DNA of 64,000 nt from contig JAPDJY010000008.1 of NCBI GenBank assembly GCA_029258835.1, positions 1-64,000 of the forward strand. The letters are read 5' to 3'. This DNA comes from Thermoproteota archaeon (lineage in GTDB: Archaea > Asgardarchaeota > Jordiarchaeia > Jordiarchaeales > Freyrarchaeaceae). Below are positions 1 through 64,000 of this stretch, piece after piece. The notes beneath the pieces are model-generated. The model ran no database searches, was not told the origin of the DNA, and worked only from the letters and a program-made list of their open reading frames with translations. How positions within the stretch are numbered: the first letter of the stretch is position 1; each line of letters begins with the position of its first letter. The position numbers and the translations under genes were made by a program.

Positions 1-1170
1 AACTCCTCCTTTCCGTCCATTCTCCGTAAACAGCGCTAACCCCCTCCATCCAACCCACCTTTTATTACGTTTAAGAGCCACTTCTGCTGCAACTCGAGAA
101 AGAATCCTGCTTCTTTCCTTGATTTTCCATCCCGGTAGCTTGTTAGGCATCCTCGCCGCATACGTATGAGGCCTAGGCGTAAACATTGAAACGTTAACTA
201 TATCTGGCTCCGCCTCCCTTATCAAGCTTACCGTATCGTAAAACTGCTCCTCACTTTCTCCTGGAAAGCCAGCAATTACGTCTGTTGAAACCGTTAGCAT
301 AGGGTAGTTACTTCGGAATTCATCTAGCACCTCAAGAAATTGTTCACGTGTATACTTCCTATTCATGGCATTAAGAACCTCGTTGTTACCGGACTGAACA
401 GGTAAGTGAAGGAACTTGTAGATTTTGGGGTCTTCATACGCCTCGATGAGATCATCTAGCATTCGGATTGCGTGGTTAGGGTTCATCATGCCAACACGAA
501 CCATGAAGGCTCCGTCTAAACTGGTTATCCTTTTCAGTAATTCTGGAAGGCGAACCCCCATGTAATCATATGCCCCGGAGTCTTGGGAGGTTAGCCATAC
601 CTCCTTGCACCCCTCCTTCAGCCCCCTTCTAATTTCTTCGACTATTAAGTCGGGAGGGTACGGGTAAAGCTTCCCCCTAGCTACTCTAACGCAGCAATAC
701 GTGCATGTGCCTTGGCACCCCTCTGAAATGGGAACTATTGCAATTACAGGACGTATTCTTACCCGTGGAAGTCCAAGCCGTACTCTTTTTCCATCACTCA
801 TAAACTGTAAATTCTTCTCCCCTCTCTCAACCCGCTTAATTACCTCCACAATTAATTCTATAGCGTTCGGATCAACGAAAGCTGCATAGTCTGGCGCTAC
901 CCTAACTATTTTTTCAGGGCAAATCTTCGGGAGACACCCTGTCACGACCACCTTCTTCCCGCTCTTACATAATTCAGCTATTTCTCTGAGGCAGACATGT
1001 TCCGCATGCGTCTTGACTCCACAGGTGGAGATAATGACTATTTCTGCTTGCTTGGGTGATGGAGTAAGCGTATAGCCCGCCTTCCCGAGAAGGCCCATGA
1101 TCATCTCCGCTTCTGCCTGGCTCATAGAGCAACCGTGAACGATCACCGACACGTTCACCAATGGAAACAC
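1..1170 (-). CDS. MiaB/MtaB-family radical-SAM tRNA methylthiotransferase. The N-terminus is near 1170 (GTG at 1168-1170 or TTG at 1159-1161). The C-terminus lies at or just beyond the window start.
   Basis: The minus-strand translation gives an MTTase N-domain (…VSVIVHGCSMSQAEAEMIMGLL…), a radical-SAM CxxxCxxC motif (CQGTCTYCC), and a TRAM-like C-terminal region. It is absent from the ORF track because it runs off the window edge. Confidence 0.8.
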   Translation of the reverse strand, partial: MFPLVNVSVIVHGCSMSQAEAEMIMGLLGKAGYTLTPSPKQAEIVIISTCGVKTHAEHVCLREIAELCKSGKKVVVTGCLPKICPEKIVRVAPDYAAFVDPNAIELIVEVIKRVERGEKNLQFMSDGKRVRLGLPRVRIRPVIAIVPISEGCQGTCTYCCVRVARGKLYPYPPDLIVEEIRRGLKEGCKEVWLTSQDSGAYDYMGVRLPELLKRITSLDGAFMVRVGMMNPNHAIRMLDDLIEAYEDPKIYKFLHLPVQSGNNEVLNAMNRKYTREQFLEVLDEFRSNYPMLTVSTDVIAGFPGESEEQFYDTVSLIREAEPDIVNVSMFTPRPHTYAARMPNKLPGWKIKERSRILSRVAAEVALKRNKRWVGWRGLALFTENGRKGGV

Positions 1171-1171
1171 C

Positions 1172-1456
1172 TCACCCCCCGCTTACTGGAGGAAGTATCG
1201 CTATTACGTCGCCTTCCTTAAGGGGGGTCTTCAAGCCGCTTAGCTCATTTATCCCAACGCTGTTAACATAAATGGTAAAGTGCGGTTTTAGCTCTCCGTC
1301 ATCTGAGAAAAGATAGTTCTTCAGCGGTGAACCGTATTTTTCCACCAGCTTTTCAAGTACATCCGATAGTGTGGCTCCTTCGAGTACGTTAACGTCAACT
1401 TCCCTCGTCCCTAACAATTCTCTTAACGCCGCGAAAACCTTAACTTTCACGTTCAA
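1172..1456 (-). CDS. MoaD/ThiS/SAMP-family beta-grasp sulfur-carrier protein, 94 aa, with a C-terminal Gly-Gly.
   Basis: The sequence MNVKVKVFAALRELLGTREV…GDVIAILPPVSGG matches the MoaD/SAMP pattern and ends in GG. Its stop codon abuts the downstream methylthiotransferase start, which suggests translational coupling. Confidence 0.8.
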   Translation of the reverse strand: MNVKVKVFAALRELLGTREVDVNVLEGATLSDVLEKLVEKYGSPLKNYLFSDDGELKPHFTIYVNSVGINELSGLKTPLKEGDVIAILPPVSGG

Positions 1457-1590
1457 TGTGCCCTACCCCTCCCAACTTAAGTTAGCAAGTGAGCAAACAC
1501 CTTCCCTCTCATAGTTTCTAAACTAGAATGGAGAACTCTTAAATATAACTCAGCATTTCGGTTTTCCACAGGATTGCTGGAGGGAAAGCT

Positions 1591-2238
1591 GTGGAGGAAT
1601 TTAGCATTGTAAACGTTGAGGCAGACTTGATTAAAGCTAATGAGCGAATAGCGGAGGATGTAAAGGGTTTTTTCACCGAGAAAGGTATCAAAAGCTTCGA
1701 CATAGTTGGCGCCATAGGTGCAGGTAAAACATCACTTCTAGAACGCATAGTGGAGAAGCTTAAAGGTAAATATAAAATCGTAGTCATTACCGGGGATGTA
1801 ACTACTAGGATAGACGCCGATAGGATCGGAAGGCATGGGGTGGAAACATTCCAGATAAACACTGGGCGGGAATGCGCCCTCACAGCCGCTTTCCTCAAAA
1901 ATGCTTTACAAAGTGTACGGTTAGACAACGTGGACATCGTCTTCGTAGAGAACGTCGGCAACCTCATCTGCCCAGCTGACTATACGCTGGGATGCGATAA
2001 GAGAATAGTCGTCGTAAGCGTCACGGAAGGCCCGTACGTTATCAAGAAACACCCTCTACTGTTTAAAGGCTCAGACATTGCGGTCATAAATAAAATAGAC
2101 TTACGAAGCCTCGTCGATGCAGACCCTGAAGAAATGGTTAAGGACGCATTAGATATAAACCCAAAGATAAAAGTGCTTTTAACCAGCGCGAAAACAGGGG
2201 AAGGCATAGATGAGCTAATATCAGCCATGGGCCTCTAG
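1591..2238 (+). CDS. G3E-family P-loop GTPase, HypB/UreG-like metallochaperone paralogue. The HypB metal-binding CH dyad is replaced by CA.
   Basis: It carries a Walker A motif GAIGAGKTSLL, the ENVGNLICPA switch motif (HypB has IENVGNLVCPA), and an NKID motif. The region INTGRECALTAA corresponds to HypB INTGKGCHLDA. Confidence 0.7.
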   Translation: MEEFSIVNVEADLIKANERIAEDVKGFFTEKGIKSFDIVGAIGAGKTSLLERIVEKLKGKYKIVVITGDVTTRIDADRIGRHGVETFQINTGRECALTAAFLKNALQSVRLDNVDIVFVENVGNLICPADYTLGCDKRIVVVSVTEGPYVIKKHPLLFKGSDIAVINKIDLRSLVDADPEEMVKDALDINPKIKVLLTSAKTGEGIDELISAMGL

Positions 2239-2317
2239 CTCCAGTAACGGTCTTAACCAGGTTTTAGTGAAGAAGTTAAATGCCAAAGTGTTTTCCAGCA
2301 GCATCGCACCGCTCCAC

Positions 2318-2671
2318 TTACTCGATATGTTTTCTACGTGCTTCCCTCCAAAAGATGACCCTTGTCAAGATATACCACGAGTAAAGCCATAGAAGTATTA
2401 GAACGCCTGTCGCCGCTACCTTTAAGCTTCCACTCAAAACCTGCGCAACCATCACAGAAGGAGAAGAATTTAAAATAACCATCGTAAGCCACAATATTAC
2501 ATTTTTGGTGGACGAAAAAAGATGCCTGATGATCCTTATAACCACTTCAACTGGCAGCTCAAATGGAGCTATTAACACGTCTACCACGTAGAATATACCT
2601 ACAATAAACAGCCATACAAAGGTCATTATCATCAAAATGGGCAAAAGCCTTCTAACGTCCATTTTAAGCAC
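2318..2671 (-). CDS. Small integral membrane protein (hypothetical).
   Basis: 117-aa ORF with 3-4 hydrophobic segments. Confidence 0.4.
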   Translation of the reverse strand: MLKMDVRRLLPILMIMTFVWLFIVGIFYVVDVLIAPFELPVEVVIRIIRHLFSSTKNVILWLTMVILNSSPSVMVAQVLSGSLKVAATGVLILLWLYSWYILTRVIFWREARRKHIE

Positions 2672-3713
2672 CTGACATAAACGTTAGCAAAGCAGTGACT
2701 ACGGCGAGTATGCCGCTGTAAAGCGTTAGTATAGTAAATCCGTACACTACCTCTGGCTCGCGTAGCGCCCCTCTAGCTAGAACCATTCTCGCCAGTGTTA
2801 TAGGTGCTTCCTTGCTCAGGCTCGCCTCCAGCATTCCGTTATCTAGGAGGCGTGTGGGCCTGTCTTTAACGCTCCTACCCTCAACGAGCCGCTTCACGCT
2901 TGCCAAGTAGTAGAAGGAGTTCATTATGAAGGGGAGCAGCGCTATTACCGTGACGACTTCGAGTCCTCCTATTATAGCCACTCCTCCTATTACGGATCCA
3001 ACGAACAGCGATCCCGTGTCGCCCGAAAACACCTTCGCAGGGTACTTGTTAAAAGGATAGTAGGCTGCCAATGCCCCAAGCATCACGATTGAAACTATAA
3101 ACCCGACGGGGGAGCATAGGATGACGGAGGAAATAGCTATCGAAGAGAAAACTATTATTGTGGTTGCTGGCATAGCTCCGTTGAAGACGTCCAGCATGTT
3201 GACCGTGTTGGAGCACACGGCCATGTTTGTAGGAACGTAGAAGAGGTAAACGTACGTTAAACGTACACTGCCAACTATTGGCAAACGCGGCCTAGGCGTA
3301 AAAACAGGGTATAATGGGTAAATTGCTAAGAGTGGTATGCTTGAAAGCGCCGTTAGTAAAGGCTTAGCCTTGGGGCCAAGAGTTTTAAGGTCATCTATGA
3401 CTCCGACGAACCCTGCAAGGTTGGCTGACAGGAGCAGTGCTATGAGTTTCAAACGGATGTCTGTGTCTTCAAACAGGATGATCGAAAGCAGAATCCCCCC
3501 GTTAAATGCTAAAATAAGTGATAAACCCCCCATTTCCGGGATTAATGGTTTATCTAGTTTATGGGCGTCGACGCCGACGATCCCCCGTATTCTCATTTTC
3601 TCCATGAGGCAAGGTAAGGACAGCTTACAGATGAGAAAGGTTACTATGAAGGCGAGGAACAAGTATGCTACTTCAACTGGTGAGAGGAGCATCAGCTGCA
3701 TTCTCAGCACCAT
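2664..3713 (-). CDS. Glycosyltransferase family 4 (MraY/WecA/AglH-like) UDP-GlcNAc:dolichyl-phosphate GlcNAc-1-phosphate transferase.
   Basis: Polytopic membrane protein with the family motif …IDDLKTLGPKAKPLLT…. Confidence 0.7.
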   Translation of the reverse strand: MVLRMQLMLLSPVEVAYLFLAFIVTFLICKLSLPCLMEKMRIRGIVGVDAHKLDKPLIPEMGGLSLILAFNGGILLSIILFEDTDIRLKLIALLLSANLAGFVGVIDDLKTLGPKAKPLLTALSSIPLLAIYPLYPVFTPRPRLPIVGSVRLTYVYLFYVPTNMAVCSNTVNMLDVFNGAMPATTIIVFSSIAISSVILCSPVGFIVSIVMLGALAAYYPFNKYPAKVFSGDTGSLFVGSVIGGVAIIGGLEVVTVIALLPFIMNSFYYLASVKRLVEGRSVKDRPTRLLDNGMLEASLSKEAPITLARMVLARGALREPEVVYGFTILTLYSGILAVVTALLTFMSGA

Positions 3714-3722
3714 CGGCGCGTT

Positions 3723-4694
3723 TCAGCTTAGACTGGCCTTTCTCTTCGATTTTAAGCTTTCTGATATTGCCTCTGCAACCCTGAGGGCGCGAACCCCATC
3801 CTCTCCAGATGGTTGCGGCTGCCTGTTTCTCAATATGGATGAAACGAAGTGTTCCAGCTCAAGCCTTAACGGCTCCCTCCACTCACCTTTAGAGTTCATG
3901 ATCCATTCATCACTTTCAACCCGAACCTTCTGGGAGATGTAGTCTAACTTGACTATTCCACTATCACCGGTTATGGAAAGCTCTCTTACCTTTCTCGGCG
4001 TAAGCCAGTTCGCCTCCACCACGCATGTTAACCCATTATCTAGGTGAAGCAGTGCGGTCACATAATCCTCATACTTATGCCTCAAGCATCCTCCAGTAGC
4101 ATAGACCGAAACGACGGGACGCCGGAAAACGTAATGAATCAAGTCTATGTCGTGGATGGCTACGTCCTTAATGACTCCTACGTCTCCTACACGTTCAGGC
4201 CAGAAAGGTCCCACCCGCTTAGAAATCGCCATGACAGGCTCACCGATAATCCCCCTTCTCAAAACATCTATTACTTTTAGAACTCCCGGGTTAAACCTCT
4301 CAACAAACCCGACCATTAGAAAGACGCCTTGCTCCTTAACATGGGTTAAAAGGTCGATTGCCTCCTCAAGGCTGCTAGTCATAGGCTTCTCGACAAGCAC
4401 GTGTTTACCTGACAGCACACTTTTAACAGCTAACTCATAATGGGTAGAGGTGGGTGTACATATACTAACTGCTTCCATGTCCTCTTTTTTAAGGAATTCT
4501 TCTATATCTGAGTACCACTCCACACCGTACTCCTTACCGATCCTACGTGCCACATCCTCCCTGACGTCGCAGACGCCGACCAGCTCCGCCAGCTCTATGG
4601 ATGCAAAATTGCGAACATGATGCTTCCCCCATGCTCCAACACCAATAACTCCTACACCTAAACTCGTAAGTAAAACCCCCTCCAAGCCGAGCAA
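3723..4694 (-). CDS. Gfo/Idh/MocA-family NAD(P)-dependent oxidoreductase.
   Basis: N-terminal Rossmann motif GVGVIGVGAWGKHHVRN and a fold typical of the family. Confidence 0.7.
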   Translation of the reverse strand: MLGLEGVLLTSLGVGVIGVGAWGKHHVRNFASIELAELVGVCDVREDVARRIGKEYGVEWYSDIEEFLKKEDMEAVSICTPTSTHYELAVKSVLSGKHVLVEKPMTSSLEEAIDLLTHVKEQGVFLMVGFVERFNPGVLKVIDVLRRGIIGEPVMAISKRVGPFWPERVGDVGVIKDVAIHDIDLIHYVFRRPVVSVYATGGCLRHKYEDYVTALLHLDNGLTCVVEANWLTPRKVRELSITGDSGIVKLDYISQKVRVESDEWIMNSKGEWREPLRLELEHFVSSILRNRQPQPSGEDGVRALRVAEAISESLKSKRKASLS

Positions 4695-4696
4695 TC

Positions 4697-6469
4697 CTAT
4701 AACTTTAGCGGAGACGGCCTCTTTATGGCCTCAATCTCCCTCAGCGCCTCCAACTCATCAGACGTAAGCTCCTCTCTAAGTTCAAACTTAAACTTGTCAA
4801 TATGGCTTAGCGGCATACTCGTGTAGAGGACGTCTCCCTCATCTATCTGCCTTCCAACCGTAGGCCCCCTTATCGATATGGCAACCTGCTCGCCTTGCCT
4901 TGCATAGGGTTTAGCTTCACCCTTATCTTGTATCTGAAGGATCTCCCCCACCTCCTTGCCCTCCCTATTCATTAACCGGTACCTCGGCCTAATTTCGCCT
5001 GAAACGACCTCCACACCGACTATTGCAGGTTTACTCCGCCTGAACACGTATCCTGGCAGAATCCTTATCTTAGCCGGTTTTACCAGCCCTTCCATAGCCT
5101 GTCTCCTCATTTCTTCCCTCATCGCTAAAACCCACTCATTGTACTTCTCAAAGAGCTTGTAAATTATCTTGTCATAGAAAACCGTGACACCGAACTTCTC
5201 AGCTTCCTCTTCAGCGTCAGGCAGTATCCTAACGTTAAACGCTAGAATCACCGCACTTAGAGGGTCACGCTCCGCCACAGCCGCAGCCTCTAATACGTCC
5301 TTCTTGGCTACGTCCCCGATATCCGCAACCCTAACGGCAACCCCTCTCTCCCTAAAAAAGTTCACAAGGGCCTCTAAGGATCCTAAGGTGTCCGCCTTGA
5401 TAACCACTCCTACACGGTCAGTCCTTACCATTATACTCTCGATTTCCCGTTGAACTTCTTTTGCTATCTCCTCCACCTGCTCTGGGTCTCTTACCCCCCT
5501 CAAGGGAGCACCGGCAACAACTTTATCCAAGTTCGGCGCTGCGATCTTTACGCCTGCAGCCGCCGCAACCTCCTCAACCGAGATAAACCTTTCCCTAGGA
5601 TCCCTCATCTCATCTAAGGGCTTAGGCTGAAGCAAAGCCCGAATCCTAGTCGTCACAGCGCCATTAAGCCCTCCAGTAACCAGCAAGTCGTTCCTACGTA
5701 AAACTCCATCGTAGAGAATAACATCGATGGTAGTACCAAGTCCAGTCTCCTCTTTAACCTCCAAAACAACACCCTTGGCCTCACCCTCCGAGACGGTAAG
5801 CCGCTTCTTCAGGTACTGTTGCGCTAAGCCTGCGAGAACCACAAGTAGCTCAGCCACCCCCTCACCAGTCTTAGCACTGGTTGGAACGATGGCAACAGTC
5901 TTCGTAAAGTCCCTAACCCTATCAAACCTCTCGGAGTTAAACCCTGCACCGGACAACTCACCCATTAACTCATAAATTCTCTCATCCAGCATCCTTCTAA
6001 CGTAATCTTCCTGTAAATCAATAGCCTTAAGAAACGACCTCGACCCCGAGGGACGCCAACCGGGGATCAAATCAATTTTATTCGCCGCAACCAGAAAAGG
6101 AACACGCCGACTTCTCAAAAGATTAATGCACTCATACGTTTGGGTCTGGAAGCCTCGCACCACGTCAACAACTAAAACAGCAAAATCTGCCACAGCTCCT
6201 CCACGCGCCCTAAGATTAAAGAAGGCTTCATGACCGGGAGTATCTAAAACTAAAATGCCAGGAATAGTAAGCTTAATGTTAAACTTCTCAACTAATTCCT
6301 CAGCAAGATCTTCAATAACCTCCGTTGGGAGAAAAGACGCGCCGATATGCTGAGTAATCCCCCCTGCCTCCCTCAACTGAACACCTGTACCCCTAATAGC
6401 ATCGAGTAACGCTGTCTTCCCATGGTCAATATGGCCCAGCACCACCGCTATAGGTGATCTCAGCTTCAT
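4697..6469 (-). CDS. infB: Translation initiation factor aIF5B (IF-2 homologue).
   Basis: GTPase motifs VLGHIDHGKTALLD, DTPGHE and NKID. The length of 590 aa is normal, so no intein is present. Confidence 0.9.
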   Translation of the reverse strand: MKLRSPIAVVLGHIDHGKTALLDAIRGTGVQLREAGGITQHIGASFLPTEVIEDLAEELVEKFNIKLTIPGILVLDTPGHEAFFNLRARGGAVADFAVLVVDVVRGFQTQTYECINLLRSRRVPFLVAANKIDLIPGWRPSGSRSFLKAIDLQEDYVRRMLDERIYELMGELSGAGFNSERFDRVRDFTKTVAIVPTSAKTGEGVAELLVVLAGLAQQYLKKRLTVSEGEAKGVVLEVKEETGLGTTIDVILYDGVLRRNDLLVTGGLNGAVTTRIRALLQPKPLDEMRDPRERFISVEEVAAAAGVKIAAPNLDKVVAGAPLRGVRDPEQVEEIAKEVQREIESIMVRTDRVGVVIKADTLGSLEALVNFFRERGVAVRVADIGDVAKKDVLEAAAVAERDPLSAVILAFNVRILPDAEEEAEKFGVTVFYDKIIYKLFEKYNEWVLAMREEMRRQAMEGLVKPAKIRILPGYVFRRSKPAIVGVEVVSGEIRPRYRLMNREGKEVGEILQIQDKGEAKPYARQGEQVAISIRGPTVGRQIDEGDVLYTSMPLSHIDKFKFELREELTSDELEALREIEAIKRPSPLKL

Positions 6470-6740
6470 TCCCCTTCCACCTCTTCAATAATCCTAGAAA
6501 CAACTACTGAGGCCGGGAAATTTAAAGGTTAGTGAAAAAGATAGAAAACTAGTTTTCAACTCGCTTCATATCAACTTTAAGCGTGCTACGGGAAAACGAA
6601 CGTACCTTTCTAAAGACGTTTTGGAGTCCATTCCCCCTCAAACCTTAACAGGTTGATTTCGAAAACAGTTACACTTCCTTCATGGTTAATTTATTGATGG
6701 AAAACACATATGGTGCCTAGAATAGGTGCACATCAAAAAA

Positions 6741-6748
6741 TTTATTAT
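6741..6748 (+). promoter_or_regulatory. TATA box (tttattat) preceded by an A-rich BRE, about 28 nt upstream of tRNA-Lys.
   Basis: AT-rich box at the canonical archaeal distance from the tRNA 5' end. Confidence 0.5.
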
Positions 6749-6775
6749 GTTTGATTCAGAGTTTTTCTCTGACGC

Positions 6776-6874
6776 GGGCCGATAGCTCAGCTAGGTAGAG
6801 CGCCGGGCTCTTAACCCGGTGGTCGCGGGTGGGTGTTCAAAGCCCCGCGAATTCGAATCCCGCTCGGCCCGCCA
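6776..6874 (+). tRNA. tRNA-Lys(CUU) with an encoded CCA and a 22-nt non-canonical intron (6830..6851) between positions 53 and 54 in the T-arm.
   Basis: Acceptor stem GGGCCGA/TCGGCCC, D-arm GCTC-AGCTAGGTA-GAGC, anticodon arm CCGGG-CUCUUAA-CCCGG. The T-arm GCGGG/TTCGAAT/CCCGC forms only after removing 6830..6851. The intron folds as a 4-bp helix cgcg:cgcg, 3-nt bulges (ggt, aat) and a hairpin. Confidence 0.8.
6830..6851 (+). other. tRNA intron with a relaxed BHB (H-B-h') motif, located in the T-loop.
   Basis: Removal is required for the T-arm to form. H is 6824..6827:6846..6849, the cuts fall after the 2nd bulge nucleotide. Confidence 0.75.
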
Positions 6875-6937
6875 TTTACTCAGGTTTACTGGAGTGAGCC
6901 TGCTTTTCTAGCTTCTTTAGTTTGGAGAGTTGGCGTT

Positions 6938-8059
6938 ATGATGCGTACTTCTCGTTGTGTGATTGTAAAGCGCTTGATGGCTGAGCGAGCTCGCCGCTTT
7001 CTGGTTAGTTCCGGGCTTCTGGACCGTAGTCTTAAACCTGTGCCTGTCCGCGGCGTTCCCACCCCCTGTGAGGCTGCTTCAGACGTAGACGATGAAGGAA
7101 GTACTCTCGATTTTGTTATTTTCCCCGTTAAGCGTGCTCTTTCGAAGGGGGAGGAGGAAATGTTGAGGGAAATTGTTGGTTTTCTTCAGGTTTGCTCTTT
7201 CTCCTTCCCTGTTAGGGAGGTGGGTGGCAGGTTAGTAGACGTGCTTAGGGGTTATTTGCCTGACGACGCGTTGCCCTTTGTTCCCAGATCGTATGATATT
7301 GTAGGTGACATTGCTGTTTTAGAGTTGGCGCCGGAAGTTTGGGATTTTAGGAATGTTATTGGCGAGGCTGTTTTGAAGGTTAATAAGCATGTACATGCGG
7401 TGTTCGCGAAGGGGGGAAGAGTGAATGGAACCTACCGGGTCAGGCGTCTCGTTCACATTGCTGGCGAAACGAGAACTGTTACGTTTCACCGTGAGAACGG
7501 GTGTGTTTTCAAGGTTGATATTGAACATGCCTATTTTAGCCCTCGCCTGTCAGGTGAACACGCTAGGGTGGCTACCCAGGTTAGGAGGGGAGAAGTGGTT
7601 GTGGACCTGTTCGCTGGTGTTGGCCCATTCGCGATCTTGATAGCTAAACGGTATGGTGGAATTGTGCATGCCATTGATTTAAATCCATTTGCAGTGGAGC
7701 TTCTCAAAGAAAACATACGGCTTAACAAGGTTTCCAACGCTGTTTTCCCTTATTTGGGGGATGCAAGGCTCATTGTGGAGTCCTATTTGATGCATGTTGC
7801 TGACCGTGTGATCATGAACCTTCCAGGGATGACTTACAGGTTTATTGATGTCGCTTGCCTAGCCATGAAGAGAGATGGAGGAATTGTACATTACTACCAG
7901 TTTGGAAGGGGAAATAACGCGTGTGAAGACGCGGTTGAAACGTTGGAGAAAGGCGTTAGGGGTGCCGGCAGAAGGGTTAAGAAGGTTTTAACTGTTAGAA
8001 AGGTTAGGTCTACGGCTCCCAGAGAATGGCAGATAGTGGTCGATGCCGTAATAGAATGA
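6938..8059 (+). CDS. Trm5/Tyw2 (Met-10+)-family tRNA methyltransferase.
   Basis: Class I SAM-methyltransferase fold with N-terminal Trm5-like domains. The ORF-track start at 6833 overlaps the tRNA, so the ATG at 6938 is chosen. Confidence 0.65.
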   Translation: MMRTSRCVIVKRLMAERARRFLVSSGLLDRSLKPVPVRGVPTPCEAASDVDDEGSTLDFVIFPVKRALSKGEEEMLREIVGFLQVCSFSFPVREVGGRLVDVLRGYLPDDALPFVPRSYDIVGDIAVLELAPEVWDFRNVIGEAVLKVNKHVHAVFAKGGRVNGTYRVRRLVHIAGETRTVTFHRENGCVFKVDIEHAYFSPRLSGEHARVATQVRRGEVVVDLFAGVGPFAILIAKRYGGIVHAIDLNPFAVELLKENIRLNKVSNAVFPYLGDARLIVESYLMHVADRVIMNLPGMTYRFIDVACLAMKRDGGIVHYYQFGRGNNACEDAVETLEKGVRGAGRRVKKVLTVRKVRSTAPREWQIVVDAVIE

Positions 8060-8063
8060 CGGC

Positions 8064-8498
8064 TCACGCCCCCCTTCTCTCTACTACGAGCAGTATTTCG
8101 ACCTGTTGCGGTTTTTTAAGTTGCTCTACGAGCTTCCGGTCTAGGTCTGAGGCTGCCTTATCCGCCATGATCATTACCGTTCTTCCACAACAGTAGTTGC
8201 TTTTCCGCGCTACCATGTCCTTTGGATGCGTGAACGTCAGCTTCACGCTTCCTCGCCCCGTCACCTCTTCACGTAATCCTCCTGCTTTAATTATCAATTT
8301 GATTATGGCATCCCCACTCTTAGCTGCTTCTTTGAACCGCTTGCTTAGGGACGCCGCCCCCTTATTTGACGCCACGGCTACTATGCAGTCTCCTTTAGGG
8401 GTAAGTTCAGGATCTACCGTTACCTCAAGCGTTGACCTGTGTCTAGCGGTAACGTTCGGATGCCCTCTCGCTTTTACTTTCTCCACAATCCTGCTCAA
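8064..8498 (-). CDS. Hypothetical protein, possibly DUF371-like.
   Basis: 144-aa ORF with a conserved-looking HPNVTARHRSTLEVT motif. The assignment is from memory only. Confidence 0.35.
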   Translation of the reverse strand: MSRIVEKVKARGHPNVTARHRSTLEVTVDPELTPKGDCIVAVASNKGAASLSKRFKEAAKSGDAIIKLIIKAGGLREEVTGRGSVKLTFTHPKDMVARKSNYCCGRTVMIMADKAASDLDRKLVEQLKKPQQVEILLVVERRGA

Positions 8499-8560
8499 AA
8501 CTCTCCCTCAGCAAGTTTAAAGACCTACTTCTACAACAATTATTAATGTAAAAAATTTTT

Positions 8561-9293
8561 ATGAGGCGGGAGGCTTTGAGGGAAACACTTCTTGAAAAGA
8601 AGAAGAGGCTTATAGAACGGTTGAAAATAGAAGGCTTTGTTAGGGATGAAAGGGTGATCAAGGCTTTCCTAAAGGTTCCAAGAGAGAAGTTTCTACCCGA
8701 CGAGTTGAAGGAGTACGCTTATGATGACCGTCCACTTCCGATACCAGGGGGTCAGACGATATCCGCGCCACATAGAGAGTTTACTCTCTAGGCGAGACAT
8801 GTGTGTTTTAATGTGTGACCTCCTAAAACTGTGTGAAGGCATGAAGGTTCTTGAAGTTGGAGCAGGATCAGGCTATCATGCAGCTCTTTGCGCCGAAATA
8901 GTAGCTCCCGAGGAGGCAAGCAAGAAGGGACACGTGTACACCATTGAACGCATGAAGGAACTAGTGGATTTTTCTAGGAAAAACCTTGAGAGGGCTGGTT
9001 ACGGGGATCGTGTCACGGTCATTCTAGGCGACGGGACTCTCGGGCACCCTGAAGCCGCACCGTACGATGCTATTTTGGTAACAGCCGCTGGCCCCGACAT
9101 TCCCAAGCCTCTACTTGACCAGCTTGCGCGGGGTGGACGCATGGTCATACCGGTAGGTCGTTTCTACTACAGTCAAACATTGGTCTTAGTGGAGAAAGAC
9201 GAGAAGGGCCGTGTCAGGAAAAAGGACTATGGAGCCGTGGCATTTGTACCCTTAGTCGGGGAGTACGGCTGGAACAAACCTTACCTAGGATAA
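8561..9293 (+). CDS. pcm: Protein-L-isoaspartate O-methyltransferase interrupted by a 25-nt putative BHB intron. The CDS is join(8561..8771,8797..9293).
   Basis: ORF 8561..8791 encodes the PIMT N-terminus and ends …[12 protein letters not shown] 8721..9293, in a +1 frame, encodes the remainder: MCVLMCDLL…[11 protein letters not shown] (motif I)…[12 protein letters not shown]. Joining across the 25-nt excision gives a continuous PIMT. Confidence 0.8.
8772..8796 (+). other. Putative mRNA mini-intron (relaxed BHB) within pcm.
   Basis: Central helix cgcc(8766..8769):ggcg(8791..8794). Bulges aca(8770..8772) and aga(8795..8797). Intron hairpin tagagag:ctctcta (8773..8779:8784..8790). Cuts after the 2nd bulge nucleotide remove exactly the 25 nt that restore the frame. 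Confidence 0.65.
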
Positions 9294-9305
9294 AAAGATT
9301 AGAAA

Positions 9306-10328
9306 TTAGAAGAATCTCTCCAAGCTTGCCTGCGCCGTCCTCCTTTCCTGCTTTGTAATCCTGCTCAGAGCCTTAGTTACCCTTTCCTTAGAGAAGTCGT
9401 GTTCGTCACAAAGTATCTTAATGATCTTTTCCTCGTCGGGAGGACGCCAAGTGAGGGTGTAATCTTCAGTTATCTTCGGGTTTAGGAATATTCTTTCAAC
9501 TTCTTCTACCGGAACTTCAAAGGTAAATCCCTTCGCAGCTATTATTCCCTTTAGGCTTCCGTATTCTTTAATGAGTTTTAACGCCGTTTTCACCCCCACA
9601 CCCTTAACACCCTCATTGTAATCTGTTCCTAGGAGAATTCCAATAGCTATGAGTTGCTCCCTTGTTATCCCGTGAGTTCTAAGTACCTCATCTAAGGAGA
9701 TTAGCTCAGTTTCGATTTTAACGTAGATGTTTTTGCCAGGAAGCTTCCTCCTGCCGCTAACAGTCAAATTCCTCACGAGCCTCGGCGCGTTAAAGAGGAG
9801 CGAATCATAGTCTTGACTGGCAACACACCAAGCATCCCCCCTCCTAGCCATGAACGCTGCCTGTGCCTCCCCCTCGGAGGGGGCCTGAACATATGGGACT
9901 CCCATCGCCTCCAGCAATTTCTTACATTCTTCTACCATTTCGTCTGTTATAAACGACGCTGCCTGCGCGTATTTCCGTGCTTCCTCGAGGTCTCCTTTTT
10001 CTAAGGCATCGATCCATTTCTCATGTGCTTCCTCCCTAATCTTCTTCCTCTCATCCACCGTTCTCGCTTTTAAAGCTGGGGGTTCACCATCGAAAACGTA
10101 AACGGGCTTTATCCCTTCCTCCAAGAAGTTTACTGTCCTGTAGAAAAGTCCGCTGAGGTGTGAAGTCACCCTGCCCTGACTGTCCATAAGGCTGGTTCCA
10201 TCAGCCTGCCTTATGGTAGCCAGAAACTGGTAAAGCGCGTTCATGGCGTCTATAGCCACGACTTTGCCGGCAAGGTCTTTAAGGGAGATCTGCCTTGAAA
10301 CCACAATGTTTTTCAGGTTTACACCCAT
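9306..10328 (-). CDS. fen: Flap endonuclease FEN-1.
   Basis: The sequence MGVNLKNIV…AIDAMNALYQFL… carries the XPG N/I domains. The start at 10328 matches the conserved N-terminus MGV. Confidence 0.85.
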   Translation of the reverse strand: MGVNLKNIVVSRQISLKDLAGKVVAIDAMNALYQFLATIRQADGTSLMDSQGRVTSHLSGLFYRTVNFLEEGIKPVYVFDGEPPALKARTVDERKKIREEAHEKWIDALEKGDLEEARKYAQAASFITDEMVEECKKLLEAMGVPYVQAPSEGEAQAAFMARRGDAWCVASQDYDSLLFNAPRLVRNLTVSGRRKLPGKNIYVKIETELISLDEVLRTHGITREQLIAIGILLGTDYNEGVKGVGVKTALKLIKEYGSLKGIIAAKGFTFEVPVEEVERIFLNPKITEDYTLTWRPPDEEKIIKILCDEHDFSKERVTKALSRITKQERRTAQASLERFF

Positions 10329-10457
10329 TAACCCTCCCCACCATCCAGCTGCTCCCCACCTAATACATGCCAAAACGTAGTCTAAAAGATTTTCCTTTGC
10401 TGAGGTACAGGGGGATCTTGGGAAACCCGGAAGTTACCTGTCATTGCAAAGTTGATT

Positions 10458-10718
10458 TTAATCTTCGCTTACCGCGAGAAACTCTTGTCCTGGCTTTATC
10501 AACTCAACGCTTCTCTTCGTCTTCGAGATCTGAGAAACATGTATTAACCCTTCTATTTCAAGCTGCATGAGGATACGGTTCAGCTTGCTTTCGGAAAAAT
10601 CATTAAACATTTTTTGGAGCATCGCGTAGAGTTCCTTGTCTATTATTATCCCCTGCCTCTTTTTAAGAATACTTAACACCGCGTTCCTTAAGGGAATACT
10701 GTAATTTACACCCTGCAA
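10458..10718 (-). CDS. Small hypothetical protein, possibly a DNA-binding winged helix.
   Basis: 86-aa ORF, divergently placed from nothing obvious. Confidence 0.3.
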   Translation of the reverse strand: MQGVNYSIPLRNAVLSILKKRQGIIIDKELYAMLQKMFNDFSESKLNRILMQLEIEGLIHVSQISKTKRSVELIKPGQEFLAVSED

Positions 10719-10914
10719 CGCTCACCTACCCCCCGTCTATTTTCTCCTTAACAGCTATCTTTTACCGTGTAAACCCTATTTAAAAAGGCGGAGCCCACCA
10801 TAAATGTAAAAATATCCCGGGAAAACTATCTTATTTTACTGGAGAAAACTGCAAAGGTAATTACTTATTAGAGGTATTTAAATCTTCTTTAGCTCCTCTT
10901 ACATTAAAATGAAG

Positions 10915-13086
10915 TTACAGACTTCTTCCTGCCTCATACTCTGCTATTCTAGCTATTATTGACGGTTCAAACCTTCTTAACTCGTATATTTTACCTTTAG
11001 TCTGGTTAGCTATTGTTAAAGCAATGTCCTTCCTCCACGAGTCGGTTGGGTTATTGCTCCAAGGTCGGATAATTACCACTTTAATTTTCTCTTTAGCTAT
11101 CTTTTCAGAAATTTCCCTTATCTCATCTATTATTTCTGTTAGAGTCTCTGTTCCCTCACTTTTTCTAGTGCTTGAACGTAAGGAGACGTTTGCTCCCCCA
11201 TCCGTCATCATCATTATAACGGGCTCTACTCCTGGGTTACGTGCCTTCTCTTTCTTTAGAACCCTAAGACTTTTCATGAGAGCTGCTGCTAGAGGAGTCC
11301 AGCTTCCCGCTTGAACCTGCTCCAGCTTTTCACTCACAGCCTTCAGATTAACGGTGGGTGGGTGGAGGAGCTCAGCTTTCCGTCCTTTAAAAACTACCAG
11401 CCCAGCACGGTCACGGTACTGGTACGCCTTGCTGTGGAGGCTACAAATAACCTCCTTCATCACGTTAATGTTTCTGTACATTGAACCACTAGCGTCTAAA
11501 ACGAAAAGTATTGTTAAAGGCGTCCTATATTCAAACAATTTTTCTCTCACATCTTCAATCCTCACGCGTACGGCGAGCCCTCCACTTTCCCGTCTTACCG
11601 CAGCTGCTCTTAGGGTCGCTCCTAACGCTATGCTTTTCGGTCTCCCCTTCGGAATCTTGTAGGATACATACTTCCCCCTTTCAGACTCTCCAAAGGCTTT
11701 CCTCCTCTTTCCCAAACGCCAACTTTTCCTTTGAGGGCGAGCCGCCTCTACGACTTCACTGACAAGGTCCTCTCCAAGCTTTTTAGATTCTATTTCAGCA
11801 TGCTTCTTAACGGTTAATACCTCATTTTCCCATTCTCCTATAGGTGAGAAAGATCCCTCACCAATCGGGATCGAAGACGCTGGCTGTGACGGTACAAGCG
11901 TCGAGCTCCCTCCTCTTATCTCTTCTTTAAGAAGCCTATCCATTAGTGATGTATAAGAGTAAATGAATTCCACCGGAGCCTTAAAGGCCCCGTGTACCGC
12001 CTCCATCCCCCCATGTTTCACGCCTCTTCTCTCGCGAAAAAATTTCTCTTCCTCTCGAACGGATTTAAACCATTCATCTATTTTTTCGTGAAGGCTCCGT
12101 CCTTCCTCGTTGAACCCCAGCTTTAACACTCTATGGCTTAAAGCAAGCTTAGCCGCTTTAACAACATCATCCATACAAACAACCTTCCTTCCATCTAAGG
12201 CGGCGATAGCCTTAGCACACCGCATAGTTACTATGTCTGCTCTGTGGGTTCCAACATCAAAATCCACGCATAACCTAGCTATCATACCCATTAATTCTTG
12301 AGGAAGGGTTACTTCACCTAAAAGCTCACGAGCCCTCAAAATTCTCTGCCTCAACTCTTCCTCCTTGCTTCTCCACTTCTCCCTAAACCCCTCCGGATCC
12401 CTGTCGAACTCTTCAACTCTGAGTAACACTTCTAATCTGTCCTCAACGCTGGACAACGGTTTCACATCTACATGGAGCCCTATCCTGTCAAGTATTTGTG
12501 GTCTAAGCTCTCCCTCCTCAGGGTTCATACTGCCCACAAGGATGAACCTTGAAGGGTGCGAAACGGAGATCCCCTCCCGCTCAACCACGTTAACCCCAAA
12601 TGCAGCAGCATCCAGCAGGTCATCTACTATGTGGTCACTTAACAAGTTTATCTCGTCAACGTACAGTATCTGTCTGTTAGCCTCAGCCAGTATGCCTGGC
12701 TCAAGCGCCTTCACCCCCTCCTTTATCGCTCTCTCTATATCTAAAGACCCAACTACCCGGTCCTCGGTTACACCCAATGGAAGCTCGACGACCCTCATCT
12801 TCCTTCGCTCTACCTCCAGCTCCCCTCTCCTGAGCTTCTCCCTGCAAACATCGCACATACCATGGTAATCCTTGGGGTCACAGTTGAAAGGGCAACCCTT
12901 TACAACCTCGATCTCAGGCAAGAGCTCCGCTAAAGCTCTAACAGCCGTAGATTTCCCCGTACCTCTTTCACCCCTTATGAGCACCCCACCAATTTTAGGG
13001 TTTACCACGTTGAGAATAAGCGCCAGCTTCATCTCATCTTGGCCGACGATCGCCGTAAAGGGCATAACACTTCTAGCAGTACCCAC
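10915..13086 (-). CDS. Mg-chelatase-like fusion: a ChlI/BchI-type AAA+ ATPase joined to a C-terminal von Willebrand factor A domain (ChlD-like).
   Basis: The N-terminus has [35 protein letters not shown] with Walker B and sensor motifs. The C-terminus has the vWA MIDAS motif (VLDASGSM). Confidence 0.7.
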
Positions 13087-13268
13087 TCGTGTACACCTCG
13101 AAGCATGGAATTCAGCCTAAAGCAACACTACATAGCTAACCTTAAAAAGGTTCTTAACATCCCCTCGAAAAATGTAGTTAGTAACGCCCTCCCAGATTTT
13201 TCCATCAGAAAGATTCTTATTTCTCCATGTTAAACTTTTAGGTAAACCCTGAATCGCTTCTCTGAACG

Positions 13269-14195
13269 GTGGACATTATGAATGGTGAATTGCTTTTCCC
13301 GTTAGCTATTGCCATTTTCATACTAATACTATTCATCCTGCCAAACATTAAGATTTTAAAGGAGTATGAGCGGGCAGTAGTGTTCAGACTCGGCCGCCTT
13401 ATAGGCGCTAAAGGTCCGGGAATCGTTTTTCTTATCCCTCTCATTGATAGGGCTGTTAAAGTTGATCTCAGAGAAGCCTTCATAGAAATTAGAGGGCAGC
13501 GTTGCATAACTAAGGACAATGCCCCGGTGGACATAGACGTTTTAATTTATTACCGTGTTATAGACCCAAACGAGTCGGTTGTAAAGGTTAGAGATTTTAG
13601 AGGCGCGACCGTAGGGATTGCTCAAACAACCCTCAGGTCCGTGGTGGGCGACATAGTTTTAGACGATGTCCTCGCAAAAAGGGAATATATTAACACGGTT
13701 CTTAGAGATAAGCTTGATGAGGTAACTGAGAGGTGGGGGGTTAAAGTAACCTCCGTAGAGTTGTTAGAGGTTATTCCTCCAAGAAAGGTTCAGGAAGCCA
13801 TGATAAGGCAGATAGAGGCTGAAAGGGAGCGTAGAGCCACCGTGACTGAGGCTGAAGGTAAGCGTGAAGCTACAATAAAGATCGCCGAAGGAGACGCACA
13901 AAGTGAAATACTAAAGGCTGAGGGGGAAAGGGAGTCTTGGATCTTAGAAGCTGAGGGGGAGAGGAACGCGATGATCTTAGAGGCCGAAGGGAAGGCTATG
14001 GCGTTGGAGAGGATCTTCGAGAGTGCAAGAAGCATGGATGATAAAACAATGCTCCTGTACTACCTTAAATCGCTTGAAAATATTAGTGGGAGTGCAGATT
14101 CACGCCTTCTTCTTCCAGTAGAGTTTGCCAGCCTCATGAGGCTTCTATCAGAAAACTTGGGTTCGCTTAAAGATAAGGGAGAGAAAAAGAGGTAG
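13269..14195 (+). CDS. SPFH/band-7 (stomatin/prohibitin-like) membrane protein with C-terminal EAEG-rich repeats.
   Basis: N-terminal TM segment, SPFH core (…YERAVVFRLGRL…), and repeats AEGKREA/AEGERES/AEGERNA. Confidence 0.8.
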   Translation: MDIMNGELLFPLAIAIFILILFILPNIKILKEYERAVVFRLGRLIGAKGPGIVFLIPLIDRAVKVDLREAFIEIRGQRCITKDNAPVDIDVLIYYRVIDPNESVVKVRDFRGATVGIAQTTLRSVVGDIVLDDVLAKREYINTVLRDKLDEVTERWGVKVTSVELLEVIPPRKVQEAMIRQIEAERERRATVTEAEGKREATIKIAEGDAQSEILKAEGERESWILEAEGERNAMILEAEGKAMALERIFESARSMDDKTMLLYYLKSLENISGSADSRLLLPVEFASLMRLLSENLGSLKDKGEKKR

Positions 14196-14209
14196 CACAG
14201 GGTGCAGAT

Positions 14210-14536
14210 TTAAGATATGCTCTTCACCTTCTCCTTAACTGATTCCAGGTCTTTCAGCTCGGTTACTATGGGTAGTTCAATGTAGTTTGGAAGCCCCTTA
14301 GTTATCTCCTCTATGAGATAAAATAAGGCATCCTTAGCGCTTAACTCTCTGGTTTCAATGCTTCCATCAGGTATGGTAAAAGATGCTTCCTGCCATCTTT
14401 CCTTCTCACCGTCCAATGGGAAAAGGACGTAAATGTAATCATCAGTATAAATTATAACGGATGGAGTGACCTCCCATGCCCTATCTAGTATTTCAAGCAT
14501 TTTCTGAACGTTTTCAGCCTTAGCCATTCCTAACAC
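14210..14536 (-). CDS. Hypothetical protein.
   Basis: 108-aa ORF only. Confidence 0.3.
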   Translation of the reverse strand: MLGMAKAENVQKMLEILDRAWEVTPSVIIYTDDYIYVLFPLDGEKERWQEASFTIPDGSIETRELSAKDALFYLIEEITKGLPNYIELPIVTELKDLESVKEKVKSIS

Positions 14537-14784
14537 CTACATCGAAGCATTTCCACTCAACTCTTTTCTTCAACATTCCAATAAAACTTTTCTTCAAAAC
14601 TCAAGCTTCATCGTTTTCTAATCAAACCGTTAAACTCGGGTTTTACAGTGTCTCTCTTATCCATGACCCCGCTTAAACAATTAAAACCTGTGGTTCTAGT
14701 ATTCGTTTCAGTGTTTCACGTTGCCCCTTAGAAAACGCTAATTAACTTTTTTCAAGGTAGTTAAAAGCGGAGGCGCGCTTCAAA

Positions 14785-15486
14785 ATGGAGGAAATAGAGT
14801 GTCCTGTATGTGGCCGCTTAACGCTAAAAGCTAAGTACTGTGCTTTCTGCGGTGCAGAGTTGACCCCCAAGTCAGGCGAGGTTGCAGAGTTAGAGGAGTT
14901 GCCTGATGAAGTAGTAGAGCAGCTCAGGCTGCGTATAAGAATGGAGGAAATAGCGGGGGAATTAGCATCTCTAAAAGGAGAAATCGACGAGTTGGTTAAG
15001 CAGATCTCAGAGGGGCATGACGTGGAAAAATACAGGTTGAAGGTAAAGGAGCTTAGAGAGAAAGCCCAAAATTTAAAGAATGAAAGGGAAAGGCTCGCAG
15101 CTGAAATTAAGCCGTTCCCTCTTGAAGATGTAGCTAAAAAAAGAAGTGAGCTTGAAGAGAGAATTTTACGGTTAGATGCAGCACACGGGAAAGGCGAGGT
15201 TAGCGACGAAGTCTACGCTAAGTTAAGGAAAGAGTATGAGGGGCAGCTGGACGCATTAAAACGCTCCCATTTTAAAGAGATAGCGCTTGTTGAAAAGTGG
15301 ATTGACAGTCTTAAGAGAAAAATTAAAAAGCTCACTGAGGAAGCAGAGCTCCTCTACGCACGACATATAGCTGGGGAAATACCTGAGGAATCTTACATGA
15401 AAGAAAAGGGAAAGTTAGAGTCGGAATTAAAGGAAAGTAGGGTTTACGCGGAGATGCTCGAACTCATACTGCGGAAATGGAGCTAA
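14785..15486 (+). CDS. Zinc-ribbon protein (CPVCG…CAFCG) with a long coiled-coil.
   Basis: N-terminal CxxC…CxxC, then heptad-rich E/K/L sequence. Confidence 0.4.
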   Translation: MEEIECPVCGRLTLKAKYCAFCGAELTPKSGEVAELEELPDEVVEQLRLRIRMEEIAGELASLKGEIDELVKQISEGHDVEKYRLKVKELREKAQNLKNERERLAAEIKPFPLEDVAKKRSELEERILRLDAAHGKGEVSDEVYAKLRKEYEGQLDALKRSHFKEIALVEKWIDSLKRKIKKLTEEAELLYARHIAGEIPEESYMKEKGKLESELKESRVYAEMLELILRKWS

Positions 15487-15536
15487 ACCAACACATTAGC
15501 CTCCTTCATAGTACTATTTTTCATAGTACTATTTAC

Positions 15537-15770
15537 CTACCTCCGCCTCCAAGTCTTGTATGCAAGTTCTATGTCCTCCTTCTTCACGGTCTTTCTCCCT
15601 GTATGCTTGGCTAGTTCGTCTGCGATACGGGCTATTTCAAGCCCAAGCTCTTCCAGAATCTTCCCTAGGGCTTCAGCCGCATCGTCGGATACTCTTTCGG
15701 CACCAGCCATCCTTATGATTCTATCTACCGGGGCAGTCGGTATAATAACACCTTTCTTTTTTCTAGCCAT
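15537..15770 (-). CDS. Archaeal histone (HMf-like histone fold).
   Basis: The sequence …[60 protein letters not shown]… closely matches archaeal histone A/B. Confidence 0.85.
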
Positions 15771-15884
15771 AAAAACCCCTCTATTCTCATTTAAACCTCT
15801 ATTTAACGTTTTTAAAATAAAAAACTGTTTTTAAGCTTTTATCTGACAAATTAAAATGTTATGCACGGAAGAATCATGCCATTT

Positions 15885-16367
15885 TTAGAATTCACCTGCA
15901 ATCTTCGCTTTTACACGAGCTAAAGGATATAGTGCTGGCTCCTCCTTCCACATTAATTTACAAATACTATCTGGTGAGCAAAGTCCCTCATTCCTCATCT
16001 CCTCACATTTTAAAGCTTTCATCCTACCCGAGCTTGGCGAGTCCAATGAAAAATACCTTAATACAACCCAGAACTTCCTTCTAAAGTATGCGTTTCGCAC
16101 GCATGGCGGAGCCCTTTCCAAGTGTAACCTATTAACACGCAGGAAGAATTGTTTCCATATACACCTATCTCTCGTGCACATCCTACAGATGTCCGGTGAG
16201 CGAACGGCGGCGCATAATTCCTTTACAAGCATCCCACGAATCTCTCCCTGATTATGCAGGAAAAAGTAGATCTCTGAAAAAAGAAATGGATTAAAGAAAC
16301 CCATCCTATGCGTGAATTTAAGCGCATTAACCATTAATTCCTCTCTCGAAACCATCCAGTACTTCAA
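15885..16367 (-). CDS. Cysteine-rich hypothetical protein.
   Basis: 160-aa ORF with multiple Cys pairs, no recognised family. Confidence 0.3.
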   Translation of the reverse strand: MKYWMVSREELMVNALKFTHRMGFFNPFLFSEIYFFLHNQGEIRGMLVKELCAAVRSPDICRMCTRDRCIWKQFFLRVNRLHLERAPPCVRNAYFRRKFWVVLRYFSLDSPSSGRMKALKCEEMRNEGLCSPDSICKLMWKEEPALYPLARVKAKIAGEF

Positions 16368-16595
16368 TTTAACCCCTACACTCGTCTCTACAGTTTAAAG
16401 GTTTCCCGTAAGTAAATTTAAACCCAACAAGGGTCTAAGGCAGTAAAGAAACAACCATAAAAAGAAGGAAGCTGTAAAATACTTCCAGCATCACAGAAAA
16501 TATGAATGTATCACTACTTTTCCTTTTATAGGGGTCGATGGTAGCCATGGAATAGCTAAATTTACTTCTTTCCCTTACACGCTACGATCTCTCCT

Positions 16596-17975
16596 TTAAG
16601 CCGCCTCCACCCCTTCCTTTCCCAGTATCCCCCTTGCGGCTATTATTCCTGTGGCGGCAGCTCCAACTATCCCCCTCGATAGTCCAGCTCCGTCACCTGC
16701 CACGAAAAGGTTTTCAACGGCTGTCTCCAAGTTTTCACCTGTAATCACCTTTTTTGCCGAATACTTTATTTCCGGAGCGTAAAGAAGGGTGGAGTCACTT
16801 GCTATTCCCGGTATAACCTTGTCCAGTTTTTCTATTCCTTCGATTATACTGGTAAGAATCCTGTGGGGTAGCCCCATCGATAGGTCCCCTGGAGTAGCGG
16901 CGTCTAAGGTGGGTCTTACGGCGCCGAGCTTTATGCGCTTCCATGTGGATCGTCGTCCCTTCCTGAGATCTCCTAACTTTTGGAGTAGCGGCCTCCCCCC
17001 ACCTAAGATCGTTGTTTGTCGTGCGATAGCGTTCCCATACGCCGTTGTGTCCTCGAGAGGCTCCGTTAGCTCTATTCTGCTTAAAAGAGCAAAATTGGTG
17101 TTTGGTGAAGGCTTTTCAAGAAAAGAGTGCCCGTTAACCCCTACATGATCCTCGTAGACCTCCATGACCACATAGCCATGATGGTTGACGCAGAACGTCC
17201 TCACGAAGTCATCGAAGCGTGAAGTGTAAATGTGAAACTTCGGGTCCCTCTGAATGCTGCATATTGGCTCCATTATCGTAGCTGGAACCTCCACCCGTAC
17301 CCCTATGTCCACAGGCACATGGCTTGTTTCCACATTAAGCTGAGCCATCTGCTCCGCAAGCCACCTCATACCCGACCTTCCCGGCGCCAAAACACAGTAG
17401 TCATAGTGTAAGGCTACTCCGGATGAAAGTAAAACTTCATTCCTTCCCACTTTTACTGCCTTCGTTCTGAGAATGAATTTCACCCCTTTACTTTTCAACT
17501 TCTCCTCTAACTTTTCGATGACACGCTTAGCGTTTTCAGTACCTATTAACCTCTGAACTATTGGTATAAATGTTATACCGGCCGATGCCGCCTTCCTCTC
17601 AAGCTCTTCAACCTTCGCCTCATCCGGCTTGAATAAGATTGTAGGAGCTCCACACTCCACGAAAATTTGGTCGACATATTCAACTAAGTCCCATGCTCGC
17701 TTCTCAGATCCGACCAGCTCCACTAAGTCTCCTCCGATTCTTGGGTGAAGATTTAAAAGGCCGCTAGAGAAAAGCCCTGCCCCGCCAACACCACTCATTA
17801 TATTGCACGGTTTACAGCGTGTGCACATCTTATATCTCTCTAAGGGGCACTTCCTTTCGGAGGCGTTAGCCCCCATCTCCACAATGGTTACATCGAAGGC
17901 TCTACTCTTGGCAAGTTCGTATGCTGCAAATAGCCCAGCCACCCCTCCCCCAACTATTACAACCTTCTTTTTCAC
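16596..17975 (-). CDS. FAD-dependent oxidoreductase (COG2509-like).
   Basis: N-terminal GxGxxG dinucleotide motif [11 protein letters not shown] and a second glycine-rich motif near the C-terminus. Confidence 0.6.
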
Positions 17976-18382
17976 TTTTCAATCCCTTCTTCCCTTCGGG
18001 AAAGCTTAAGTATTCTTAAAGCAAGGTGCGCAGCGTTCTTAGCATTATCTATTCCAACGCAAGCCACTGGAACGCCAGAAGGCATCTGCACCATCGAAAG
18101 AAGAGCATCTAACCCTCCTAGCTTAACGCTGACTGGTACCCCTATCACCGGCTTGTCGGTCCTTGAAGCGATGAATCCTGGAAGATGCGCTGATAACCCG
18201 GCAATTCCTATGAACACCTTCGCATCGGTAGAGGCAATATACTCCTCCAACTCTTTCGGGTTCCTATGGGCTGACAGAACCCTCACTTCGAAACTTACAC
18301 CGTTCTGAGCTAAGACCTCTATAGCTTTTTCAGCTACATCCCGGTCACTTTCACTGCCTAAAATAACCGCTACGTCAACCAT
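17972..18382 (-). CDS. purE: N5-carboxyaminoimidazole ribonucleotide mutase.
   Basis: The sequence [13 protein letters not shown]…[19 protein letters not shown] is a PurE signature. Confidence 0.9.
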
Positions 18383-18414
18383 TATCTCACCTCTTCCAGC
18401 TTGGAACCTCTCAG

Positions 18415-19890
18415 CTAGAACTCGTACTCTATACGTCCCCTTCCTGGAATCCAGTCAATCTGCCTTCCAATCAACCCCTTTTCACGCCTGTAACGGTATA
18501 TTTCTCTTATTAACTCTGCTATTTCAACCCTCTCTCTTAGTAAAACTTCGGATCCTATGTCTGAGCGATGGAACAACTTCCAATCATCTTTCAAGTATAC
18601 GAAAGATATACACTTCTCAGCTATCTCTGAAGCTTTGGGTATGCTTTCCGCCTCCGCAAATATTTCAGCCGCTCTTGAGCCTCCTGTAATCATCCCTCCA
18701 TTTTTACTATTAATTGAACCGTAAAATACGCGTCCCCCATTCTCCAGTATCCTGTCTTCTTCCACAACTATCGGGTGGCCTCTGGCCAGATCCCTCCTGT
18801 TAGGATATCCCATGGGGGCAATGCACTTCACCACGGTAGCTACGTCTCTAAATTCGAGCTTAACCTTGTTAAGGGACTGGGAAATTATTGCCTCTGCGAT
18901 CTCCACAAGATCAGTTTCCAATATGGGCAAAACATTTACCGCTTCAGGGTCGCCGAACCGCGAGTAAAACTCTATTATTGTCGGTCCCCACAGGGCTGTA
19001 AGCATCATCTGCCCTGCTATGATCCCCCTATACGGTTCCCCGGTTTCCCTTTCTATAGCTCTTACCGTCTGCTGAACTATCTCAACAGACTCCCTGTATT
19101 CCTCCATGGAAATAAATGGTAATGTTACCCCTGGACCAGAAATACTCCCCATACCACCAGTCTCAGGGCCAATATCCATCTCGTAGGCGTTCTTGTTGTC
19201 TTGAACCAGAGGAAGCGGCTTAACCACTCGTCCATCAGTGAAACATTGGAGAGTATACTCTGGCCCCTCAACCTTTTGCTCTATCAGAATCTTATCCTCA
19301 ATGTCCGTGTAAGGTCGCATGTGCTCCTTAACTATGCTCTTAACATGTTTCTTCTTAACCTCTTCTTTCTCTTTTTTCAGGTACGCCTGGAGGTCGGCGA
19401 TCACCTTCACCCCTTTGCCCCCCGCCTGCCGGGCTGGCTTGAGAGCAACGCTTTCCGCGTACTCTTCAATGTACGCTATTGCATCGTCGATGTCCTTAAA
19501 GGCCATGAACCTTAGTCTTCCCGGTATCTTATATTTCCACATGAGGCGGCGCATAAACGCCTTAGACATTTCTATTTCTGACGGCGCCCTTCTAGCCCCG
19601 ACGCACGGTATCCCTCTCCTCTCCACCTCGTCTGCCACACCATGGAACTGTGGTTCCTCCGGCCCTATAAAGACAAAGTCCACCGAGAAGCGCTCGGCGG
19701 CGTCGGCTACGAAGCTGGGGTCTGTCGGCTTACCAAGCCTCACCTCTCCTCCAGTATGGTCACATAGCCTCGCGATCCCAGGGTTCTTTAAACCCATAAC
19801 AGCATATAATCTGGGTTCTTGCGGACTTCGAACCAATGCGTCTGCAATAGCATGTTCCCTCGCGCCTTCACCAACCAAGAGAACTTTCAT
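18415..19890 (-). CDS. purD: Phosphoribosylamine-glycine ligase (GAR synthetase), with a C-terminal extension of about 45 aa.
   Basis: ATP-grasp PurD motifs. The protein is 491 aa, against about 430 aa typically. Confidence 0.85.
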
Positions 19891-21236
19891 TTATTCTCCT
19901 CCAGATACGGGTATTCTCCGGTGAAGCATCCCAAGCAAAGCTTATTTTTCGGGAGACCTATCGCTTTGATCATTCCTTCAAGGGATAGCCAAGCGAACGT
20001 GTCAGCCCCTACAACCTTACTTACTTCCTCCTCTGACAGGTGGGCCGCTATCAGCTCGTCCTTCTCTGGAACTTCGACTCCGAAGGGACATGGGGAAACA
20101 AGCCTTGAACTCCCTATCCGCACATGCACCTCTTTCGCCCCTATCCTGTTCCTCATAAGGTTCACGATGTTCCTAGTTGTAGTGCCCCTTACGACACTAT
20201 CGTCTATTAACACGACGCGTTTCCCCCTTATTGCCTTCCGGATAGGGTTAAGCTTTAACTGGACGCCTACAAGCCTCTCAAACTGGGTTGGTCTTATAGC
20301 CGTCCGCACGCTTCTACCACTTCTCACAAACCCCATATGGATCGGTATTCCCGTGGCGTTGGAATAAGCCATCGCGAATGGTATCGCTGTTTCAGGCACA
20401 CCTATTACAACGTCGGCGTCGACTGGAAACTCCTTAGCTAGGTACTCCCCGATCTTCATCCTAACCTCGTAAATCGACATTCCATTTATCACGGAATCCG
20501 GCCTGCAAAGGTAAACGTATTCGAAAGCACAGTATTTTTCCTCCTCCCTACACACCCTCTTACGTTCAATGCTGTACGGAGTTATAACGTATATCTCTCC
20601 TGGCATGATGTCCGCTTTTAAGTCTGCCCCAACAACGTCTATTGCAGCGCTCTCCGATGCGACCGTACCATGGTCAAAACCGAAGCTGCCTATAACTAAG
20701 GGTTTTATTCCCTTAGGATCCCTTGCAACTATCATTTCACCCTTATCGGTGAGGGCGACTAAAGAATAGGCTCCCCGCATTTTTTCCATCAAGGCTTCCA
20801 TGGCTTCTAGGGGGTCACTATGCTTAAGGTTTTCTGCTAAAGCAGTTGCGATCGCCATGGGATCTCCGTCCTCGCTAACCTTCTCGCCTGTCAGCTCGTT
20901 GCAGTTAAGGACTTTCCCATTATAGCCTAAGGCGACTTTAACATCCCCGTTGACGCACACCGGCTGTATGTTATCGTCCGATTCAGGGTTTAGTGGGCTT
21001 ACGTGCCCGATCCCCACCCATCCGGTTAGCGCTTCAACACTGCTCGAAGTGAAGAAGTTTTCAGCCAGCCCTCTACCCTTAAGAACTTCCACCCTTTTCC
21101 CGTTGAAGACCGCCATGCCACTTGTCTCCTGCCCCCTATTCTGGAGGGCAACCAGACCATAGTATACAAATCTTGAAACGTTCCAGTTTTCATCGAAGGC
21201 GTAAATTCCAAATATGCCGCACCTATCCCTGCTCAC
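19887..21236 (-). CDS. purF: Amidophosphoribosyltransferase, paralogue 1.
   Basis: N-terminal nucleophile Cys (MSRDRCGIFGI), Ntn glutaminase domain and PRTase domain. Confidence 0.85.
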   Translation of the reverse strand: MSRDRCGIFGIYAFDENWNVSRFVYYGLVALQNRGQETSGMAVFNGKRVEVLKGRGLAENFFTSSSVEALTGWVGIGHVSPLNPESDDNIQPVCVNGDVKVALGYNGKVLNCNELTGEKVSEDGDPMAIATALAENLKHSDPLEAMEALMEKMRGAYSLVALTDKGEMIVARDPKGIKPLVIGSFGFDHGTVASESAAIDVVGADLKADIMPGEIYVITPYSIERKRVCREEEKYCAFEYVYLCRPDSVINGMSIYEVRMKIGEYLAKEFPVDADVVIGVPETAIPFAMAYSNATGIPIHMGFVRSGRSVRTAIRPTQFERLVGVQLKLNPIRKAIRGKRVVLIDDSVVRGTTTRNIVNLMRNRIGAKEVHVRIGSSRLVSPCPFGVEVPEKDELIAAHLSEEEVSKVVGADTFAWLSLEGMIKAIGLPKNKLCLGCFTGEYPYLEENK

Positions 21237-22657
21237 CTTCTGGCGCCTCCAAGCGTTTTCTCTAAGAGTTCAACGTCTATGTTTTCTATGGGGTACCTTC
21301 CGTTTAGGCAGGCGAGGCATAACTCGCTTTCAGGCAGTCCTATACCTTCAATTAATCCCTCAATCGTCATGTAACCTAGCGAGTCAGCTCCGATAAATCG
21401 ACATATTTCCTCGACTGTGTGACTTGCCGCGATAAGCTCTCTCCTGGTGGGGAAGTCTATTCCCATATAGCACGCAGCTATTATAGGTGGACAGCTTACC
21501 CTGACATGGACTTTTTTGGCGCCGGCTCTCTTAAGCATGGCTACGATCTGCTTGATGGTGGTGGAACGCACTATTGAATCGTCTACGAGAACTATCTCAC
21601 GGTCCTTGACAATGCTCTTCACAGGGTTAAACTTTAAGCGGACCTGATTTTCCCTATGTGCCTGAACAGGCATTATGAACGTCCTCCATACGTATCTGTT
21701 TTTCATCAAGCCTTCAGCCATCGGTATGCCTGACTCCTCGGAGTAGCCGGTGGCTGCGCTTCTTCCCGAATCGGGAACTGGAACAACTAAGTCTGCATCT
21801 GCGGGATGTAGCTTGTAAAGAATTCTTCCAAGTCTTTCTCTAGCTTCATAAACCGGCACACCGTCAAAGACGCTGTCTGGCCTTGAAAAGTAGACGAACT
21901 CGAACATACATCGGGCGTGGCGCTTAAGGCTTATCGCCGTCCGCCTAGTAACCTCTCCATCTGCCACTCTAACTATTTCTCCGGGGGATATGTCGCTTAT
22001 GAATTCTCCTCCAAGAGTATCAATCGCCGCCGTCTCCGATGCCATAGCATATATGTCATTCTGAGGAAGCCATCCGAGGCATAATGGTTTAAATCCTAGG
22101 GGATCTCTAACCCCGTATATTTCTCCATTATCAGATAGAAGGACGAGCGAGTATGCTCCTTCAAGTTGCTTCATAGTTAGCGTTAACGCGTCCATGTAGT
22201 CTTCAACTTCTAGAAGGTTTGCAGCTATTAAGTGTGCTATAACCTCCGTGTCGCTGTCTGACGTGAACACATGCCCCTTTTCCTCTAGCTCCCGCCTTAG
22301 CGATAGAAAGTTTGAAATTGTCCCGTTGAATGCTATTGCAAAGTTGGCATAAGTTGAGGTGAAGTGGTAGGGCTGAGCATTCTCTAGGTCGCTTTTAGCG
22401 GTTGTACTGTAACGTACATGTCCTATCGCCACGTTCCCCATTAAACTAGATAAAAGGCTCCTCGAGAAAACCTCGCTAACAAGACCCAAACCCTTATGGC
22501 CCTTAATGTTCTTACCGTTATACACGTAAATTCCAGCCGACTCTTGCCCTCTATGTTGAAGGGCGACTAGGCCGTCGAAGGTGTACCTTGAAACCTGTAT
22601 GGTTTTCTGGGGGGCTGAAAGAGCTACCACTCCGCAGTGCTCCCGTACTTCCCCCAT
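21233..22657 (-). CDS. purF: Amidophosphoribosyltransferase, paralogue 2 (tandem duplicate).
   Basis: N-terminal Cys (EHCGVVAL) and the same two-domain architecture. It is full length and overlaps its neighbour by 4 nt. Confidence 0.8.
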   Translation of the reverse strand: MGEVREHCGVVALSAPQKTIQVSRYTFDGLVALQHRGQESAGIYVYNGKNIKGHKGLGLVSEVFSRSLLSSLMGNVAIGHVRYSTTAKSDLENAQPYHFTSTYANFAIAFNGTISNFLSLRRELEEKGHVFTSDSDTEVIAHLIAANLLEVEDYMDALTLTMKQLEGAYSLVLLSDNGEIYGVRDPLGFKPLCLGWLPQNDIYAMASETAAIDTLGGEFISDISPGEIVRVADGEVTRRTAISLKRHARCMFEFVYFSRPDSVFDGVPVYEARERLGRILYKLHPADADLVVPVPDSGRSAATGYSEESGIPMAEGLMKNRYVWRTFIMPVQAHRENQVRLKFNPVKSIVKDREIVLVDDSIVRSTTIKQIVAMLKRAGAKKVHVRVSCPPIIAACYMGIDFPTRRELIAASHTVEEICRFIGADSLGYMTIEGLIEGIGLPESELCLACLNGRYPIENIDVELLEKTLGGARR

Positions 22658-22658
22658 T

Positions 22659-24878
22659 TTACCCCCCTCTCATAGCGTTTGGGAGAGTACTCCTCCAAGC
22701 AGAAGTCATGTCCTCAACCCCACATGATATAACAGGCTCCCCTCTAAATTTAAGGGTAAACATTCCATCCTCACAAACAACACCAATTCTGGAGAGAGGA
22801 ACTTCCAGTTTCCTCGCAATCTGGAAAATATCTTCTAAGTGACTGGAATCGGCAGAAATTATAAATCTTGAATGGGTTTCAGAAAACAGCAGCTCGTCTA
22901 AGCGCATATCCTCAGCTGCTACGCAGGATAGCTCGGCTTCCACCCCGAATCCGCTTTTCACGGACATGAGCGCTAAGGCAACCGCCAGCCCGCCCTTAGA
23001 GCAGTCGTGGGCAGCCTTAAGCAAGCCCTTTCTGGCTGCCTCCAAGATAAACCTTAAACTCCTCTTCTCTCGTTCAAAATTCACCGAGGGCGGCTTCCCT
23101 CCCTCAACCCCGTGGATAACATAGTAATACTCCGTTCCGCCCATCTCTCTAAGCGTTTCCCCTATCATTAAGATCTCGTCACCTTGCCTCTTAAACGGCA
23201 TCGTCACCATCCTGCTAAGTGGCTCTATAACCCCTAAAGCAACAACGACGGGTGAAGGCTTCACCGCGCGGCCAGTAACTTCATCCTCATTATAAAAACT
23301 CACGTTGCCTCCCACGCAAGGAACGTTCAGGGCGTTGCACATGTCAGCTATCCCCCGCACAACCTCCTTAAACTGCCAGAAAACCTCCGGCTTCTCAGGA
23401 TTGCCAAAGTTAAGGCAATCCACTATTGCTATGGGTTCCGCCCCGACAGAGGCGATATTCCTGCAAGCTTCCGCTACGGCCCCTGCTCCGCCACCGTAAG
23501 GGTCAAGGTAGCAGTGCCTAGAATTACAGTCACTTGACAGGGCGATCCCCCTGTCCTCCCCAAGTATCCTCATTACTGCTGCGTCTCCTTCACCACACTT
23601 TAACACGCTCCTTACTCCAACCTCATGGTCATACTGCTGGTAGATCCACTCCTTGCTTGCAATGTTCTCAGATGATAAAAGCTTCATGAGGGTCGCTGAG
23701 AGATCCTTAGGCATAGGTGGAACTTCAATGTTAAGTAATTCATCCAAATATCTTGGCCTCCCAGCCTCCCTATAAATTACAGGCGGGTCCGCAAGAATCT
23801 TAGTTGGAAGCCTTGCGACAACTTCCCCCCTAAACTTGACGATGATCTCCTCTTTTTCAATTACTTTTCCTATGACTCTCCATGGAAGCCCGTACTTATC
23901 CATGACCGCCGCTACTTTATCCAAGCCTTTAGGATCTACTATGAAGAGCATCCTTTCCTGCGACTCGGAAAGCATTATTTCAAACGGAGTCAAGTCTGGC
24001 TCTCTAAGATGTACGTTAGATATCTCAAGCTCCATTCCCTTTCCACCCTTATATGACATCTCCGAGGAGGCACAAGTAAGTCCTCCACCACCAAGATCCT
24101 TAAGTCCATGTACAGCCCCCGTCCTCACGGCTTCAAGCGTCGCTTCTATTATAAGTTTTTTAGTAAATGGATCTCCCACCTGCACTGCAGGCCGCTCCTC
24201 CTCGGACTTTCCCGTTAACGTGCGTGACGCGAAGGTTACACCATGTATTCCGTCTCTTCCCGTCGCCCCTCCCACCAGTACAACCAAGTCGCCAGGCTTG
24301 TCCGCTCTTGCAAGAACCAACTCGCCCCTCCTAGCTAACCCAACGCAGGCTACGTTGACAAGGCAGTTTCTTTCAAAGCTTTCATCAAACTCGACCTCGC
24401 CTGCAACAGTCGGTATCCCGGTGCAATTGCCATAATCACCTATCCCTTTCACCACATATTTAAGCAGCCACCTTGAATGGGGGCTTCTGAGGGAGCCGAA
24501 ACGTAAAGGATCAAGGAGAGCTATCGGCCTAGCACCCATGCAGAGAATGTCACGTATTATCCCTCCAATCCCCGTGGCTGCGCCGTTGTACGGGTCTATC
24601 GCGGATGGATGATTATGTGACTCTATTTTGAAGACCGCCACGTAACCTCCGCCAACGTCAACGACGCCTGCATCATATCCTGGCCCAACAACCACCCTCC
24701 CTCCCTCCTTGGGGAGGATCCTGAGAACAGGCCTAGACGACTTGTATGAGCAGTGCTCAGACCACATTACATCTATCATACCCGCCTCTACAGGGTTAGG
24801 CTCCCTGCCGAGTATCTTCCTTACCTTCTCGACTTCTTCTTCCGTAAGGTCGACTTCGATGTTACCGAGCAGTGGCAA
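22659..24878 (-). CDS. purL: Phosphoribosylformylglycinamidine synthase II.
   Basis: 739-aa PurL with AIR-synthase-related domains. Confidence 0.9.
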
Positions 24879-25584
24879 CAGCCTCGCCCCTCAAAAACTC
24901 AACCATCGACTCAAATATTATACGTCCATCATGGCTCCCGTTGCCGCTCAAGATCGGCTCAGAAGCCCGCTCTGGATGGGGCATGAGCCCTAAGACATTT
25001 CCTTCAAGGTTACATATCCCGGCTATATTGTCCAAGGAACCATTCGGGTTTGCTTCCGGGACGACCTCACCCCTAGCGTTTGAATACCTGAAAACAACTT
25101 GACCGTTATCATGCAACTCCCTAAGTCCCTTCTCATCGTTAAAGTAGCACCCTTCATTGTGGGCTATCGGCATCTTCAGCACTTGCCCCCTCCTACCCTT
25201 CCACGTGAACGCTGTCCGGTCGTTTTCAAGCTTTAGATAAACCCATTTACATATGAATGTGAGTGTTACGTTCCTTAGAAGTGCACCGGGAAGCAAACCT
25301 GCCTCAACTAGAATCTGAAATCCATTACATATTCCCAGCACGGGCTTCCCTTCCCGTGCCATCTCCTTAACGTGCTTCATCGCCGGACTGTACGCAGCTA
25401 TAACACCTGCTCTTAAAGCGTCACCATACGAGAACCCTCCTGGAAGTACCACGGCGTCGTATGCATCAGCTTTAAACTCTCTGTGCCAGACAAGCTCGGC
25501 ATCCACGTTTATGACATGACGTAGAACATATACAGTATCCAAGTCACAATTTGACCCTGGAAACTGGATAACAGCTATCTTCAT
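24862..25584 (-). CDS. purQ: Phosphoribosylformylglycinamidine synthase I (glutaminase subunit).
   Basis: Class I glutamine amidotransferase with a GICNGFQ catalytic Cys. Confidence 0.9.
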
Positions 25585-25844
25585 TTTCTACCTGCCTCTT
25601 TAATACTGCACGCATGGATCACGGGGTTGAAAATCCGCAGGTCATTACACATTCTGAAGACGATCTCCCTTGCTTCCTCGCTGCTTCCCGCTTCAACCTC
25701 TATCCTCAAGTATTTTCCCGTCCTTACGTTCCTAACCATTTCAAAGCCATTACGATGCATCAGGTCTCTAAGTATAGTTTCTCCCTCAGGATCCCTAGCT
25801 GTAGGCTTGTTCTCGATCACAACCTCCAGCACGTACGTGCCCAA
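25581..25844 (-). CDS. purS: Phosphoribosylformylglycinamidine synthase subunit PurS.
   Basis: 87 aa, positioned between purQ and purC. Confidence 0.8.
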
Positions 25845-25859
25845 GAACCCGTCCTCCTA

Positions 25860-26621
25860 TTAAAGCTTGGGTGCTTCCCCAATAATTTTCCTGTAACACT
25901 CGACGTATGTATCGAGGACTTCGCTCAGCGGCGCCCCCCGTCTGTAAACGTCCTTATCTAAGATCTTCCCCGTCATCTTATCCCAAAGTCTCATGGAGTC
26001 CCCGTTAATCTCGTCTCCTACATATATTTTCCCGTCCGCTCCTCGGCCAAACTCTAACTTGAAGTCGACAAGGGTTATGCCTATGCTGTCGAAGAAGTCG
26101 GAGAGCACTTTGTTAACCCTAAGTGTAATCTCCTTTATGTTTTTAATTTCTTCACGGGATGACGATAAACCTAACACTATAAAGTGGTCTTCGTTTATCA
26201 TCGGGTCATGGTGTAAATCGTCTTTTAAGTAATACTCAACAACAGGGATCTTAAGGGGTGTCCCAGCTTCAACGGGATATCTCTTTGCAAAGTGCCCTGC
26301 AGCTATGTTACGGCAAACCACCTCGACAGGTAGCATTTCAAGTCGTTTGACAACCATGTAGTTCGGCTCGATGAAAGATACATAATGGGTTGGAATCCCA
26401 CTTCTTGATAAAACCTCGAACAGGATGGCCGATATCCTCGCGTTTATCCTACCCTTACCTTTAATGAAGTCCTTTTTCTCTCCATCTAGAGCCGTTATTG
26501 CATCCTTAAACTCTAGGAGAACTAAGTTTGGGTCACTCATCCTCCGCACGATTTTCGTTTTCCCCTCAGCTATTACTTCCATTTCCGCCGGGTTCTCGTC
26601 TAACTTCATTTTCCCATCCAA
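25860..26621 (-). CDS. purC: SAICAR synthetase.
   Basis: PurC fold motifs (…EGKTKIV…). Confidence 0.9.
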   Translation of the reverse strand: MDGKMKLDENPAEMEVIAEGKTKIVRRMSDPNLVLLEFKDAITALDGEKKDFIKGKGRINARISAILFEVLSRSGIPTHYVSFIEPNYMVVKRLEMLPVEVVCRNIAAGHFAKRYPVEAGTPLKIPVVEYYLKDDLHHDPMINEDHFIVLGLSSSREEIKNIKEITLRVNKVLSDFFDSIGITLVDFKLEFGRGADGKIYVGDEINGDSMRLWDKMTGKILDKDVYRRGAPLSEVLDTYVECYRKIIGEAPKL

Positions 26622-26827
26622 CTTCTTTCCTTATTCACTGTGAACTTTTAACACATTTTTATAAAAATCTTTTTTGGCATACAGATGTAGAATACTCACA
26701 TACGAGTCAAAAATGTTTAACGTCTTCCAGGAACTCAAGGATCTAACGGTCAGATCCATGAATAAGTTTAAAAACATATTAAAGGGATAAAGGAAAAGTT
26801 AAACTTTGATGGCTGAAAAAGTTTGAG

Positions 26828-27766
26828 GTGTTCACGTTGGAGAGAGGGGAGGAGTATGAAGTAAGGAAGGTGGATGAAGCCGCCCTCGTAAAGCTAATTA
26901 GGAGCTTTCTTCTTAAACATGAATCCGAGTTCAAGGATTCTCTCGGGATGATCGTTACCTTCCCCGAGGATCTTTATAGCAAAGTTAAAGGTGACTTGGA
27001 AGCTAAGGCGGAAAGAGAGAAAATTAATGAAAAGGCATTACTTGTGTCATGCCCAAACTGCCATTACAATATGATGCTTGACTCGTTCTTAGAGTTAAGT
27101 TTTAACGGCAATGAAGGGGAATACCGGTGCCCTAAATGCAACATTGCCATTAAATACAACTTTGTAACTAAGGACATTATAGGCTTCAGGGAACTGGAGG
27201 TTGAAGACTCCTTCGTCGGAGTCAACTTAGACGAGCTACGGGAAAAAATTGAAAGTGAACTACGATCATTTTACAGTTCACGAGTGCTTGGCGACACCAA
27301 AATTATGGTTGCAGTTAAAGTGGAAGAAGGTCTTCTTAGGCTATTGATCAGAGAGGTGTCTAGTAAGCCAAGTGAGGAAGGATGGGACGCCTGCTGGACG
27401 GGGAGGGTGGAAGTGAAAGTTAATGATAACTGGGATGGCAGGGCTGATGGGTTCTGGTTGCTTACAGGTAAATGGATGGGGAGTGGGCCACAAGTGGAGG
27501 TTAGCGCCCCCATAACCATTGAAAAATTGTTTAAAGTGGAAGACGAGCCTGCCAAGGTCCTTTCCGGCGAATACGTTGAAATGGCAAATAACGCATATGA
27601 AAGAGTTTTTGAGGTTTTGAATGAGGCAAAGCTAGTGGTGGAATGGGTATACCCTGCAAAGCCAATAGTCCCCTCTGCTACCAGTTTTGAAAACGAGTTC
27701 GTAGCCGAACTTAAAGAAAAAATAAAAGAAAAAGAGAGGAAAAAGGAGAAGGGGGAGCGCATTTAA
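26828..27766 (+). CDS. Hypothetical protein with a zinc ribbon (CPNC…CPKC).
   Basis: 312-aa ORF, no family recognised. Confidence 0.3.
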   Translation: MFTLERGEEYEVRKVDEAALVKLIRSFLLKHESEFKDSLGMIVTFPEDLYSKVKGDLEAKAEREKINEKALLVSCPNCHYNMMLDSFLELSFNGNEGEYRCPKCNIAIKYNFVTKDIIGFRELEVEDSFVGVNLDELREKIESELRSFYSSRVLGDTKIMVAVKVEEGLLRLLIREVSSKPSEEGWDACWTGRVEVKVNDNWDGRADGFWLLTGKWMGSGPQVEVSAPITIEKLFKVEDEPAKVLSGEYVEMANNAYERVFEVLNEAKLVVEWVYPAKPIVPSATSFENEFVAELKEKIKEKERKKEKGERI

Positions 27767-28824
27767 AGAAGTAGGCGTTTAATAACCTGCTCAAGAACCC
27801 CTATAGATTTCAAGTAATCGTGTATGTTGATTCTCTCCTCCTCGGTATGGTCTAAGCGTGGATCCCCTGGTCCATAGGTGACGACGTCAGCCCTCCTAAA
27901 ATGGTTTCCGTAGTAGTTCATATCTCCTGTCCCAGTCTTCCTTATTAAGCGAGGTTCTTCACCGAAAAAATCCTTCACAGATTTCCTGAAGGCAGCCACA
28001 AGGCGAGAGTGCTTATTAGACTCGTATGGTTCGACGGCATCAGCCACCTCTAACCAGCATTTAACATCTTCACTCCCACTCGATTTAACTGTGTTTTCAA
28101 CGATATCGACCGCATGCTTGCATCTCATTCCGAAGGGAACCCTTAACGATAAGTCTATTCTAGCCCTACTCCTTCCCCCACTTATGGACTCTATCGAGCA
28201 AGAAAGCGATCTTAAGGGTGTTTTCTCCTCTAACGGCTTAATTTTCTCCTTTATCATCCCCCAAATTTTTATTATTTCCTCCGATGCATTCTTCACGTTT
28301 GGATTTGCCGGGTGACCTGGTTTAACTCTCACGTTCACCGAAACATGAACGTTCCCTTTATACCCGATGACTACGTTCCTAGCATTGCTTGGCTCCCCGA
28401 AAACGGCATACTCCGCCTCCACACCTGAAGATATCAATTCCTTGACACCTCTAGAACTTCCTTCTTCGTCGACAACCCCTGAAACAATTAACGTTCCGTT
28501 CAATGGCGTATTCGCCACTTTTTTAGCCGCCATGACCATGGCGGCCAATGGACCCTTAGCGTCGACAGCCCCCCTACCAGTTACCTCTCCCCCTAAGACC
28601 TTTACAGGGAGGAACCCTGGAACCGTATCCATGTGTCCGCATAAGAGAAGCCTCGGTTTCCCGTCACCTAACTTTCCCACTACGTTCCCTACACCATCCA
28701 TTTTAGCGTCAAAACCGTCTCTCTCCATTTCCTCTAAGAGGAAGGTTGCCAGCTCCTCTTCCTCCCCCGTTGGACTATAGATTTCAAGCATCCTCTTAAG
28801 AAAGTCGACCGGATTCAATCTCAC
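27763..28824 (-). CDS. lysK: M20-family deacylase, [LysW]-lysine/ornithine hydrolase (LysK/ArgE-like).
   Basis: M20 peptidase metal-binding motifs. It is the last gene of the lysWXYZJK-type cluster. Confidence 0.8.
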   Translation of the reverse strand: MRLNPVDFLKRMLEIYSPTGEEEELATFLLEEMERDGFDAKMDGVGNVVGKLGDGKPRLLLCGHMDTVPGFLPVKVLGGEVTGRGAVDAKGPLAAMVMAAKKVANTPLNGTLIVSGVVDEEGSSRGVKELISSGVEAEYAVFGEPSNARNVVIGYKGNVHVSVNVRVKPGHPANPNVKNASEEIIKIWGMIKEKIKPLEEKTPLRSLSCSIESISGGRSRARIDLSLRVPFGMRCKHAVDIVENTVKSSGSEDVKCWLEVADAVEPYESNKHSRLVAAFRKSVKDFFGEEPRLIRKTGTGDMNYYGNHFRRADVVTYGPGDPRLDHTEEERINIHDYLKSIGVLEQVIKRLLL

Positions 28825-30005
28825 ATCACCAGTACTTCAGAGAGAACTTGAGAAACTCTCCTTACCTGTTCTTCTTCGATGACTAATGGAGGGAGAAGCC
28901 GTATCACGTTAAGCCCGGAGGTTAAAAGAAGGATGCCTCTCTCCATAGCTTTAAACACATACTCTCTGCATCTCAGGCGGAGTTCAACGCCAATCATAAG
29001 TCCTAAACCTCGAACCATCCTGATAAGCTTAGAGCTCTCCTTCATTTCATCCAAATCTTCCTTGAGGATCCCACCCAGCTTTCTTGCCCTTTCAGGGAGT
29101 CTCTCCTCAACTATAACGTCTATCGCCGCGTTCGCGGCGGCGCACGCCAGCGGGTTCCCTCCGAACGTAGAGGCGTGCTCCGTCTCCTTAAGGGATAACA
29201 TGACATCCTCTCTTGCTAGCGTTGCCCCCATGGGTACTCCTCCAGCTATAGCCTTCGCCATGGTCATCACGTCTGGTACGACGTTCCAGTGCATGCACGC
29301 AAACATTTCCCCCGTTCTCCCAAATCCGGTTTGAACCTCATCGAAGATCAGTAAGACACTTTTTTCATCGCAGATTTCCCTTAGCTCCTTTAAGTACTCT
29401 CTAGGAGGAACGTTGACTCCTCCCTCCCCTTGGATCGGCTCAACAAGCACGGCTGCTGTTTCATTGTTGATCGCGGCCCTTACAGCTTCAGCGTCTCCAA
29501 AGGGGACATGAGTGAATCCTGGAACAAGCGGCTCGAACGGCTTCCTATACTTTGCCTCCCAAGTCGCAGATAACGCACCCATAGTCCTACCGTGGAATCC
29601 CTTGACCGTTGCTATTATCCCCTTCTTTCCAGTATACTTCCTAGCAAGCTTTATAGCGCATTCAACGGCTTCAGCCCCGCTGTTACATAGGAAAACCCTA
29701 TTGAGCCCTTTTGGGGCGATCTTGACAAGTTTTTCTACCAGCTCAGCCCGAGCATCATTGTAAAATATTCCAGGACAGGTGATCAGCCGCTCTGCTTGCT
29801 CCCTTATTGCCTCAACTACCTTTGGATGGCAGTGTCCAACCACGCAAACACCATGCCCACCCACGCAGTCTATATATTCCCTTCCATTTTCATCCCAGAC
29901 TATGGCTCCACTCCCCTTAACTATGACAACCGGCCTTTTAGAGTACGTTTTGGCTTGATACCGCTCCTCGAACTCTATAATTTTCTCCCTGCTTAGCTTA
30001 CTCAT
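28821..30005 (-). CDS. lysJ: Class III PLP aminotransferase, LysJ/ArgD.
   Basis: Acetylornithine-aminotransferase family motifs and its position in the cluster. Confidence 0.85.
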   Translation of the reverse strand: MSKLSREKIIEFEERYQAKTYSKRPVVIVKGSGAIVWDENGREYIDCVGGHGVCVVGHCHPKVVEAIREQAERLITCPGIFYNDARAELVEKLVKIAPKGLNRVFLCNSGAEAVECAIKLARKYTGKKGIIATVKGFHGRTMGALSATWEAKYRKPFEPLVPGFTHVPFGDAEAVRAAINNETAAVLVEPIQGEGGVNVPPREYLKELREICDEKSVLLIFDEVQTGFGRTGEMFACMHWNVVPDVMTMAKAIAGGVPMGATLAREDVMLSLKETEHASTFGGNPLACAAANAAIDVIVEERLPERARKLGGILKEDLDEMKESSKLIRMVRGLGLMIGVELRLRCREYVFKAMERGILLLTSGLNVIRLLPPLVIEEEQVRRVSQVLSEVLVM

Positions 30006-30804
30006 TAACCATCACCGTACACTCTTTTCCCCTTAAAGTACTCGTTATAGGCTCGGGATCTAGTCCCGAAGAAATAAAAACCTTCTTAACGCCTGCATCT
30101 AACGCCTCCAATGCTGCGAAAACCTTCCTTCTCATTCCGCCCTCAAGCTTCGGGACGGTAAGTCTTGCTTCGCTCCTGCTAAGCATTCTAACGAGTTTTC
30201 CTCCGTCCAGGACCCCTGGTACGTCAGTTAGGAGCACCAACACGTCCGCTCCTATCGCTCCTGCAACGCTGGCAGCAGCCCTGTCTCCGTCTACGTTCAG
30301 GAACTCGCCCTCCTGCCCTATCGCAACGGATCCTATAACCGGTACATAACCTGCACTAAGCAGGCAACCCAGAAGACCCCTGTTCACCTCAACTATCTTG
30401 CCAGTATAGTCTCCGTCGATCAAAATAACTTTTCCTCCCTCTCTAACCTTTATTCGTTCTTTCCTTTCAGCCTTAATGAGGAACCCGTCTATTCCGGAAA
30501 GACCTACGCTCCGCACTCCTTCCCTACTTAATGAGGCAACAATGTGCTTGTTTAACAGTCCGCTTATCACCATCGTGTAAATCTCGGCTGTTTCCTTATC
30601 CGTGTATCTGCTTCTAAACCCGCTTACGGAAAGTACAAACCTCTGCTTTTTCCCCATTCTCTCAGCTACCTCTGTGACCTTTCTTGCACCGCCATGGACG
30701 AGGACGACCTCTTCTCCATGATCCCTTAACCTTCTAACATCCCTTGCAATGTCGCTTATATCTCGGTCTAATACGCTTCCACCTATTTTAACAACCAGCC
30801 TCAA
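29998..30804 (-). CDS. lysZ: Amino-acid kinase, LysZ/ArgB.
   Basis: The sequence MRLVVKIGGSVL… is typical of the AAK family. Confidence 0.85.
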   Translation of the reverse strand: MRLVVKIGGSVLDRDISDIARDVRRLRDHGEEVVLVHGGARKVTEVAERMGKKQRFVLSVSGFRSRYTDKETAEIYTMVISGLLNKHIVASLSREGVRSVGLSGIDGFLIKAERKERIKVREGGKVILIDGDYTGKIVEVNRGLLGCLLSAGYVPVIGSVAIGQEGEFLNVDGDRAAASVAGAIGADVLVLLTDVPGVLDGGKLVRMLSRSEARLTVPKLEGGMRRKVFAALEALDAGVKKVFISSGLDPEPITSTLRGKECTVMVNE

Positions 30805-30813
30805 GCTACCGCC

Positions 30814-31860
30814 TCACGGGAAGATGCTTGGAGCGTTCAGTCCGAGCGCCTCATCCCAGCCCTCCATCACATTCATGCACTGAACAGCCTGTCCAGCAGC
30901 ACCCTTAACAAGGTTGTCTAAAGCTGATAGAACCACCAGCCTCGAAGCGTGAGGGTCCAGCTCAAATCCAACATCGCAAAAGTTGGAGCCTACAACCGCC
31001 TTTGGGTTAGGAAGCCTGTAAAGTCCCGTTTTCTGTTTAACTATCCGGACAAAGGGCTCGTTACCATAAAACGCCCTGAATGCCCTCCAGACGTCCTTCT
31101 CCTCCGGCAGCTCGTCCAAGAAAAAATGTATTGTAGACAGGATCCCCCTAACCATGTCAATGGAATGAGCTGAGAGAGCCACCTTCACCTGCCTGCCCGT
31201 CACCATCGAAAGCTCCTGCTCTATTTCGGCCGTATGCCTATGCCCCGTCACCTTGTAAGGTCTGACAACGCCCACCCTTTCAGGGTGATGTGTTGACTCT
31301 GTTGCCTCCCTGCCGGCTGCGGAGGAGCCTATTTTAGCATCAACAACTATTCTTTCGGGGTCGATGCTGAACGATGCCACTATGGGTGCTGCCCCTAAAA
31401 TAGCACTCACAGCGATGCATCCGGGGCACGCGACCAGCCTCGCCCCCCTCAATTCTTCCCTGTGTAGTTCAGGTAGACCATACACGGCTTCTTCAAGTAA
31501 CTCAGGCCTCTCATGCCCCCCGTAATATTTCTCGTAGGCCACCTTATCCTTCAGCCTGAAGTCCGCACTTAAGTCTATGACCTTTAACCCAACATCTAAT
31601 AAGTCAGGAGTTAACTTCATCGACGATCTGTGAGGCACAGCCATGAACACATAGTCGCACTTCTCCGAAGCCAACGTGACGTCGTACTCTTCAAACTTTA
31701 TATTCACGAGCTTCCTAAGGTTCGGGTGGACGTCTCCAATGAATTTCCCCGCATATCGCCTTGAGGTGACATAGGTTACTTCAACTTTAGGATGCATGCA
31801 AAGCAGTCTGAGAAGCTCTCCTCCGGTATACCCTGACCCTCCAACTATGCCAACCCTCAT
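30814..31860 (-). CDS. lysY: N-acetyl-gamma-glutamyl-phosphate/LysW-aminoadipyl-phosphate reductase, LysY/ArgC.
   Basis: The sequence MRVGIVGGSGYTGGELLRLL… and an active-site Cys region. Confidence 0.85.
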   Translation of the reverse strand: MRVGIVGGSGYTGGELLRLLCMHPKVEVTYVTSRRYAGKFIGDVHPNLRKLVNIKFEEYDVTLASEKCDYVFMAVPHRSSMKLTPDLLDVGLKVIDLSADFRLKDKVAYEKYYGGHERPELLEEAVYGLPELHREELRGARLVACPGCIAVSAILGAAPIVASFSIDPERIVVDAKIGSSAAGREATESTHHPERVGVVRPYKVTGHRHTAEIEQELSMVTGRQVKVALSAHSIDMVRGILSTIHFFLDELPEEKDVWRAFRAFYGNEPFVRIVKQKTGLYRLPNPKAVVGSNFCDVGFELDPHASRLVVLSALDNLVKGAAGQAVQCMNVMEGWDEALGLNAPSIFP

Positions 31861-32714
31861 TTTACCCTCTCCAAAACATAGTCAATTATCATCCCTGGAA
31901 TGTCTATCCCTGTCACGGGAACTGTTGTGTGGAACTCTACAGTGTGGTTCACCTCGTTAACCATCATCCCATTAGGCCCTGCTAGTATGTCGATGCCATA
32001 GACCCCGTCTCCGCCTACAGCCTTAGCAGCCCTCAAGCTTAACTCCTCTATTTCAGCTGTTACCGGGCAAGGCTCTGCTCTTCCTCCTAGGGCAGTATTC
32101 GTTCTCAACTCTCCTTCCGCTGCAACCCTATAGATGGCTGCCACCACTCTGTCTCCCACAACGAAACTTCTTATGTCCCTATTCATCTCCTTCTCAACAT
32201 ACTCTTGAAGATAAAATGTCTGGTAAAGAGCCCCCATGAAAACTCTATCCTCTAAGATGGCCCTTGCTGTCTGAGGATCCTTTAACGGCGCTACCAGCCG
32301 ACCCCAACTTCCCAAGGTAGGTTTTATGACCGCCGGGTATCCTAGTTTTTCTAATGCTCTAAGAGCTGAGTCAACATCAAATGCTATTAGGGTGTGGGGA
32401 GTTGGAATGCCCTCCCTAGCCAGAGCCAACGTGGTAAGAACCTTGTCAGCACAGATCCTAGAAGCCTCAAAAGAGTTTATTACAATGTGCCCCTTCTCCT
32501 CAAGGAGTTTTGATATGTAAAGCCCTTTGATCGTACTTACACTCCGCTGAAGGTAGACATCCACTTCAGGCACATTATCTAAGTTACCGGTTAAGTCTAG
32601 GAAAATGCTTTTTTGATCTATGATTATCGGCTTAGCCCCTCTCTTCTCGACTGCTCTTATTAACGCTTTTTCATCCCATCGAACCCTGTCACATATGAGG
32701 CCCACCGTAATCAA
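31857..32714 (-). CDS. lysX: RimK-type ATP-grasp ligase, LysX/ArgX.
   Basis: ATP-grasp fold, located adjacent to lysW. Confidence 0.85.
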   Translation of the reverse strand: MITVGLICDRVRWDEKALIRAVEKRGAKPIIIDQKSIFLDLTGNLDNVPEVDVYLQRSVSTIKGLYISKLLEEKGHIVINSFEASRICADKVLTTLALAREGIPTPHTLIAFDVDSALRALEKLGYPAVIKPTLGSWGRLVAPLKDPQTARAILEDRVFMGALYQTFYLQEYVEKEMNRDIRSFVVGDRVVAAIYRVAAEGELRTNTALGGRAEPCPVTAEIEELSLRAAKAVGGDGVYGIDILAGPNGMMVNEVNHTVEFHTTVPVTGIDIPGMIIDYVLERVK

Positions 32715-32715
32715 G

Positions 32716-32913
32716 CTACTCTCCCCAGTCTTCTCCTTTCATTTCCACGACGGAGAACTTAACCCTTTCCCCCTCTATCTCAACGACCTCCAATTCGGCG
32801 CCGCACTCAGGGCACTCAACGACCTCTCTTATAACAGGATCATCCACCTCGATCTCAGCATCGCACTCGGGACAGTTACCCCTCGCCAACCTAATACCTC
32901 CTAGCACTCCCAT
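32716..32913 (-). CDS. lysW: Amino-group carrier protein LysW.
   Basis: 65 aa with a zinc ribbon CPECDAEI…CPECGAEL and an acidic C-terminal tail …EDWGE. Confidence 0.85.
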   Translation of the reverse strand: MGVLGGIRLARGNCPECDAEIEVDDPVIREVVECPECGAELEVVEIEGERVKFSVVEMKGEDWGE

Positions 32914-33077
32914 TCTACCAGCAACTAAAATTTCTTTAAATGAGGCTTAACCAGACACGTCTCTAAAAGCAGCCTCTTCATAAATATTTTTCTTCTTCTA
33001 ATCAAACCATAACATAATCTTTCATATCCAACTCTTCTTTCCTAACTAGAGAGGGAACCTTTAATACGATTTTCCCG

Positions 33078-35060
33078 CTACTCTTCGATTATTGTTCCTC
33101 CTCCAGGTGGAAGCACGTTTTGAATTTCCTCTAAGGGGATCTGAAGGATCATTTCTGATTTATCAGGCGGAGCCTTGCCGGCCAGTTTTCTTTTTATCTT
33201 CTCCGCAAGTTTGCTTGAAGGCATATCCCCCGGTTTAATTCTTACATATATGTTCGTTTTGCTTGATATGGCCGAAGGGGGGCCGCACATGACCACCGCC
33301 TCGTCCTCCTCGAAAATCACACCAACGGATAGTTCTAACGGGACGTTGCGAAAGTAGTTTCTCTCTCCTCTAACTATAAGCCCTCCTCTGGGTAAATACT
33401 CGCCTGAAGGAGGCGTCATAGATACCTGTTCAGGTGGAACCCAGTAGGCGTCTGCCTGAAGCATCCCCTCCCTCCAAGCCCTCGAGTAAGATACTGCAAA
33501 CTGGGCTGCCTCCCTTAACGTTGCCTCAGGGCAAGGTTTTCCACCCGTTTTTACCACAACCACTGGAGCACCATGTACTTCTGCGTGGAGGAAAACATCC
33601 TTCATCTCCATTCTCCTATAAAGTGCAATGTTACTTTTAGCATCTCTCCCTCCTAAAACTAGAAGTCCGTCTGAAGATATAAACCACCTGTATGCTTCAT
33701 ACCATTTCCTTTCCCTTCTCCGCCAAATCCTCCTTTTCTTGACTTCAACCCTCACTTCCTCCCCGGATTTAATCCTCCTGAGCGTCTCCTCCATGGCTTT
33801 ACGTGCACCTTCAGCCTTAACAGCAGCCTTTTTAGCCTTCTCATAAAACTTGTTTGCGTTCTCCACCGCTGAGAGGGTAATATCAAGAGGAATGCGCTCT
33901 CCCTCCAGCTCAACGAAAACGCGGCCAACATGCGGGTCAACGTCAACGAAAACGTTCGCTACCTCCTCTTTACCCTTAACCGAAAGAAGTTTCTCTTTAA
34001 TCTCACCCCAAGAAAAGTTCTTCTTTCTGGCGGAGAGTATGACGTTGAAAAGCTGATCTATAAGATGCAAGTTTTTATATATTAAATCTCCATACTTACG
34101 GTGCTTCCTCCCCGCTCTCTCCATTTCCATTAAGGCTTTCCTCTGGGCATCCAGCATCCTCTGAAGTTTGTCCTCCTCCCTTCTTGCCTTCACCGTTTCC
34201 TTCTCTTCAAGCCCCTCTTCCTCCTCCCTAGAGTAAAACTCGTCTGCAGCCTTGTTAAAGCTTTCAAACCTTTGCCAGCGTATCTCACCATAAGCCTTCA
34301 AAGGGACGGGTGAAACGGTGAAAGCCTTCCCATCCCTAAACCCAATGGCTGGCTCGCCTCTACCTTCAATAACTCCCTTAAGTAGGTCGGTTAGTGCCTT
34401 GAACAGGGCCTCTGCCTCCCCCTCGGATAGGGCCTCTGCCTCCCTGCTTTTGTCGATTCCCGCTCGAACACAGACCTCCTCGGCTAGTACCCCTCCAATG
34501 TTAAATTTTTGAACTAAAGTCGCAGCGACGCTCCTTTCCGACTCTAATATGTGCTTCTTAAACTCTTCAAGGCTCACCGTGCAAGGGTTTAAACCTCTGA
34601 GAGGAGGGAAAACATACTGTTTCTTAGGGAGAACGTCCCTATCCCTCATCGAGGCGTAGTTTTTCGCTACAACTATTTTTCCCTCTCCATCGACCAAAAC
34701 TATGTTCCCCTCTCCGAAAAGCTCAAAAACGAGTGAAACCTTATTTTCAGCAACGCCGACCTCTAAAACGACAACGCGGTCAAAATCGTACTGCCACACA
34801 GAGAGGACTCTACCATGCCTTAAGTGTTTCCGAAGAGTCATGCAGAAAACAGATGGAAAGCGAGGCTTAGCCCTTTCATACCATGTAAGGTGAATCCGTC
34901 TACCCGGCTCAACAAGTAACTGTAGCGTCTCCCCCATCCCCCGCAGCTTAACTAGGAAAACATCGCCGACCTGATATATGTTACGAATACGAGCCCCAAC
35001 AATCACCTTTTTAAGCTCGGAAACGATGGCTGCCACATCGAAGCTGGACATTCCACTCAA
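33078..35060 (-). CDS. NFACT-family protein, an archaeal homologue of RqcH/NEMF (ribosome quality control).
   Basis: NFACT-N domain start MSGMSSFDVAAIVSELKK…, a coiled-coil middle region, and an NFACT-R/DUF814 C-terminus. Confidence 0.7.
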   Translation of the reverse strand: MSGMSSFDVAAIVSELKKVIVGARIRNIYQVGDVFLVKLRGMGETLQLLVEPGRRIHLTWYERAKPRFPSVFCMTLRKHLRHGRVLSVWQYDFDRVVVLEVGVAENKVSLVFELFGEGNIVLVDGEGKIVVAKNYASMRDRDVLPKKQYVFPPLRGLNPCTVSLEEFKKHILESERSVAATLVQKFNIGGVLAEEVCVRAGIDKSREAEALSEGEAEALFKALTDLLKGVIEGRGEPAIGFRDGKAFTVSPVPLKAYGEIRWQRFESFNKAADEFYSREEEEGLEEKETVKARREEDKLQRMLDAQRKALMEMERAGRKHRKYGDLIYKNLHLIDQLFNVILSARKKNFSWGEIKEKLLSVKGKEEVANVFVDVDPHVGRVFVELEGERIPLDITLSAVENANKFYEKAKKAAVKAEGARKAMEETLRRIKSGEEVRVEVKKRRIWRRRERKWYEAYRWFISSDGLLVLGGRDAKSNIALYRRMEMKDVFLHAEVHGAPVVVVKTGGKPCPEATLREAAQFAVSYSRAWREGMLQADAYWVPPEQVSMTPPSGEYLPRGGLIVRGERNYFRNVPLELSVGVIFEEDEAVVMCGPPSAISSKTNIYVRIKPGDMPSSKLAEKIKRKLAGKAPPDKSEMILQIPLEEIQNVLPPGGGTIIEE

Positions 35061-35087
35061 AGGAAAATCACCTCAGAGGTAGGAATT

Positions 35088-35447
35088 ATGAAGCAGCACA
35101 TATTAACAAAGGTGAAGGGTAAGTGGGATGCGCAGCCTCCAAAAGAGAAAATATGGTGGGTGAGGAACATAACTGCAATGCTATCATCAATAGCGAGCAC
35201 GATCATAAAACCTATTCTCTTCCCTCCCCTCTTAGACATAATGCTCTCGTCGCCCTCTTCCACCATAGCAGCGCTAACGGGAGTAACCCTCATCCTAATA
35301 GTTCCAGCCATTCTATCACGCTACTATCTAAAGATAACCCAGGAGCAGATAGGAGGATGGATGCCTTACTTCACAGCAGGCCTCATAACGTCATTATTCC
35401 TGTGGCTCACCCTATGGACGACCGCTTACACTCTCCTATCCACCTAG
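35088..35447 (+). CDS. Hypothetical membrane protein.
   Basis: 119 aa with 3 hydrophobic helices. It overlaps an antisense ORF 35057..35311 that is probably spurious. Confidence 0.3.
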   Translation: MKQHILTKVKGKWDAQPPKEKIWWVRNITAMLSSIASTIIKPILFPPLLDIMLSSPSSTIAALTGVTLILIVPAILSRYYLKITQEQIGGWMPYFTAGLITSLFLWLTLWTTAYTLLST

Positions 35448-35620
35448 TTCCCCAAAACAAAAACACGCTAATAAGCGCTTTTAAATAAAACGATGCAAGA
35501 AATCCGCCTCCGCCAGACTCCTAGATAAGGGGAAAGACCAAATTTTTTAAAAGGGTAACAAAAGCCACTACATAGTGGATATTGTTGAAGCGACCCCGGC
35601 TAAAAAGGAGATGGCAGGAA

Positions 35621-37411
35621 ATGTCAAAGGAGAGGGTAGGTAAGATCATTAGGATATCTGGTCCCGTTGTGGAGGCGGAGGGCCTCACAGGAGTTCAAAT
35701 GTACGAGGTATGCATGGTGGGAGAGGAAAGGCTGATTGGGGAGGTGAATCGTGTTGAAGGTGACAGGGCAACAATACAGGTTTACGAGGAAACTTCAGGC
35801 CTAAGACCGGGAGAGCCCGCCATAGCGACGGGTATGCCTCTCTCGGTTGAACTGGGCCCGGGACTGATAGGACAGATATTCGACGGAATACAGAGGCCGC
35901 TACCTAGAATAAAAGAAATGACTGGCGACTTCATAAAGAGAGGGGTAACCGCGGAGGCCCTCCCACGAGACAAAAAATGGCGTTTCACCCCGTTAGTTAA
36001 GGAAGGAGAAAAGGTTGTACAGGGACAGATAATAGGAGAGGTACCGGAAAAGAAGCTGGTTACAATAAGGGTTTTAGTGCCTGTCGGAGTTAATGGTAAA
36101 ATAGTTGAAATTGCTCCTGAAGGAGAATACGTGGTTACGGATACTGTTGCAAAGATCGAGACTCCTAGAGGGGAAATACACGAAGTTAAGCTTATGTCAA
36201 AGTGGCCTGTAAGGCAGCCTAGGCCGTTCATGAGGAAGCTGGAATCCTCAGTTCCCCTAATGACTGGCCAAAGAATAATTGATACGTTTTTCCCCGTGGC
36301 GATGGGTGGAACAGCAGCCATACCCGGCGGCTTCGGCACGGGAAAGACCGTCATGCTCCACCAGTTGGCAAAGTACGCGTCAGCAGACATAATAGTATAC
36401 GTTGGCTGTGGGGAGCGAGGCAACGAAATGACCGAAGTCTTAGAAGACTTCCCGAAGCTGGAAGACCCCCGTACCGGCGAACCCTTAATGAATAGAACAG
36501 TCCTTATTGCTAACACAAGTAACATGCCTGTTGCAGCAAGAGAAGCATCAATTTATACTGGAATCACTATCGCTGAGTATTTCAGAGATCAAGGTTACGA
36601 CGTTGCTTTAATGGCTGACTCCACCTCAAGGTGGGCTGAAGCCCTCCGAGAGATCAGCGGTAGGCTTGAGGAGATGCCTGGCGAAGAAGGTTTCCCAGCA
36701 TATCTGGGGTCTAGACTTGCAGAGTTTTACGAGAGAGCCGGCCGGGTGGTAACCCTTGGCTCCACGGAGGAAAACCCGAGGTATGGGTCGGTCACCGTCT
36801 GCGGTGCAGTTTCTCCTCCTGGCGGCGACTTTAGTGAACCAGTTACCACGAACACGTTGCGTGTAGTTAAGGTGTTCTGGGCCCTCAACAAAGATCTTGC
36901 GAGTAGACGCCACTTCCCGGCTATTCACTGGCTTCAAAGCTACAGCCTCTACTTGGAAAGCTTAGAAGACTGGTTTAAACGCGAAGTAAGCCCTGAATTC
37001 TCGGAGCTACGTAGGGAGGCAATGTACCTGCTTCAGCGTGAGGAAGAGCTTAGGGAGATTGTTCAGCTGGTTGGCCCCGACGCACTACCTGAAAGCGAAC
37101 GGGTAGTTCTTGAGGCGGCAAGAATGATAAGGGAGGACTTCCTGCAACAGTCCGCACTACACCCTATTGACACGTACTGCTCTCCTCAAAAAGCATATAT
37201 GATGTTGAAGACGATCATCCACTTCTATCATAAAATGCGTGACAGCGTAGCTAAGGGTGTTCCCGTAACAAGTATTCTATCTCTTCCTTTAAGGGATGAG
37301 ATTGCACGGATGAAAGTGATCCCCAATGATAAGATCGAGGAGTACGTTAACTCTATTGCAACTAAAATCGACGAATCCTTTGAAAAACTTGCGATGGAAG
37401 CTACCGTTTAA
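35621..37411 (+). CDS. atpA: A1A0/V-type ATP synthase catalytic subunit A.
   Basis: Walker A GGFGTGKT and full-length homology. There is no intein, and no atpB is adjacent. The start is placed at the ATG at 35621, which has an AGGAG Shine-Dalgarno sequence upstream. Confidence 0.9.
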
Positions 37412-37489
37412 CTATATTTTTCCCAGAATTCCCCTCTTTATTTTGCTTCTTTCTATACATTTCTCGAGGAAAAGATAAATTAAGGTTCG

Positions 37490-37515
37490 TAATGTAAGTA
37501 TTTAATGTAAGTATT
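37490..37515 (+). repeat. Perfect tandem duplication of a 13-nt unit (aatgtaagtattt, twice) in the promoter region of the KaiC-like gene.
   Basis: Read directly from the sequence. It overlaps a TATA-like ttttatat at 37512..37519. Confidence 0.6.
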
Positions 37516-37570
37516 TTATATGAAATATGAAAATAGGAAATGTAAAAATAGAAGGTAACGAATAAAATGA

Positions 37571-38920
37571 ATGAAAGAACCTCTAGGATTATTCTTTTCC
37601 CTTCGATTCTTCATATGTATGCTGTTTGGGTGGGCGGATAGGGTGTATGAAAATCTTGTAAGTACTGGTGTTGCTGGATTAGATTTTCTATGTGGTGGTG
37701 GTGTTCCCCGTGGCTCCCTCGTGCTGATTTTATGTGATAGTGGAACATCGCAGGACGCCTCCGCATTGCTTGGGATGCTCGGTTTAAACCTTTTAGAGAG
37801 GGGTGAAACGCTCATCCTCATCACGACGGATCCTCCATCTCAAACTTACCCTCAGCTTTATGCTCCAGAGGTCACGAGGGAAGCTTTAAGAGAAAACCGT
37901 CTTTTTTACGTAGACCTTTTTAGTAGTTCCATGGGTGTAGCTGGAACAGAGAATTCAAACGTGGCTGTTGTGGCCAAGACAAACGATTTAAACCATATCA
38001 TGTATGTTTTGAGAAGGTTCAGGGATGAGAAACTTAGAGGTATCCCGTTTCCTGAATTGAAGGTTACTTGGATCTATAACCAGTTCTCTACTACTATATT
38101 TTCCACAGAGGATCCCGGGAAGTGTCTGCACTTCTTATGGGATATCAAGTCAAAGGTTAAGCTTCTTAACGACCTTTTCTTTACATCCATGAACAGAGAA
38201 ATGCATGAAAGTAAGGTTGTGGCAACGGCCGAACACATAGCAGACACGGTTATCGAGCTTAAAAGCGTCGACGCTAAGGGCCTTTCTAGAAGGTACATCA
38301 CTATAGTGAAAAATGCTGGGTTACCATATGTTAAGATCGCGACGCCATATACCTTAAGGTTTAGGGAGCGTGAGGTTCTAATAGGGAATGATATTCTCTC
38401 GTCCTTCGACTCAATAAAGACGACGGTTACCATGGATGCTGAAGGCAACGTTAGAAGCCAGATCATGGGGGAGTTTGGCCGCATCGCTATTCTTCCCGCC
38501 GTTTTCCTCCAAGAGATGGTGAGGAGGGGAGAAGAGGAAGGAGTCTTAGATAAGATTGGAAAAGTTTTAGAGGATGCCGGCTACCGGGTCGCGTATAGGT
38601 CCATCAGGCGCTTACGTGAAACCTTCCCCTTCACGGAAGACGAGCTTTTCATTAGAGGATTAGAAACAACGGGGTTAGCCGGGTGGGGGCTTGCTGAAGC
38701 CGATATGAGGAACGCCCCAGCGCTCATTAAGGTTAAGGTTAAAAACTCTGTTATGGCTCGAGTAGGCCGCCTCTACAAGGAGCCAGTATGCTTCAACTTT
38801 AAAGGAGTTATAAGGGGACTGGCCGAAGCGATCTACGAGGTTCCTTATTTCGTCGAGGAGGTTGAATGCGTGGCTTGTGGAAGTCAATACTGCGTTTTCG
38901 TCGCCAAGCAAAGAATTTAA
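37571..38920 (+). CDS. KaiC/RecA-superfamily ATPase-like domain with a degenerate Walker A, fused to a C-terminal V4R (4-vinyl-reductase-like) domain.
   Basis: N-terminal KaiC-like fold with DSGTSQ in place of GxxGxGKT. The C-terminus …VCFNFKGVIRGLAEAIYEVPYFVEEVECVACGSQYCVFV matches the V4R Cys pattern. Confidence 0.55.
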   Translation: MKEPLGLFFSLRFFICMLFGWADRVYENLVSTGVAGLDFLCGGGVPRGSLVLILCDSGTSQDASALLGMLGLNLLERGETLILITTDPPSQTYPQLYAPEVTREALRENRLFYVDLFSSSMGVAGTENSNVAVVAKTNDLNHIMYVLRRFRDEKLRGIPFPELKVTWIYNQFSTTIFSTEDPGKCLHFLWDIKSKVKLLNDLFFTSMNREMHESKVVATAEHIADTVIELKSVDAKGLSRRYITIVKNAGLPYVKIATPYTLRFREREVLIGNDILSSFDSIKTTVTMDAEGNVRSQIMGEFGRIAILPAVFLQEMVRRGEEEGVLDKIGKVLEDAGYRVAYRSIRRLRETFPFTEDELFIRGLETTGLAGWGLAEADMRNAPALIKVKVKNSVMARVGRLYKEPVCFNFKGVIRGLAEAIYEVPYFVEEVECVACGSQYCVFVAKQRI

Positions 38921-38959
38921 TTAAATCACGTAAACGCCTTGCGTAACGGTTAATTATTT

Positions 38960-39235
38960 GGTAGGTGGATGTTGTGCTTGCCCTGTCCCGGGTGTGGTGG
39001 GGGAGTAAGGCGTCGAAGGGGTGGGTTTTAAACCTTAAGGTACGCTAGGGGTTGTGGTGTGTGGTTTTCCTCCTCTCCGAGCATCTTCCACCGTGCGGCG
39101 AACGGGATGAACCCTCCGTGGAAGGTGCGGGTGAGGAGGAGAGCAAGGTTACGAAAGGGGGCAAGGACGATGATAAGCCTCCAATGAACCCAAAAGGAGA
39201 AAGCCCGACGAACCTCAACCTACACAAGCATACCA
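38960..39235 (-). ncRNA. Candidate structured ncRNA, GC-rich with no ORF. It may be an H/ACA-like guide RNA. Identity is unresolved.
   Basis: The GC-rich 270 nt lie between convergent 3' ends in an AT-moderate genome. A TATA box (ctatataaag, 39240..39249) is oriented for minus-strand transcription. A long imperfect hairpin (39068..39150) is followed on the minus strand by ACA about 15 nt past the pocket. Confidence 0.3.
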
Positions 39236-39269
39236 ACACCTATATAAAGCTGAACTCCTTAAACATTCT

Positions 39270-40670
39270 TCACTTTCCCTTATTTTGCCCCTCAAATCTT
39301 TTCAGTATTATTTTCGTTGTTGTTTCACCTACTCCTCTTATGCTTCTTATGGCTTCTATGCACTCGTTAAGGTCGCTTACGTCTCTTGCTTGAACGTAAA
39401 CAACTATATCATACTCGCCGCTTACCTCGAACGCCTCCTTCACTCCTGGTATGTTAATGATTTTTCTTATTATGTTCGTCGTGTAAATGTGTGGTTCAAC
39501 CTTTATCGAAACCATCCCCATCGCCCCTTCAGGAGGCATTCCCCTAACATTATAGCCAAGCACCTTCTCGGCAATGTTCAAAATGTCGGCGTTTTCGATA
39601 CGCTTCTTTCTATCAGAAAGCTCCTTGATCATCAGCGTTATCTTCTGGAGCTGCTCATCGTTGACTGTTATCCCCAGTTCGTCAAGCTTCGCCTTCACTG
39701 CATGACGCCCCGCATACCTGTCCACAACTATCTTGCGGCTTCTTCCCAGCATTAAGGGATCGAAAGCCTCATAGGTAGCTGGGTTAGCTAGGACCGCGGC
39801 AACGTGTACTCCTGCTTTATGGGAAAAAGCATTAGCTCCAATGACCGGCGCGTTAGGAGCAAGGTACACGCCACTGTACCTTTCAACCATGCTTGAAATC
39901 TCTGTTAATAGGTGAAAATTAATGCCAGCATCTATTCCCATCAGAACTTTTAATGCAACCGCCACCTCCGCTAAGGATGCTATACCTGCTCTTTCACCAA
40001 GTCCGTTCACCGTGGTGTGAACCACATCTGCTCCAGCCCTCACCCCGGCGAGAGAGTTTGCAACAGCTAACCCTAAGTCATTATGGCAGTGTACATCAAA
40101 CTCTGCCCGTACTTTCTCTGAAAGAAAGGATACGAGCTCGTACATTTTATCCGGTGTCATTACCCCCACGGTGTCAGCTACACTAATCCTGTCCGCTCCC
40201 GCCTCCACGGCCGCCGAGCACACGTCTACAAGATATTCCTTCTCCGTTCTGGTTGCATCTTCAGGGGTAAACCTAACTCTCACCCCGTGCTCTCTGGCGT
40301 ATTCGACCGCTTCAACAACCTTCTCTTTGATGTCCTCTTTGCTCATTTTAAGCTTCTCTCTCCTGTGAAGTGGTGATGTTCCTATGAATATCGCCACCCT
40401 GTTGACCTCACAGTCAAGAGCTAAATCTATGTCGCCTCTAACAGCCCTTACGTGGGCGATAACCTCCGCTTTCAATCCTTCACGAGCTATCCTCTTTACA
40501 GCTTCTCTTACACCATCCGAAACCATCGGCGAGCCTGCTTCGATCATCCCTACGCCTACCTCATCTAGCATCCGTGCAATCTCAAGTTTCTCCTCCACGG
40601 TGAATGAAACTCCTGGCGTCTGCTCTCCTTCCCGGAGCGTCGAATCTAAAATAATTACCTTCCTGCTCAT
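39270..40670 (-). CDS. Homocitrate synthase (DRE-TIM metallolyase) with a C-terminal RAM-like regulatory domain.
   Basis: LREGEQ and HxH motifs. The C-terminal 80 aa resemble an Lrp/AsnC-type ligand-binding domain, as in crenarchaeal lysine-regulated HCS. It is near the lysW cluster. Confidence 0.75.
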   Translation of the reverse strand: MSRKVIILDSTLREGEQTPGVSFTVEEKLEIARMLDEVGVGMIEAGSPMVSDGVREAVKRIAREGLKAEVIAHVRAVRGDIDLALDCEVNRVAIFIGTSPLHRREKLKMSKEDIKEKVVEAVEYAREHGVRVRFTPEDATRTEKEYLVDVCSAAVEAGADRISVADTVGVMTPDKMYELVSFLSEKVRAEFDVHCHNDLGLAVANSLAGVRAGADVVHTTVNGLGERAGIASLAEVAVALKVLMGIDAGINFHLLTEISSMVERYSGVYLAPNAPVIGANAFSHKAGVHVAAVLANPATYEAFDPLMLGRSRKIVVDRYAGRHAVKAKLDELGITVNDEQLQKITLMIKELSDRKKRIENADILNIAEKVLGYNVRGMPPEGAMGMVSIKVEPHIYTTNIIRKIINIPGVKEAFEVSGEYDIVVYVQARDVSDLNECIEAIRSIRGVGETTTKIILKRFEGQNKGK

Positions 40671-40795
40671 CTCTCTCACACCGCCGGAAATAGCGAAGAT
40701 GGATGGTCTGCCATTAAGGACGCACCTGTTATATTTTTTTCTAGGCTGGGAAATCTTTATTGGCTAACCGCTGATAGTCTAAGTTGGGTGTATGA

Positions 40796-42973
40796 ATGCT
40801 TGTAAGGGAACTCGACCTGCCCGAGGTGGTGTTAAGTCTTCTAGAACAGTATGGGGTTAAATCCCTCTACCCTCCTCAAGAAGCGGCCGTAAGAGCCGGC
40901 TTGCTGAAAGGCGAAAACATGGTGCTGGCTGCCCCTACAGCATCAGGTAAAACCCTCGTGGCTGAGCTCTGCATGGTCAAGAAGGTTCTGGAGGGGGGAC
41001 GCGCCCTCTACCTGGTTCCTCTCCGTGCCCTTGCAAGTGAGAAATTTGAGGAGTTCTCGAAGTGGAGTAAGCTTGGTGTTAACGTTGGAATTTCCACTGG
41101 AGACTACGACTCTGCAGGGCATGACTTGGAGAAATATGATATTCTCGTCTGCACCAACGAGAAGGCTGATGCCTTAATGAGGCACGCCTCAGACTTCCTC
41201 CGCGGCGTTGAAGTTGTTGTGGCGGATGAAGTGCACGTCCTGAACGACCCTGACCGGGGTGCAACGCTTGAGGTCGTGCTCACCCGGCTGAAAAGGCTGA
41301 CCCGCGCTCAGCTTCTAGCGTTAAGTGCTACAATAGAGAATGCTGGAGAGATCAGTGATTGGATTCAAGGGAAACTCGTTTTCAGCGACTGGCGTCCCGT
41401 TCCACTTAAAGAAGGCGTCTTCCTTAAAAATCTCATAGAATTTAACGATGGAAGCAAATTGTACGTTGAAAGAGTAGGAAAAGATCCAGCCGTCGACTTG
41501 GCGTTTGACACCGTTAAGAATGGCGGGCAAGCGTTGATCTTCGAGTCAACTCGGAGGGGGGCTGTGGCTGCAGCTAACGCGGCTGCTCCCGCGGTATCTC
41601 GCATATTAAGTAGACATGAGAAGCGTGCCCTTAGGGAGGTTGCAAGAGAAGTGATTTCAAGCGGGGAGAAAACACGTATATCAGAGAAGCTATCATCCCT
41701 GATCGAGCGAGGGGTAGCCTTCCATCACGCTGGTTTAAGCTACTCTCAAAGGAAAATCGTTGAGGCAGGATTTAGAGGTAACTTAATTAAGGTTCTTTCT
41801 GCCACGCCGACTTTGGCTGCAGGTGTTAATCTCCCGGCAAGACGGGTGATCGTGAGAAACTACAAGAGAAGCGAGGGCTTCGGGAGGATACCTATACCCG
41901 TCTTTGAGTATAAGCAGATGGCTGGCAGGGCGGGAAGACCTAAGTACGACGCGGTTGGAGAAGCCGTTCTAATAGCTAAAAGCGAGAGAGAAAAATCCTT
42001 TCTCCTTAAGGAGTACGTGAATGGGAAAGCCGAGAAAGTTGAATCTAAGCTTTCATCGGAGAGGGCACTCAGGATACATTCCTTATCGGTAATCGCTTCG
42101 GAGCAGCCTTTGAGAGAGGAGGAACTTGTTAATTTTTTTGGTGAGACATTCTACGCGTGGCAGCGGGGGGGCTGCCTGCAGATCATCCCAACCCTTAAGG
42201 ATGTTTTGTCATTCCTCCTTGAAAATGGTTTTATAAAAATGGGAGATGGCATGATCGAATCATCCGTTCTTGGGAAACGTGTCTCTGAGCTTTACGTCGA
42301 CCCCCTGTCAGCCGTTAAAATTGTGAAGGGCTTAAAGTGTGAAAAAGAAATCTCTGAAATTGGCTACTTACACTTAATATGTAGCACTCCTGATATGCCT
42401 CAGCTTTACCTTGTAAGGAAAGATTACGTCTTCCTTCACAGGTTCGTGGAGGAAAACGAAGACTTATTCCTGACATCTATACCAGACTGCGACGCTGACC
42501 CAGTTGAATATGAATGGTTTCTCTCAGAGGTTAAGGGCGCCTTGCTTCTGAAGGAATGGATCGACGAGAGGGGAGAGGATCAAATAGTGGAACGCTTCGA
42601 CGTGGGTTCAGGTGACATCTACAGGATCGTCGAAAGCGCAGAGTGGTTAACATACGCCACATGTGAAATAGCTAAAGTACTTGGGATGCATGATAAGTTA
42701 AGCTTCCTGAGGGAGCTCAGGGAACGCATAAAGTATGGTGTTAAGAAGGAATTGTTGAATCTAGTAAGTCTAGAAGGAGTAGGGCGTGTTCGGGCCAGAA
42801 TACTTTTTAATGCAGGGATAAAGTCACCGGGAGACTTAGAGAAAACGCCTGTTGAGAGGCTGGCAAGCCTACCAACCATAGGCGAAAACCTAGCAAGGAA
42901 AATGAAAGCACACGTAGAAGGGAAAAAGGAGGTTAAGAGGCGCATCACCAAGCTTTCAGATTTTAAAGCATAG
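40796..42973 (+). CDS. hel308: Ski2-like DNA helicase Hel308/Hjm.
   Basis: DEVH-box helicase motifs (AAPTASGKT, DEVH) and a C-terminal HhH domain. Confidence 0.85.
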   Translation: MLVRELDLPEVVLSLLEQYGVKSLYPPQEAAVRAGLLKGENMVLAAPTASGKTLVAELCMVKKVLEGGRALYLVPLRALASEKFEEFSKWSKLGVNVGISTGDYDSAGHDLEKYDILVCTNEKADALMRHASDFLRGVEVVVADEVHVLNDPDRGATLEVVLTRLKRLTRAQLLALSATIENAGEISDWIQGKLVFSDWRPVPLKEGVFLKNLIEFNDGSKLYVERVGKDPAVDLAFDTVKNGGQALIFESTRRGAVAAANAAAPAVSRILSRHEKRALREVAREVISSGEKTRISEKLSSLIERGVAFHHAGLSYSQRKIVEAGFRGNLIKVLSATPTLAAGVNLPARRVIVRNYKRSEGFGRIPIPVFEYKQMAGRAGRPKYDAVGEAVLIAKSEREKSFLLKEYVNGKAEKVESKLSSERALRIHSLSVIASEQPLREEELVNFFGETFYAWQRGGCLQIIPTLKDVLSFLLENGFIKMGDGMIESSVLGKRVSELYVDPLSAVKIVKGLKCEKEISEIGYLHLICSTPDMPQLYLVRKDYVFLHRFVEENEDLFLTSIPDCDADPVEYEWFLSEVKGALLLKEWIDERGEDQIVERFDVGSGDIYRIVESAEWLTYATCEIAKVLGMHDKLSFLRELRERIKYGVKKELLNLVSLEGVGRVRARILFNAGIKSPGDLEKTPVERLASLPTIGENLARKMKAHVEGKKEVKRRITKLSDFKA

Positions 42974-43031
42974 TGGGAATCGTTAAGGGTCGCCCTAACG
43001 TGGAGTTTATGTGGCCTTCATCGTAGACTGG

Positions 43032-44225
43032 CTAGACGGGCAGCTTGGGCAGTTGCTCTAAGACGTAGTTTCTGATTTCTTGGGGGGATGGAAGCTCAGC
43101 CACTATTTCTCCATCTTTTATTAATGGCTGGAGCATTGCCTCCATTCTCATCCTACAGTTAGGGCATTCGGGTGGCGTGTCTCCTTTTGCCGGCTTTACA
43201 ACGTCAATTAGGCATTTCTCACATCTCCACAGCTGCTTCTTCCCACCCATTTTCCCTCTCTTAGCAACGGGCTTCCCTGAAATTTCAACTATGTCGAGGG
43301 CGAAGTCGATGACTGGGGAGTTACTACACCACGTTCCAACACCGAATCCGTCTGCTCCGGCCTCACTAAGTTCTTTTATCATGTCCTCGCTTATCCCCCC
43401 TGAAACGAATATTTTAACGTGCTTGTATCCTCTAACGTCCAACTCCCATCTAACCTCTCTTATTATTGCTGGAAAGTCTCCCCGCCTACTACTAGGCGTA
43501 TCCAAACGCACTCCCCATAGCCTATCACCCAACGCTTCCGCAGCCATTATCGACTCTGTTTTCTCATCATACCACGTGTCGCAAAGTGCAATTCTGGGAA
43601 TCTCCTTGGGCAAGACCTCGTCGAACGCCTTCCAAGCCTCAACCTGGCCTCCAAAAACTATTATAAGTGCATGCGGCATCGTCCCGCTAGGATTGATGCC
43701 TATCTGCTCTGCTCCCAGAACGCCCGAAACGCCATCTAAACCTCCAATGTAGCAGCAGTAGTCGATTAGAGGGCTGATCGCCGGGTGCATTCGTCTAATT
43801 CCAAAGGATAAAATTAGCTTGTCTGGGACAAGCTTACGCAGCCTTGCAGCAGAAGTTGCAATCCCTGAAGCTTGGCATATTAATCCAAGTAGCGGCGTCT
43901 CCAAATGGGCAAACTCGCCGTAAGCCCCCTCAACGTACATGACGGGTGCACGTACCCCCCTATAGTCTTCAGGTCTAAAAACACTTCCCTCAGGCATAGA
44001 GTAAACATCCACCGGGACGCCTTCGAAGAGCCTTGCCACCTCGGAAACCCCTGCTAGGACAGCCCACGGCCACCCTCTCGGAAGAGACCCAGACGTAACC
44101 TCCGCCACAACTCTAATGCCACTAAGACCCTTCGCCCTTAATACTTCGAGAGTTCTAAGAAAGTAAACGTCTGTTGTCTTCCCCGATTTTATTTCCTCAT
44201 CTGTTGCTACACGGAAAAGCCTCAT
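43032..44225 (-). CDS. Nicotinate phosphoribosyltransferase with a C-terminal zinc ribbon.
   Basis: N-terminal NAPRTase motif …VATDEEIKSGKTTDVYF… and a C-terminal CEKC…CPNC. Confidence 0.75.
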   Translation of the reverse strand: MRLFRVATDEEIKSGKTTDVYFLRTLEVLRAKGLSGIRVVAEVTSGSLPRGWPWAVLAGVSEVARLFEGVPVDVYSMPEGSVFRPEDYRGVRAPVMYVEGAYGEFAHLETPLLGLICQASGIATSAARLRKLVPDKLILSFGIRRMHPAISPLIDYCCYIGGLDGVSGVLGAEQIGINPSGTMPHALIIVFGGQVEAWKAFDEVLPKEIPRIALCDTWYDEKTESIMAAEALGDRLWGVRLDTPSSRRGDFPAIIREVRWELDVRGYKHVKIFVSGGISEDMIKELSEAGADGFGVGTWCSNSPVIDFALDIVEISGKPVAKRGKMGGKKQLWRCEKCLIDVVKPAKGDTPPECPNCRMRMEAMLQPLIKDGEIVAELPSPQEIRNYVLEQLPKLPV

Positions 44226-44238
44226 AACAATCACCGCT

Positions 44239-45288
44239 TTAAAAGCTCCAATAAGGCTTAAGAGCATGCTTAACTTCTTCAACTCTTCCCTTAACCCTCT
44301 CCAAACCTATGCTTTCAACTTCCTTATCTCCCCATTCTCTGTCTATCCCAGCGAGTACGCACAGCATATTGGCTAAACTTCTCGGTATAGCTGACAAGCT
44401 GTACCCCCCCTCCAGCATAAAAACTATTTTTCCCCCAAACCTTCCTGCGACGTTTAAAAGAAGCTCGGCAATCCTACGGTGCCCAACAGAGGTAAGCCTC
44501 ATCATCGTTATTGGATCAGAGTAGTGCGTGTCAAAACCCACGGAGACCAAAATGAACTCAGGCTTGTAATCGTCTGCTAGGGGGATAAGTACTTCCTCAA
44601 GCGCATACATGTACTCTCGATCTCCAGTCCTAGACGGCAAGGGGACATTAACGGTATATCCCTCTCCATCTCCTACTCCAACCTCTTCAAGCCACCCCGT
44701 ACCTGGATATATACCCCACTGGTGAAGGCTCAAGTATAGGACGTTTGGAGATGAATAGAAAGAGTTCTGGGTTCCATTGCCATGATGGCAGTCTACGTCG
44801 ACTATCAGAACACGCTTAACTCCCTCGCGAAGAAGGGTGTGAGCTGCAATAGCAATGTTGTTAAATATACAGAATCCATGTCCGCTCCTCCTCTCCGCGT
44901 GGTGCCCCGGAGGCCTGACGAGGGCGAATGCATTCTTAAATTCCCCTGAAGCAACCTTCCTAGCAGCCAGGATTCCTCCTCCAGCAGCCCTCAACGCGAC
45001 CTCGTAACTCCCCCTAGTAACCACTGTGTCAGGGTCAAGCATTCCACCACCCCTATCAGAAATCCTGTGAACGTACTCTATGTACTCCAAGTCATGGTTT
45101 AACGCTACGTCGTCGACGGTTGCCCTTTCAGGTTCAAGCAGGGAAATATCTGAAGAGCTTAAAAGCCCGTTCTCCCTCAAGAACTGCATTATAGCCTCTA
45201 GACGCCTCCTATTTTCAGGATGATCGTCAACCCCATGCTCAAGATACTCAGAATGATAAATCAACGCAGTCCTAGCCAACCCAACCAC
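44239..45288 (-). CDS. Histone-deacetylase/acetoin-utilisation (AcuC/HDAC class) family deacetylase.
   Basis: HDAC fold motifs (…GFCIFNN…, D-x-H metal ligands). Confidence 0.8.
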   Translation of the reverse strand: MVGLARTALIYHSEYLEHGVDDHPENRRRLEAIMQFLRENGLLSSSDISLLEPERATVDDVALNHDLEYIEYVHRISDRGGGMLDPDTVVTRGSYEVALRAAGGGILAARKVASGEFKNAFALVRPPGHHAERRSGHGFCIFNNIAIAAHTLLREGVKRVLIVDVDCHHGNGTQNSFYSSPNVLYLSLHQWGIYPGTGWLEEVGVGDGEGYTVNVPLPSRTGDREYMYALEEVLIPLADDYKPEFILVSVGFDTHYSDPITMMRLTSVGHRRIAELLLNVAGRFGGKIVFMLEGGYSLSAIPRSLANMLCVLAGIDREWGDKEVESIGLERVKGRVEEVKHALKPYWSF

Positions 45289-45495
45289 CAGTGAAAACTA
45301 TTGGTTTTAACCATACTTTGGTCAATACCACTTTAAACCTTACCCATTAATAGACTCTTCAGAAGCGCAAAATACTGTTAAATTTCTTACTTCAACCTTT
45401 TTTTATTCTTAATAGATCATTGACAAACCTTCCCAAACCAAACTATTTTCTCTAATTTTCCTTTAAAATGTCTTCTATTTCTCCTAGTAACCTAG

Positions 45496-45727
45496 CTACT
45501 TTCTGTCCTTTTTTCGGTAAGCTTATAAAAAACGCGGTAAAAGGTAATCTTGCTCCAGCTCCTTTTTTTAATTAGGCCAGCTTTTATCAGCTTACTAATT
45601 GTCGTTAATGTTGCATTGGGGTTTCCTCCAAGTCGACGCACTACATCAGTACTTTTAACTTCTCATATTGACTAAGCAAATGTATAATTTGAACCGCTCT
45701 AGCTCGCTCAAGAATAGCTGCCTTCAT
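45496..45727 (-). pseudogene. Small winged-helix transcription regulator disrupted by a 1-nt frameshift at an A4 homopolymer.
   Basis: MKAAILERARAVQIIHLLSQYEKLKVLM* runs from 45727 to 45641. In the +1 frame it continues as STDVVRRLGGNPNATLTTISKLIKAGLIKKRSWSKITFYRVFYKLTEKRTESS* down to 45496. Confidence 0.4.
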
Positions 45728-45827
45728 AATTGAAAAAAATAAAATGCAACAGATGGATTTTTCTTTTCAAAAAAGATATTTCAATACTAATAAATAAAAT
45801 ACAATACTATATTATACTATCGAAAAC

Positions 45828-46174
45828 TTGCTGTTATCAGCGACTGTAGATTATAGTCTTGGCGAGAAAGTTGCTACACGGATTCCTATACCAGTAACAT
45901 ACAACAATTTGCTGATGATAGGTGTGATCGTATCCATACTCGGCGTAACCCTCATAGTTATCGGTGTTCTCGGCGTAGGCGTAAAAAAGAAAGCTACAAC
46001 ATCGCCACCTACAGTGCAACCGCCGACTACTCCTCCATCACCTACATTCCTACGGAGCTCTCAACACAACTTCCATCAGCTGTTCCAGCAACCAAATATT
46101 GTCCCTACTGTGGAGCACAGCTACCACTAGGCGCCACCTACTGTCCAAATTGCGGAAAACAAGCTACCTCATAA
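45828..46174 (+). CDS. Small membrane protein with a TM helix, a Pro/Thr-rich linker and a C-terminal zinc ribbon. The zinc ribbon is reached only by a -1 frameshift near 46047..46050.
   Basis: Frame 0 gives the TM helix and a PPTVQPPTTPPSPTF linker. Frame 2 continues as PTELSTQLPSAVPATKYCPYCGAQLPLGATYCPNCGKQATS* and ends at 46174. Confidence 0.4.
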
Positions 46175-46473
46175 CCTTCCTCCTTCACAGCCTCTTTTCT
46201 TTTTTAGTTTTATTAGCTTTAAGACAGCTTAATTGGATGATGTTCAAGCTAAATTTTATTTTTCATTTTCAAAAATAGCCGTGTGGAGCTTTACGGTAGT
46301 AAGAAAACAAAGTTGGGTTAGGATGAGCCATGAGTGTGGAAGCCTCTCTCTAAACAGCCCCCTAAACTAAATCAAATCTAACTCCCCATCAAAGTCAGGG
46401 AAAGAGAAAATGTTATAAGTGTAAATCTTGGTATTTTCCTCTCCCACGAAAAACGTGAAGATGAAGGTAATGT

Positions 46474-46659
46474 TGGTGGGGGCGCCGAGATTTGAACTCG
46501 GGACCGCTTACGCGTCAGTTTGACTAAACTGCTCTGCGCCCCAGGCAGGACTTATGCCCCTTCATCTAGAAGGGTATTGTACCCCGGGATAGGGAGCTAC
46601 CGGGCTCATACCAGGCTCCCCTATCAGAGGTTTTCCTCTGATATCTAGACCACGCCCCC
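46474..46659 (-). tRNA. tRNA-Pro(GGG) gene of 186 nt containing about 110 nt of multiple non-canonical introns.
   Basis: The 5' acceptor GGGGGCG-UG-GUCUAG and the 3' CCGAG-UUCAAAU-CUCGG-CGCCCCC-A-CCA are intact. The anticodon arm CCUGC-CUGGGGC-GCAG|G forms a perfect 5-bp stem only after removing gene positions 127..152 (46508..46533). Further introns are proposed at 46616..46644 and 46551..46604. The D-arm reconstruction remains imperfect. Confidence 0.6.
46508..46533 (-). other. tRNA-Pro intron between positions 42 and 43 (relaxed BHB).
   Basis: Helix gcgc:gcgu, bulges aga and aag. Excision yields the 3' anticodon stem GCAGG followed by the variable loop CGGUC. Confidence 0.55.
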
Positions 46660-46757
46660 ACATTACCAGTTTAAAAGTATGCTTAGCCGATTTTTATGTT
46701 TTGCTGTTTTGTTCCTTGCCGCTCCTTCTTTTGGACTTGTCCCCTCTTCTGGTTTTT

Positions 46758-48050
46758 CTAGCGTTCTCCTCTTCCGATGCCCTTGTAGATTAATCCTATC
46801 TTCTTCGCTTTTTCTTTGTCGTAGATGTTGCGTCCGTCAACTAATACTTTGATACCTTTCTCCTTTAGGTACTCTAATTTTATCTCTTTAAACTCTGGGT
46901 GGTCTGTCACTAGGACAACGCAGACGCTGCCTTCCAAGGCGCTATTAAGGTCGTGGCAATTTGACATTTCAGGAATGTATGGGTCAAAGATCTTCAGCTC
47001 CCCCCCCATCCTTCTTAACTCATCGATTATCCTGAGTGCTGGGCTGTTTCGGTGGTCTCCTACCCCGCCCTTGTATGCCACTCCAAGGACGGTTATTACG
47101 GTGTTTTTTACGCTCTGCCCGATCTCGTTGAGTCCTCTAACCACTTTCTCAATGACGTATCCCGGCATACTATCGTTTATGACCCTAGCCAGCCTGAGGA
47201 ATTGGTGGGAAAAGTTCACCTCGCTAGCCTTGTCTATAAGGTAGTAGGGATCTACGGCTATGCAGTGTCCCCCCACCCCCGCCCCAGGATAGTGCACCAT
47301 AAATCCGAATGGTTTCGTTGATGCTGCCCTCAATACTTCAACGATGTCTATTCCAAGTATGTCGAACGCTTTTGCAAGCTCATTTACGAATGCTATGTTA
47401 ATGTCCCTGAAAGCGTTTTCAACAAGCTTCACGGCCTCAGCCACACGGGCAGAACTAACGGTGAATATTTCAGCGTCTAGGATAGATCTATAGAATGCTT
47501 CTGCTCTCTTTAGGCTCTCCTCGTCTACTCCTCCTATCACCCGGGGAATGTTACTTATATTCCATTTTTTATTTCCCGGATCGATTCGTTCAGGGCAATG
47601 AGCCAGATAAAAGTCCCTTCCACATTTTTTCCCGCTTTTTTCTAGGATTGGGCGAAGAATGCCCTCAGTTGTCCCAGGGTAGACCGTCGACTCAACGACG
47701 ATCAGCTTTCCCCTCTCTCCTCTAGCCAGCCCCTCCGCAATCGTTTTTGATGCAGATATTAAATAACTTAAGTCAGGGTGCTTGTTCACGTCCACTGGAG
47801 TTGGAACGCAAATGAGAATGACGTCAGAAACCTTAGCTGCTTCCACCCCGTTAAGTGAAACTTCAATTTTGCAGTTTTTTAACATTCCCTCCACGTTTTT
47901 GTCTTTAACAGGGCTAATTCCTCTCCTGATCATGGCTATTTTTGCTTCATCAGAGTCCACGCCTATCACTTTATATCCCTTCCTGCTGCATAAAAGCGCG
48001 AGAGGCAAACCTACATGGCCAAGTCCAAAAACCGAGACTGTTCTTCTCAT
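46758..48050 (-). CDS. UDP-glucose/GDP-mannose 6-dehydrogenase family (nucleotide-sugar dehydrogenase).
   Basis: N-terminal motif VFGLGHVGLPLA and a catalytic Cys region. Confidence 0.85.
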   Translation of the reverse strand: MRRTVSVFGLGHVGLPLALLCSRKGYKVIGVDSDEAKIAMIRRGISPVKDKNVEGMLKNCKIEVSLNGVEAAKVSDVILICVPTPVDVNKHPDLSYLISASKTIAEGLARGERGKLIVVESTVYPGTTEGILRPILEKSGKKCGRDFYLAHCPERIDPGNKKWNISNIPRVIGGVDEESLKRAEAFYRSILDAEIFTVSSARVAEAVKLVENAFRDINIAFVNELAKAFDILGIDIVEVLRAASTKPFGFMVHYPGAGVGGHCIAVDPYYLIDKASEVNFSHQFLRLARVINDSMPGYVIEKVVRGLNEIGQSVKNTVITVLGVAYKGGVGDHRNSPALRIIDELRRMGGELKIFDPYIPEMSNCHDLNSALEGSVCVVLVTDHPEFKEIKLEYLKEKGIKVLVDGRNIYDKEKAKKIGLIYKGIGRGER

Positions 48051-48193
48051 CAAGGATGCTTCCTCCATAGTGGAATCTAGGACGAATGTTCTCTAGCATT
48101 TCTCAGGTTACTATTAAATTGTGAACCTTAACTTAAAGGTTCTATTATAGGAAAGCATAAACTCAACGTGACACTTGTGTAACCTAGTAACAA

Positions 48194-49267
48194 TCAGTTT
48201 TCGTTTAGAAAATCGTAAACGACTTCTTTGATTACCTTGATGGGATCCTCCATTTCTTCCATCACTTTTTCCGCTTTCTTTCTATGTTGCCTAAGGTAGT
48301 ATGATGGTTTGTTCAGGATCTGCGCGGCTATTTGAATGGCTTCTTCATCTGTCCGAGGATGGTAGAGAAGGCCTTTTTGGATAAGTGGAACTTCAACACT
48401 TGGAACTCTGGGATGTAACGAGATGGCTGGAATGCCTAAGAGGGCTGCCTCCCAAGTCATGGTTCCACCAGCACCAACAAACAAAATGCTATAATAGAGG
48501 AGGCTTGCCCCGTCGACGACCCTCTTAGGAATGATAATTCTCCTGTTTCCTCTAGGCTTTTTGCTTCTTCTCCCGTATCTCTGCAGCACTACAATCCGTG
48601 CCTCTTCGTCTAAGTCAAGAATAGCATTCACAACTTTTTCTATCGGGCTAAACTCGTCTTCTCCAAAGTTTAATGCGTATGACGCTTGCACTTCAAGTGT
48701 TCTAGCTACGACAATCTTGTCGCTCCTACTTAGGTGTAGCTCCTTTAGAACCCGCTCGTTGGGTGAAAATTCTTTAAGCCATGCCACCGGGTCAATGGCC
48801 CTGTACGTCACGATTTTGTCCTTCACGGCGCCAAGTTTAATCCATTCATCTAAAGGAATGAAGCTTGGCGTGACGAGGACCGCTGATAAAGGGATAGTCA
48901 GTAAACCTACTGCAGTTGAATGCGGTGCGTCGCAAATAGCTATGTGGGGGATCGCAAGTCCAAAGGCAACCCGTGCAGCCTCGGGCGAGCAAAAGGACAC
49001 CGCTACTTTAATATCTCTTTTTGAAACGAGACAGGCTAGCTTTTCAACGCGCTGCGCACTAGCCAAAAGCTTGCCGAGAAGCGTTCTCCCTCCATGTCTT
49101 CCAACAACCAGACCTCTAACACCCTTAATTTTCATTAATTCGTTGGCTTCACGATACCGTCTAGTAGTAACCAGAACCGGTACGCCATCTTTTTTTAACT
49201 CGTTGATAAGCCTGAAGAAGAAGAGCACTTGCTTTGGAGTTAAGATGTCAATCCACACGCTCAACAA
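48194..49267 (-). CDS. Uncharacterised GT-B-like protein (DUF354-like).
   Basis: 357 aa, beginning MLSVWIDILTPKQVLFF…, located next to the nucleotide-sugar dehydrogenase. Confidence 0.35.
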   Translation of the reverse strand: MLSVWIDILTPKQVLFFFRLINELKKDGVPVLVTTRRYREANELMKIKGVRGLVVGRHGGRTLLGKLLASAQRVEKLACLVSKRDIKVAVSFCSPEAARVAFGLAIPHIAICDAPHSTAVGLLTIPLSAVLVTPSFIPLDEWIKLGAVKDKIVTYRAIDPVAWLKEFSPNERVLKELHLSRSDKIVVARTLEVQASYALNFGEDEFSPIEKVVNAILDLDEEARIVVLQRYGRRSKKPRGNRRIIIPKRVVDGASLLYYSILFVGAGGTMTWEAALLGIPAISLHPRVPSVEVPLIQKGLLYHPRTDEEAIQIAAQILNKPSYYLRQHRKKAEKVMEEMEDPIKVIKEVVYDFLNEN

Positions 49268-49394
49268 TTACTCCTCCGATGGAACAATTCGAAGCCCATC
49301 GGTCCTAAAATCACCATTTTCAACTTGAAATATAAGGATGGTAGAGGATGAAGGATTTAAGGCGCATCCTCCTTAATGACTCCTAATGAAGCAT

Positions 49395-50650
49395 TTACGT
49401 TTCTATTTTCTGTATGGGCCGTTGTAATGCTTCCTCTGCAATCTCTTTAAGTTCTTCCTCGGAAATTCCCTTCCTAATTTCCCTTAGAAGGTATTTAATT
49501 TTTGAAAGTGTTTCCTTTGTGAACACTTTTCCTTTTTTTTCCTGAAGCTCCTTAACTTTTCTAACTATCTCTCTAAGTTGCTCCTCCGTGACGTTCATCC
49601 CTACTTTTCTTAGCATGTAACGTATTGCCCCACTTCCGGTAAATTTACCTAAGAAAAACTCCGTCCTCCTTCCTATCGACTCTGGAGGGATAGGCTGATA
49701 CGTCAGTTTATGGTTTAAGAGAGCTCTAACATGGATTCCACTTTCATGGCTAAACGCATTCGCTCCAACCAGCGGCTTATGAATAGGTATTGGTATACCA
49801 AAGTACCGTTCAACTAGTAGGGAGAGCTCATAAATCCTCTCAAGTTTTATCCCCGTCTTCACTCCGTAAAGTGTTTCAAGCGCCACTACAACCTCTTCGA
49901 AGGCTGCGTTCCCTGCCCTTTCACCGTACCCATTCACGCAAGTATGAGGATATAGCACTCCTTCCTCGACTGCTGCTAACGTGTTCGCGGTTGCTAGACC
50001 GAGGTCATTATGGCAGTGAACTGCAAAGTCCACCTGGCTTGGCCTTAACCTTTCCCGTAGCTCGCTTACCAAATACTTAGTTGAAAGCGGACGCAGGACG
50101 CCAACAGTATCCGCGATTATTATCTTTTTCGCTCCTGCTTCTACAGCTGCCTTGGAGAAGAAAGTTAAATCCTCGATCCTCGCACGGGAAGCATCCTCGG
50201 CGACGAAGTCCACTTTTATACCGTGATCTGATGCATATGATATGGCATTAGATAAGGTTTCTACTGCCTCATGTGGCTCTTTGTTTAAGGAGAACTTCAG
50301 CATAAGCCTGCTTACCGGCATGAAGATAGGTACCTCATCGACGTCGCAGCTTATACAAAGGTCGATGTCGCTCTTTTTAGGTCTAGCAGGTGCTGCCACC
50401 AGCGCATTGCTCATTCCTTCATTAGCCACTCTTCTCACAGCTTCCTGCTCAGATCTTGAGACTGCAGGGTACCCCGCAACAACCACGCTTACTCCGATCT
50501 CATCTAAAGCCTTTGCAATCTCAACCTTTTCATCAATTGTAAGAAAAACTCCTGGTGTTTGTTCCCCGTCCCTCAGCGTTTCATCCCATATGTAAACTCT
50601 TTCAGGAAGCGTAGGCGGCAACGTCTCCACACGTTTGTTATAGTTCTCTA
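49395..50650 (-). CDS. Second DRE-TIM metallolyase, 2-isopropylmalate/(R)-citramalate synthase family.
   Basis: LRDGEQ and HCHND motifs. It lacks the RAM domain. The start is placed at the GTG at 50650, and the ORF-track N-terminal 12 aa are probably not translated. Confidence 0.7.
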
Positions 50651-50839
50651 CGAGTCCTTCACTATTTTCAAGGAGCATTAAGTTCACATCCGTCCCTAGC
50701 TAGTTCACATTAGGGATGAAACTTTAAAAGTTTTTATGAGGCAACAAGACATTTGAACGTTAAAGCCACTTTAAGTCTTAAGAGGGGCGTCACACTTAAA
50801 GTTCATTGCCCAGTTCCATTACCTCGAGAAGGTGGTAGC

Positions 50840-52084
50840 TTGCCTAGGAAGAAAGCCCTTTTCATAGTTGGCGATGGTATGGCTGACCGGCCAAACTCCC
50901 TTTTGAACGGCTTAACACCATTAGAGGCTGCATCCACCCCGGGAATGGATAAGTTAGCTGAAGTTGGAATGTGTGGAATCGTCGACGTAATTTCCCCTGG
51001 TGTTCCTCCTGGAAGCGACGTCGCCCACCTATCCCTTTTTGGCTACGACCCTTACAAGGTTTACAGGGGGCGAGGCGGGTTAGAAGCTCTAGGCGCTGGT
51101 ATTGAAATACGGGAAAGCGATGTGGCTTTTAGGGCAAATTTTGCAACGGTTGATGAAGACATGACGGTGCTGGATAGGCGGGCTGGACGAATTCTTCCGG
51201 AAGGAGACGAGCTGGCTGCTGCCCTTAACGGTTACAGGCCGAAAGTGGCGCCAGACGTTACCGTGCTAGTTAACCATACAACGGAGCACAGATGCGTCGT
51301 CGTCTTAAGAGGGGAGAAACTCTCCCACATGGTCTCTGACACCGACCCGCATAAGAATAAAAGAGTTTTAGAGGCTATGCCATTAGATGGCAGCCCAGAA
51401 GCTAAGAAAACTGCGATGATAGTTAATGAGTTTACACGTTACTCCTATGAAGTACTCAGCAACCATCCAGCTAATTTAAAGAGGGTTAAGGAGGGGAAAC
51501 CTCAGGCTAACATACTTATTCTTAGGGGGGCTGGAAGAGTACCCGATATGGCTTCCCTCAGAGATCTATATGGTCTGAAGTGTGCATGCATTGTGGCTAA
51601 TGCATTGGTTAGAGGCGTGTGCAGGGCAGCTGGAATGGATGCCATAGACGTCAAAGGTGTAACCGGCAGCTTCGACACAGACTTAACCGCTATGGGCAAC
51701 GCTGCCCTAAGACTTTTAGACGAGTACGACCTTGTATTCTTACATGTTAAGGGAACCGATAGTGCAAGCCATGATGGAGATGTGGGGAAAAAAATTGCTA
51801 TGATTGAAAAAATCGACGGGATGATAAGCTTCATTCTCGAAGCCGTAGACCTTGAAAACACGTATATAGTGTTAACGAGTGACCATACCACCCCCGTTAC
51901 TGTAAGGGAGCATACTGGAGAGCCTGTTCCGGTAGTGATCGCTGGCTTAGACGTCAGGGTTGACGAAGTCAAAAGGTTTAGCGAACGCGATTGTGCTAGA
52001 GGAGTACTCGGACGGTTAAGGGGGCGTGACATTATGCCAATATTAATTGATTACCTTGGGAGGTCACATAAATATGGTGCATAA
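50840..52084 (+). CDS. apgM: 2,3-bisphosphoglycerate-independent phosphoglycerate mutase, archaeal type.
   Basis: N-terminal motif KKALFIVGDGMADRP and full-length aPGAM homology. The start is a TTG at 50840 with a GGTGG Shine-Dalgarno sequence 5 nt upstream. Confidence 0.85.
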   Translation: MPRKKALFIVGDGMADRPNSLLNGLTPLEAASTPGMDKLAEVGMCGIVDVISPGVPPGSDVAHLSLFGYDPYKVYRGRGGLEALGAGIEIRESDVAFRANFATVDEDMTVLDRRAGRILPEGDELAAALNGYRPKVAPDVTVLVNHTTEHRCVVVLRGEKLSHMVSDTDPHKNKRVLEAMPLDGSPEAKKTAMIVNEFTRYSYEVLSNHPANLKRVKEGKPQANILILRGAGRVPDMASLRDLYGLKCACIVANALVRGVCRAAGMDAIDVKGVTGSFDTDLTAMGNAALRLLDEYDLVFLHVKGTDSASHDGDVGKKIAMIEKIDGMISFILEAVDLENTYIVLTSDHTTPVTVREHTGEPVPVVIAGLDVRVDEVKRFSERDCARGVLGRLRGRDIMPILIDYLGRSHKYGA

Positions 52085-52101
52085 ATGCTAAACAATGCTT
52101 G

Positions 52102-53115
52102 TTAAGAGGGGGTTGAGATCTGATATTTTTCACGGATTTTTTTTGCTGCTTCTTCCTGGATCCCCAGTAGCTGCCTTACGATCTGTTCTCCTTTTTCAGG
52201 GCTTGGGATGGTGAAGCTTTTGAAACCACATTGAGGCGTTATGAGGGAGTTTTCAATTAAACTTTTCACATCTACTTTCTCCATCATTTTTTTAAGTCCC
52301 AACTCGATTTTTTCAACTATTTCCTGTGGACTCGGAAGAAATTCCTCAGGAGTCAACATTCCCTTTTGAACATTATAGATGGCGTCCTCTCCAAATAGTG
52401 CTTCGGGAGTGTTCGGCATCACGCCGAACGCGAACCCTCTTCCATTCTCCACGTGTTCTCTTATTTTACTTTTATCTGCCATCTCCAACGTTTTAGGGTA
52501 TTTTAGCATGTCAAAGGAGAAGTAGTCTACCTCAAGGTCGATCAACATGTCTATTACCGCGACCGGCTCGTCGCACACGTGAACTCCTTTCCTGCATTTA
52601 ATCCTTGCCAACGTTCTCTTTAGTGCTTCATTGACCTTTTCAAACTCGTATTCTTTGAGGACTAAAGGGAGAAGCGGTTCATCTATGAAAAGTATCGCCA
52701 ATGCGTCTTTCCCCGCTGTTCTCCTAGTAATCTTCATTATTTCAGAGGAGAGCCAAGATGCGACTTCGCACGTTGTCTTTAATATTATGTCGAAAATTTC
52801 CTCATCGTAGATCGCCTTCTTTCTCCCAGGTAAGATTGTGACGCTATACGCTTCGGTGATAGGGCCAGTTAGCTCCCCCTTCACCCCCCAAACGTCCAAG
52901 TTTGTCTCCTCTAGTGCTTCTTTAAGTACGTGAAGTCCTTCTATAAATCTGCGCTCTACCGCCATTCCCGAAGGAGCTAAGTGCATAGACTTCAATTTAA
53001 GCTCGCCTTTGAATCTTTGGAGCTCCTTTGCTTTCTCTACGCTTGTTAAATCTAAGAACGTGGCTCCTTTCTTGAGCAACAATCCTGGTATTACATTATG
53101 GAACTGGTATATCAT
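52102..53115 (-). CDS. MetE C-terminal-domain-like (URO-D/MetE fold) methyltransferase-family protein. The conserved N-terminus extends upstream to 53238 without a canonical start codon.
   Basis: In-frame upstream translation gives SIFFASTGIGSHPVKD, resembling the MetE-like N-terminal TTxxGSxP motif, between a TAA stop and the first ATG. A GAGGAGGG Shine-Dalgarno sequence lies 4-8 nt upstream of the AGT-ATT codons. Confidence 0.45.
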   Translation of the reverse strand: MIYQFHNVIPGLLLKKGATFLDLTSVEKAKELQRFKGELKLKSMHLAPSGMAVERRFIEGLHVLKEALEETNLDVWGVKGELTGPITEAYSVTILPGRKKAIYDEEIFDIILKTTCEVASWLSSEIMKITRRTAGKDALAILFIDEPLLPLVLKEYEFEKVNEALKRTLARIKCRKGVHVCDEPVAVIDMLIDLEVDYFSFDMLKYPKTLEMADKSKIREHVENGRGFAFGVMPNTPEALFGEDAIYNVQKGMLTPEEFLPSPQEIVEKIELGLKKMMEKVDVKSLIENSLITPQCGFKSFTIPSPEKGEQIVRQLLGIQEEAAKKIREKYQISTPS

Positions 53116-53511
53116 GTTATCGTCGACGGATTGTGGAACATAAGGTACTTTCGTACCAGACTCTAGAATGTCTTTAACAATTGTTTGGAAGTCCTTTACT
53201 GGATGGCTTCCAATACCGGTAGAAGCAAAGAAAATACTTTAACCCTCCTCTTGTTGATCTTACTCCATTGAAGACCGTAATTATGCCTTTAAAACTTTCC
53301 TTTATCTACCTACAATATCTACCTACAATAAAAGCCTCCTTTCCGTATTCCCTTCAGGCCTTCCTTATCTTTTCACAACTCCTTCTTCATACTACCTTAC
53401 TTTCCGTCTAAAAGCTCATTAAGGAGAATGATAAAAAATTTTTTAGTTCCAATGGGAAATGGGATGTTGACTTTTAATTAGACTTCATAGCTGTGAAGGA
53501 GGGTGTGCAGA

Positions 53512-54753
53512 GTGAGCAAGAGCTTTTTCACTTTAGATGATTTTTCCTTTGACGGGAAAACCACGCTTGTCCGGATTGATATCAATGCTCCCGTAGATCC
53601 CGAAACAGGCGTTCCTAAAGATGTAACTAAGATCGAGCGTCATGGTAAAACTTTGCTAGAACTTTCAGAAAAAGGAGCGAAGGTTGTTGTTCTTTCTCAC
53701 CAGGGACGTAAGGGTGAAAGGGACTTTGTATCGCTTAAGGAGCATGCAAGGCTTGCTAATGAAATCCTCGGAATTGAAGTCAAGTATGTCGATGACGTGT
53801 GCGGCGAGAAAGCGGTTAGTGCGATTAAAAGTTTAAGAGACGGTGAGGTTCTGCTTCTGGAAAACGTGAGGTTTATTGATGAGGAAACTAGTGTAAAAAC
53901 AATCGAGGAACAGTTGAAAACCGACTTGGTTAGGAATTTATCTAGCGTTTCCGATATCTATGTTAATGATGCTTTCCCGGCTGCACATCGTACCCATACG
54001 TCCCTCATCGCCTTCACAGAGGTTTTGCCATCTGCAGCGGGAAGGGTGATGGAAGCCGAGATAAAGGCGTTATCTTCCATAATGGATAACCCTGAAAGAC
54101 CTTGTGTTTATCTTCTTGGAGGGGCGAAGGTTGACGACAGTTTCAAGGTTGCGGAACACGCTTTAGAACTAGGAATTGCTGATAAGGTGCTGCCTGTAGG
54201 CTTACTGGCAATTCTAATGGTTCACGCTAAAGGTGTGGACATAGGCGACGTCAATAGACAATTAATAGATTCTAAGGGTGGATTTGGCTACCTAGATAAA
54301 ATGCGCAAGTTAATAGACCGTTTTAATGACAAAATAGAGGTCCCTGCTGACTTTGCGATCGAGGAGAATAATGAACGGGTGGAGGTGACGGTTGATAGCT
54401 TCCCGGTAAATGCACCTGTCAAGGATATAGGTGAAGAAACTATTTCTAAGTTTAAAGAAGTGCTGCTTGATGCGAGAACAATAGTGGTTAATGGGCCAGC
54501 TGGCGTTTACGAAGACGAACGGTTCAGTAAAGGTACAGTGGAGCTTTTTAAAGCTGTTGGTGATTCACGTGCATTCTCCCTCGCTGGAGGAGGCCATACG
54601 CTTGAAGCCTTAAAGAAATTCGGTTTAGATTCGAAGATAAGTTACGTGAGTACTGGCGGGAAGGCCATGTTAGCTCTTCTTGCAGGAGAAAGTCTTCCGG
54701 CGATAGAGGCACTTAAGAAGGCATACTTAAGGTCCCTTCAAAGCAGAGTGTAA
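53512..54753 (+). CDS. pgk: Phosphoglycerate kinase.
   Basis: Full-length PGK homology. The start is a GTG at 53512, 9 nt after a GAAGGAGGG Shine-Dalgarno sequence. Confidence 0.9.
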   Translation: MSKSFFTLDDFSFDGKTTLVRIDINAPVDPETGVPKDVTKIERHGKTLLELSEKGAKVVVLSHQGRKGERDFVSLKEHARLANEILGIEVKYVDDVCGEKAVSAIKSLRDGEVLLLENVRFIDEETSVKTIEEQLKTDLVRNLSSVSDIYVNDAFPAAHRTHTSLIAFTEVLPSAAGRVMEAEIKALSSIMDNPERPCVYLLGGAKVDDSFKVAEHALELGIADKVLPVGLLAILMVHAKGVDIGDVNRQLIDSKGGFGYLDKMRKLIDRFNDKIEVPADFAIEENNERVEVTVDSFPVNAPVKDIGEETISKFKEVLLDARTIVVNGPAGVYEDERFSKGTVELFKAVGDSRAFSLAGGGHTLEALKKFGLDSKISYVSTGGKAMLALLAGESLPAIEALKKAYLRSLQSRV

Positions 54754-54774
54754 TATGGTCTATGTGCCTCTTTT

Positions 54775-57246
54775 TTAAGCTGTGACGACGTGGACTGTTT
54801 CTTCCGTCTGTTCAACATAACCTTTTTCTCTCATACTCTTCACGAGTTCCTCGGCTTCTTTTATCTTAATCTTTAGCTTAGTTGCAATCTGGTTGACGGT
54901 TACCGCACCCTTGCTTGCTATCCATGATAAAAGCTCATTTATCTCTTGGCCTTCAAGCTCTATTCTCTCCCTGTTAAAAAGGTACGGGTGATATCTCCTG
55001 TTGTGTTGTTCCACCTCTACAGGAGAGACTTGGATTGCCTTATATTCTTCTGTAATTATAGGGAAGGGATATGGGAAGTCGGGGAGTTTAACCACGGCTG
55101 AACGGTTAGGCTGTGTAAGTAGATACTCTCTTTGGTCTTCAGGAATGTTTAAACTCATTCTTATAAATTCCTCCTCAGATTGGGACTTAAATGTAAGCCT
55201 AAAGGCTATTTTAGTGTTACAATTTGCAAGTGCTATACGTGAAACGGACGGATCCTGGCAAACCAAGATCAACCCCTGCCCCTTTCCTCTTTCTATCGTG
55301 ATCATGTCCTCTACAGCCGTGGTATCGCTAGTGCTACGTCTAGTGAAGACTTCTGGAATCAGAAGTCTTGCATCGTCGATTACAACCAAGTGCGTTAGCG
55401 TGTTAATGTTCATGCGTTTTAAGCCTGCTTGGAAAACATGCAGCATCAACAGGTTCATTATGATCTGCGCATCCTCTTTTGTTCCGCCATTGGATAAAAG
55501 ATAGCTAAAATCAACTATTACAACTTTCTGCAAAAGGTCTTCCACATCTAAGTTTGAGCTTTCAACGTTAAACACTTCTCCAAGCGTCCCTCGACGGAGA
55601 ACGTTCATTCTTGCCTCTAAAGCGTTAATGGTGCTGAGTATGTTAGGGATGTGACTGCTTCTTTTCGCGTATTCCTTAAGTGCGTCAACAAACCCATTAA
55701 AACTTCTGGTTTCCTCTCTTTTCACGGTTTCAGTTAGTACTTCGCCTAAAACCTTTGACATTTGGATCGTTAACTCGCTGTCCTCTCTAAACAGGGATTT
55801 GAAAATGGTGTTTAAAAGTCCAAGGAGGCGCTTAGCGTATTCTTCAGGGTCCATCTCTCCCGGCTCGAACAAGTTTATCTTTAAGGGTGCATAGGTGCTG
55901 CCGGGTCTTAAAACCATAAGTTTCTCGAGAAAGGCGGGTGGTAGGTCCCTTATTAAGGATGCAAACTCCCCTTTACTCTCGAAGACGAGAACTGGAATAT
56001 TGTATCTAGCTACAGCATCACGTACTATTTTCATTACCATTCGCGTTTTACCGCTTCCGATGGCTCCTAAGACGGCGACGCCCTTCCTAATGTCGCTTAG
56101 CCTGATGACGCATGGGAAAATTTTCCGTTTTCCATAAGTAACTTTGCCTACAACCACTCCCTGTTTCCTCTTAAATATGTCCTCGGGAGGAACTTTAAAG
56201 TCTGGTTTAACCTCAAAGAGCAGTCCTGGAGTGCTTTTCATCGGTAAGTGGGTTAAAACAGAAAGCTTTGGACTTGAAAGCTCGAAGGATCCTCCAATAG
56301 ACCTCTTCAATGCAATGTTAACAATACTTTTCCTAATCTTCCTCCCACTTAAGGTTTTAATTTCCAACTTACTTCTTGACCCAGAAAAAATAGTTGAAAA
56401 AATGTTCTTAACTTGTAGGATCCTGATGTCTGATTCATCGTTGTTTTCAACTTCCAAAACTACGTAGGACGATACTTCCCATAACCCTAATTCACTTTCT
56501 AAAGGAGATTTCTCTTCCTTCCTCTCGATCTTCCTTTTCAAATGCTTAAAAAACCCCTTTAGAGGCCTAAAGGATACTATGAATCTCGCGTTAACACCTA
56601 ACTGGATAAGATTCCTAAGCAACGCGTCTATCTGGGTCATTCCCTTATAAACAGATGCTTCAACATCACCTGAAAGCTTTAACACACAAATGCACTTTTC
56701 CCCATCAGGAAGTTTAACTCTTACAGACTTCCCCTCGGTTCTAACCACTTTTCCCTTATAAAGCCTAAAAATTTCATTAAAGTCTCTGGGTTCAGGAAAC
56801 GAAATGACTATTCCAGGAAAACGTGCTTCGAGACCTGATTTAACCGAGAATATTTTCTTTTTCAGATCCTTGAATGCTTCAGCCGGTGAAAGCCCCTTAC
56901 CAAAAACATGGAAAAGGATCGCCACTGACCTTTTAGATACGCTTAATTCGTAGCTTACACTGTCAACGTCATGCCACATAGAGAGCAAATGCTGGAAAGG
57001 GTAAGTGTTCAGGGAGTGGTCTAAAACTATTACGCCTCCGACCGTACTATTATTTTGGCTGAGGTAAACGGGTAGCCGTTCAACTCTAAGAGACGAAACC
57101 ATCCACCACCTGAACCTTTTAAAGTAGGCTCCCCTACTAAGTACGCCGTAACGTAACCTGAAGAACCTAAGATAAGCGTGAATGAACAATGAAAACATGA
57201 TCACAACAACGGCTAATTGGGAATGGACAGATAAAGATAATGTCAA
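54775..57246 (-). CDS. Membrane-anchored HerA/FtsK-superfamily (DUF87-like) ATPase with a C-terminal winged helix.
   Basis: N-terminal TM helix, Walker A GAIGSGKT, Walker-B-like VVIDDAR, and a C-terminal wHTH (…VNQIATKLKIKIKEAEELVKSMREKGYV…). Confidence 0.55.
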   Translation of the reverse strand: MTLSLSVHSQLAVVVIMFSLFIHAYLRFFRLRYGVLSRGAYFKRFRWWMVSSLRVERLPVYLSQNNSTVGGVIVLDHSLNTYPFQHLLSMWHDVDSVSYELSVSKRSVAILFHVFGKGLSPAEAFKDLKKKIFSVKSGLEARFPGIVISFPEPRDFNEIFRLYKGKVVRTEGKSVRVKLPDGEKCICVLKLSGDVEASVYKGMTQIDALLRNLIQLGVNARFIVSFRPLKGFFKHLKRKIERKEEKSPLESELGLWEVSSYVVLEVENNDESDIRILQVKNIFSTIFSGSRSKLEIKTLSGRKIRKSIVNIALKRSIGGSFELSSPKLSVLTHLPMKSTPGLLFEVKPDFKVPPEDIFKRKQGVVVGKVTYGKRKIFPCVIRLSDIRKGVAVLGAIGSGKTRMVMKIVRDAVARYNIPVLVFESKGEFASLIRDLPPAFLEKLMVLRPGSTYAPLKINLFEPGEMDPEEYAKRLLGLLNTIFKSLFREDSELTIQMSKVLGEVLTETVKREETRSFNGFVDALKEYAKRSSHIPNILSTINALEARMNVLRRGTLGEVFNVESSNLDVEDLLQKVVIVDFSYLLSNGGTKEDAQIIMNLLMLHVFQAGLKRMNINTLTHLVVIDDARLLIPEVFTRRSTSDTTAVEDMITIERGKGQGLILVCQDPSVSRIALANCNTKIAFRLTFKSQSEEEFIRMSLNIPEDQREYLLTQPNRSAVVKLPDFPYPFPIITEEYKAIQVSPVEVEQHNRRYHPYLFNRERIELEGQEINELLSWIASKGAVTVNQIATKLKIKIKEAEELVKSMREKGYVEQTEETVHVVTA

Positions 57247-57499
57247 TTTTTAACCCCTCCTAAAAGTATGATGTGTAGAAACCCTAATAATCTCCACAAA
57301 AATACGCTTCAAAAAAGGAAATGTGGAATTCCGGACATCGCCTACATTTTTCATTTACCGATGTTCATTCAGCGCGCGAAATCCTAGCTGGAGAGCGTCC
57401 GGCAATGTTATTTATACTCTAATTAACCTGTCCTTCTCGAAAGTTTAATTAAAAGTCATGTATGATGAAGTCTTCGAAAGTTAACTGAAGGGAGGAAAA

Positions 57500-58303
57500 T
57501 TGCAGGTTAAAGACGTTATGACTAGAGATTTAATCGTCATTGATAAGGACGTCTCACTTTCGCATGCAATAGATTTAATGGTGAAAAACAGAGTTTCAAG
57601 GCTTCTTGTTATAAACAAAGGAAAACTTGTTGGAATTTTAACCGAGAGAGACATACTTGACAGGTTAGGTTCAAGCAGGATCGGAGCTCTTCAAGCATCC
57701 AGCATACATGTCTCAAGTGCAATGACCATGAACCCGGTAACCGTTACACCCGACACCGACGTAATAGACACTGCAAAGATAATGCTAGAGAAAAAGATTT
57801 CAGGCCTTCCAGTATTAGAAGGAGGCGACCTCGTAGGAATCATTACTAAGTCCACGATGACGAAACTATGTATTAAAGTTAGAAATGTTGCGGTATCGCA
57901 GATTATGACCGAAAACCCTCTAACAGTTTCGCCTTATGAAAGGATAACAAACGTGAGGCGCATCATGCTCGAAAAAGGAATAAGCAGCTTGCCCGTAACC
58001 GAGGAGGGTAAGCTAGTTGGACTGATAACCGAAGGAATGATAGCTAAGTACTTAGCTGACTTCCGCAGCAGCGTTCCAGAAAAGTATCAGACAACCCGTA
58101 TAAGACAAATAGACGTTTTGGATGTAATGAGGAAAATAACTCCCCTTCATCCAGACGATCCGGTTGGCGACGCAGCGGAAAAATTAATTAGAGAGAAAAC
58201 TAAGGCTGCGCCGGTAATGGACAGGAGAGAAAAACTGGTTGGAATAGTGACAAAAACTGACTTTACTCGTTTAGTAGCTAATAGGTTTTTCCCTCTTAAA
58301 TAA
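57500..58303 (+). CDS. CBS-domain protein with four tandem CBS domains.
   Basis: Repeated V(M)TxxxxxVxxxxxxxxAxxxMxxxxxxxLPV pattern. A TTG start follows a GGAGG Shine-Dalgarno sequence. Confidence 0.8.
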   Translation: MQVKDVMTRDLIVIDKDVSLSHAIDLMVKNRVSRLLVINKGKLVGILTERDILDRLGSSRIGALQASSIHVSSAMTMNPVTVTPDTDVIDTAKIMLEKKISGLPVLEGGDLVGIITKSTMTKLCIKVRNVAVSQIMTENPLTVSPYERITNVRRIMLEKGISSLPVTEEGKLVGLITEGMIAKYLADFRSSVPEKYQTTRIRQIDVLDVMRKITPLHPDDPVGDAAEKLIREKTKAAPVMDRREKLVGIVTKTDFTRLVANRFFPLK

Positions 58304-58335
58304 GTTTAATAGTTCATTTTACTGAATGGGATACC

Positions 58336-59628
58336 ATGACCTTAGACTTACTCATAAGAAATGCTACCTTCCCTTGGAGAGGTCAGTTCGTTAAAGGCAA
58401 CATAGCGGTAAGGTCAGGGAAAATAGTGAAGCTCTTCAGAGGGTCATGCACCGAGACTGCTGAGAGAGTGATAAACGCAGAAAACAGGGTAGTCCTTCCG
58501 GGCCTAATAGACGTCCATGTGCATTTAAGAGATTTAGAACAATCCTACAAGGAAGACTACCATACTGGGACGTGTGCTGCAGCGGCAGGAGGTATAACAA
58601 CAGTTTTAGACATGCCCAACACTAGGCCCAAGACGGATTCCGCCGAAGTTTTAAAATTTAAAAAGAAACTGGCTCAAGGAAAAGCCATGGTCAACGTAGG
58701 CTTCTTCTCGCTTTTTCCCTCCAGAATAGATGAGATACCTAAAATAATTGAGGAGGGAGCAGTCGCCTTCAAAGTGTATCCTCAAGACCCAGAATCTTGG
58801 CTTACAGGATCGCTGCCTGACCGCCTTAAGTCTGCCTCAAAATTCGGAAAGCCGGTAGCGGTACACCCCGAGGAAAAGGTCAAAGATGAGTACAACACAA
58901 TCCAGCAATTCCTCCAAGTACACAGCATTAACATAGAGTTCTCAGCAGTCATAAGGTACACGTTAGCAGCCGAAAGAGCGCAATGCCACCTCCACCTCTG
59001 CCACATTACCTCAAAGCGAACAGTGGAATACATACGTACGCTTAAAGCATCATATCCTCGCGTTTCCTGCGAGGTTACACCCCATCACCTTCTCTTAACA
59101 AGAAAGCACATAGAGGAAAAAGGAGCGCTGCTAAAGGTGCTCCCTCCCTTACGCGAGAATGAAGACCTAGAGTCCCTTTGGCTCGCCCTTAACCAAGGTA
59201 TAATAGACGTAATAGCAAGCGACCATGCTCCACACCAGAAAAGTGAGAAGGAAAAAAGCATTTCAGATGCGTCACCCGGCTTCCCAGGGTTAGAGACAAC
59301 TCTTTCATTGATGCTAACTCAGGTTAACGCCGGACGGATTTCCCTCAAAAGGCTAGTTGAGGTGCTCTCAGAGAACCCTGCAAAAATATTCAAGATTAAA
59401 AGTAAAGGAAAAATAGAGGAAGGGTACGATGCAGACCTTACAATAATAGACCTGAAAGCTAAAGGCAAGATAAATCCCGACAGCTTCTACTCGAAAGCAA
59501 AGTACTCTCCATTCGAAGGATGGACGGTTAAAGGGAAGCCTATAACCACAATAGTTAATGGCGTCGTGGTTATGGAGCATGGAGAAATAATTGCTCCTAA
59601 GGGAGTGGGAAGCGTGCTGACAACGTAA
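58336..59628 (+). CDS. pyrC: Dihydroorotase (cyclic amidohydrolase family).
   Basis: HxH metal motif DVHVHLRD and the amidohydrolase fold. Confidence 0.7.
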   Translation: MTLDLLIRNATFPWRGQFVKGNIAVRSGKIVKLFRGSCTETAERVINAENRVVLPGLIDVHVHLRDLEQSYKEDYHTGTCAAAAGGITTVLDMPNTRPKTDSAEVLKFKKKLAQGKAMVNVGFFSLFPSRIDEIPKIIEEGAVAFKVYPQDPESWLTGSLPDRLKSASKFGKPVAVHPEEKVKDEYNTIQQFLQVHSINIEFSAVIRYTLAAERAQCHLHLCHITSKRTVEYIRTLKASYPRVSCEVTPHHLLLTRKHIEEKGALLKVLPPLRENEDLESLWLALNQGIIDVIASDHAPHQKSEKEKSISDASPGFPGLETTLSLMLTQVNAGRISLKRLVEVLSENPAKIFKIKSKGKIEEGYDADLTIIDLKAKGKINPDSFYSKAKYSPFEGWTVKGKPITTIVNGVVVMEHGEIIAPKGVGSVLTT

Positions 59629-59730
59629 ACTTCAAAAAGGCGGTTACATGGCGCTTCTCGATTTCCAAAAAATTAAAAAACTACATCTATAAGATAGAAC
59701 CATCCGGTAAAAAATGGAGGAGGTACCACC

Positions 59731-60585
59731 TTGAGAAAAATCTCCCCTTTATACGTTCCAATAGACGCCACAAAAGAGGAAATAGAAAACCTTCTACCAT
59801 GCGAAATAGGAATCCTCGGAGGGACGGGGAACTACGACCCTGCAATATTCTCTATTGCAAAGGAGATAAAGGTATACACGCCCTACGGCCCCCCCTCAGA
59901 TAACATAATTGTCGGATTAGTTAAAGGGAGAAAGGTAGCTTTCCTAGCCAGACATGGACGTCACCACACGATCCCCCCTCACGAAATAAACTACCGCGCC
60001 AACATATGGGCGCTGAAAAGTCTCGGCGTTCAAAGAATAATATCTCCTGCAGCTTGCGGCAGCCTACAGCCAGAAACAATAAAACCTGGCGAATTCGTCA
60101 TAATAAACCAAATATTTGATAGGACGTTCGGCCAGAGGAAAGACACGTTCTTTGAAGGCGGAGTCGTCGGACACGTAGAATTCGCAGATCCATTCTGCCC
60201 AGAGCTTAGGAGAGTGATAATCGATTGCGCCCACGAGCTCGGATACAAAATACATGAAGAAGGAACCTATGTCTGCATAAACGGACCACGGTTTAGCACG
60301 AGAGCAGAGAGCCTCTTCTACAAAAATCAAGGATTCTCCGTGGTAGGGATGACCTGTTACCCCGAGTGCGTGCTGGCAAAAGAAGCAGAAATATGTTTTG
60401 CGTCCATCGCCATGCCAACGGACGTCGACGTCTATGGTTTACGTCCAGTCACGGCAGAACAGGTCGCTAAGAGCATGCGTGAAAACATTGAACGCGTAAG
60501 GAAACTCCTCTACAAAGTGATAGAAGTAATCCCTAAGGAGAGAAGCTGTTCCTGCGGTCGCGTTCTAGATTTCGCTCTCTACTAA
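59731..60585 (+). CDS. mtnP: 5'-methylthioadenosine/purine nucleoside phosphorylase.
   Basis: The PNP/MTAP motif GILGGTG, plus downstream conserved regions. Confidence 0.8.
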   Translation: MRKISPLYVPIDATKEEIENLLPCEIGILGGTGNYDPAIFSIAKEIKVYTPYGPPSDNIIVGLVKGRKVAFLARHGRHHTIPPHEINYRANIWALKSLGVQRIISPAACGSLQPETIKPGEFVIINQIFDRTFGQRKDTFFEGGVVGHVEFADPFCPELRRVIIDCAHELGYKIHEEGTYVCINGPRFSTRAESLFYKNQGFSVVGMTCYPECVLAKEAEICFASIAMPTDVDVYGLRPVTAEQVAKSMRENIERVRKLLYKVIEVIPKERSCSCGRVLDFALY

Positions 60586-60719
60586 ACCCCTCAAAAATCC
60601 ACGTTATATAACTTAACCAAAAACGCAAATATTACCCTTAAAACAACTCAGGTGCGGGAAAAATTTTTATTACAAATATGTTTTTTCCTCTCTTGCATAG
60701 TAGTGTAAAGGTGACATTA

Positions 60720-61028
60720 ATGCAAAAAACTGTGATTCAGCTTTCAAGTACAGACCACCGAAAGCTTGACGCTGTTTGCAACCAAATTAAGGAACTAGCT
60801 AAGAAGAGGGGTACACGGGTTTCAGGTCCAATTCCCTTGCCAACCAAACGGTTACGTGTCCCGGTACGTAAAGGCCCCTCAGGGCAGGGAACTGCCACAT
60901 GGGACAAATGGGAAATGCGCATTCATAAGCGCCTCATAGTCCTTCATGATCCGGATGAGCGCACTCTAAAACAGATAATGAGGATACGCATCCCTGAAGA
61001 AATATTTATTGAAATGTCCTTAAGATAG
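60720..61028 (+). CDS. rps10: 30S ribosomal protein S10 (uS10).
   Basis: The sequence MQKTVIQLSSTDHRKLDAVCNQI…GPIPLPTK… matches S10. Confidence 0.85.
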   Translation: MQKTVIQLSSTDHRKLDAVCNQIKELAKKRGTRVSGPIPLPTKRLRVPVRKGPSGQGTATWDKWEMRIHKRLIVLHDPDERTLKQIMRIRIPEEIFIEMSLR

Positions 61029-61168
61029 TTTAAAGTGGTTTAATCGTTAACCTCCTATTAACATGTTTAAGATGAAAGAAAATCGCAAAACCAAAACCTT
61101 CATAAAGGGATAGTTGCTTCTTTTTCCTCAACCCTTATGAGGGCTGAGCCTGAAGGAGGGATGAATCA

Positions 61169-61537
61169 TTGTCAAAGCCGCATGTTCGTTTTAAAACTCC
61201 TAGTGAGCTAGCTTCAAAGGCATTAGAAGCCGTTGAAATCGCCCGTGATACTGGGAAGGTGAAACGAGGCACAAATGAGACTACTAAAGCCGTCGAAAGA
61301 GGATTAGCAAAACTAGTAGTTATAGCCGAAAACGTTGACCCGCCGGAAATCGTAATGCACCTTCCTCTCCTATGCGAGGAAAAGGGCGTACCTTACATAT
61401 ATGTTCCAAGCAAAGAGGATTTAGGCGTCTCAGCAGGTATAGACAGGCCGGCAGCATCAGTATGCATTATTAATCCTGGTCAAGCGGAGCAGCTCGTGAA
61501 GGACTTAGCCGAAAAAATAGCTGAAATTAAGGGTTGA
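61169..61537 (+). CDS. rpl7ae: 50S ribosomal protein L7Ae (kink-turn binding).
   Basis: The sequence …[41 protein letters not shown]… matches L7Ae. A TTG start follows a GAAGGAGGG Shine-Dalgarno sequence. Confidence 0.9.
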
Positions 61538-61552
61538 ACCCCTATTTCCTGC

Positions 61553-63151
61553 CTAATCCTTCAATTTTTTGGAAACGTATACCCCGTCTCTTCTGTATCC
61601 ATGCTTATAATAGTATTCCTTTGCTCCAAGACCTGATAGCACTAGGATTTTTCTTGCATCGTAGTCTTCCCTCGCCACCCTCTCAGCCTCTTCCAATAGT
61701 TTACTTCCATACCCTTTATGTTGCCACGCATCATTAACCCGTTCACCAAGAGGAACTAACGGCCCATAAACGTGAAGCTCCCGCACCACTACGGATTCTG
61801 TCTTTGTAATTTCCGGCCTATGAGCCTTCTCTGAAGGCCGCCTTAACCTAATGAATCCTATGAGCGCCCGCCGATCTAACGTTTCATAGGAAATGAATGC
61901 TTCCTCCCCCTCCGAAGCCGGGTACTTCTCTACATACAGTTTTACCTCTTCATGTGATGGAGGTTTCCCTCCTCTCCGCAGATAATGCCCTACTTCCCTG
62001 CATCTTATACAGTTACACCTTTTCCCTTCCATTTGCAGCCTTTCTAAGACAAGTTCTCTAAGGTTGCTTTTTTTGACTCCATCTATTATGAGGTGGGCAG
62101 GTATGTCCCTCTGCACGCGCTGCACCCTAATCCAGTAAGGAATGGTCTTCTTGGCTTGGGCGATAACCTCTATAACGGTTTCAGTAGGGTATGGCTTATA
62201 CTCTCCTTTCAAATACATGTCATAAAGCTTCGTGCCCTTAAGCACGAGGCAAGGGTATATTTTTAGTCCATCCGGTTTAAAGCGTGAATCGTTAAAAATG
62301 GTTTTAAAGACGTTAACATCTAGCTCGGGGGTTGACCCAGGGAGGTTAGGCATAATGTGAGCGGTAACCTTTAAGCCAGCATCCTTTGCAATCCTAAATG
62401 CTTCCACTACGTCTTCTACGGTGTGCCCTCTCTGAATCAATTCGTATATCTCATCGTAAATAGTCTGTACGCCTATTTCCACTTTCGTCGCCCCTAGAAA
62501 CAGCATCCTGTCTACATGATACTCTCTACAGTAGTCGGGCCTAGTTTCAATCGTTATACCAACATTCCTTATCTCAGACCTTTCTGCTGCCTCCTTAGCT
62601 TCTTCTATGCCTAAGGAGTTCACCCCTGTAATAGCGTCTAAGCATCTCTTAACAAAGTAGTTTTGGTAGCTTTCTGGGGTAGCTAGGAACGTTCCTCCCA
62701 TTATCACCAGCTTAACCTTACTTCTATCGACGGGGTGCCCTATCCTTTCGAGCTGCTCCAGACGAGACCTAACCTGCATGTATGGATCATAATTGTTTTC
62801 TATGGCGCGCATCGTTGCGGGTTCACGGCCTGTGTAAGACTTTGGGACGCCTTCGCCTCCAGGACAGTATATGCACCTTCCCGGACACGGGAATGGAGGC
62901 GCCATAACCGCAATTATTAAAATGCCGGAAATAGAACGCGTCTCCTTCCTTCTAAGGACCCGAACCAGCCTCGCCTTCTCCTCCTCAGTAGCATAGGATA
63001 GAATTTTAACGTTACTGGGCACACTTCTTAATCCATACCTTGCACAGACTTGCCTTTTCACTTTCCTAAGTTCCTCACCTTTTAGCAGAAGATTAATAAT
63101 CTCCCTGCAAGCCTTCTCCTCAATAGATACCTCTTGGCTAACGGTGTACAT
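61553..63151 (-). CDS. elp3: Elp3-like radical-SAM/GNAT acetyltransferase.
   Basis: Radical-SAM CxxxCxxC (CPGRCIYC) and a C-terminal GNAT domain. The start is the ATG at 63151, with a GAGGGGTG Shine-Dalgarno sequence 7 nt upstream and a TATA box further upstream. Confidence 0.85.
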   Translation of the reverse strand: MYTVSQEVSIEEKACREIINLLLKGEELRKVKRQVCARYGLRSVPSNVKILSYATEEEKARLVRVLRRKETRSISGILIIAVMAPPFPCPGRCIYCPGGEGVPKSYTGREPATMRAIENNYDPYMQVRSRLEQLERIGHPVDRSKVKLVIMGGTFLATPESYQNYFVKRCLDAITGVNSLGIEEAKEAAERSEIRNVGITIETRPDYCREYHVDRMLFLGATKVEIGVQTIYDEIYELIQRGHTVEDVVEAFRIAKDAGLKVTAHIMPNLPGSTPELDVNVFKTIFNDSRFKPDGLKIYPCLVLKGTKLYDMYLKGEYKPYPTETVIEVIAQAKKTIPYWIRVQRVQRDIPAHLIIDGVKKSNLRELVLERLQMEGKRCNCIRCREVGHYLRRGGKPPSHEEVKLYVEKYPASEGEEAFISYETLDRRALIGFIRLRRPSEKAHRPEITKTESVVVRELHVYGPLVPLGERVNDAWQHKGYGSKLLEEAERVAREDYDARKILVLSGLGAKEYYYKHGYRRDGVYVSKKLKD

Positions 63152-63298
63152 TAACCGGCACCCCTCATAGTACTGTTCTCTTCGAAAGGGTAAAATATAA
63201 ACTCTTTGTGCTACACGGATTTTACTTTCATTGGTCATATTTATTACGTGATCTCTTCTTTAGGAGTTCTTGGAATTACCAAGCGCGAGGTGAACCCC

Positions 63299-64000
63299 TT
63301 GGACGTTTCAGCACGGGAAATCGATTATAAGGCAGTTGGCTTTAAAGCCGGCTTGGAAATACACCAGGAACTCCGTACCTCTCGTAAACTTTTCTGCCAC
63401 TGTCCACCCATACTTAGAAGCGATCCACCCCACTTTACCATTAGAAGGTTCTTCCGACCTGTCCTCGGAGAAATGGGCGAGTTTGATGCCGCTATGCTGG
63501 CAGAATACGAGAAAGGAAGAACGGTAATATATGAAGGATACAATGATACAACCTGTAGCTACGAAATAGACGAAACGTACATGTGAATTGCATGTACGCG
63601 TCAAACACCCCCATTCGAGATATCCACTGAAGCGCTTGAAATAGGGCTAGAACTAGCCCTCCTCCTGAAGGCTAACATTGTTGACGAACTTCACGTGTGC
63701 AGGAAAAATTATCTTGACGGCTCCGTACCATGCGGCTTTCAGCGCACTTTAGTTATAGGGTTAAACGGCAGGATCCCTGTAAATGGTAAAGAAGTCGGAA
63801 TCGAAACCATATGTATAGAGGAAGACGCTGCACGGAAGGTGAAAGAGGAGGGGAAAACAGTCTACTACAGGCTTGACCGGCTTGGAATACCACTAGTTGA
63901 GATAGTGACAAGTCCTGACATTGAAACACCAGAGGAACTCCTAGAAACCGCTTTCCGCATAGGCCTCCTCCTCAGAAGCACAGGAAAGGTGAAAAGAGGA
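63299..64000 (+). CDS. gatE: Glu-tRNA(Gln) amidotransferase subunit E, interrupted by a 30-nt putative BHB intron that carries an in-frame TGA. The CDS is join(63299..63574,63605..>64000) and is partial at the window end.
   Basis: N-terminal GatE motifs EIDYKAVGFKAGLEIHQEL…KLFCHCP…YNDTTCSYEIDET. A TGA follows at 63584. The same frame then continues PPFEISTEALEIGLELALLLKANIVDELHVCRKNYLDGS…. Homologues read …DET-PPxE… with no insert. Confidence 0.75.
63575..63604 (+). other. Putative mRNA mini-intron (relaxed BHB) within gatE.
   Basis: Central helix gacg(63569..63572):cgtc(63599..63602). Bulges aaa(63573..63575) and aaa(63603..63605). Perfect 8-bp intron hairpin cgtacatg:catgtacg with loop tgaattg. 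The predicted cuts remove 30 nt and give …DET|PPF…. Confidence 0.65.

Follow-up and report, generated by a model that had tools for sequence, protein, structure and literature searches.

At the edge of a 64-kb stretch of DNA (hereafter the window) from a member of the Jordarchaeia/Freyarchaeia group of Asgard archaea, three adjacent genes appear to make up two independent units. The reading we prefer, at a probability of roughly 45 per cent, is that a ubiquitin-like protein of the SAMP1/MoaD type (Ubl) and an e-MtaB methylthiotransferase (MTTase) form an operon that acts in sulfur transfer and tRNA thiolation, and that the divergently transcribed Asgard HypB-like GTPase serves nickel insertion.

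On this reading, the Ubl would be one of several SAMP/MoaD paralogs, of which the complete Freyarchaeum genome has four, and would be adenylated and thiocarboxylated by an E1 of the UbaA/MoeB type that is encoded elsewhere. The thiocarboxylated protein would then supply sulfur to Fe–S-dependent tRNA thiolation, the acceptor being either the auxiliary [4Fe-4S] cluster of e-MtaB or an s2U34 thiolase, and the two genes would be co-expressed because both products work on the same tRNAs, at the anticodon loop. The HypB-like GTPase would most likely still insert metal (Ni) into [NiFe] hydrogenases by way of a Cys4 site at its dimer interface, with its gene adjoining the Ubl–MTTase operon solely through local synteny.

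Gene content of the locus

The following features were assigned, each with the evidence on which it was called.

1..1161, minus strand: e-MtaB/CDKAL1-type radical-SAM tRNA (t6A37) methylthiotransferase, N-terminal 387 codons (TIGR01578 and Pfam)
1168..1173, minus strand: GAGGTG, Shine-Dalgarno-like sequence (read from sequence)
1172..1456, minus strand: SAMP1/MoaD-type ubiquitin-like beta-grasp protein (Ubl), 94 aa, with a free C-terminal Gly-Gly (HMMs and AF2)
1457..1590, no strand: divergent intergenic region, 134 nt (read from sequence)
1591..2238, plus strand: HypB-family G3E GTPase, 215 aa, of an Asgard-specific His-less (C-A) subfamily (TIGR00073 and 2HF8 match)

The positions and families that a preliminary description had given for the three genes are borne out by HMM matches with scores far beyond chance. 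The divergent arrangement stands as well, but the intergenic region counts 134 nt (1457–1590) and not the 135 nt first reported. Stretches that are AT-rich and TATA-like, such as AAATATAA near 1541–1548, occur in this region, and GGAGG-type ribosome-binding sites within it precede both the Ubl and the HypB-like gene. Rfam and tRNA scans of positions 1–2238 gave no matches. Within 74 kb (the 64-kb window and 10 kb beyond it) no E1, MoaE, hyp or hydrogenase genes were found, nor any JAMM protease or proteasome genes, so that the cognate E1 (MoeB/UbaA) for which a search near the Ubl gene had been proposed is not encoded in that interval.

The MTTase gene passes beyond the start of the window, and the full gene (L001:10287–11576) encodes 429 aa. 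The 387-aa fragment scored 386 bits against TIGR01578 (cutoff 315), the model for tRNA t6A37 methylthiotransferases of the archaeal/eukaryotic e-MtaB type, and contains the Pfam domains UPF0004 (2e-19) and Radical_SAM; the TRAM domain (PF01938) lies outside the stretch and was detected in the full-length protein P0124 (22.6 bits, cutoff 21). The architecture is therefore the standard UPF0004, radical SAM and TRAM, with no additional docking domain. In an alignment of the family (A1) the auxiliary-cluster cysteines Cys14, Cys50 and Cys79 are invariant or nearly so, and the radical-SAM CxxxCxxC motif, present as EGCQGTCTYC, contributes the invariant Cys152, Cys156 and Cys159. By sequence the product is e-MtaB, the CDKAL1 orthologue, and is predicted to form ms2t6A37 in tRNA. 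It shares its architecture, its six cluster cysteines and a score above the equivalog cutoff with known e-MtaB/CDKAL1 enzymes, of which archaeal examples have been characterised (PMC10702137), and does not itself differ from them; only the conserved Ubl gene upstream is unusual.

The Ubl ORF terminates in LPPVSGG, followed by the stop codon TGA at 1172–1174. It matched Pfam ThiS at 3.6e-17, NCBIfam SAMP1 at 84.5 bits (cutoff 60) and moaD_arch at 83 bits (cutoff 49.5), and against the bacterial moaD equivalog it reached 41.5 bits, under the cutoff of 66. An AF2 model (pLDDT 81.7) adopts the beta-grasp fold and has Haloferax volcanii SAMP1 (3PO0) as its best PDB match, with TM scores of 0.86/0.91 and 37% identity; the top matches are SAMP1 3PO0 and 4HRO (TM 0.84–0.86), followed by MoaD, CysO and Urm1. 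The fold, a score beyond the SAMP1 equivalog cutoff and the C-terminal Gly-Gly are thus shared with the SAMP1/UbaA system of Haloferax. Unlike Haloferax SAMP1, the Ubl here sits in a predicted operon with e-MtaB and has no E1 or MoaE gene nearby, and Frey-type orthologues carry 2–15 extra residues past the GG. The Haloferax protein serves Moco synthesis and protein conjugation and is not known to be linked to an MTTase.

The Ubl is divergent, and a word-index homologue search gave 3 proteins only, while a narrow Ubl alignment used as a scan query recovered 8 metagenome loci, 4 of them informative and all Jord/Frey. Its closest relatives outside the Jord/Frey clade adjoin MoaE or ThiF. On the SAMP1 model the MTTase-linked Ubls scored 85, 65, 55 and 49 bits, the MoaE-linked homologue 33 and the ThiF-linked homologue 30. 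The complete Freyarchaeum genome contains, besides its four K03636 (moaD/cysO) genes, one moaE, a ratio that makes a dedicated paralog possible; with four such genes, the possibility that the organism has no MoaD other than the Ubl was rejected. Freyarchaeum MoaD paralogs lie elsewhere (gene 680, and gene 2988 at 3.23 Mb), and the sole moaE (gene 1616) is missing from the gene calls of the 16.7-kb locus L007, from which it follows that the MTTase-linked Ubl is not needed as a partner of MoaE.

The Ubl–methylthiotransferase operon

At the junction between the two genes the GAGGTG sequence overlaps the TGA stop of the Ubl and stands 6 nt upstream of a TTG start for the MTTase. Three start codons come into consideration, GTG 1170 (chosen by the gene caller and leaving a 1-nt gap), TTG 1161 and GTG 1158, and either of the latter two is more likely than GTG 1170. 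The TTG start leaves about 10 nt between the genes, a spacing that is similar in L009; across loci the gap is 1–12 nt in most cases and about 42 nt in L113. The overlap of GAGGTG with the stop codon is, to judge from the nucleotides, a junction for coupled translation.

All 8 of the distinct Jord/Frey-type loci recovered contain the Ubl, the MTTase and the HypB-like gene, at identities that drop to 50% for the MTTase and to about 43% for the Ubl, and the surrounding synteny (GT4, RHH, FtsZ) is conserved too. The proposal that the Ubl and MTTase genes form an operon is upheld: they are a tight, conserved bicistronic unit in every Jord/Frey-type locus, and the pair recurs in L060, a 'Thorarchaeota' MAG, and in L039 (Borrarchaeum), where a TnpB-like insertion (a TnpB-related ORF, TIGR01766) has split it. 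Conservation of all three genes in relatives, which had also been put forward, holds throughout the Jord/Frey-type loci and fails at the L060 and L039 pairs, where the HypB-like gene is absent.

Outside Jord/Frey the intact pair is uncommon. Of the 76 archaeal e-MtaB loci that were usable among the matches listed, it was seen at one, L060; this background set came from an MTTase profile scan of genome contigs and is a broad archaeal sample without Jordarchaeia, not a census. Most of the Asgard e-MtaB genes sampled (Odin, Heimdall, Thor and unclassified Promethearchaeota) had no Ubl neighbour. The operon is accordingly a real one, as far as gene order and junction can indicate, and is lineage-restricted.

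Gene order around the pair extends further than the pair itself. FtsZ, GcvPB and Gfo/Idh/MocA flank it in L060 and in Jordarchaeia and are common to Atabeya-1 as well, and a wider block of GcvP, Gfo/Idh/MocA and FtsZ is partly syntenic between lineages. In Atabeyarchaeia a K03636 sulfur-carrier gene lies beside FtsZ and GcvPB without an MTTase. Given this separation and the partly syntenic block, inherited gene order could explain the pairing. In L060 the Ubl gene stands between the MTTase and a gene that resembles PAC_bac proteasome assembly chaperones.

The divergent HypB-like GTPase

The HypB-like protein scored 241 bits against TIGR00073 (cutoff 121) and matched solved HypB structures at 1e-61 (M. 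jannaschii 2HF8), 1e-48 (2WSM) and 2e-30 (4LPS). Its GTPase motifs are intact (P-loop GAIGAGKT, ENVGNLICP, and INKID with its NKID), and it aligns over its full length with 2HF8 and with CH-type HypBs, with which it shares the P-loop, ENVGNLICP, NKxD and both metal-binding cysteines, one in the metal motif and one in ENVGNLICP. It differs from them in the histidines: its motif NTGRECALTAAF (GRECALTA) aligns to NTGKECHLDAHL of 2HF8, and both H96 and H100 of that protein are replaced by Ala. A search against 50%-identity representatives collapsed the His-less clade under CH-type representatives; Of 107 representatives that contain the motif, 103 have His at 2HF8 position 96. No alignment column other than position 95 combines an invariant His in the CH-type sequences (n=44) with Ala in 94% of clade members.

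The change of the Ni-binding CH to CA to which the preliminary description drew attention is real and is conserved across an Asgard-wide clade. The His-less state was present in 96 of the best 120 homologues, and the sequences that share it are monophyletic in a neighbor-joining (NJ) tree, with bootstrap support of 98/100, or 95/100 when the motif columns are removed. These figures led to the rejection of two other accounts, a one-off mutation or sequencing error (96 of the best 120 homologues; 98% bootstrap) and a polyphyletic origin of the CA-type sequences (the bootstrap tree, also without motif columns).

The neighborhoods of the clade vary. In Loki/Thor/Hod-type genomes the His-less HypB gene has a conserved context of genes for zf-AN1/M50-like and rhomboid-like membrane proteins and Lsm, and no hyp or hydrogenase genes were found beside members of the clade in nine contexts. 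Among CH-type controls one HypB adjoins HypA and another, on an Asgard-like contig, does not; the nine His-less contexts differ from the HypA-linked case, which may count against a hydrogenase role of the HypB-like unit. Searching the literature for HypB in combination with Asgard gave no matches.

The preliminary description took the loss of CH to suggest a client other than hydrogenase. Loss of the histidines alone does not show a non-hydrogenase role. Frey/Jord genomes encode [NiFe] hydrogenases, hypA/C/D/E/F are all encoded in the complete Freyarchaeum genome, and the protein retains both cysteines.

The preliminary description had grouped all three genes into one sulfur/Fe–S delivery module. 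In such a module the Cys4 site of the HypB-like dimer would carry metal or an Fe–S cluster and, with the Ubl, would rebuild the auxiliary cluster of the MTTase. The divergent arrangement is kept in all Jord/Frey-type loci, and the HypB clade has lost an otherwise invariant histidine. Yet no HypB-like neighbour was found at the L060 and L039 pairs or at 80 other e-MtaB loci among the matches listed, and elsewhere in Asgard the same clade sits in the zf-AN1/M50-like, rhomboid-like and Lsm context. The spacer between the HypB-like and Ubl genes is itself inconstant, at 129–174 nt in L009, L007 and L112 and about 850–1020 nt in L104 and L113, and the L113 spacer contains an additional called ORF. 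As the HypB-like gene accompanies the pair only inside Jordarchaeia/Freyarchaeia, is absent at L060 and L039 and has a different context in other Asgard, it is best placed outside any module, and a three-gene unit is very improbable.

Possible roles of the Ubl–methylthiotransferase pair

There is reason to consider that the Ubl might be a sulfur donor dedicated to its neighbor. In this scheme the Ubl thiocarboxylate would dock on e-MtaB and hand over its sulfur at the free iron of the auxiliary [4Fe-4S] cluster, where the sulfur would be methylated by SAM and then transferred to C2 of t6A37. TtuB-COSH feeds sulfur to the TtuA Fe–S cluster at the free iron of its [4Fe-4S]. The TtuB–TtuA and Urm1–Ncs6 systems of tRNA 2-thiolation, likewise a Ubl sulfur carrier with an Fe–S tRNA-sulfur enzyme acting in the anticodon loop or T-loop, are the mechanistic template of the hypothesis; in the present case the partner is a radical-SAM MTTase with an auxiliary cluster and not a PP-loop ATPase, and the functional pairing is a putative one. 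The conserved, tight pairing that recurs in three Asgard lineages fits such a dedicated role, as does the presence of several MoaD paralogs of which one could be so specialised, and the exogenous sulfur donor of the second MTTase cluster is still to be identified (PMC5372739). On the other hand, deletion of all three Ubls of T. kodakarensis left ms2t6A and ms2hn6A unchanged (PMC11323500), 75 of the 76 other archaeal e-MtaB loci among the matches listed have no adjacent Ubl, the two genes stand apart in Atabeyarchaeia, and the three-domain MTTase offers no docking domain. That the Ubl gives sulfur to the MTTase is plausible, with gene adjacency as the one line of evidence for a functional link, but a dedicated donor of this kind is unlikely. 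A broader version, in which a SAMP1-type thiocarboxylate is the e-MtaB sulfur donor in the Jord/Frey, Thor-labelled and Borrarchaeum lineages and the His-less HypB separately has a non-hydrogenase client, is in our estimate unlikely to the same degree.

Alternatively, the pair may have no specific link, the Ubl being a general SAMP1/MoaD paralog for W/Mo cofactor synthesis and protein conjugation that has remained in an unbroken old Asgard gene order, for which the ancestral arrangement would be GcvP, Ubl, MTTase, cdrS-like RHH and FtsZ. The flanks common to L060, Atabeya-1 and Jordarchaeia are consistent with this, and so are the best structure and HMM matches of the Ubl to the Moco-linked SAMP1 of Haloferax and the MoaE- or ThiF-linked genes nearest to it outside the clade; many tungsten enzymes (AORs) of Frey/Jord genomes would moreover require tungstopterin. 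Such retention is less easily squared with a short junction whose stop-overlapping ribosome-binding site is kept at Ubl identities of 32–47%, or with the other Freyarchaeum MoaD paralogs and a single moaE outside the genes of L007, and we regard this account as rather unlikely. A regulatory role, in which the Ubl is joined covalently (sampylation/urmylation) to e-MtaB or to translation factors for proteasomal control and takes no part in sulfur chemistry, would draw on the PAC_bac-like gene in L060, on the conjugates formed by all three T. kodakarensis Ubls, and on the Frey-type tails past GG, which, as in ubiquitin-type modifiers, would have to be removed by a processing protease. The absence of JAMM protease, E1 and proteasome genes from the 74 kb around the locus argues against it, the free GG of the Ubl here fits either role, and this possibility is a slight one.

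A functional tie between archaeal Ubls and tRNA sulfur is not a new proposal. Makarova and Koonin (2010; PMC2948915), in the passages that concern ThiS/MoaD-family Ubls, proposed an ancestral tie between these proteins and the sulfur modification of tRNA, noted a ThiS–TRAM linkage and speculated on a role in MiaB-type thiolation. The linkage that those passages describe is to a stand-alone TRAM neighbour in Pyrococci and not a Ubl–MTTase operon, and the work predates Asgard genomes.

Should neither the donor idea nor the HypB idea hold, the locus would be no more than three housekeeping genes of an ordinary kind whose order is conserved. For the question of how MiaB, RimO, MtaB and human CDKAL1 and CDK5RAP1 obtain their sulfur in vivo, Ubl and e-MtaB are a concrete protein pair, and the donor reading, if true, would define a methylthiotransferase sulfur relay for the first time. 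Among archaea, the Asgard group is nearest to eukaryotes. The His-less HypB subfamily is automatically annotated as "hydrogenase nickel incorporation protein HypB" and has non-hydrogenase neighbors in most lineages, and this annotation may be wrong in hundreds of genomes that are used for metabolic reconstruction of the eukaryotic ancestor.

Gene content of the methylthiotransferase locus

Three genes lie at the start of the window, where ORF calling and the Pfam and NCBIfam scans place them as in the preliminary description.

1..1161, minus strand: e-MtaB-type radical-SAM tRNA methylthiotransferase (MTTase), first 387 residues (ORF listing, translation, Pfam and NCBIfam scans)
1172..1456, minus strand, immediately upstream of the MTTase: SAMP1-type ubiquitin-like protein (Ubl), 94 aa, ending LPPVSGG (ORF and NCBIfam)
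1591..2238, divergent from the Ubl across a 134-nt spacer: HypB-family GTPase (HypB-like), 215 aa (ORF and TIGR00073)

The MTTase is of the archaeal/eukaryotic e-MtaB (CDKAL1) type (386 bits on TIGR01578, whose cutoff is 315) and scores far under the NCBIfam cutoffs of the bacterial MiaB, MtaB and RimO equivalogs. Its full length is 429 aa (L001:10287-11576, the window locus extended past the window start), with UPF0004, Radical_SAM and TRAM domains, and all six cluster cysteines are retained in the alignment. The Ubl exceeds the NCBIfam cutoffs for both SAMP1 (84.5 against 60) and moaD_arch (83 against 49.5), and its single-sequence AF2 model (pLDDT 82) best matches Haloferax SAMP1 (3PO0; TM 0.86/0.91), followed by MoaD, CysO and Urm1. 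At the junction, a Shine-Dalgarno-like GAGGTG contains the Ubl stop codon (TGA, 1172-1174). The gene caller starts the MTTase at GTG 1170, 1 nt past that stop; TTG 1161 or GTG 1158, 10-13 nt past it, gives better ribosome-binding-site spacing and agrees with the Jordarchaeales locus L009.

Every Jord/Frey-clade locus recovered has the order HypB-like, divergent from Ubl, then e-MtaB, RHH and FtsZ: Jordarchaeales (L009/L010), Freyarchaeum deiterrae and its relatives (L007/L008, L101, L104), and two more lineages (L112, L113) in which the MTTase is just 50-51% identical. The Ubl and MTTase are separated by 1-12 nt in most of these loci and by ~42 nt in L113, which upholds their description as a tight operon. 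The nearest HypB-like and MTTase homologues carry the labels Jordarchaeales and Freyarchaeota, and the window locus is matched exactly on MAG contigs such as GCA_029856875.1, which assigns the window to a Jordarchaeia/Freyarchaeia-group Asgard archaeon. Just past the window start, 3' of the MTTase, a 75-aa RHH_1 (CopG-type) gene and FtsZ (L001:11676-13080) form a pair kept in all Jord/Frey loci, which resembles the cdrS-ftsZ2 unit of haloarchaea.

Freyarchaeia-type Ubl orthologues carry variable tails of 2-15 residues beyond the Gly-Gly (TR, TDSNPFAGMLR, SLNTLRLTVF, INSSIYTCILSLNCE and others), which extend to the MTTase start in most of the loci below; proteolytic maturation would therefore be needed before any carrier or modifier role.

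Tailed Freyarchaeia-type Ubls
L007:7512-7829
L101:4001-4315
L104:4001-4318
L112:4666-4995
L113:4668-4958

The surrounding genes

The rest of the window and the 10 kb past its start hold housekeeping genes, including aIF5B, Trm5/Tyw2, FEN1, purine and lysine/arginine biosynthesis, A-ATPase, Elp3 and RHH-FtsZ. E1, MoaE, hyp and hydrogenase genes are all missing from this interval, and with them the cognate E1 whose presence nearby the preliminary description had raised. The Elp3 homologue (radical SAM and GNAT; tRNA U34 cm5 modification; 61553-63238, minus strand) is too distant from the Ubl-MTTase pair to point to a link. The PCMT (protein-L-isoaspartate O-methyltransferase) gene occupies two ORFs in different frames (8560-9293, plus strand), and is split likewise at L001:2161-2878 and L009:13453-14173. 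The break falls directly after the conserved GQTISAPH motif, and in Jordarchaeales the two gene calls are likewise 7 nt apart; either a split gene that has been conserved or a programmed frameshift could account for it. A 99-nt tRNA-Lys(CUU) gene (6776-6874, plus strand) has an encoded CCA end and an insertion in the T-arm region that is probably an intron; since the mechanically called Trm5/Tyw2 start (6833) falls inside this tRNA gene, Trm5/Tyw2 must begin further downstream.

Pairing outside the clade and a possible role in tRNA sulfur modification

Eighty diverse archaeal e-MtaB loci among the matches listed served as the background, 76 of them with enough upstream sequence for an adjacent-Ubl screen by profile search and by an independent test for a small ORF ending in GG. 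Both screens placed a Ubl next to e-MtaB in one of the 76 usable loci among the matches listed, namely L060, from a MAG labelled Thorarchaeota, with the order GcvPB, PAC_bac, Ubl, MTTase (after 11 nt) and Gfo/Idh/MocA; none stood beside the sampled Odin, Heimdall, Thor or unclassified Promethearchaeota e-MtaB loci among those matches. In the Borrarchaeum locus L039, 1.6 kb separates the MTTase from a Ubl upstream of it. Given conservation throughout the clade against 1/76 outside it among the matches listed, the pairing is real and lineage-restricted, and it recurs in three Asgard lineages.

Between the two Borrarchaeum weybense genes is a 435-aa ORF (L039:2541-3848) that just passes the TnpB-related TIGR01766 (33 bits; cutoff 32) and looks like an IS200/IS605-type insertion splitting a former pair. 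The proteasome-assembly-chaperone-like PAC_bac gene directly 5' of the L060 Ubl (6e-35; L060:2192-2563) recalls the ThiS-PAC2 linkage of Thermoplasma noted by Makarova and Koonin.

The HypB-like gene behaves differently. The trio is conserved in all Jord/Frey loci, but outside the clade a HypB-like gene was found within 4 kb of none of the 80 background e-MtaB loci among the matches listed, and it joins the pair only where general synteny is kept. The three-gene sulfur/Fe-S delivery module for tRNA thiomethylation proposed in the preliminary description is for this reason not supported, and the region is treated as two units, a SAMP1-type Ubl/e-MtaB operon and an Asgard form of HypB.

Because the Ubl/e-MtaB operon is conserved, it may be functionally tied to tRNA sulfur modification, a reading from gene order to which we give a probability of roughly 0.45. 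Sulfur delivery from the Ubl to the MTTase cluster would be chemically plausible because of its analogy to TtuB-COSH, which passes sulfur to the free iron of the TtuA [4Fe-4S] cluster. A bound exogenous sulfur donor has been postulated for the second MTTase cluster (PMC5372739), and Makarova and Koonin propose that archaeal Ubls were ancestrally tied to tRNA sulfur modification and describe a ThiS-TRAM linkage with explicit mention of MiaB-type enzymes (PMC2948915). Counting against a general Ubl role, T. kodakarensis devoid of all three Ubls has lower s2U derivatives and unchanged ms2t6A and ms2hn6A (PMC11323500). Direct sulfur donation to the e-MtaB auxiliary cluster, as part of such a tie, seems unlikely.

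The chief alternative, that the synteny is inherited and carries no specific Ubl-MTTase link, we consider unlikely. The closest Ubl homologues outside the clade (39-40% identity) lie directly 5' of MoaE (Bathyarchaeia) or directly 3' of a ThiF-type E1. MTTase-linked Ubls score above these MoaE-linked and ThiF-linked homologues on the SAMP1 model. In the supplement to the Freyarchaeia genome paper, FtsZ, a K03636 sulfur carrier and GcvPB follow one another in Atabeyarchaeia without an intervening MTTase, and four K03636 (moaD/cysO) genes and one moaE are listed in the complete Freyarchaeum genome (PMC11291895). A Ubl can thus remain in this FtsZ/GcvPB block without an MTTase; equally, the four genes make paralogs available for a dedicated role of this Ubl.

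The His-less HypB-like GTPase

The HypB-like protein scores 241 bits on TIGR00073 (cutoff 121) and matches M. jannaschii HypB (2HF8) at 1e-61. It carries NTGRECALTAAF where NTGKECHLDAHL is usual, losing two histidines and retaining two cysteines and every GTPase motif. Cys-Ala, or rarely Cys-Ser or Cys-Cys in its place, occurs in 96 of its 120 best homologues, and CH in 103/107 family-wide representatives (50% identity) with a recognisable motif. The His-less homologues are of two types, Jord/Frey (CALTA...) and Loki/Thor/Hod/Hermod (CALNSYH), and a neighbour-joining tree built from 76 representatives groups them as a single clade (bootstrap 98/100, or 95/100 once motif columns are dropped). 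Position 95 is the sole column with an invariant His in CH-type proteins and Ala in this clade, so the replacement first noticed in one gene is a genuine clade-wide character.

Loki/Thor/Hod-type genomes keep another conserved context: a zf-AN1/M50-like protein, a second membrane protein (zf-AN1 once, weakly rhomboid-like elsewhere), the His-less HypB, then an Lsm + Lsm_C gene. Hyp genes are absent from these three neighbourhoods.

Loki/Thor/Hod-type His-less HypB neighbourhoods
L011:5788-9141
L107:3761-7150
L108:3837-9098

A canonical CH-type control adjoins HypA, but hyp genes do not flank another CH-type HypB, whose Asgard-like contig carries an Arf/Ras GTPase gene; the neighbourhood by itself is therefore not diagnostic. 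[NiFe] hydrogenases of group 3c and group 4 occur in Jord/Frey genomes, and the supplement cited above lists hypA/C/D/E/F in the complete Freyarchaeum genome (PMC11291895). A HypB function is therefore needed in these organisms. The nickel site of H. pylori HypB consists of four cysteines, and with a site of that kind the loss of His would not exclude Ni binding. The HypB-like protein is the Asgard form of HypB and probably still a metal-insertion GTPase; a different client is a live possibility because the invariant His is lost and the neighbours elsewhere are non-hydrogenase genes. Every part of the region belongs to a known family, and what is new is the Ubl-MTTase linkage and the His-less HypB subfamily.

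Follow-up and report, generated by a model that had tools for sequence, protein, structure and literature searches.

According to our analysis, three short inserts within a single 64,000-nt stretch of archaeal DNA (the window) are, in all likelihood, introns of the same relaxed H-B-h' form, one of them in a tRNA and two in mRNAs, probably cut by the tRNA-splicing endonuclease EndA and ligated by an RtcB-type enzyme. It is very probable that mRNAs of this host are cut and rejoined by the enzymes that splice its tRNAs, a reading that we base on sequence comparison. The inserts interrupt the genes for tRNA-Lys(CTT), protein-L-isoaspartate O-methyltransferase (pcm) and Glu-tRNA(Gln) amidotransferase subunit E (gatE). 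Each of them possesses a 4-bp helix H, 3-nt bulges and an inner hairpin (h', putative in the tRNA), and no pairing-competent outer helix was found in the tRNA-Lys, pcm or gatE insert; this agrees with a preliminary description of the window, which had assigned all three to the relaxed form. Its cut rule, by which cleavage occurs after the second bulge nucleotide, also held: with it, the tRNA becomes functional and both reading frames are intact again. Strong support for the interpretation comes from the motif falling on the frame breaks, in combination with conservation and covariation in relatives.

Host Lineage and Compared Sequences

Judged by its nearest relatives, the host belongs to the Asgard class Jordarchaeia/Freyarchaeia and not to Thermoproteales. 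Among species-representative genomes, the closest Pcm-encoding loci belong to Candidatus Jordarchaeia QC4 (79% identity) and Ca. Jordarchaeum LHC_1308 (72%), while the Pcm locus of a Thermofilaceae MAG shares only 54% identity with the window. For TRM5/TYW2, a neighbouring gene, the homologues carry the NCBI names Candidatus Freyarchaeota or Freyarchaeum deiterrae, and Jordarchaeia are placed by the taxonomy record in Promethearchaeati, the Asgard kingdom. Read as an attribution of the host, the Thermoproteales/crenarchaeal comparison made in the preliminary description was, in light of the Pcm identities and the TRM5 neighbours, incorrect. The DNA of the window was also found in the MAG GCA_054385835.1 and in other assemblies. 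For comparison, the pcm loci of relatives (compared sequences are designated by L numbers) were gathered via the syntenic TRM5 gene, and their gatE versions by a metagenome scan.

The T-Loop Intron of tRNA-Lys

The gene for tRNA-Lys(CTT), the sole tRNA called by ARAGORN in the window, occupies positions 6776..6874 of the plus strand. The Rfam tRNA model matched 6776..6871 with 55.6 bits, and the segment corresponding to the T-loop comprised 28 nt, compared to 6 nt in the model, indicating a 22-nt insertion. According to ARAGORN, the Rfam alignment and the spliced product, exon 1 (tRNA positions 1-53) covers 6776..6829, and its final 6 nt are the 5' strand of H, CGCG (6824-6827), followed by the bulge nucleotides GG. 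The sequence and the Rfam alignment place the 22-nt H-B-h' intron between positions 53 and 54 of the tRNA (6830..6851, plus strand); it contains the bulge nucleotide T, the putative h' helix GGGT:GCCC with the loop GTTCAAA, the CGCG strand and the bulge nucleotides AA. Exon 2 (6852..6874) contributes the T-loop TTCGAAT, the 3' strands of the T-stem and the acceptor stem, the discriminator and an encoded CCA. The gene can be read as GGGCCGA-TA-GCTC-AGCTAGGTA-GAGC-G-CCGGG-CTCTTAA-CCCGG-TGGTC-GCGGG-[TGGGTGTTCAAAGCCCCGCGAA]-TTCGAAT-CCCGC-TCGGCCC-G-CCA, with the intron in brackets. In this parse, H pairs CGCG 6824-6827 with CGCG 6846-6849 (4 bp), the bulges are GGT (6828-6830) on the 5' side and AAT (6850-6852) on the 3' side, and h' pairs GGGT 6831-6834 with GCCC 6842-6845 by three G-C pairs and one U.G pair around the loop 6835-6841. 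Excision of 6830..6851 produces a canonical 77-nt tRNA with the end GCGGG-TTCGAAT-CCCGC, which is called as tRNA-Lys(CTT); the pair of cuts can be slid by 1 nt, to after the third bulge nucleotide, with the same product. The parse of this intron given in the preliminary description agrees with the sequence. The minimum free energy (MFE) fold of the segment is a continuous CGCGGG:CCCGCG helix without the 5' bulge, with z = -0.70 (RNAfold). A TATA-box-like TTTATTAT located at 6741..6748 of the plus strand, 28-35 nt upstream of the tRNA 5' end, may act as the promoter, and the orthologues of this tRNA gene in L005 and L006 are likewise preceded by TTTATTAT.

Orthologous tRNA-Lys genes upstream of TRM5 in L005, L006 and L109 carry 53/54 introns of 30, 27 and 30 nt, respectively. 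Helix H reads CGCG:CGCG in the window; L005 has CGUG:CACG, and L006 and L109 share CGUG:CGCG, with the result that the third pair of H is C-G, U-A or U.G across the four species. The C->U change in the exon is matched by the T-stem partner (CCCGC->CCCAC), and in L005 also by the intron strand. The 4-bp h' is kept in all four species, its second pair being G-C, A-U or G.U. Pairing is complete in 32/32 cells of H and h', against at most 68% if one shifts the partner strand by 1-3 columns; the covariation, at n = 4 sequences, has no significance (296/500 shuffles reach the observed value). A second tRNA-Lys intron, at position 22/23, was found in the relatives. ARAGORN and Rfam returned no tRNA when run on L005 and L006, and because of the two introns in the gene these tRNA-Lys sequences could be recovered only by blastn and by hand.

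Non-canonical tRNA introns are known from Thermoproteales and from Freyarchaeia/Atabeyarchaeia (PMC11291895). In complete genomes of the latter two groups, introns occur in 92-95% of tRNA genes; many of them occupy non-canonical sites, and a single gene often has several (Valentin-Alvarado et al. 2024, PMC11291895). The 53/54 intron of tRNA-Lys likewise has the relaxed H-B-h' form and a non-anticodon position, and nothing essential distinguishes it from those introns. It is an ordinary member of the class already described for the lineage.

The Putative pcm Intron

The first exon of pcm, taken from the ORF list, spans 8561..8771 of the plus strand and ends with ..GQTISAP and CA(C). It is followed by a 25-nt intron at 8772..8796 and by a second exon that extends to the stop codon at 8797..9293. 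The helix H is formed by CGCC 8766-8769 and GGCG 8791-8794, the bulges are ACA and AGA, and h' consists of 7 bp (TAGAGAG:CTCTCTA) closed by TTTA. The insert in its context, GCGCC-ACA-TAGAGAG-TTTA-CTCTCTA-GGCG-AGA-CATG, shows the same layout as the tRNA-Lys intron. Its MFE fold is exactly H, the 3-nt bulge and the hairpin, with z = -4.15 and 0/200 shuffles (RNAfold).

Unspliced, the gene reads as two ORFs, 8561..8791 and 8721..9293. Cuts after the second bulge nucleotide restore the Pcm motif SAPH/MCV (..ISAPH/MCVLMCD..; a slash marks the junction here and below), and the spliced protein gives one PCMT match, continuous into exon 2, in which residues 13-226 align to profile positions 2-208 of 210 with 241.5 bits (Pfam). 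The separate fragments score 58.5 and 170.7 bits against PCMT, and the exon 1 fragment alone covers profile positions 2-60. In homologues devoid of the intron, for example L007, the corresponding sequence is GCGCCACATATGTGT, with APHMC contiguous.

Among the relatives examined (L005, L006/L112, L109-L111, L113, L115, L116 and L117) every one carries the insert; in total, the intron occurs at an identical site in 8 distinct sequences of the class, including the closed genome of Ca. Freyarchaeum deiterrae (L113). In the latter, filed as CP147778.1, the pcm junction falls around positions 2,243,950-2,244,200 (L113 6790-6850) and is predicted to read ..GCGCCAC/ACATGTGCG.., with 32 nt removed. In nearly all relatives, PCMT is annotated as a pair of ORFs, and only the downstream fragment is called in L114 and L115. 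The intron lengths are 25, 29, 32, 31, 32, 32, 31 and 32 nt; none is a multiple of 3, and the residue modulo 3 varies by species. The helix H, CGCC:GGCG, is invariant among the relatives, and the inner helix differs wholly between two clades (TAGAG..CTCTA vs CGAAA..TTTCG) with its pairing kept. In the loop-trimmed alignment, 98.4% of helix cells are paired, as against at most 48% when the partner is slid by 1-3 columns. In h', 4/5 pairs are changed on both sides, and the covariation is 0.471 vs 0.264 +/- 0.054 in shuffles (0/500 reach the observed value), but since it derives largely from the two clades, it may reflect few evolutionary events. Owing to the invariance of H in the pcm and gatE introns, covariation supports only h' in those introns.

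An alternative to splicing is that both mRNA inserts are retained and skipped during translation by a programmed bypass or frameshift of the kind seen in T4 gene 60 and in mitochondrial 'byp' elements, and that the tRNA insert alone is a true intron. The shortness of the inserts, their stable hairpins and the stop codon that follows soon after the 5' junction in the gatE insert would fit such a scenario. However, no pair of take-off and landing codons restores the pcm frame (CAT..CAT lands in a frame that terminates), and neither a stop nor another take-off feature is conserved, the L113 insert having no stop in the upstream frame. Furthermore, since the insert lengths differ modulo 3 by species, no single frameshift would serve. 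What is conserved is the 4-bp pairing of exon with intron together with the 3-nt bulges, that is, the signature of the endonuclease, and these are common to the tRNA, which is not translated. We therefore consider bypassing highly improbable and interpret the pcm insert as an intron predicted to be spliced out of the mRNA.

The Putative gatE Intron

Exon 1 of gatE, the start codon of which is uncertain, spans 63290..63574 of the plus strand and ends with ..CSYEIDE; the 30-nt intron, which contains an in-frame TGA, lies at 63575..63604; and exon 2 (TPPFEISTEALEIG..) covers 63605..64000, the gene continuing beyond the end of the window. Here, H is formed by GACG 63569-63572 and CGTC 63599-63602, both bulges are AAA, and h' (CGTACATG:CATGTACG) has 8 bp, the context being GACG-AAA-CGTACATG-TGAATTG-CATGTACG-CGTC-AAA-C (63569..63606). 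The MFE fold again corresponds exactly to H, the 3-nt bulge and the hairpin (z = -4.57, 0/200 shuffles; RNAfold). Cuts after the second bulge nucleotide restore the GatE motif EIDE/TPPF (..CSYEIDE/TPPFEIS..), and the GatB_N Pfam match becomes continuous over the junction once the intron is spliced.

The 30-nt intron is identical in L029 and L030. In L031, it also has 30 nt, but its loop is TAGCTTG, with TAG in place of TGA, and in L041 it is 35 nt long with an 11-bp h'. The spliced ORF runs 545-547 codons past the junction in L029, L031 and L041, and the full open frame has 655 codons in L031 and 675 codons in L041. Relatives of 62% identity lack the insert and have GACGATACGCCCCCG at this site, with DDTPP(F) contiguous.

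These variants bear upon the possibility that the TGA is recoded as selenocysteine and the 30-nt insert translated as 10 extra residues. The selenocysteine machinery is encoded by Jordarchaeia (PMC9723677), and the insert in the window is a multiple of 3. Against this, TAG replaces TGA in L031, the 35-nt insert of L041 breaks the frame, and the insert sits within the conserved motif DE/TPP. The variants of L031 and L041 therefore exclude selenocysteine recoding as well as any fixed frameshift, and we attach practically no probability to the translation of the insert.

Motif Frequency and Selection on the Interrupted Genes

To assess how far the motif itself is discriminating, we counted the combination of H (4 Watson-Crick bp), a 3-nt bulge, h' of at least k bp and the 3' strand of H at lengths of 11-70 nt on both strands of the window, with 200 dinucleotide-preserving shuffles as the control. 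For h' of at least 3 bp, the grade of the tRNA-Lys intron, 469 matches were observed vs 470 +/- 25 in the shuffles; for at least 5 bp, there were 31 vs 28 +/- 6, and for at least 7 bp, 2 vs 1.6 +/- 1.4. Detection by the motif only was rejected, given that it is not enriched over the dinucleotide shuffles at any k. The preliminary description had itself named equally frequent random matches as evidence against its reading, and for the tRNA-grade motif the two frequencies are indeed the same. At such a frequency, a genome-wide search by motif only would be swamped by false positives. The proposal that a single machinery acts on tRNA and mRNA stands as regards architecture and logic, but it overstated the discriminating power of the motif. 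Similarly, the tRNA-Lys intron may be regarded as an internal positive control insofar as the host must process H-B-h' substrates; it does not prove that any given match is an intron.

Across the 128 kb of strand, only two matches combine a Watson-Crick H with an h' of 7 bp or more, and these are the pcm and gatE inserts; in both, the position and length are exactly those that restore the conserved protein motif, with single-nucleotide precision. Taking the shuffle density of about 2e-7 per position and length (1.6/(128,000 positions x 60 lengths)) and at most 3 equivalent cut pairs per gene, we estimate the probability of a joint coincidence at about 1e-12.

In comparisons of the window with L005 or L006 (pcm) and with L031 or L041 (gatE), pS was 0.76-0.96 (saturated), and the exons that flank each insert on either side had a pN of 0.08-0.18; for pcm exon 2, pN was 0.135-0.18 vs pS of at least 0.76. 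These substitution patterns indicate that the pcm and gatE exons on both sides are under purifying selection. The low pN against saturated pS on both exons implies that both genes are functional on both sides of an insert by which they would otherwise be cut short.

These results also bear on the view that pcm and gatE are pseudogenes, or artefacts of assembly or sequencing, which resemble the tRNA intron by chance. Such a view could draw on the chance frequency of the bare H-B-h' pattern and on the splitting of PCMT into two ORFs by gene callers in nearly all genomes. It is contradicted by the presence of the same inserts in independent assemblies and in 8 distinct sequences, one of them a closed genome, by the strong purifying selection on both exons at saturated synonymous sites, by the covariation of the helices, and by the fact that the motif meets both frame breaks to the exact nucleotide. 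Its probability is accordingly exceedingly low, and we retain the interpretation of pcm and gatE as intact genes with putative introns.

No gene fragments were revealed by Pfam among the 40 other window ORFs that were scanned, in which domain matches were either complete or absent. A permissive frame-restoration scan with G.U allowed yielded about 100 chance joins of neighbouring ORFs. The most conspicuous of these, the minus-strand join 44305..44235 between the ORFs 44239..45288 and 43032..44282, was rejected, as it links two complete genes, of the histone-deacetylase family and of the QRPTase/NAPRTase type. Mirror-image (type B) motifs and in-frame candidates, for example 41557..41593 in a Hel308-like helicase, were set aside, having G.U-rich stems and no supporting gap in homologues.

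Proposed Splicing Pathway

Based on the shared architecture, we propose the following pathway, in which cleavage and ligation, as well as the responsible enzymes, are inferred. Helix H would form between four exon nucleotides, situated just upstream of the 5' splice site, and the intron's last four structured nucleotides. A 3-nt bulge would then lie between H and the intron-internal hairpin h', and the 3' splice site would fall within the three unpaired nucleotides that follow H. EndA would probably cut 2 nt into each bulge, and an RtcB-type ligase would join the exons, giving tRNA-Lys with an intact T-arm and pcm and gatE mRNAs that are back in frame. Since archaeal translation is co-transcriptional, unspliced transcripts would yield truncated products.

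No EndA gene was present among the window ORFs scanned with Pfam. The enzyme is most likely an (alpha-beta)2 heterotetramer with the L1 loop, judging from surveys of other Asgard genomes: (alpha-beta)2 EndA with an L1 (crenarchaeal-type) loop has been reported in four of them (PMC5829648). This EndA type accepts relaxed motifs, including that of the cbf5 pre-mRNA (PMC2738675).

Another conceivable reading is that enzymes other than EndA and RtcB excise the inserts from the RNA, for instance a double-strand-specific RNase that attacks the hairpin before the ends are ligated. In favor of this are the stems of the gatE and aIF5B introns (for the latter, see below), the sequence of which is conserved beyond the needs of pairing, and the inferred nature of the EndA/RtcB assignment made here. 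On the other hand, the geometry (a 4-bp H, 3-nt bulges and cuts 2 nt in) is the defining substrate of the splicing endonuclease, and the same geometry in the tRNA gene yields an exact mature T-loop. Moreover, we know of no other archaeal exon-joining pathway for such short inserts (PMC7714728). We consider such a pathway quite unlikely and favor EndA with an RtcB-type ligase as the probable machinery.

Relation to Known Systems

The closest known counterpart is the intron in the cbf5 pre-mRNA of Crenarchaeota (Aeropyrum, Sulfolobus), which the hetero-oligomeric splicing endonuclease excises and which annotations often mistake for a frameshift (Watanabe 2002; Yokobori 2009; PMC2738675). The putative introns described here differ in that they occupy other genes (pcm and gatE, and aIF5B in relatives), occur in the Asgard phylum with several interrupted genes per genome, and are predicted from sequence. 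Other archaeal mRNA introns have been only predicted (PMC2738675). As of 2020, the cbf5 intron was stated to be the only BHB intron in a coding region, besides which one 5'-UTR intron was known in Haloferax (PMC7714728). The latter, the BHB intron of HVO_1309 in Haloferax volcanii, likewise makes an mRNA a substrate of the tRNA-splicing endonuclease (PMC7714728); however, it is a canonical BHB situated in the untranslated leader, where a homodimeric alpha'2 enzyme cuts it, whereas the introns proposed here interrupt codons and have the relaxed form.

Introns in protein-coding genes are mentioned neither in the study of Freyarchaeia and Atabeyarchaeia genomes (PMC11291895) nor in the description of Jordarchaeia (PMC9723677). 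The literature searched, the coverage of which was incomplete, contained no account of BHB introns in Asgard mRNAs. What appears to be new here is the presence of mRNA introns in a new phylum and in new genes, several per genome.

In eukaryotes, the HAC1/XBP1 mRNA undergoes protein-only, spliceosome-independent removal of a short, frame-changing intron, with IRE1 cutting and a tRNA ligase or RtcB joining. That system employs another nuclease (IRE1) and another motif (two stem-loops) than the introns described here, and the resemblance is an analogy and not a homology of introns.

Taken together, the window and its relatives would lengthen the list of interrupted genes by at least three (pcm, gatE and aIF5B), all from an Asgard class with an extreme load of tRNA introns (PMC11291895). 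If this is true, endonuclease-dependent mRNA splicing would reach a new phylum and essential translation genes. Current annotations split or truncate real genes (PCMT as two ORFs; aIF5B without its P-loop start), and this skews pseudogene counts and metabolic reconstructions. The soil metatranscriptomes of the Ca. Freyarchaeum deiterrae paper (PMC11291895) make the predicted splicing directly testable.

Further Putative Introns in the Lineage

The preliminary description had expected further cryptic introns in this organism, and this expectation was supported by aIF5B and the second tRNA-Lys intron in relatives, as well as by a probable tRNA-Pro gene in the window. The aIF5B gene is intron-free in the window and interrupted in three relatives, where the removal of 29 nt is required for the frame. 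This intron obeys the cut rule only with the register GGCA:GGCU, which includes one G.U pair and an A-G mismatch; the register TGGC:GCTA, a perfect 4 bp, predicts 31 nt and leaves the frame broken, and was rejected. Among the genes compared, gatE is interrupted in the hot-spring clade only, and pcm is interrupted class-wide. We lean slightly towards the view that the class harbors a genome-scale population of endonuclease-spliced mini-introns in protein-coding genes, including gatE and aIF5B, which are gained and lost between species.

The putative tRNA-Pro gene, located at 46474..46659 of the window, is probably interrupted by multiple introns; brute-force parsing of its 5' half gave several solutions. 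Short direct repeats were also seen at intron ends, which is a hint of mobility.

Introns in the tRNA Genes

According to our analysis, the tRNA-Lys(CTT) orthologues of three related species (loci L005, 2217..2337; L006, 2214..2339; and L109, ~4840..4970) contain a second intron of 14 or 22 nt, located in the D-arm at 22/23. Its helix between exon and intron end (H) is AGGU:GCCU, and the predicted cuts fall after the second bulge nucleotide. When unspliced, these two-intron genes gave no match with ARAGORN or Rfam. After removal of both predicted introns, ARAGORN called a 77-nt tRNA-Lys in L005 and L109, and in L006 it called a 74-nt body of the 77-nt product, for which CCA is not encoded. The L006 D-arm intron also has the short direct repeat TAGA..TAGA at its ends.

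On the minus strand of the window, the sequence at 46474..46659 represents a probable multi-intron tRNA-Pro(GGG) gene. It was not called by ARAGORN and had no Rfam match at the gathering threshold. The acceptor stem of this putative tRNA is perfect and is followed by ACCA, and the T-arm is present; the anticodon arm is complete only after the excision of 26 nt (46508..46533), and this insert conforms to the H and bulge rule of the other mini-introns. In addition, ~83 nt must be lost from the 5' half, as several further candidate introns.

Probable Introns in the mRNA Genes and Conservation of Their Stems

In the same three related species, the gene for aIF5B (IF-2) is interrupted within the P-loop codons by a 29-nt insert (L005, ~1848-1904; L006, ~1885-1925; L109, ~4380-4440; all three on the minus strand of the respective locus), in the context GHIDHGK|[..CATAGCACG-GCTT-CGTGCTATG..]|TLLLDAIRG. 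The counterpart in the window (4697..6469, minus strand) is uninterrupted and reads GHIDHGKTALLDAIRG, without the insert. Judging from these sequences, the aIF5B mRNA intron looks like a presence/absence polymorphism at the species level in an essential gene. The insert obeys the rule of cutting after the second bulge nucleotide only with a relaxed H, GGCA:GGCU, in which one pair is G.U and another position is an A*G mismatch.

The stem of the aIF5B intron is 100% identical across these species, as is that of the gatE intron between the window (63575..63604) and two metagenome loci (L031 and L041). Synonymous sites are saturated between the species sharing these identical stems. The sequence conservation of both stems exceeds the need of base pairing alone.

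Short direct repeats at the intron ends resemble target-site duplications; alternatively, a sequence preference in the bulges may account for them. The direct repeat AAAC..AAAC occurs at the ends of the gatE intron (63573-63576 and 63603-63606) and of the relatives' aIF5B intron. At the two ends of the pcm intron stand ACA..AGA in the window (8770-8772 and 8795-8797) and the direct repeat ACA..ACA in L005 and L006.

Gene Neighborhood

Genes for translation and tRNA modification surround the intron-bearing genes. The gene for a TRM5/TYW2 methyltransferase (6938..8059, plus strand) is located immediately downstream of tRNA-Lys, with aIF5B upstream, and a gene for an ELP3-like radical-SAM/GNAT protein (61553..63238, minus strand) is divergent from gatE. 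Two tandem amidophosphoribosyltransferase-like (purF-type) genes (19887..21236 and 21233..22657, both on the minus strand) are located in a purine-biosynthesis cluster, each with the full set of GATase and PRTase domains.

Follow-up and report, generated by a model that had tools for sequence, protein, structure and literature searches.

The pcm gene of this Asgard archaeon (Freyarchaeia/Jordarchaeia) lies at 8561..9293 on the + strand of the 64-kb window, by which we mean the whole stretch of DNA analysed, and is interrupted by 25 nt at 8772..8796 (ATAGAGAGTTTACTCTCTAGGCGAG). An insert at this codon recurs in about a hundred archaeal genes, from close and from remote relatives. Judging from the comparisons reported below, 8772..8796 is in all likelihood an archaeal BHB intron in the pcm pre-mRNA, and pcm would very probably be the second real case of archaeal mRNA splicing after cbf5. 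The case for the intron rests on comparison among alleles, not on the motif by itself.

RESULTS

Reading frames and product of pcm

ORF1 (8561..8791; 76 aa) ends at a stop codon at 8789-8791, and the remainder of pcm after the insert lies in the +1 frame and runs to a TAA at 9291-9293, in agreement with the first-pass annotation, which had placed the two halves in different frames with the first ending at a stop at 8789. Taking out 8772..8796 gives one open frame of 235 codons.

8561..8771, + strand: pcm exon 1, codons Met1-Pro70 and base 1 (C) of codon His71
8772..8796, + strand: candidate BHB-type intron (ATAGAGAGTTTACTCTCTAGGCGAG), 25 nt, phase 1, within the His codon of SAPHM
8797..9293, + strand: pcm exon 2, bases 2 and 3 (AC) of codon His71, codons Met72-Gly235, stop TAA at 9291-9293

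The 235-aa product aligned without gaps through SAPHM with the protein-L-isoaspartate O-methyltransferase (PIMT) structures 1jg1, 2yxe and 4o29 (E 2e-68 to 4e-55), bearing out the earlier claim that removal of exactly this segment rebuilds the SAPH-M junction. Furthermore, the insert-free product passed the cut-offs of the NCBIfam equivalog NF010549 (full-length, 290.3 bits; cut-off 282) and of TIGR00080 (235.6 bits; cut-off 159). The alignments and profile scores indicate that the host product is PIMT, a protein-repair enzyme. Because ACAT is present at both insert borders, a 25-nt deletion begun at 8772, 8773, 8774 or 8775 gives the identical product. The exact 235-aa spliced product had no match in a collection of 15 billion proteins, in which the cluster members were all fragments, a result that is uninformative on splicing.

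Among Jordarchaeia, exon 1 showed pN of 0.13-0.16 versus pS of 0.70-0.81, and exon 2 showed pN of 0.14-0.18 versus pS of 0.76-0.86. The pN/pS of ~0.18 in each half indicates that purifying selection acts on both pcm exons. The same 25 nt were found, letter for letter, in six contigs assembled independently of one another out of different runs, and the insert is thus not an assembly artefact, a possibility that the first-pass annotation had raised. Runs from which the organism has been assembled include SRR22064146, SRR25925499, SRR24791474, SRR5214304 and JGI 3300022552.

Structure of the insert

The insert and its flanks contain the following elements.

8754..8765, + strand: weak outer closure, exon-1 side, as predicted; G8765:C8798, and 8754-8762 may pair with 8799-8808 past a small internal loop
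8766..8769, + strand: helix H, 5' strand CGCC (exon 1), 4 bp; unchanged in 11/11 alleles found without using CGCC
8770..8772, + strand: 5' splice-site bulge ACA, predicted cut 8771/8772
8773..8790, + strand: inner helix h', hairpin TAGAGAG/CTCTCTA, 7 bp, loop TTTA
8791..8794, + strand: helix H, 3' strand GGCG (intron), pairing with CGCC 8766-8769
8795..8797, + strand: 3' splice-site bulge AGA, predicted cut 8796/8797; the middle base is free to vary among alleles
8798..8808, + strand: weak outer closure, exon-2 side, as predicted

The CGCC:GGCG helix, the two bulges and the 7-bp hairpin constitute the centroid structure and are also part of the minimum-energy fold, in which every element named earlier (the cgcc:ggcg helix, the aca and aga bulges and the hairpin) was recovered; the local fold energy is unremarkable (z = -1.3). 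H is exactly 4 bp between the cut sites, the two 3-nt bulges lie on opposite strands, and h' closes the intron side. The strict hBHBh' definition calls for an outer helix h of at least two Watson-Crick pairs (PMC7714728), whereas the outer exon helix in the window is the single G8765:C8798 pair and, across alleles, pair 1 (G:C or G:U) was present in 100%, pair 2 in 21% and pair 3 in 0%. Because the outer helix h has one pair, the motif is of the relaxed HBh' form, not the strict hBHBh' form. The earlier BHB call thus stands for the 4-bp H, the bulges and the hairpin, but it had left the one-pair outer helix unmentioned and is to be read as a relaxed motif. Relaxed HBh' motifs have been assigned in the literature to (alpha-beta)2 and epsilon2 endonucleases (PMC5829648).

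Chance level of the motif

A compact BHB-like motif was defined by four Watson-Crick pairs in H, 3-nt bulges, an inner stem of at least 7 bp and a length of 12-40. The window contained nine such motifs versus a shuffle mean of 8.1, and the motif alone is not significant because it is as frequent in the window as in shuffles. From that motif density, the probability that a motif coincides exactly with the sole homology-restoring junction is roughly 1e-5, and conservation of the insert in further genomes makes chance less likely still. The earlier argument that an accidental frameshift would not be expected to carry a precise BHB motif was therefore overstated as regards the motif, which is at chance level, though the coincidence with the exact junction is improbable (~1e-5).

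When the window was scanned for further split genes, loose BHB criteria returned hundreds of chance matches and the strict compact motif stayed at chance. The best-looking extra motif in the scan, at 48829..48875, was rejected, being antisense to an intact DUF354 gene. No second interrupted gene was found among the ~40 ORFs of the window scanned against Pfam. FEN1, which is apparently split in the relative L003, was rejected as a second split gene, the break being a run of 10 N.

Points counted against an intron were the outer helix falling below the strict definition, H without covariation, the chance frequency of the motif and the SAPHM Met, which is usable as a start.

The tRNA-Lys intron in the same window

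An intron-bearing tRNA gene lies close to pcm.

6776..6874, + strand: tRNA-Lys(CUU) gene, 1.9 kb upstream of pcm
6830..6851, + strand: tRNA-Lys intron, 22 nt, position 53/54

This intron has the H CGCG:CGCG, the bulges GGU and AAU and an h' of 4 bp, and is without an outer helix. It is of the same relaxed type as the pcm insert and provides a control from the same genome, since a tRNA interrupted in this way has to be spliced. An Rfam search of the window found the tRNA alone, and splicing endonuclease and ligase genes were absent from the 64-kb window. An (alpha-beta)2 endonuclease with an L1 loop has been reported in Asgard archaea (PMC5829648), and the Asgard and TACK endonuclease has been reported as an (alpha-beta)2 type with broad specificity; in Freyarchaeia, introns occur in 92-95% of tRNA genes (PMC11291895). 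The intron-bearing tRNA-Lys and the Asgard endonuclease literature suggest that the host endonuclease is able to take relaxed motifs.

Comparison across archaeal alleles

In Jordarchaeia/Freyarchaeia, 6/6 distinct alleles carried the insert at the same codon in a syntenic gene context. The six Jordarchaeia inserts measured 25, 29, 31, 31, 32 and 32 nt and offset exon 2 by +1 or +2, and each allele gave SAPHM back under one shared cut rule. Furthermore, 80-odd distinct alleles of Bathyarchaeia carried an insert at the same codon as in Jordarchaeia. A pattern search for the insert gave 120 matches, 89 of which were PIMT genes, and among the best 120 matches to the exon-2 product, 116 were 158-168-aa fragments that begin with the SAPHM Met or very shortly downstream of it. 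Four Bathyarchaeia alleles retrieved without the insert sequence showed the same motif.

Over 90 distinct alleles, the insert was 25-35 nt long, with a length mod 3 of 1 in 49, 2 in 36 and 0 in 5, and all five inserts of 3n length contained an in-frame stop. A fixed frameshift is ruled out because the insert lengths span all three residues mod 3. The ~90 distinct insert-bearing alleles came from many environments and had no other lesion in pcm.

Intronless Bathyarchaeia alleles read GCT CCA CAC ATG and GCG CCT CAC ATG, matching precisely the junction that splicing is predicted to create, and the uninterrupted close relatives include alleles at 74-88% identity. An alignment of orthologous pcm genes, proposed in the first-pass annotation as a check, thus placed the insert at the same codon in relatives and showed it to be absent exactly at the predicted borders in intronless alleles. 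Within Bathyarchaeia, the intron was found across the majority of one large clade. About 90 distinct alleles carry the intron and more than a hundred relatives lack it, and a crude tree gave roughly 13 state changes; within the Bathyarchaeia clade, the intron appears to have been gained or lost several times.

Covariation and cut register

The inner hairpin, compared in 78 sequences, showed compensatory two-sided changes at 4 of 6 aligned pairs (51 cells). Its cells were paired in 96.6% of cases, versus 17-42% with the partner slid, and its covariation score was 0.243 versus 0.114 in shuffles, none of 500 shuffles reaching 0.243. The central helix H showed no covariation and read CGCC:GGCG in 11/11 alleles obtained without using H, so that its invariance, imposed by the search pattern in 83/90 alleles, allows conservation to be claimed and lends no covariation support.

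The cut after the second bulge nucleotide was the only register that gave APHM in 89/89 alleles, other registers doing so in 22-86. The earlier proposal that the cuts predicted by endonuclease rules are also those restoring the frame thus fits the canonical register, which alone is valid in all 89. The complete BHB with both bulges unpaired was the minimum-energy fold in 52/89 alleles, and bulge 1 was unpaired with H formed in 74/89. In three alleles, the unspliced frame has Leu in place of the conserved His. A target-site duplication was rejected, the ACAT border repeat not being conserved across alleles. Overall, every prediction of the mini-intron reading that was testable here at the sequence level held.

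DISCUSSION

Considering the results of the comparison, the expression of pcm may be pictured as follows. The exon-1 end CGCC pairs with the insert 3' end GGCG to form the 4-bp central helix, with the 7-bp intron hairpin closing the 5' bulge ACA and one G:C pair plus weak exon-exon pairing closing the 3' bulge AGA. The tRNA splicing endonuclease would cut after the second base of each bulge, and an RtcB-type ligase would join ...CCAC to ACATG..., which would restore both the SAPHM His codon and the frame. The predicted spliced junction is the 30-mer ATATCCGCGCCAC/ACATGTGTGTTTTAATG, and its unspliced counterpart would read ...GCGCCACATAGAGAG... The spliced mRNA would be translated into a normal 235-aa PIMT, and the intron would be released, probably as a small circle with the predicted junction GGCGAG/ATAGAG. 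Such an intron would be old or mobile enough to occupy one codon throughout Jordarchaeia/Freyarchaeia and in most of the Bathyarchaeia clade.

pcm might instead be a split gene comparable to those of Nanoarchaeum, in which a 76-aa N-piece with a junk tail and a 164-aa C-piece from the SAPHM Met assemble into an active or regulatory PIMT and the insert is an intercistronic spacer. An ATG sits right where exon 2 begins and could be the start codon of a separate C-terminal polypeptide, gene callers report a pair of ORFs in each genome, and purifying selection on both halves is predicted by this arrangement as well. However, a spacer needs neither a covarying hairpin nor invariant pairing of the Ala-Pro codons with its 3' end, nor a border that rebuilds the His codon in 89/89 alleles in one register only. 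The junk tail of ORF1 varies from 2 to 20 or more residues across alleles and, because ORF1 continues beyond the ATG in 32/90 alleles, there is no consistent stop-restart design. Furthermore, the N-piece would be without the conserved His in the three Leu-bearing alleles, the break falls amid the most conserved motif, which is gapless in all solved PIMTs, and the close relatives at 74-88% identity are uninterrupted. We thus regard a split gene as very unlikely. Removal at the RNA level by another structure-specific nuclease and ligase, or a mainly regulatory hairpin with conditional removal, is likewise highly improbable. The poorly closed 3' site would suit such a nuclease, as would the hairpin-base TAG...CTA and the A-rich bulges, which are conserved more than pairing requires, but the 4-bp helix, the 3-nt bulges and the cuts after bulge base 2 have the exact geometry of known endonuclease substrates, matching the tRNA-Lys intron in the same window and the cbf5 precedent. 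We know of no other archaeal system for the precise excision of such inserts.

Translational recoding, in which ribosomes would make one polypeptide from the unspliced mRNA by shifting frame or by hopping past the insert in the manner of T4 gene 60 bypassing, is extremely unlikely. Inserts of 31 and 32 nt occur among close relatives with identical hairpin stems and all three mod-3 classes are represented, so that no single shift works, and a simple shift would add 8-10 residues within SAPHM. Bypassing would have to land at an ATG preceded by GAC, AAC, CAC or TAC, codons that do not match the take-off CAU or CUU. The hairpin does stand directly after the last in-frame sense codons, and in the window the insert is bordered on each side by ACAT as a short direct repeat, but this repeat is not conserved and the sets of equivalent registers vary by allele. 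The history of cbf5, whose introns were formerly mistaken for frameshifts (PMC2738675), was also entered on the side of recoding. Bypassing and frameshifting were rejected on the insert length classes and the codon mismatch. A decaying pseudogene or a sequencing or assembly artefact, with an accidental 25-nt insertion and a fortuitous fold, would accord with the chance frequency of BHB-like motifs and with a fold z-score of merely -1.3. However, the insert is identical in the six independent assemblies and occurs in every Jordarchaeia allele despite saturated synonymous sites (pS 0.7-0.86), with pN/pS of ~0.18 in both halves; the ~90 distinct alleles from many environments are otherwise unlesioned, and the genes around pcm, some 40 others across the window, are intact. 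The selection data and the six identical assemblies have effectively refuted this explanation already, and its probability is close to nil.

A BHB intron in pcm would most resemble the cbf5 pre-mRNA intron of Crenarchaeota (Desulfurococcales/Sulfolobales; Watanabe 2002; Yoshinari 2006; Yokobori 2009). Both are short BHB-type inserts in a protein-coding gene (25-35 nt in pcm and 16-44 bp in cbf5), lie between the first and second codon bases (phase 1) of a conserved active-site residue, usually have a relaxed motif with the predicted cut between the second and third bulge residues, are patchy among relatives and routinely enter annotations wrongly, either as a frameshift or as a pair of ORFs (PMC2738675). 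In contrast, the pcm host is a protein-repair methyltransferase and cbf5 a pseudouridine synthase, the pcm lineages are Asgard (Freyarchaeia/Jordarchaeia) and Bathyarchaeia, and the pcm insert is unrelated in sequence to cbf5 introns; for cbf5, cDNA and in vitro cleavage have established splicing, whereas for pcm it is predicted from sequence. Membership of the cbf5 intron family is tied to the catalytic Asp codon of cbf5 in Desulfurococcales/Sulfolobales, and the host gene here is pcm; by analogy, the pcm intron would work like the cbf5 intron while standing outside that family.

Non-canonical tRNA BHB introns, known from Thermoproteales and from Freyarchaeia/Atabeyarchaeia (92-95% of tRNA genes interrupted), have the same architecture and size as the pcm insert. 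The tRNA-Lys intron of the window shares with it the HBh' type and a GC-only 4-bp H made from the 5' exon and the intron 3' end, and the same enzymes may act on both. Unlike tRNA introns, the pcm substrate is an mRNA without a tRNA body to aid recognition, and its borders are codon-constrained. The BHB intron in the 5' UTR of HVO_1309 of Haloferax volcanii is likewise an mRNA substrate of the splicing endonuclease with conserved flanks (Schwarz 2020, PMC7714728), but this euryarchaeal intron lies in an untranslated leader and leaves the frame untouched, whereas the pcm protein requires removal. A parallel outside archaea is the cytoplasmic XBP1/HAC1 mRNA splicing of eukaryotes (IRE1 cleavage, RtcB/Trl1 ligation; PMC13149111), which is spliceosome-independent and protein-catalysed and removes a very short intron defined by stem-loops (26 nt in XBP1), with a frame change and RtcB-type ligation. 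There, however, the nuclease is IRE1, not the tRNA endonuclease, and the motif consists of two 7-nt loops; XBP1/HAC1 splicing is, in addition, a regulated stress switch.

As of 2009, splicing had been confirmed in no protein-coding gene other than cbf5 (PMC2738675), and in 2020 the cbf5 mRNA was still described as the sole archaeal one with a BHB intron, besides the 5'-UTR case of that paper itself (PMC7714728); both statements agree with the first-pass annotation, which had called BHB introns essentially undescribed in archaeal protein-coding genes outside cbf5. Our literature search, conducted mostly without subscription journals, turned up neither an intron described in pcm/PIMT nor a BHB intron in Asgard or Bathyarchaeia protein genes.

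In both lineages, the hairpin base is TAG...CTA followed by GGCG, and the bulges are A-rich. The Asgard and Bathyarchaeia PIMT proteins are ~50% identical, and each lineage has closer intronless relatives. It is conceivable, though we consider it rather unlikely, that one and the same BHB intron is common to the Asgard lineage and Bathyarchaeia, being either ancestral with many losses or moving between genomes into one codon without a homing endonuclease, that its removal is perhaps regulated, and that many 'truncated' archaeal genes are perhaps spliced. Were the intron shared, its mobility may follow a route such as reverse splicing or short-patch recombination across the highly conserved flanks. 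Regulated removal gating the production of the repair enzyme might be an archaeal counterpart of XBP1/HAC1 splicing, and in intron-rich archaea, endonuclease splicing may go unnoticed in many genes now taken for 'truncated'.

In the protein collection, more than a hundred 90%-identity clusters contain PIMT solely as a 158-191-aa fragment, named, where a name is given, 'protein-L-isoaspartate O-methyltransferase', 'methyltransferase domain-containing protein' or 'hypothetical protein'. With PIMT annotated as fragments, metabolic reconstructions would miscount the enzyme. The pcm substrate is a short, well-defined RNA that is testable in vitro, and the intron-bearing and intronless pcm alleles make up a natural dataset on intron gain and loss. 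If pcm is a second host gene, endonuclease-mediated mRNA splicing would not be a one-gene curiosity, and the phenomenon would extend past Crenarchaeota, being conserved in a class of Asgard archaea, the closest archaeal relatives of eukaryotes, and abundant in Bathyarchaeia.

RESULTS

The split pcm gene and its restored product

The gene for protein-L-isoaspartate O-methyltransferase (PIMT, pcm) occupies two frames of the + strand, as the first-pass annotation had described: ORF 1 starts at 8561 (MRREAL...) and stops at TAG 8789–8791, and the remainder lies in the +1 frame and runs to TAA 9291–9293. Deletion of the 25 nt ATAGAGAGTTTACTCTCTAGGCGAG (8772..8796) gives a single open frame of 235 codons, whose product aligns without gaps over SAPHM with three PIMTs of known structure (1jg1, 2yxe and 4o29; E 2e-68 to 4e-55) and passes the NCBIfam equivalog NF010549 with 290 bits (cut-off 282), bearing out the claim that removal of exactly this segment rebuilds the SAPH-M junction. 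Many other deletions also reopen the frame, but they leave extra residues within the invariant SAPHM motif. In the window allele the two borders share an ACAT repeat, so that four neighbouring 25-nt deletions give the same product.

Predicted fold of the insert

The structure formed by the insert and its flanks is the centroid and belongs to the minimum-energy fold. Its elements on the + strand are as follows.

8766–8769 and 8791–8794, +: central helix H, CGCC paired with GGCG
8770–8772 and 8795–8797, +: 3-nt bulges on opposite strands, ACA and AGA
8773–8790, +: inner hairpin, TAGAGAG/CTCTCTA, 7 bp, loop UUUA

The CGCC strand comprises bases 2 and 3 of the Ala codon and the first two bases of the Pro codon. 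The modelled topology is that of a tRNA-type bulge-helix-bulge (BHB) site: CGCC and residues 1 and 2 of bulge ACA come from the 5' exon, GGCG and residues 1 and 2 of bulge AGA from the 3' end of the intron. The cuts predicted between the second and third bulge residues, 8771/8772 and 8796/8797, correspond exactly to the homology-restoring deletion, in agreement with the first-pass annotation. The helix, bulges and hairpin that it proposed are likewise present in the centroid; the predicted motif is, however, of the relaxed HBh' rather than the strict hBHBh' form, its exon-side closure being weak: a single pair (G8765:C8798), then mismatches and, on the far side of a small internal loop, an exon-exon helix rich in G:U.

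Taken alone, the motif is no more than chance. The fold energy of the insert is ordinary (z = -1.3), and compact BHB-like motifs show no excess over both strands of the window (9 in 128 kb versus 8.1 in shuffles). This weakens the earlier argument that a frameshift arising by accident would not be expected to have a motif of this kind; what is improbable (about 1e-5, from motif density) is that both cut sites should fall exactly at the one junction that homology requires. The best-looking other compact motif (48829..48875, +; H TCAC:GTGA, 9-bp inner stem, 47 nt) was judged a chance match, since an intact DUF354 gene (48194..49267, -) runs antisense to it.

Alleles of the same lineage

The closest database proteins to the pcm product are all C-terminal fragments of 149–191 aa, named Candidatus Freyrarchaeum guaymaensis, Freyarchaeota or Jordarchaeales, and the contigs that encode them share the gene order of the window (TYW2, DUF371, pcm N-piece, pcm C-piece, FEN1). 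These contigs and two GTDB species representatives yielded six distinct lineage alleles (71–80% protein identity). The orthologue comparison proposed in the first-pass annotation placed an insert at the same pcm codon in all six, and the same cut rule restores SAPHM. The inserts, of 25, 29, 31, 31, 32 and 32 nt, share one layout: CGCC, a 3-nt bulge (ACA/ACU), a hairpin, GGCG, a second bulge (AGA/ACA/AAA) and YAUG. Hairpin stems differ in a compensatory manner, for example TAGAGAG/CTCTCTA versus TAAAGGGCTT/AAGCCCTTTA. Two alleles (L001 and L006; 31 and 32 nt) have identical stems and are one loop base apart, which places exon 2 in frame +1 in the shorter and +2 in the longer, and the same rule restores SAPHM in both. 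The identical 25 nt were found in six independent assemblies. Synonymous sites are saturated (pS 0.70–0.86), and pN is 0.13–0.18 in exons 1 and 2 alike, so that both halves are maintained as coding sequence. The nearest homologues outside the Jordarchaeia (other Asgard archaea, Methanomethylicia, Thermoprotei; 59–64% identity) are full length. One Jordarchaeales MAG (L003, 1559..2609) has FEN1 annotated as two genes; an intron was ruled out as the cause, the split being a scaffold gap of 10 N.

Bathyarchaeia alleles and covariation

A Bathyarchaeia MAG (L011; 50% identity) carries a 30-nt insert at the same pcm codon with the same CGCC:GGCG helix. A pattern scan of JGI metagenomes with GCGCCNCNTN{8,38}TAGGCGANAYATG returned at least 120 stretches; among the matches listed, 89 of 120 encoded PIMT from a Bathyarchaeia-like clade (...GQTISAPH joined to MVSIMNEALQLEVG...). 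Searching proteins with only the exon-2 product as query, independently of insert sequence, gave 158–168-aa fragments named Bathyarchaeia or Bathycorpusculaceae as 116 of the best 120 matches, and all four whose DNA was examined had the same motif (28, 28, 29 and 32 nt). Among the Bathyarchaeia-like contigs (L011, L032–L151, L156–L159), most members of a large clade have a BHB insert of 28–35 nt at this codon.

Across 90 distinct alleles, including the matches listed, inserts are 25–35 nt long, with length modulo 3 of 1 in 49, 2 in 36 and 0 in five; all five 3n inserts contain an in-frame stop, so that read-through is possible in none. In a register-anchored alignment of 78 distinct sequences, inner-helix pairing held in 96.6% of cells, versus 17–42% with partners slid, with two-sided changes at four of six pairs (51 cells) and a covariation score of 0.243 versus 0.114 in shuffles (0/500 reach it). 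All four bases occur freely at the middle position of the 3' bulge (A 44, C 22, G 14, U 10 in the 90 alleles, matches listed included). When both cuts were shifted together from -4 to +4, the canonical register alone restored APHM in 89/89 alleles (matches listed included), other registers doing so in 22–86. Helix H is conserved without covariation. The third base of the Ala codon, synonymous and paired in H, is G in 11/11 intron-bearing alleles sampled without bias, versus GCT, GCG and GCA in intronless alleles (L153/L154/L013); this small sample suggests that an exon codon is under constraint from the intron.

Among full-length proteins, those closest to a Bathyarchaeia allele with its insert removed are 225-aa Bathyarchaeia proteins (74–84% identity; 88% over exon 2). 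Their intronless DNA (TCG GCT CCA CAC ATG GTT; TCA GCG CCT CAC ATG GTT) has exactly the predicted ligated junction.

A tRNA-Lys insert and the genomic context

6776..6874, +: tRNA-Lys(CUU) gene, interrupted at the border of T-stem and T-loop (non-canonical position 53/54) by a 22-nt insert, 6830..6851
16596..26621 and 28821..32714, -: purine-biosynthesis cluster (purE, purD, two purF-like genes, purL, purQ, purC) and LysX/ArgB/ArgC/ArgD-type cluster, all genes intact

The tRNA-Lys insert is also a relaxed HBh' (H CGCG:CGCG, bulges GGU and AAU, 4-bp inner helix, no outer helix), left unmarked by ARAGORN and Rfam, which call the gene. Its removal gives a canonical GCGGG-UUCGAAU-CCCGC arm, implying that the organism must process relaxed motifs of just the type predicted in tRNA-Lys and pcm. 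The GTG start listed for a TYW2/Trm5-type ORF (6833..8059, 408 aa) falls inside this tRNA gene; orthologues in related MAGs have 340–367 aa, so the true start is probably about 40 codons downstream. Splicing endonuclease and ligase genes were not found within the 64-kb window. The other genes there, about 40, are intact, and the two clusters show an ordinary context and an assembly not riddled with frameshifts.

DISCUSSION

The observation made in the first-pass annotation is confirmed, and comparative sequence evidence supports its interpretation: the pcm insert is very probably an endonuclease-spliced mRNA intron. The most serious rival is a split gene encoding two polypeptides, because an ATG opens exon 2. 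However, two polypeptides would leave without explanation the covariation in the hairpin, the constant pairing between insert and Ala-Pro codons and the single universal register, and would not account for Leu in place of His in the unspliced frame of three alleles or for the erratic ORF 1 tails, which run from 2 to more than 20 residues and past the ATG in 32/90 alleles (matches listed included). Frameshifting or bypassing over the insert fails against insert lengths in three classes modulo 3 and, for bypassing, mismatched take-off and landing codons. A pseudogene or artefact fails against the purifying selection on both exons and the replication of the 25 nt among assemblies. Less probably, some other nuclease removes the insert.

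[quoted passage not shown] The predicted cut rule and working are the same, whereas host gene and lineages differ, placing the pcm intron outside the cbf5 family. On a rough neighbour-joining tree built from 236 C-terminal sequences, the intron state changes roughly 13 times; this result, crude and indicative only, resembles the 'gain and loss' reported for cbf5. According to a 2020 study, no such case other than cbf5 had been reported, apart from an intron in a 5' UTR of Haloferax (PMC7714728). In full-text literature, whose coverage leaves out most subscription journals, we found no PIMT/pcm intron and no BHB introns in Asgard or Bathyarchaeia protein genes. Introns are reported to occur in 92–95% of tRNA genes in Freyarchaeia and Atabeyarchaeia, many at non-canonical positions (PMC11291895), and (alpha-beta)2 endonucleases with a specificity-broadening L1 loop are reported from Asgard archaea (PMC5829648).

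Jordarchaeia and Bathyarchaeia, with only about 50% PIMT protein identity, have in common the central helix, the first three hairpin pairs (UAG...CUA), the A-rich bulges and also the minor variants UGG and UAA of the hairpin base. The common site and TAG...CTA hairpin base could reflect common ancestry, transfer or enzyme preference. The putative pcm intron is widespread, and the protein collection searched mis-annotates it systematically.

Follow-up and report, generated by a model that had tools for sequence, protein, structure and literature searches.

A predicted relaxed bulge-helix-bulge intron interrupts gatE in an Asgard archaeon of the class Jordarchaeia

Introduction

How does a cell obtain a continuous GatE from a gene whose reading frame holds a stop codon? 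The question arises at the end of the window analysed here, a stretch of archaeal DNA 64,000 nucleotides long (contig JAPDJY010000008.1 of assembly GCA_029258835.1, positions 1 to 64,000). There the gatE frame on the + strand reads ...YNDTTCSYEIDETYM*IACTRQTPPFEIS..., with an in-frame TGA at 63584-63586. A first-pass annotation, made from the letters of the window, had proposed that this TGA lies in a 30-nt in-frame insertion with a bulge-helix-bulge architecture, removed by splicing. The reading that we favour, and to which we give a probability of about 0.88, is that 63575..63604 is a relaxed bulge-helix-bulge intron, which would be cut out by the tRNA splicing endonuclease and its exons joined by an RNA ligase. 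That the hairpin has to be excised from the mRNA is, judged from the comparison of sequences, almost certain. The evidence comes from the anatomy of the insert, from its counterparts in related lineages and from a second gene of the window, pcm, that is interrupted in a similar manner.

Structure of the gatE insert

The gene has two possible starts, GTG at 63290 or TTG at 63299, and its frame is still running at the end of the window at 64000. Exon 1 (63290..63574, + strand), as delimited by translation, an alignment of 13 homologues and the Pfam domain GatB_N on homologues, would end ...GAC GAA, just past the second nucleotide of a 3-nt bulge. Exon 2 (63605..64000, + strand) leaves the window; it has 547 codons in L081, a metagenome contig of the same species. 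The insert between them is present at the coordinates that had been claimed, and removing 63575..63604 yields ...EIDET|PPFEIS, with the predicted junction peptide ...SYEIDETPPFEISTEALEIGLELALLLK. In the alignment, D/E-E/D-T/E is joined directly to P-P in 13 of 13 homologues and the window alone has 10 additional codons, in agreement with the earlier estimate of about ten. The break falls within the invariant motif E..D-E-T-P-P.

From 63569 the DNA reads GACG AAA CGTACATGT GAATT GCATGTACG CGTC AAA C. In the minimum-energy fold of the RNA, GACG pairs with CGUC in a 4-bp helix, a 3-nt bulge leads into a 9-bp hairpin, and three A are left unpaired on the 3' side, which matches the helix and the two aaa bulges described previously. 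At -15.8 kcal/mol (z = -4.0 to -4.4) this fold is more stable than that of every one of 200 shuffled sequences. The 5' strand of the central helix (GACG, 63569..63572, + strand) lies in exon 1 and codes for part of Asp-Glu, while the 3' strand (CGTC, 63599..63602, + strand) consists of intron nucleotides. The 5' bulge AAA (63573..63575, + strand) contains the predicted cut 63574/63575, as placed by the fold, by the homology junction and by the register of the tRNA-Lys control considered below. The second AAA (63603..63605, + strand), with the predicted cut 63604/63605, is a 'bulge' that no outer helix closes, so that this cut would fall in an open single strand, and its flanks are without conserved pairing. 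A 4-nt direct repeat, AAAC, flanks the insert at 63573-63576 and 63603-63606.

The inner hairpin (63576..63598, + strand), CGTACATG(T)/(G)CATGTACG, had been described as a perfect 8-bp stem with the TGA in its loop. The eight Watson-Crick pairs are there, but they are followed by a U.G pair that closes the loop GAAUU; the T of the TGA is the U of this pair, so that the stop codon sits at the edge of stem and loop. The proposed bulge-helix-bulge architecture likewise needs qualification: helix, bulges and inner hairpin are present, and the outer helix is absent. The motif is therefore not the strict hBHBh' form but the relaxed form HBh', with a strong inner helix h' (8-11 bp) and no conserved outer exon-exon helix. 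An outer helix CGA/UCG, drawn by one centroid fold, was rejected for want of conservation in relatives.

Chance expectation and a tRNA control

Both strands of the window were scanned for a 4-bp Watson-Crick helix followed by 3 nt, a compact hairpin, the complementary 4 bp and another 3 nt. In this strict scan gatE is the sole site with an inner stem of at least eight pairs, against a shuffled expectation of 0.7 per strand. The motif by itself is only mildly improbable, and the argument therefore draws its weight from the relatives and from the coincidence of the motif with a homology gap. The gatE and pcm sites are the only ones of the strict scan that also repair a broken gene. A permissive scan of the window gave thousands of matches, mostly across ordinary gene junctions, and was uninformative. 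The stop-to-stop ORF map of the window contains no other same-frame or adjacent split ORF pair; two suspicious pairs, 14761-15831 and 2321-3722, have normal gene ends and were rejected as split genes.

The window also provides a control in which the mature product can be predicted, a tRNA-Lys(CUU) at 6776..6874 (+ strand). ARAGORN and an alignment to the Rfam model (28 nt against 6 in the model) place a 22-nt intron at 6830..6851, in the T-loop. The gene can be drawn in the register of gatE, as CGCG ggu GGG...CCC CGCG aau, and for a mature cloverleaf the cuts have to fall two nucleotides beyond the 3' end of either strand of the 4-bp helix; the cutting rule reproduces the mature sequence. The isolated region prefers a continuous 7-bp helix over the bulged form, and the control backs the cut register, not the thermodynamics. 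In tRNAs, position 32 is known to pair with the nucleotide of the intron located at -3 relative to the 3' splice site, a geometry with which the register used here agrees.

The gatE insert in related lineages

Comparison with sister species had been suggested as a check, and at the level of sequence it supports splicing. The nearest genomic loci for gatE are those of the Asgard class Jordarchaeia (= Freyarchaeia): isolate QC4 (L004), with 89% amino-acid identity to the window, and Jordarchaeales JZ-1 bin 29 (L001) and Jordarchaeum LHC_1308 (L016), with 83% each. An insert is found at one and the same codon in all three of these other lineages (L004, L001/L083 and L016/L093). It has 30 nt with an in-frame TGA in the window and in the contigs L081 and L082, and 30 nt with an in-frame TAG in L001/L083, the frame being kept in both cases. 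In L004 it has 29 nt with a TAG, and in L016/L093, where the stem is extended to 11 bp, 35 nt with two TAGs; both of these alleles shift the frame. Cutting behind the second bulge nucleotide gives DET|PPF in 4 of 4 alleles, and exon 2 is then open for 545-547 codons in the four lineages. An intact gatD comes immediately after gatE.

Among the four lineages the loop alone differs, while stems, 4-bp helix and the two AAA bulges are invariant. This invariance extends to the third codon positions within GACG and produces two constant blocks, of 18 nt (TAGACGAAACGTACATGT) and 17 nt (ACATGTACGCGTCAAAC), in exons whose third codon positions otherwise vary throughout. Conservation of the stems exceeds the synonymous rate. 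Since the stems never vary they show no covariation, and structural support for the gatE motif rests on stability and conservation, with covariation coming from pcm.

The insert is absent from the next gatE relatives, at 60-68% identity, which comprise metagenomic proteins (65-68%) and Sigynarchaeum with other genomic and metagenomic loci (60-62%). Two further loci were set aside. On the ENA contig L171 gatE is in pieces, through plain frame slips without a hairpin that are probably long-read indel errors; P0002 (L172), a fusion of a GatE N-terminus with a GatD C-terminus, looks like a deletion or a chimera and is unrelated.

A second interrupted gene, pcm

The first-pass annotation had mentioned a second gene of like geometry in the window, and this is pcm, for protein-L-isoaspartate O-methyltransferase. 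Its exon 1 (8561..8771, + strand) was identified from the ORF list and a homologue search, with Pfam PCMT found on both called fragments on other contigs. The predicted 25-nt intron (8772..8796, + strand) lies in the context CGCC(8766-8769) aca TAGAGAG-TTTA-CTCTCTA GGCG aga. Its excision brings the frame back and joins exon 1 to exon 2 (8797..9293, + strand), which opens with an ATG exactly at the junction, to give ...GQTISAPH|MCVLMCDLL.... The exon-2 ORF of the window is on record from twelve contigs, and where the upstream region is present two PCMT fragments are called. The contig of the window recurs in metagenomes, among them JGI 3300022552 (Ga0212118), Ga0180301, Ga0116200, SRR22064146 and ERZ25515408.

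In Jordarchaeales relatives pcm is split at the equivalent place by introns that differ in sequence and length: 31 nt in L163 (TAGAGAAG/CTTCTCTA), 31 nt in L161/L162 (TAAAGGGCTT/AAGCCCTTTA) and 32 nt in L164/L165. The same cut, after the second bulge nucleotide, gives SAPH|MCVLMCD in 4 of 4 alleles (25, 31, 31 and 32 nt). When these are aligned, all 46 cells pair in the standard manner, and of the eight pairs in the hairpin four have changed on both sides, in an alignment of only four sequences; shifting the partner by one to three columns lowers pairing from 100% to 23-54%. These changes are covariation support for the predicted motif, though from no more than four sequences. Two 3-nt bulges on opposite strands with a 4-bp helix between them are present in all four gatE and all four pcm alleles, and all eight fold into one layout (z -4.0 to -5.6). 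An apparent split of FEN1 in the relative L162 proved to be a run of N, not an intron.

The two introns have evolved differently within the same clade. The gatE intron has no stem substitution although synonymous sites are near saturation, whereas the pcm intron drifts with compensation. The contrast points to an additional constraint on the gatE intron, or to its recent homogenisation.

Alternative explanations

Could GatE function be maintained, or dispensed with, while the RNA stays uncut? The gene might have been split into two polypeptides that assemble. The two ORFs annotated by gene callers, the split genes known in some archaea and the ATG right at the pcm junction would all suit such an arrangement, but the gatE break lies inside the invariant E..D-E-T-P-P, and in the relatives the downstream ORF has its first start codon more than 10 codons beyond the junction. 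Alternatively gatE might be dead, with Gln-tRNA supplied by another route; a truncated, non-functional GatE had been named as an outcome that would overturn the splicing proposal. Against this, 545 codons are kept open in four lineages with dN/dS of 0.065-0.12 (about 0.07-0.12 in round figures) and pS of 0.45-0.83, that is, with synonymous sites near saturation, and by this measure exon 2 is under strong purifying selection. Homologue searches, which were non-exhaustive, saw no second gatE locus for these genomes. Neither a split nor a dead gene explains the perfect conservation of hairpin and bulges or the compensatory changes in pcm, and we regard this pair of explanations as very unlikely.

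Programmed translational bypass would likewise spare the RNA: the ribosome would take off before the hairpin and land beyond it. Bypass elements, known from phage T4 gene 60 and as the mitochondrial 'byps' of the yeast Magnusiomyces, are short hairpin inserts with stops that leave the protein uninterrupted, and the gatE insert likewise combines small size, a stable hairpin and a stop codon. Such elements work only with take-off and landing codons that match and that lead to the right product. In gatE the codon ACG at 63575-63577 is repeated at 63596-63598, so that a hop from one to the other is formally possible in 4 of 4 alleles, but it would produce DET-RQT-PPF, with 3 residues beyond any homologue, and other codons intervene between take-off and the stop. 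For pcm bypass fails: the only codons that match (CAT...CAT) would put the ribosome into a frame that ends in a TGA after six codons. Nor do bypass elements require a 4-bp helix and two 3-nt bulges, which both genes have; the invariance of these parts in gatE and their tRNA-intron-like layout would be left unexplained. The chances of bypass appear slim indeed.

Reading through the stop, with UGA decoded as selenocysteine or some other amino acid and the 10 additional codons forming a lineage-specific loop of GatE, might be considered for the window on its own, where the insert is in frame (30 nt) and the stop is UGA. Selenocysteine machinery is reported for Jordarchaeia (PMC9723677). The relatives, however, carry UAG, for which pyrrolysine machinery is reported in Sifarchaeia only (PMC9723677). 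The 29- and 35-nt alleles break the frame and could not yield GatE by read-through, the latter having two in-frame UAGs as well, and the pcm insert has 25 nt. With a different stop and two frame-shifting alleles, read-through or selenocysteine insertion cannot be the conserved mechanism, and its probability is close to nil.

Equally negligible is an error of sequencing or assembly, or the recent arrival of a small palindromic mobile element that inactivated gatE in one genome. The insert is palindromic and the AAAC repeat resembles a target-site duplication, but independent assemblies share the insert, four diverged lineages have it at one and the same codon, and selection acts on exon 2; the duplication was rejected because no direct repeat recurs consistently among the pcm alleles. 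The 30 nt are identical base for base in the JGI metagenome contigs L081 and L082 (94-95% identity), which excludes an assembly artefact, and a mobile-hairpin origin, even if true, would still require removal of the insert at the RNA level.

A proposed route of splicing

We infer the enzymes, the chemistry of the cuts and the removal of the gatE intron at the RNA level from this body of comparisons. In the proposed scheme, GACG of the exon would pair with CGUC, the last four helix nucleotides of the intron, and the stable intron hairpin would stack on this helix, leaving three A unpaired after each of its strands. The tRNA splicing endonuclease would cut past the second A on both sides (63574/63575 and 63604/63605). 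An RtcB-type ligase would then join the exons and probably circularise the intron. The mature mRNA, ...GAC GAA|ACA CCC..., would encode ...DET|PPF..., the same as in all homologues, and on RNA that escapes splicing the TGA inside the intron would halt ribosomes.

A broad-specificity endonuclease and RtcB in this host may be presumed from the tRNA intron of the window and from work on the Asgard enzyme. [quoted passage not shown] In Freyarchaeia and Atabeyarchaeia, 92-95% of the tRNA genes have introns, often at non-canonical sites (PMC11291895).

Relation to known systems

The closest parallel is the cbf5 pre-mRNA intron of Crenarchaeota (Aeropyrum, Sulfolobus and many Desulfurococcales). Like the gatE insert it is short, lies in a protein gene and often has a relaxed bulge-helix-bulge at its borders. 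Watanabe in 2002 and Yoshinari in 2006 are said to have studied the cbf5 pre-mRNA intron in Crenarchaeota. The intron, with its often relaxed motif, has been ascribed to the hetero-oligomeric splicing endonuclease, and its distribution among related lineages is patchy (PMC2738675; Yokobori, 2009). The present case differs in its host genes (gatE and pcm) and in its lineage (Jordarchaeia, not Crenarchaeota), and here 64 kb contain at least two genes of this kind. RT-PCR and in vitro cleavage back the cbf5 intron, whereas the gatE and pcm introns are predictions from sequence.

In its 4-bp helix, 3-nt bulges, inner hairpin, size range and cut register the gatE insert also resembles the non-canonical tRNA introns (HBh'/BHL) of archaea, as found in Freyarchaeia and Atabeyarchaeia (PMC11291895). 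It differs from them in that the substrate would be an mRNA, with no tRNA body to aid recognition, and in that the 5' strand of the helix also encodes Asp-Glu.

A further likeness is that of pcm to the eukaryotic-type mRNA splicing of HAC1 and XBP1, in which a very short intron within the coding region also switches the frame. There IRE1 cuts the mRNA at stem-loops and a tRNA ligase or RtcB joins the ends; the XBP1 intron has 26 nt, and the reading frame changes. The nuclease is IRE1, the motif consists of two 7-nt loops and the process is regulated by stress, in contrast to the tRNA splicing endonuclease proposed for gatE and pcm.

In the full-text literature searched, which did not cover subscription-only journals, endonuclease-type introns are not described from protein genes of Asgard archaea, and cbf5 of crenarchaea is the only archaeal protein gene described with such an intron. 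Where papers of 2018 and 2025 mention archaeal pre-mRNA introns, the studies they cite are those on cbf5 alone, and archaeal mRNA introns do not come up in a 2026 review of non-canonical splicing. The gatE and pcm introns would accordingly represent the mechanism of cbf5 in new genes and in a new lineage, the Asgard archaea, unless they have been described before in subscription-only journals.

Implications

In a group that is related to the eukaryotic ancestor and whose tRNA genes nearly all bear introns, the machinery for tRNA introns has apparently been extended to mRNAs. With two cases in 64 kb, further ones are likely. A broader and more tentative proposal, which we consider possible but rather doubtful, is that mini bulge-helix-bulge introns occur genome-wide in the protein genes of Jordarchaeia/Freyarchaeia, that mRNA splicing is routine there, and that the conserved gatE intron or its circle is functional. 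Two intron genes among roughly 55 in the window would then correspond to dozens per genome. Under the same proposal, the perfect sequence conservation of the gatE intron would reflect a function of the intron or circle of its own, such as gating GatE synthesis. Splicing of mRNA by endonuclease and ligase would, if this is true, be routine near the eukaryotic stem.

Genes such as pcm are now annotated as two fragments or as pseudogenes, which distorts estimates of completeness and metabolism. An essential translation gene, gatE, would depend on RNA splicing in an organism in which transcription-translation coupling is thought to occur, and its intron raises the question of how ribosomes are held off the unspliced RNA.

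Conservation of the predicted gatE intron

The predicted 30-nt relaxed bulge-helix-bulge intron of gatE (63575..63604) has a counterpart at the same codon in three other Jordarchaeia lineages (loci L001, L004, and L016). Its stems (63569..63606) are identical base for base in these three and the window, four lineages in all, among which synonymous sites of gatE differ by 45-83%. In contrast, the predicted 25-nt pcm intron (8772..8796), which has the same layout, shows compensatory drift within the same clade. The identity of the gatE stems in spite of such synonymous divergence, set against the drift in pcm, suggests from comparison of sequences that the gatE intron is held by sequence-level constraint.

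Genomic context and other gatE loci

The neighbors of gatE are a gene for an Elp3-type radical-SAM/acetyltransferase (61553..63238, minus strand) and the gene for ribosomal protein L7Ae (61169..61537, plus strand). The order Elp3-gatE-gatD is retained in Jordarchaeia relatives. An intron-less gatE of a relative (66% identity; L171 3001..4953, ENA contig_73512) is called in three pieces owing to simple frame slips. Since a hairpin is absent at each junction between the pieces, the slips look like long-read indel errors. At another locus (L172 3001..4017, JGI Ga0187538_173504), the called protein P0002 is a GatE-GatD fusion, in which the N-terminal 230 residues of GatE are followed by the asparaginase domain from the C-terminus of GatD. 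This fusion probably arose by deletion or is an assembly chimera.

tRNA and tRNA-like genes in the window

A 22-nt intron (6830..6851) interrupts the T-loop of the tRNA-Lys(CUU) gene after position 53, a non-canonical site. A 186-nt tRNA-like gene on the minus strand (46474..46659) is detected neither by ARAGORN nor by Rfam at gathering score, its sole match being a sub-threshold one to the tmRNA model (21.4 bits, E 2.9e-6). Its acceptor stem is GGGGGCG/CGCCCCC and its T-arm is CCGAG-UUCAAAU-CUCGG; the CCA end is encoded, and about 110 extra nt fold into several hairpins. The gene probably encodes a tRNA interrupted by multiple introns, and GUC may be its anticodon. The adjoining region of about 1.2 kb (45298..46473) contains only short ORFs (at most 100 aa); the single ORF tested had no Pfam match, and an Rfam search of the region gave no match at threshold.

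In-frame stops inside the predicted introns

The predicted gatE and pcm introns in the window both carry a stop codon in frame with exon 1, at 63584..63586 in gatE and at 8788..8790 in pcm. When the relatives are included (L001, L004, and L016 for gatE; the orthologous pcm loci L161, L163, and L164), such a stop is present in 4/4 gatE and 4/4 pcm alleles. Its presence in all eight may be due to chance, as the number of independent alleles is small. A ribosome arriving from exon 1 would encounter the stop in frame, and unspliced RNA would thus yield a short truncated peptide.
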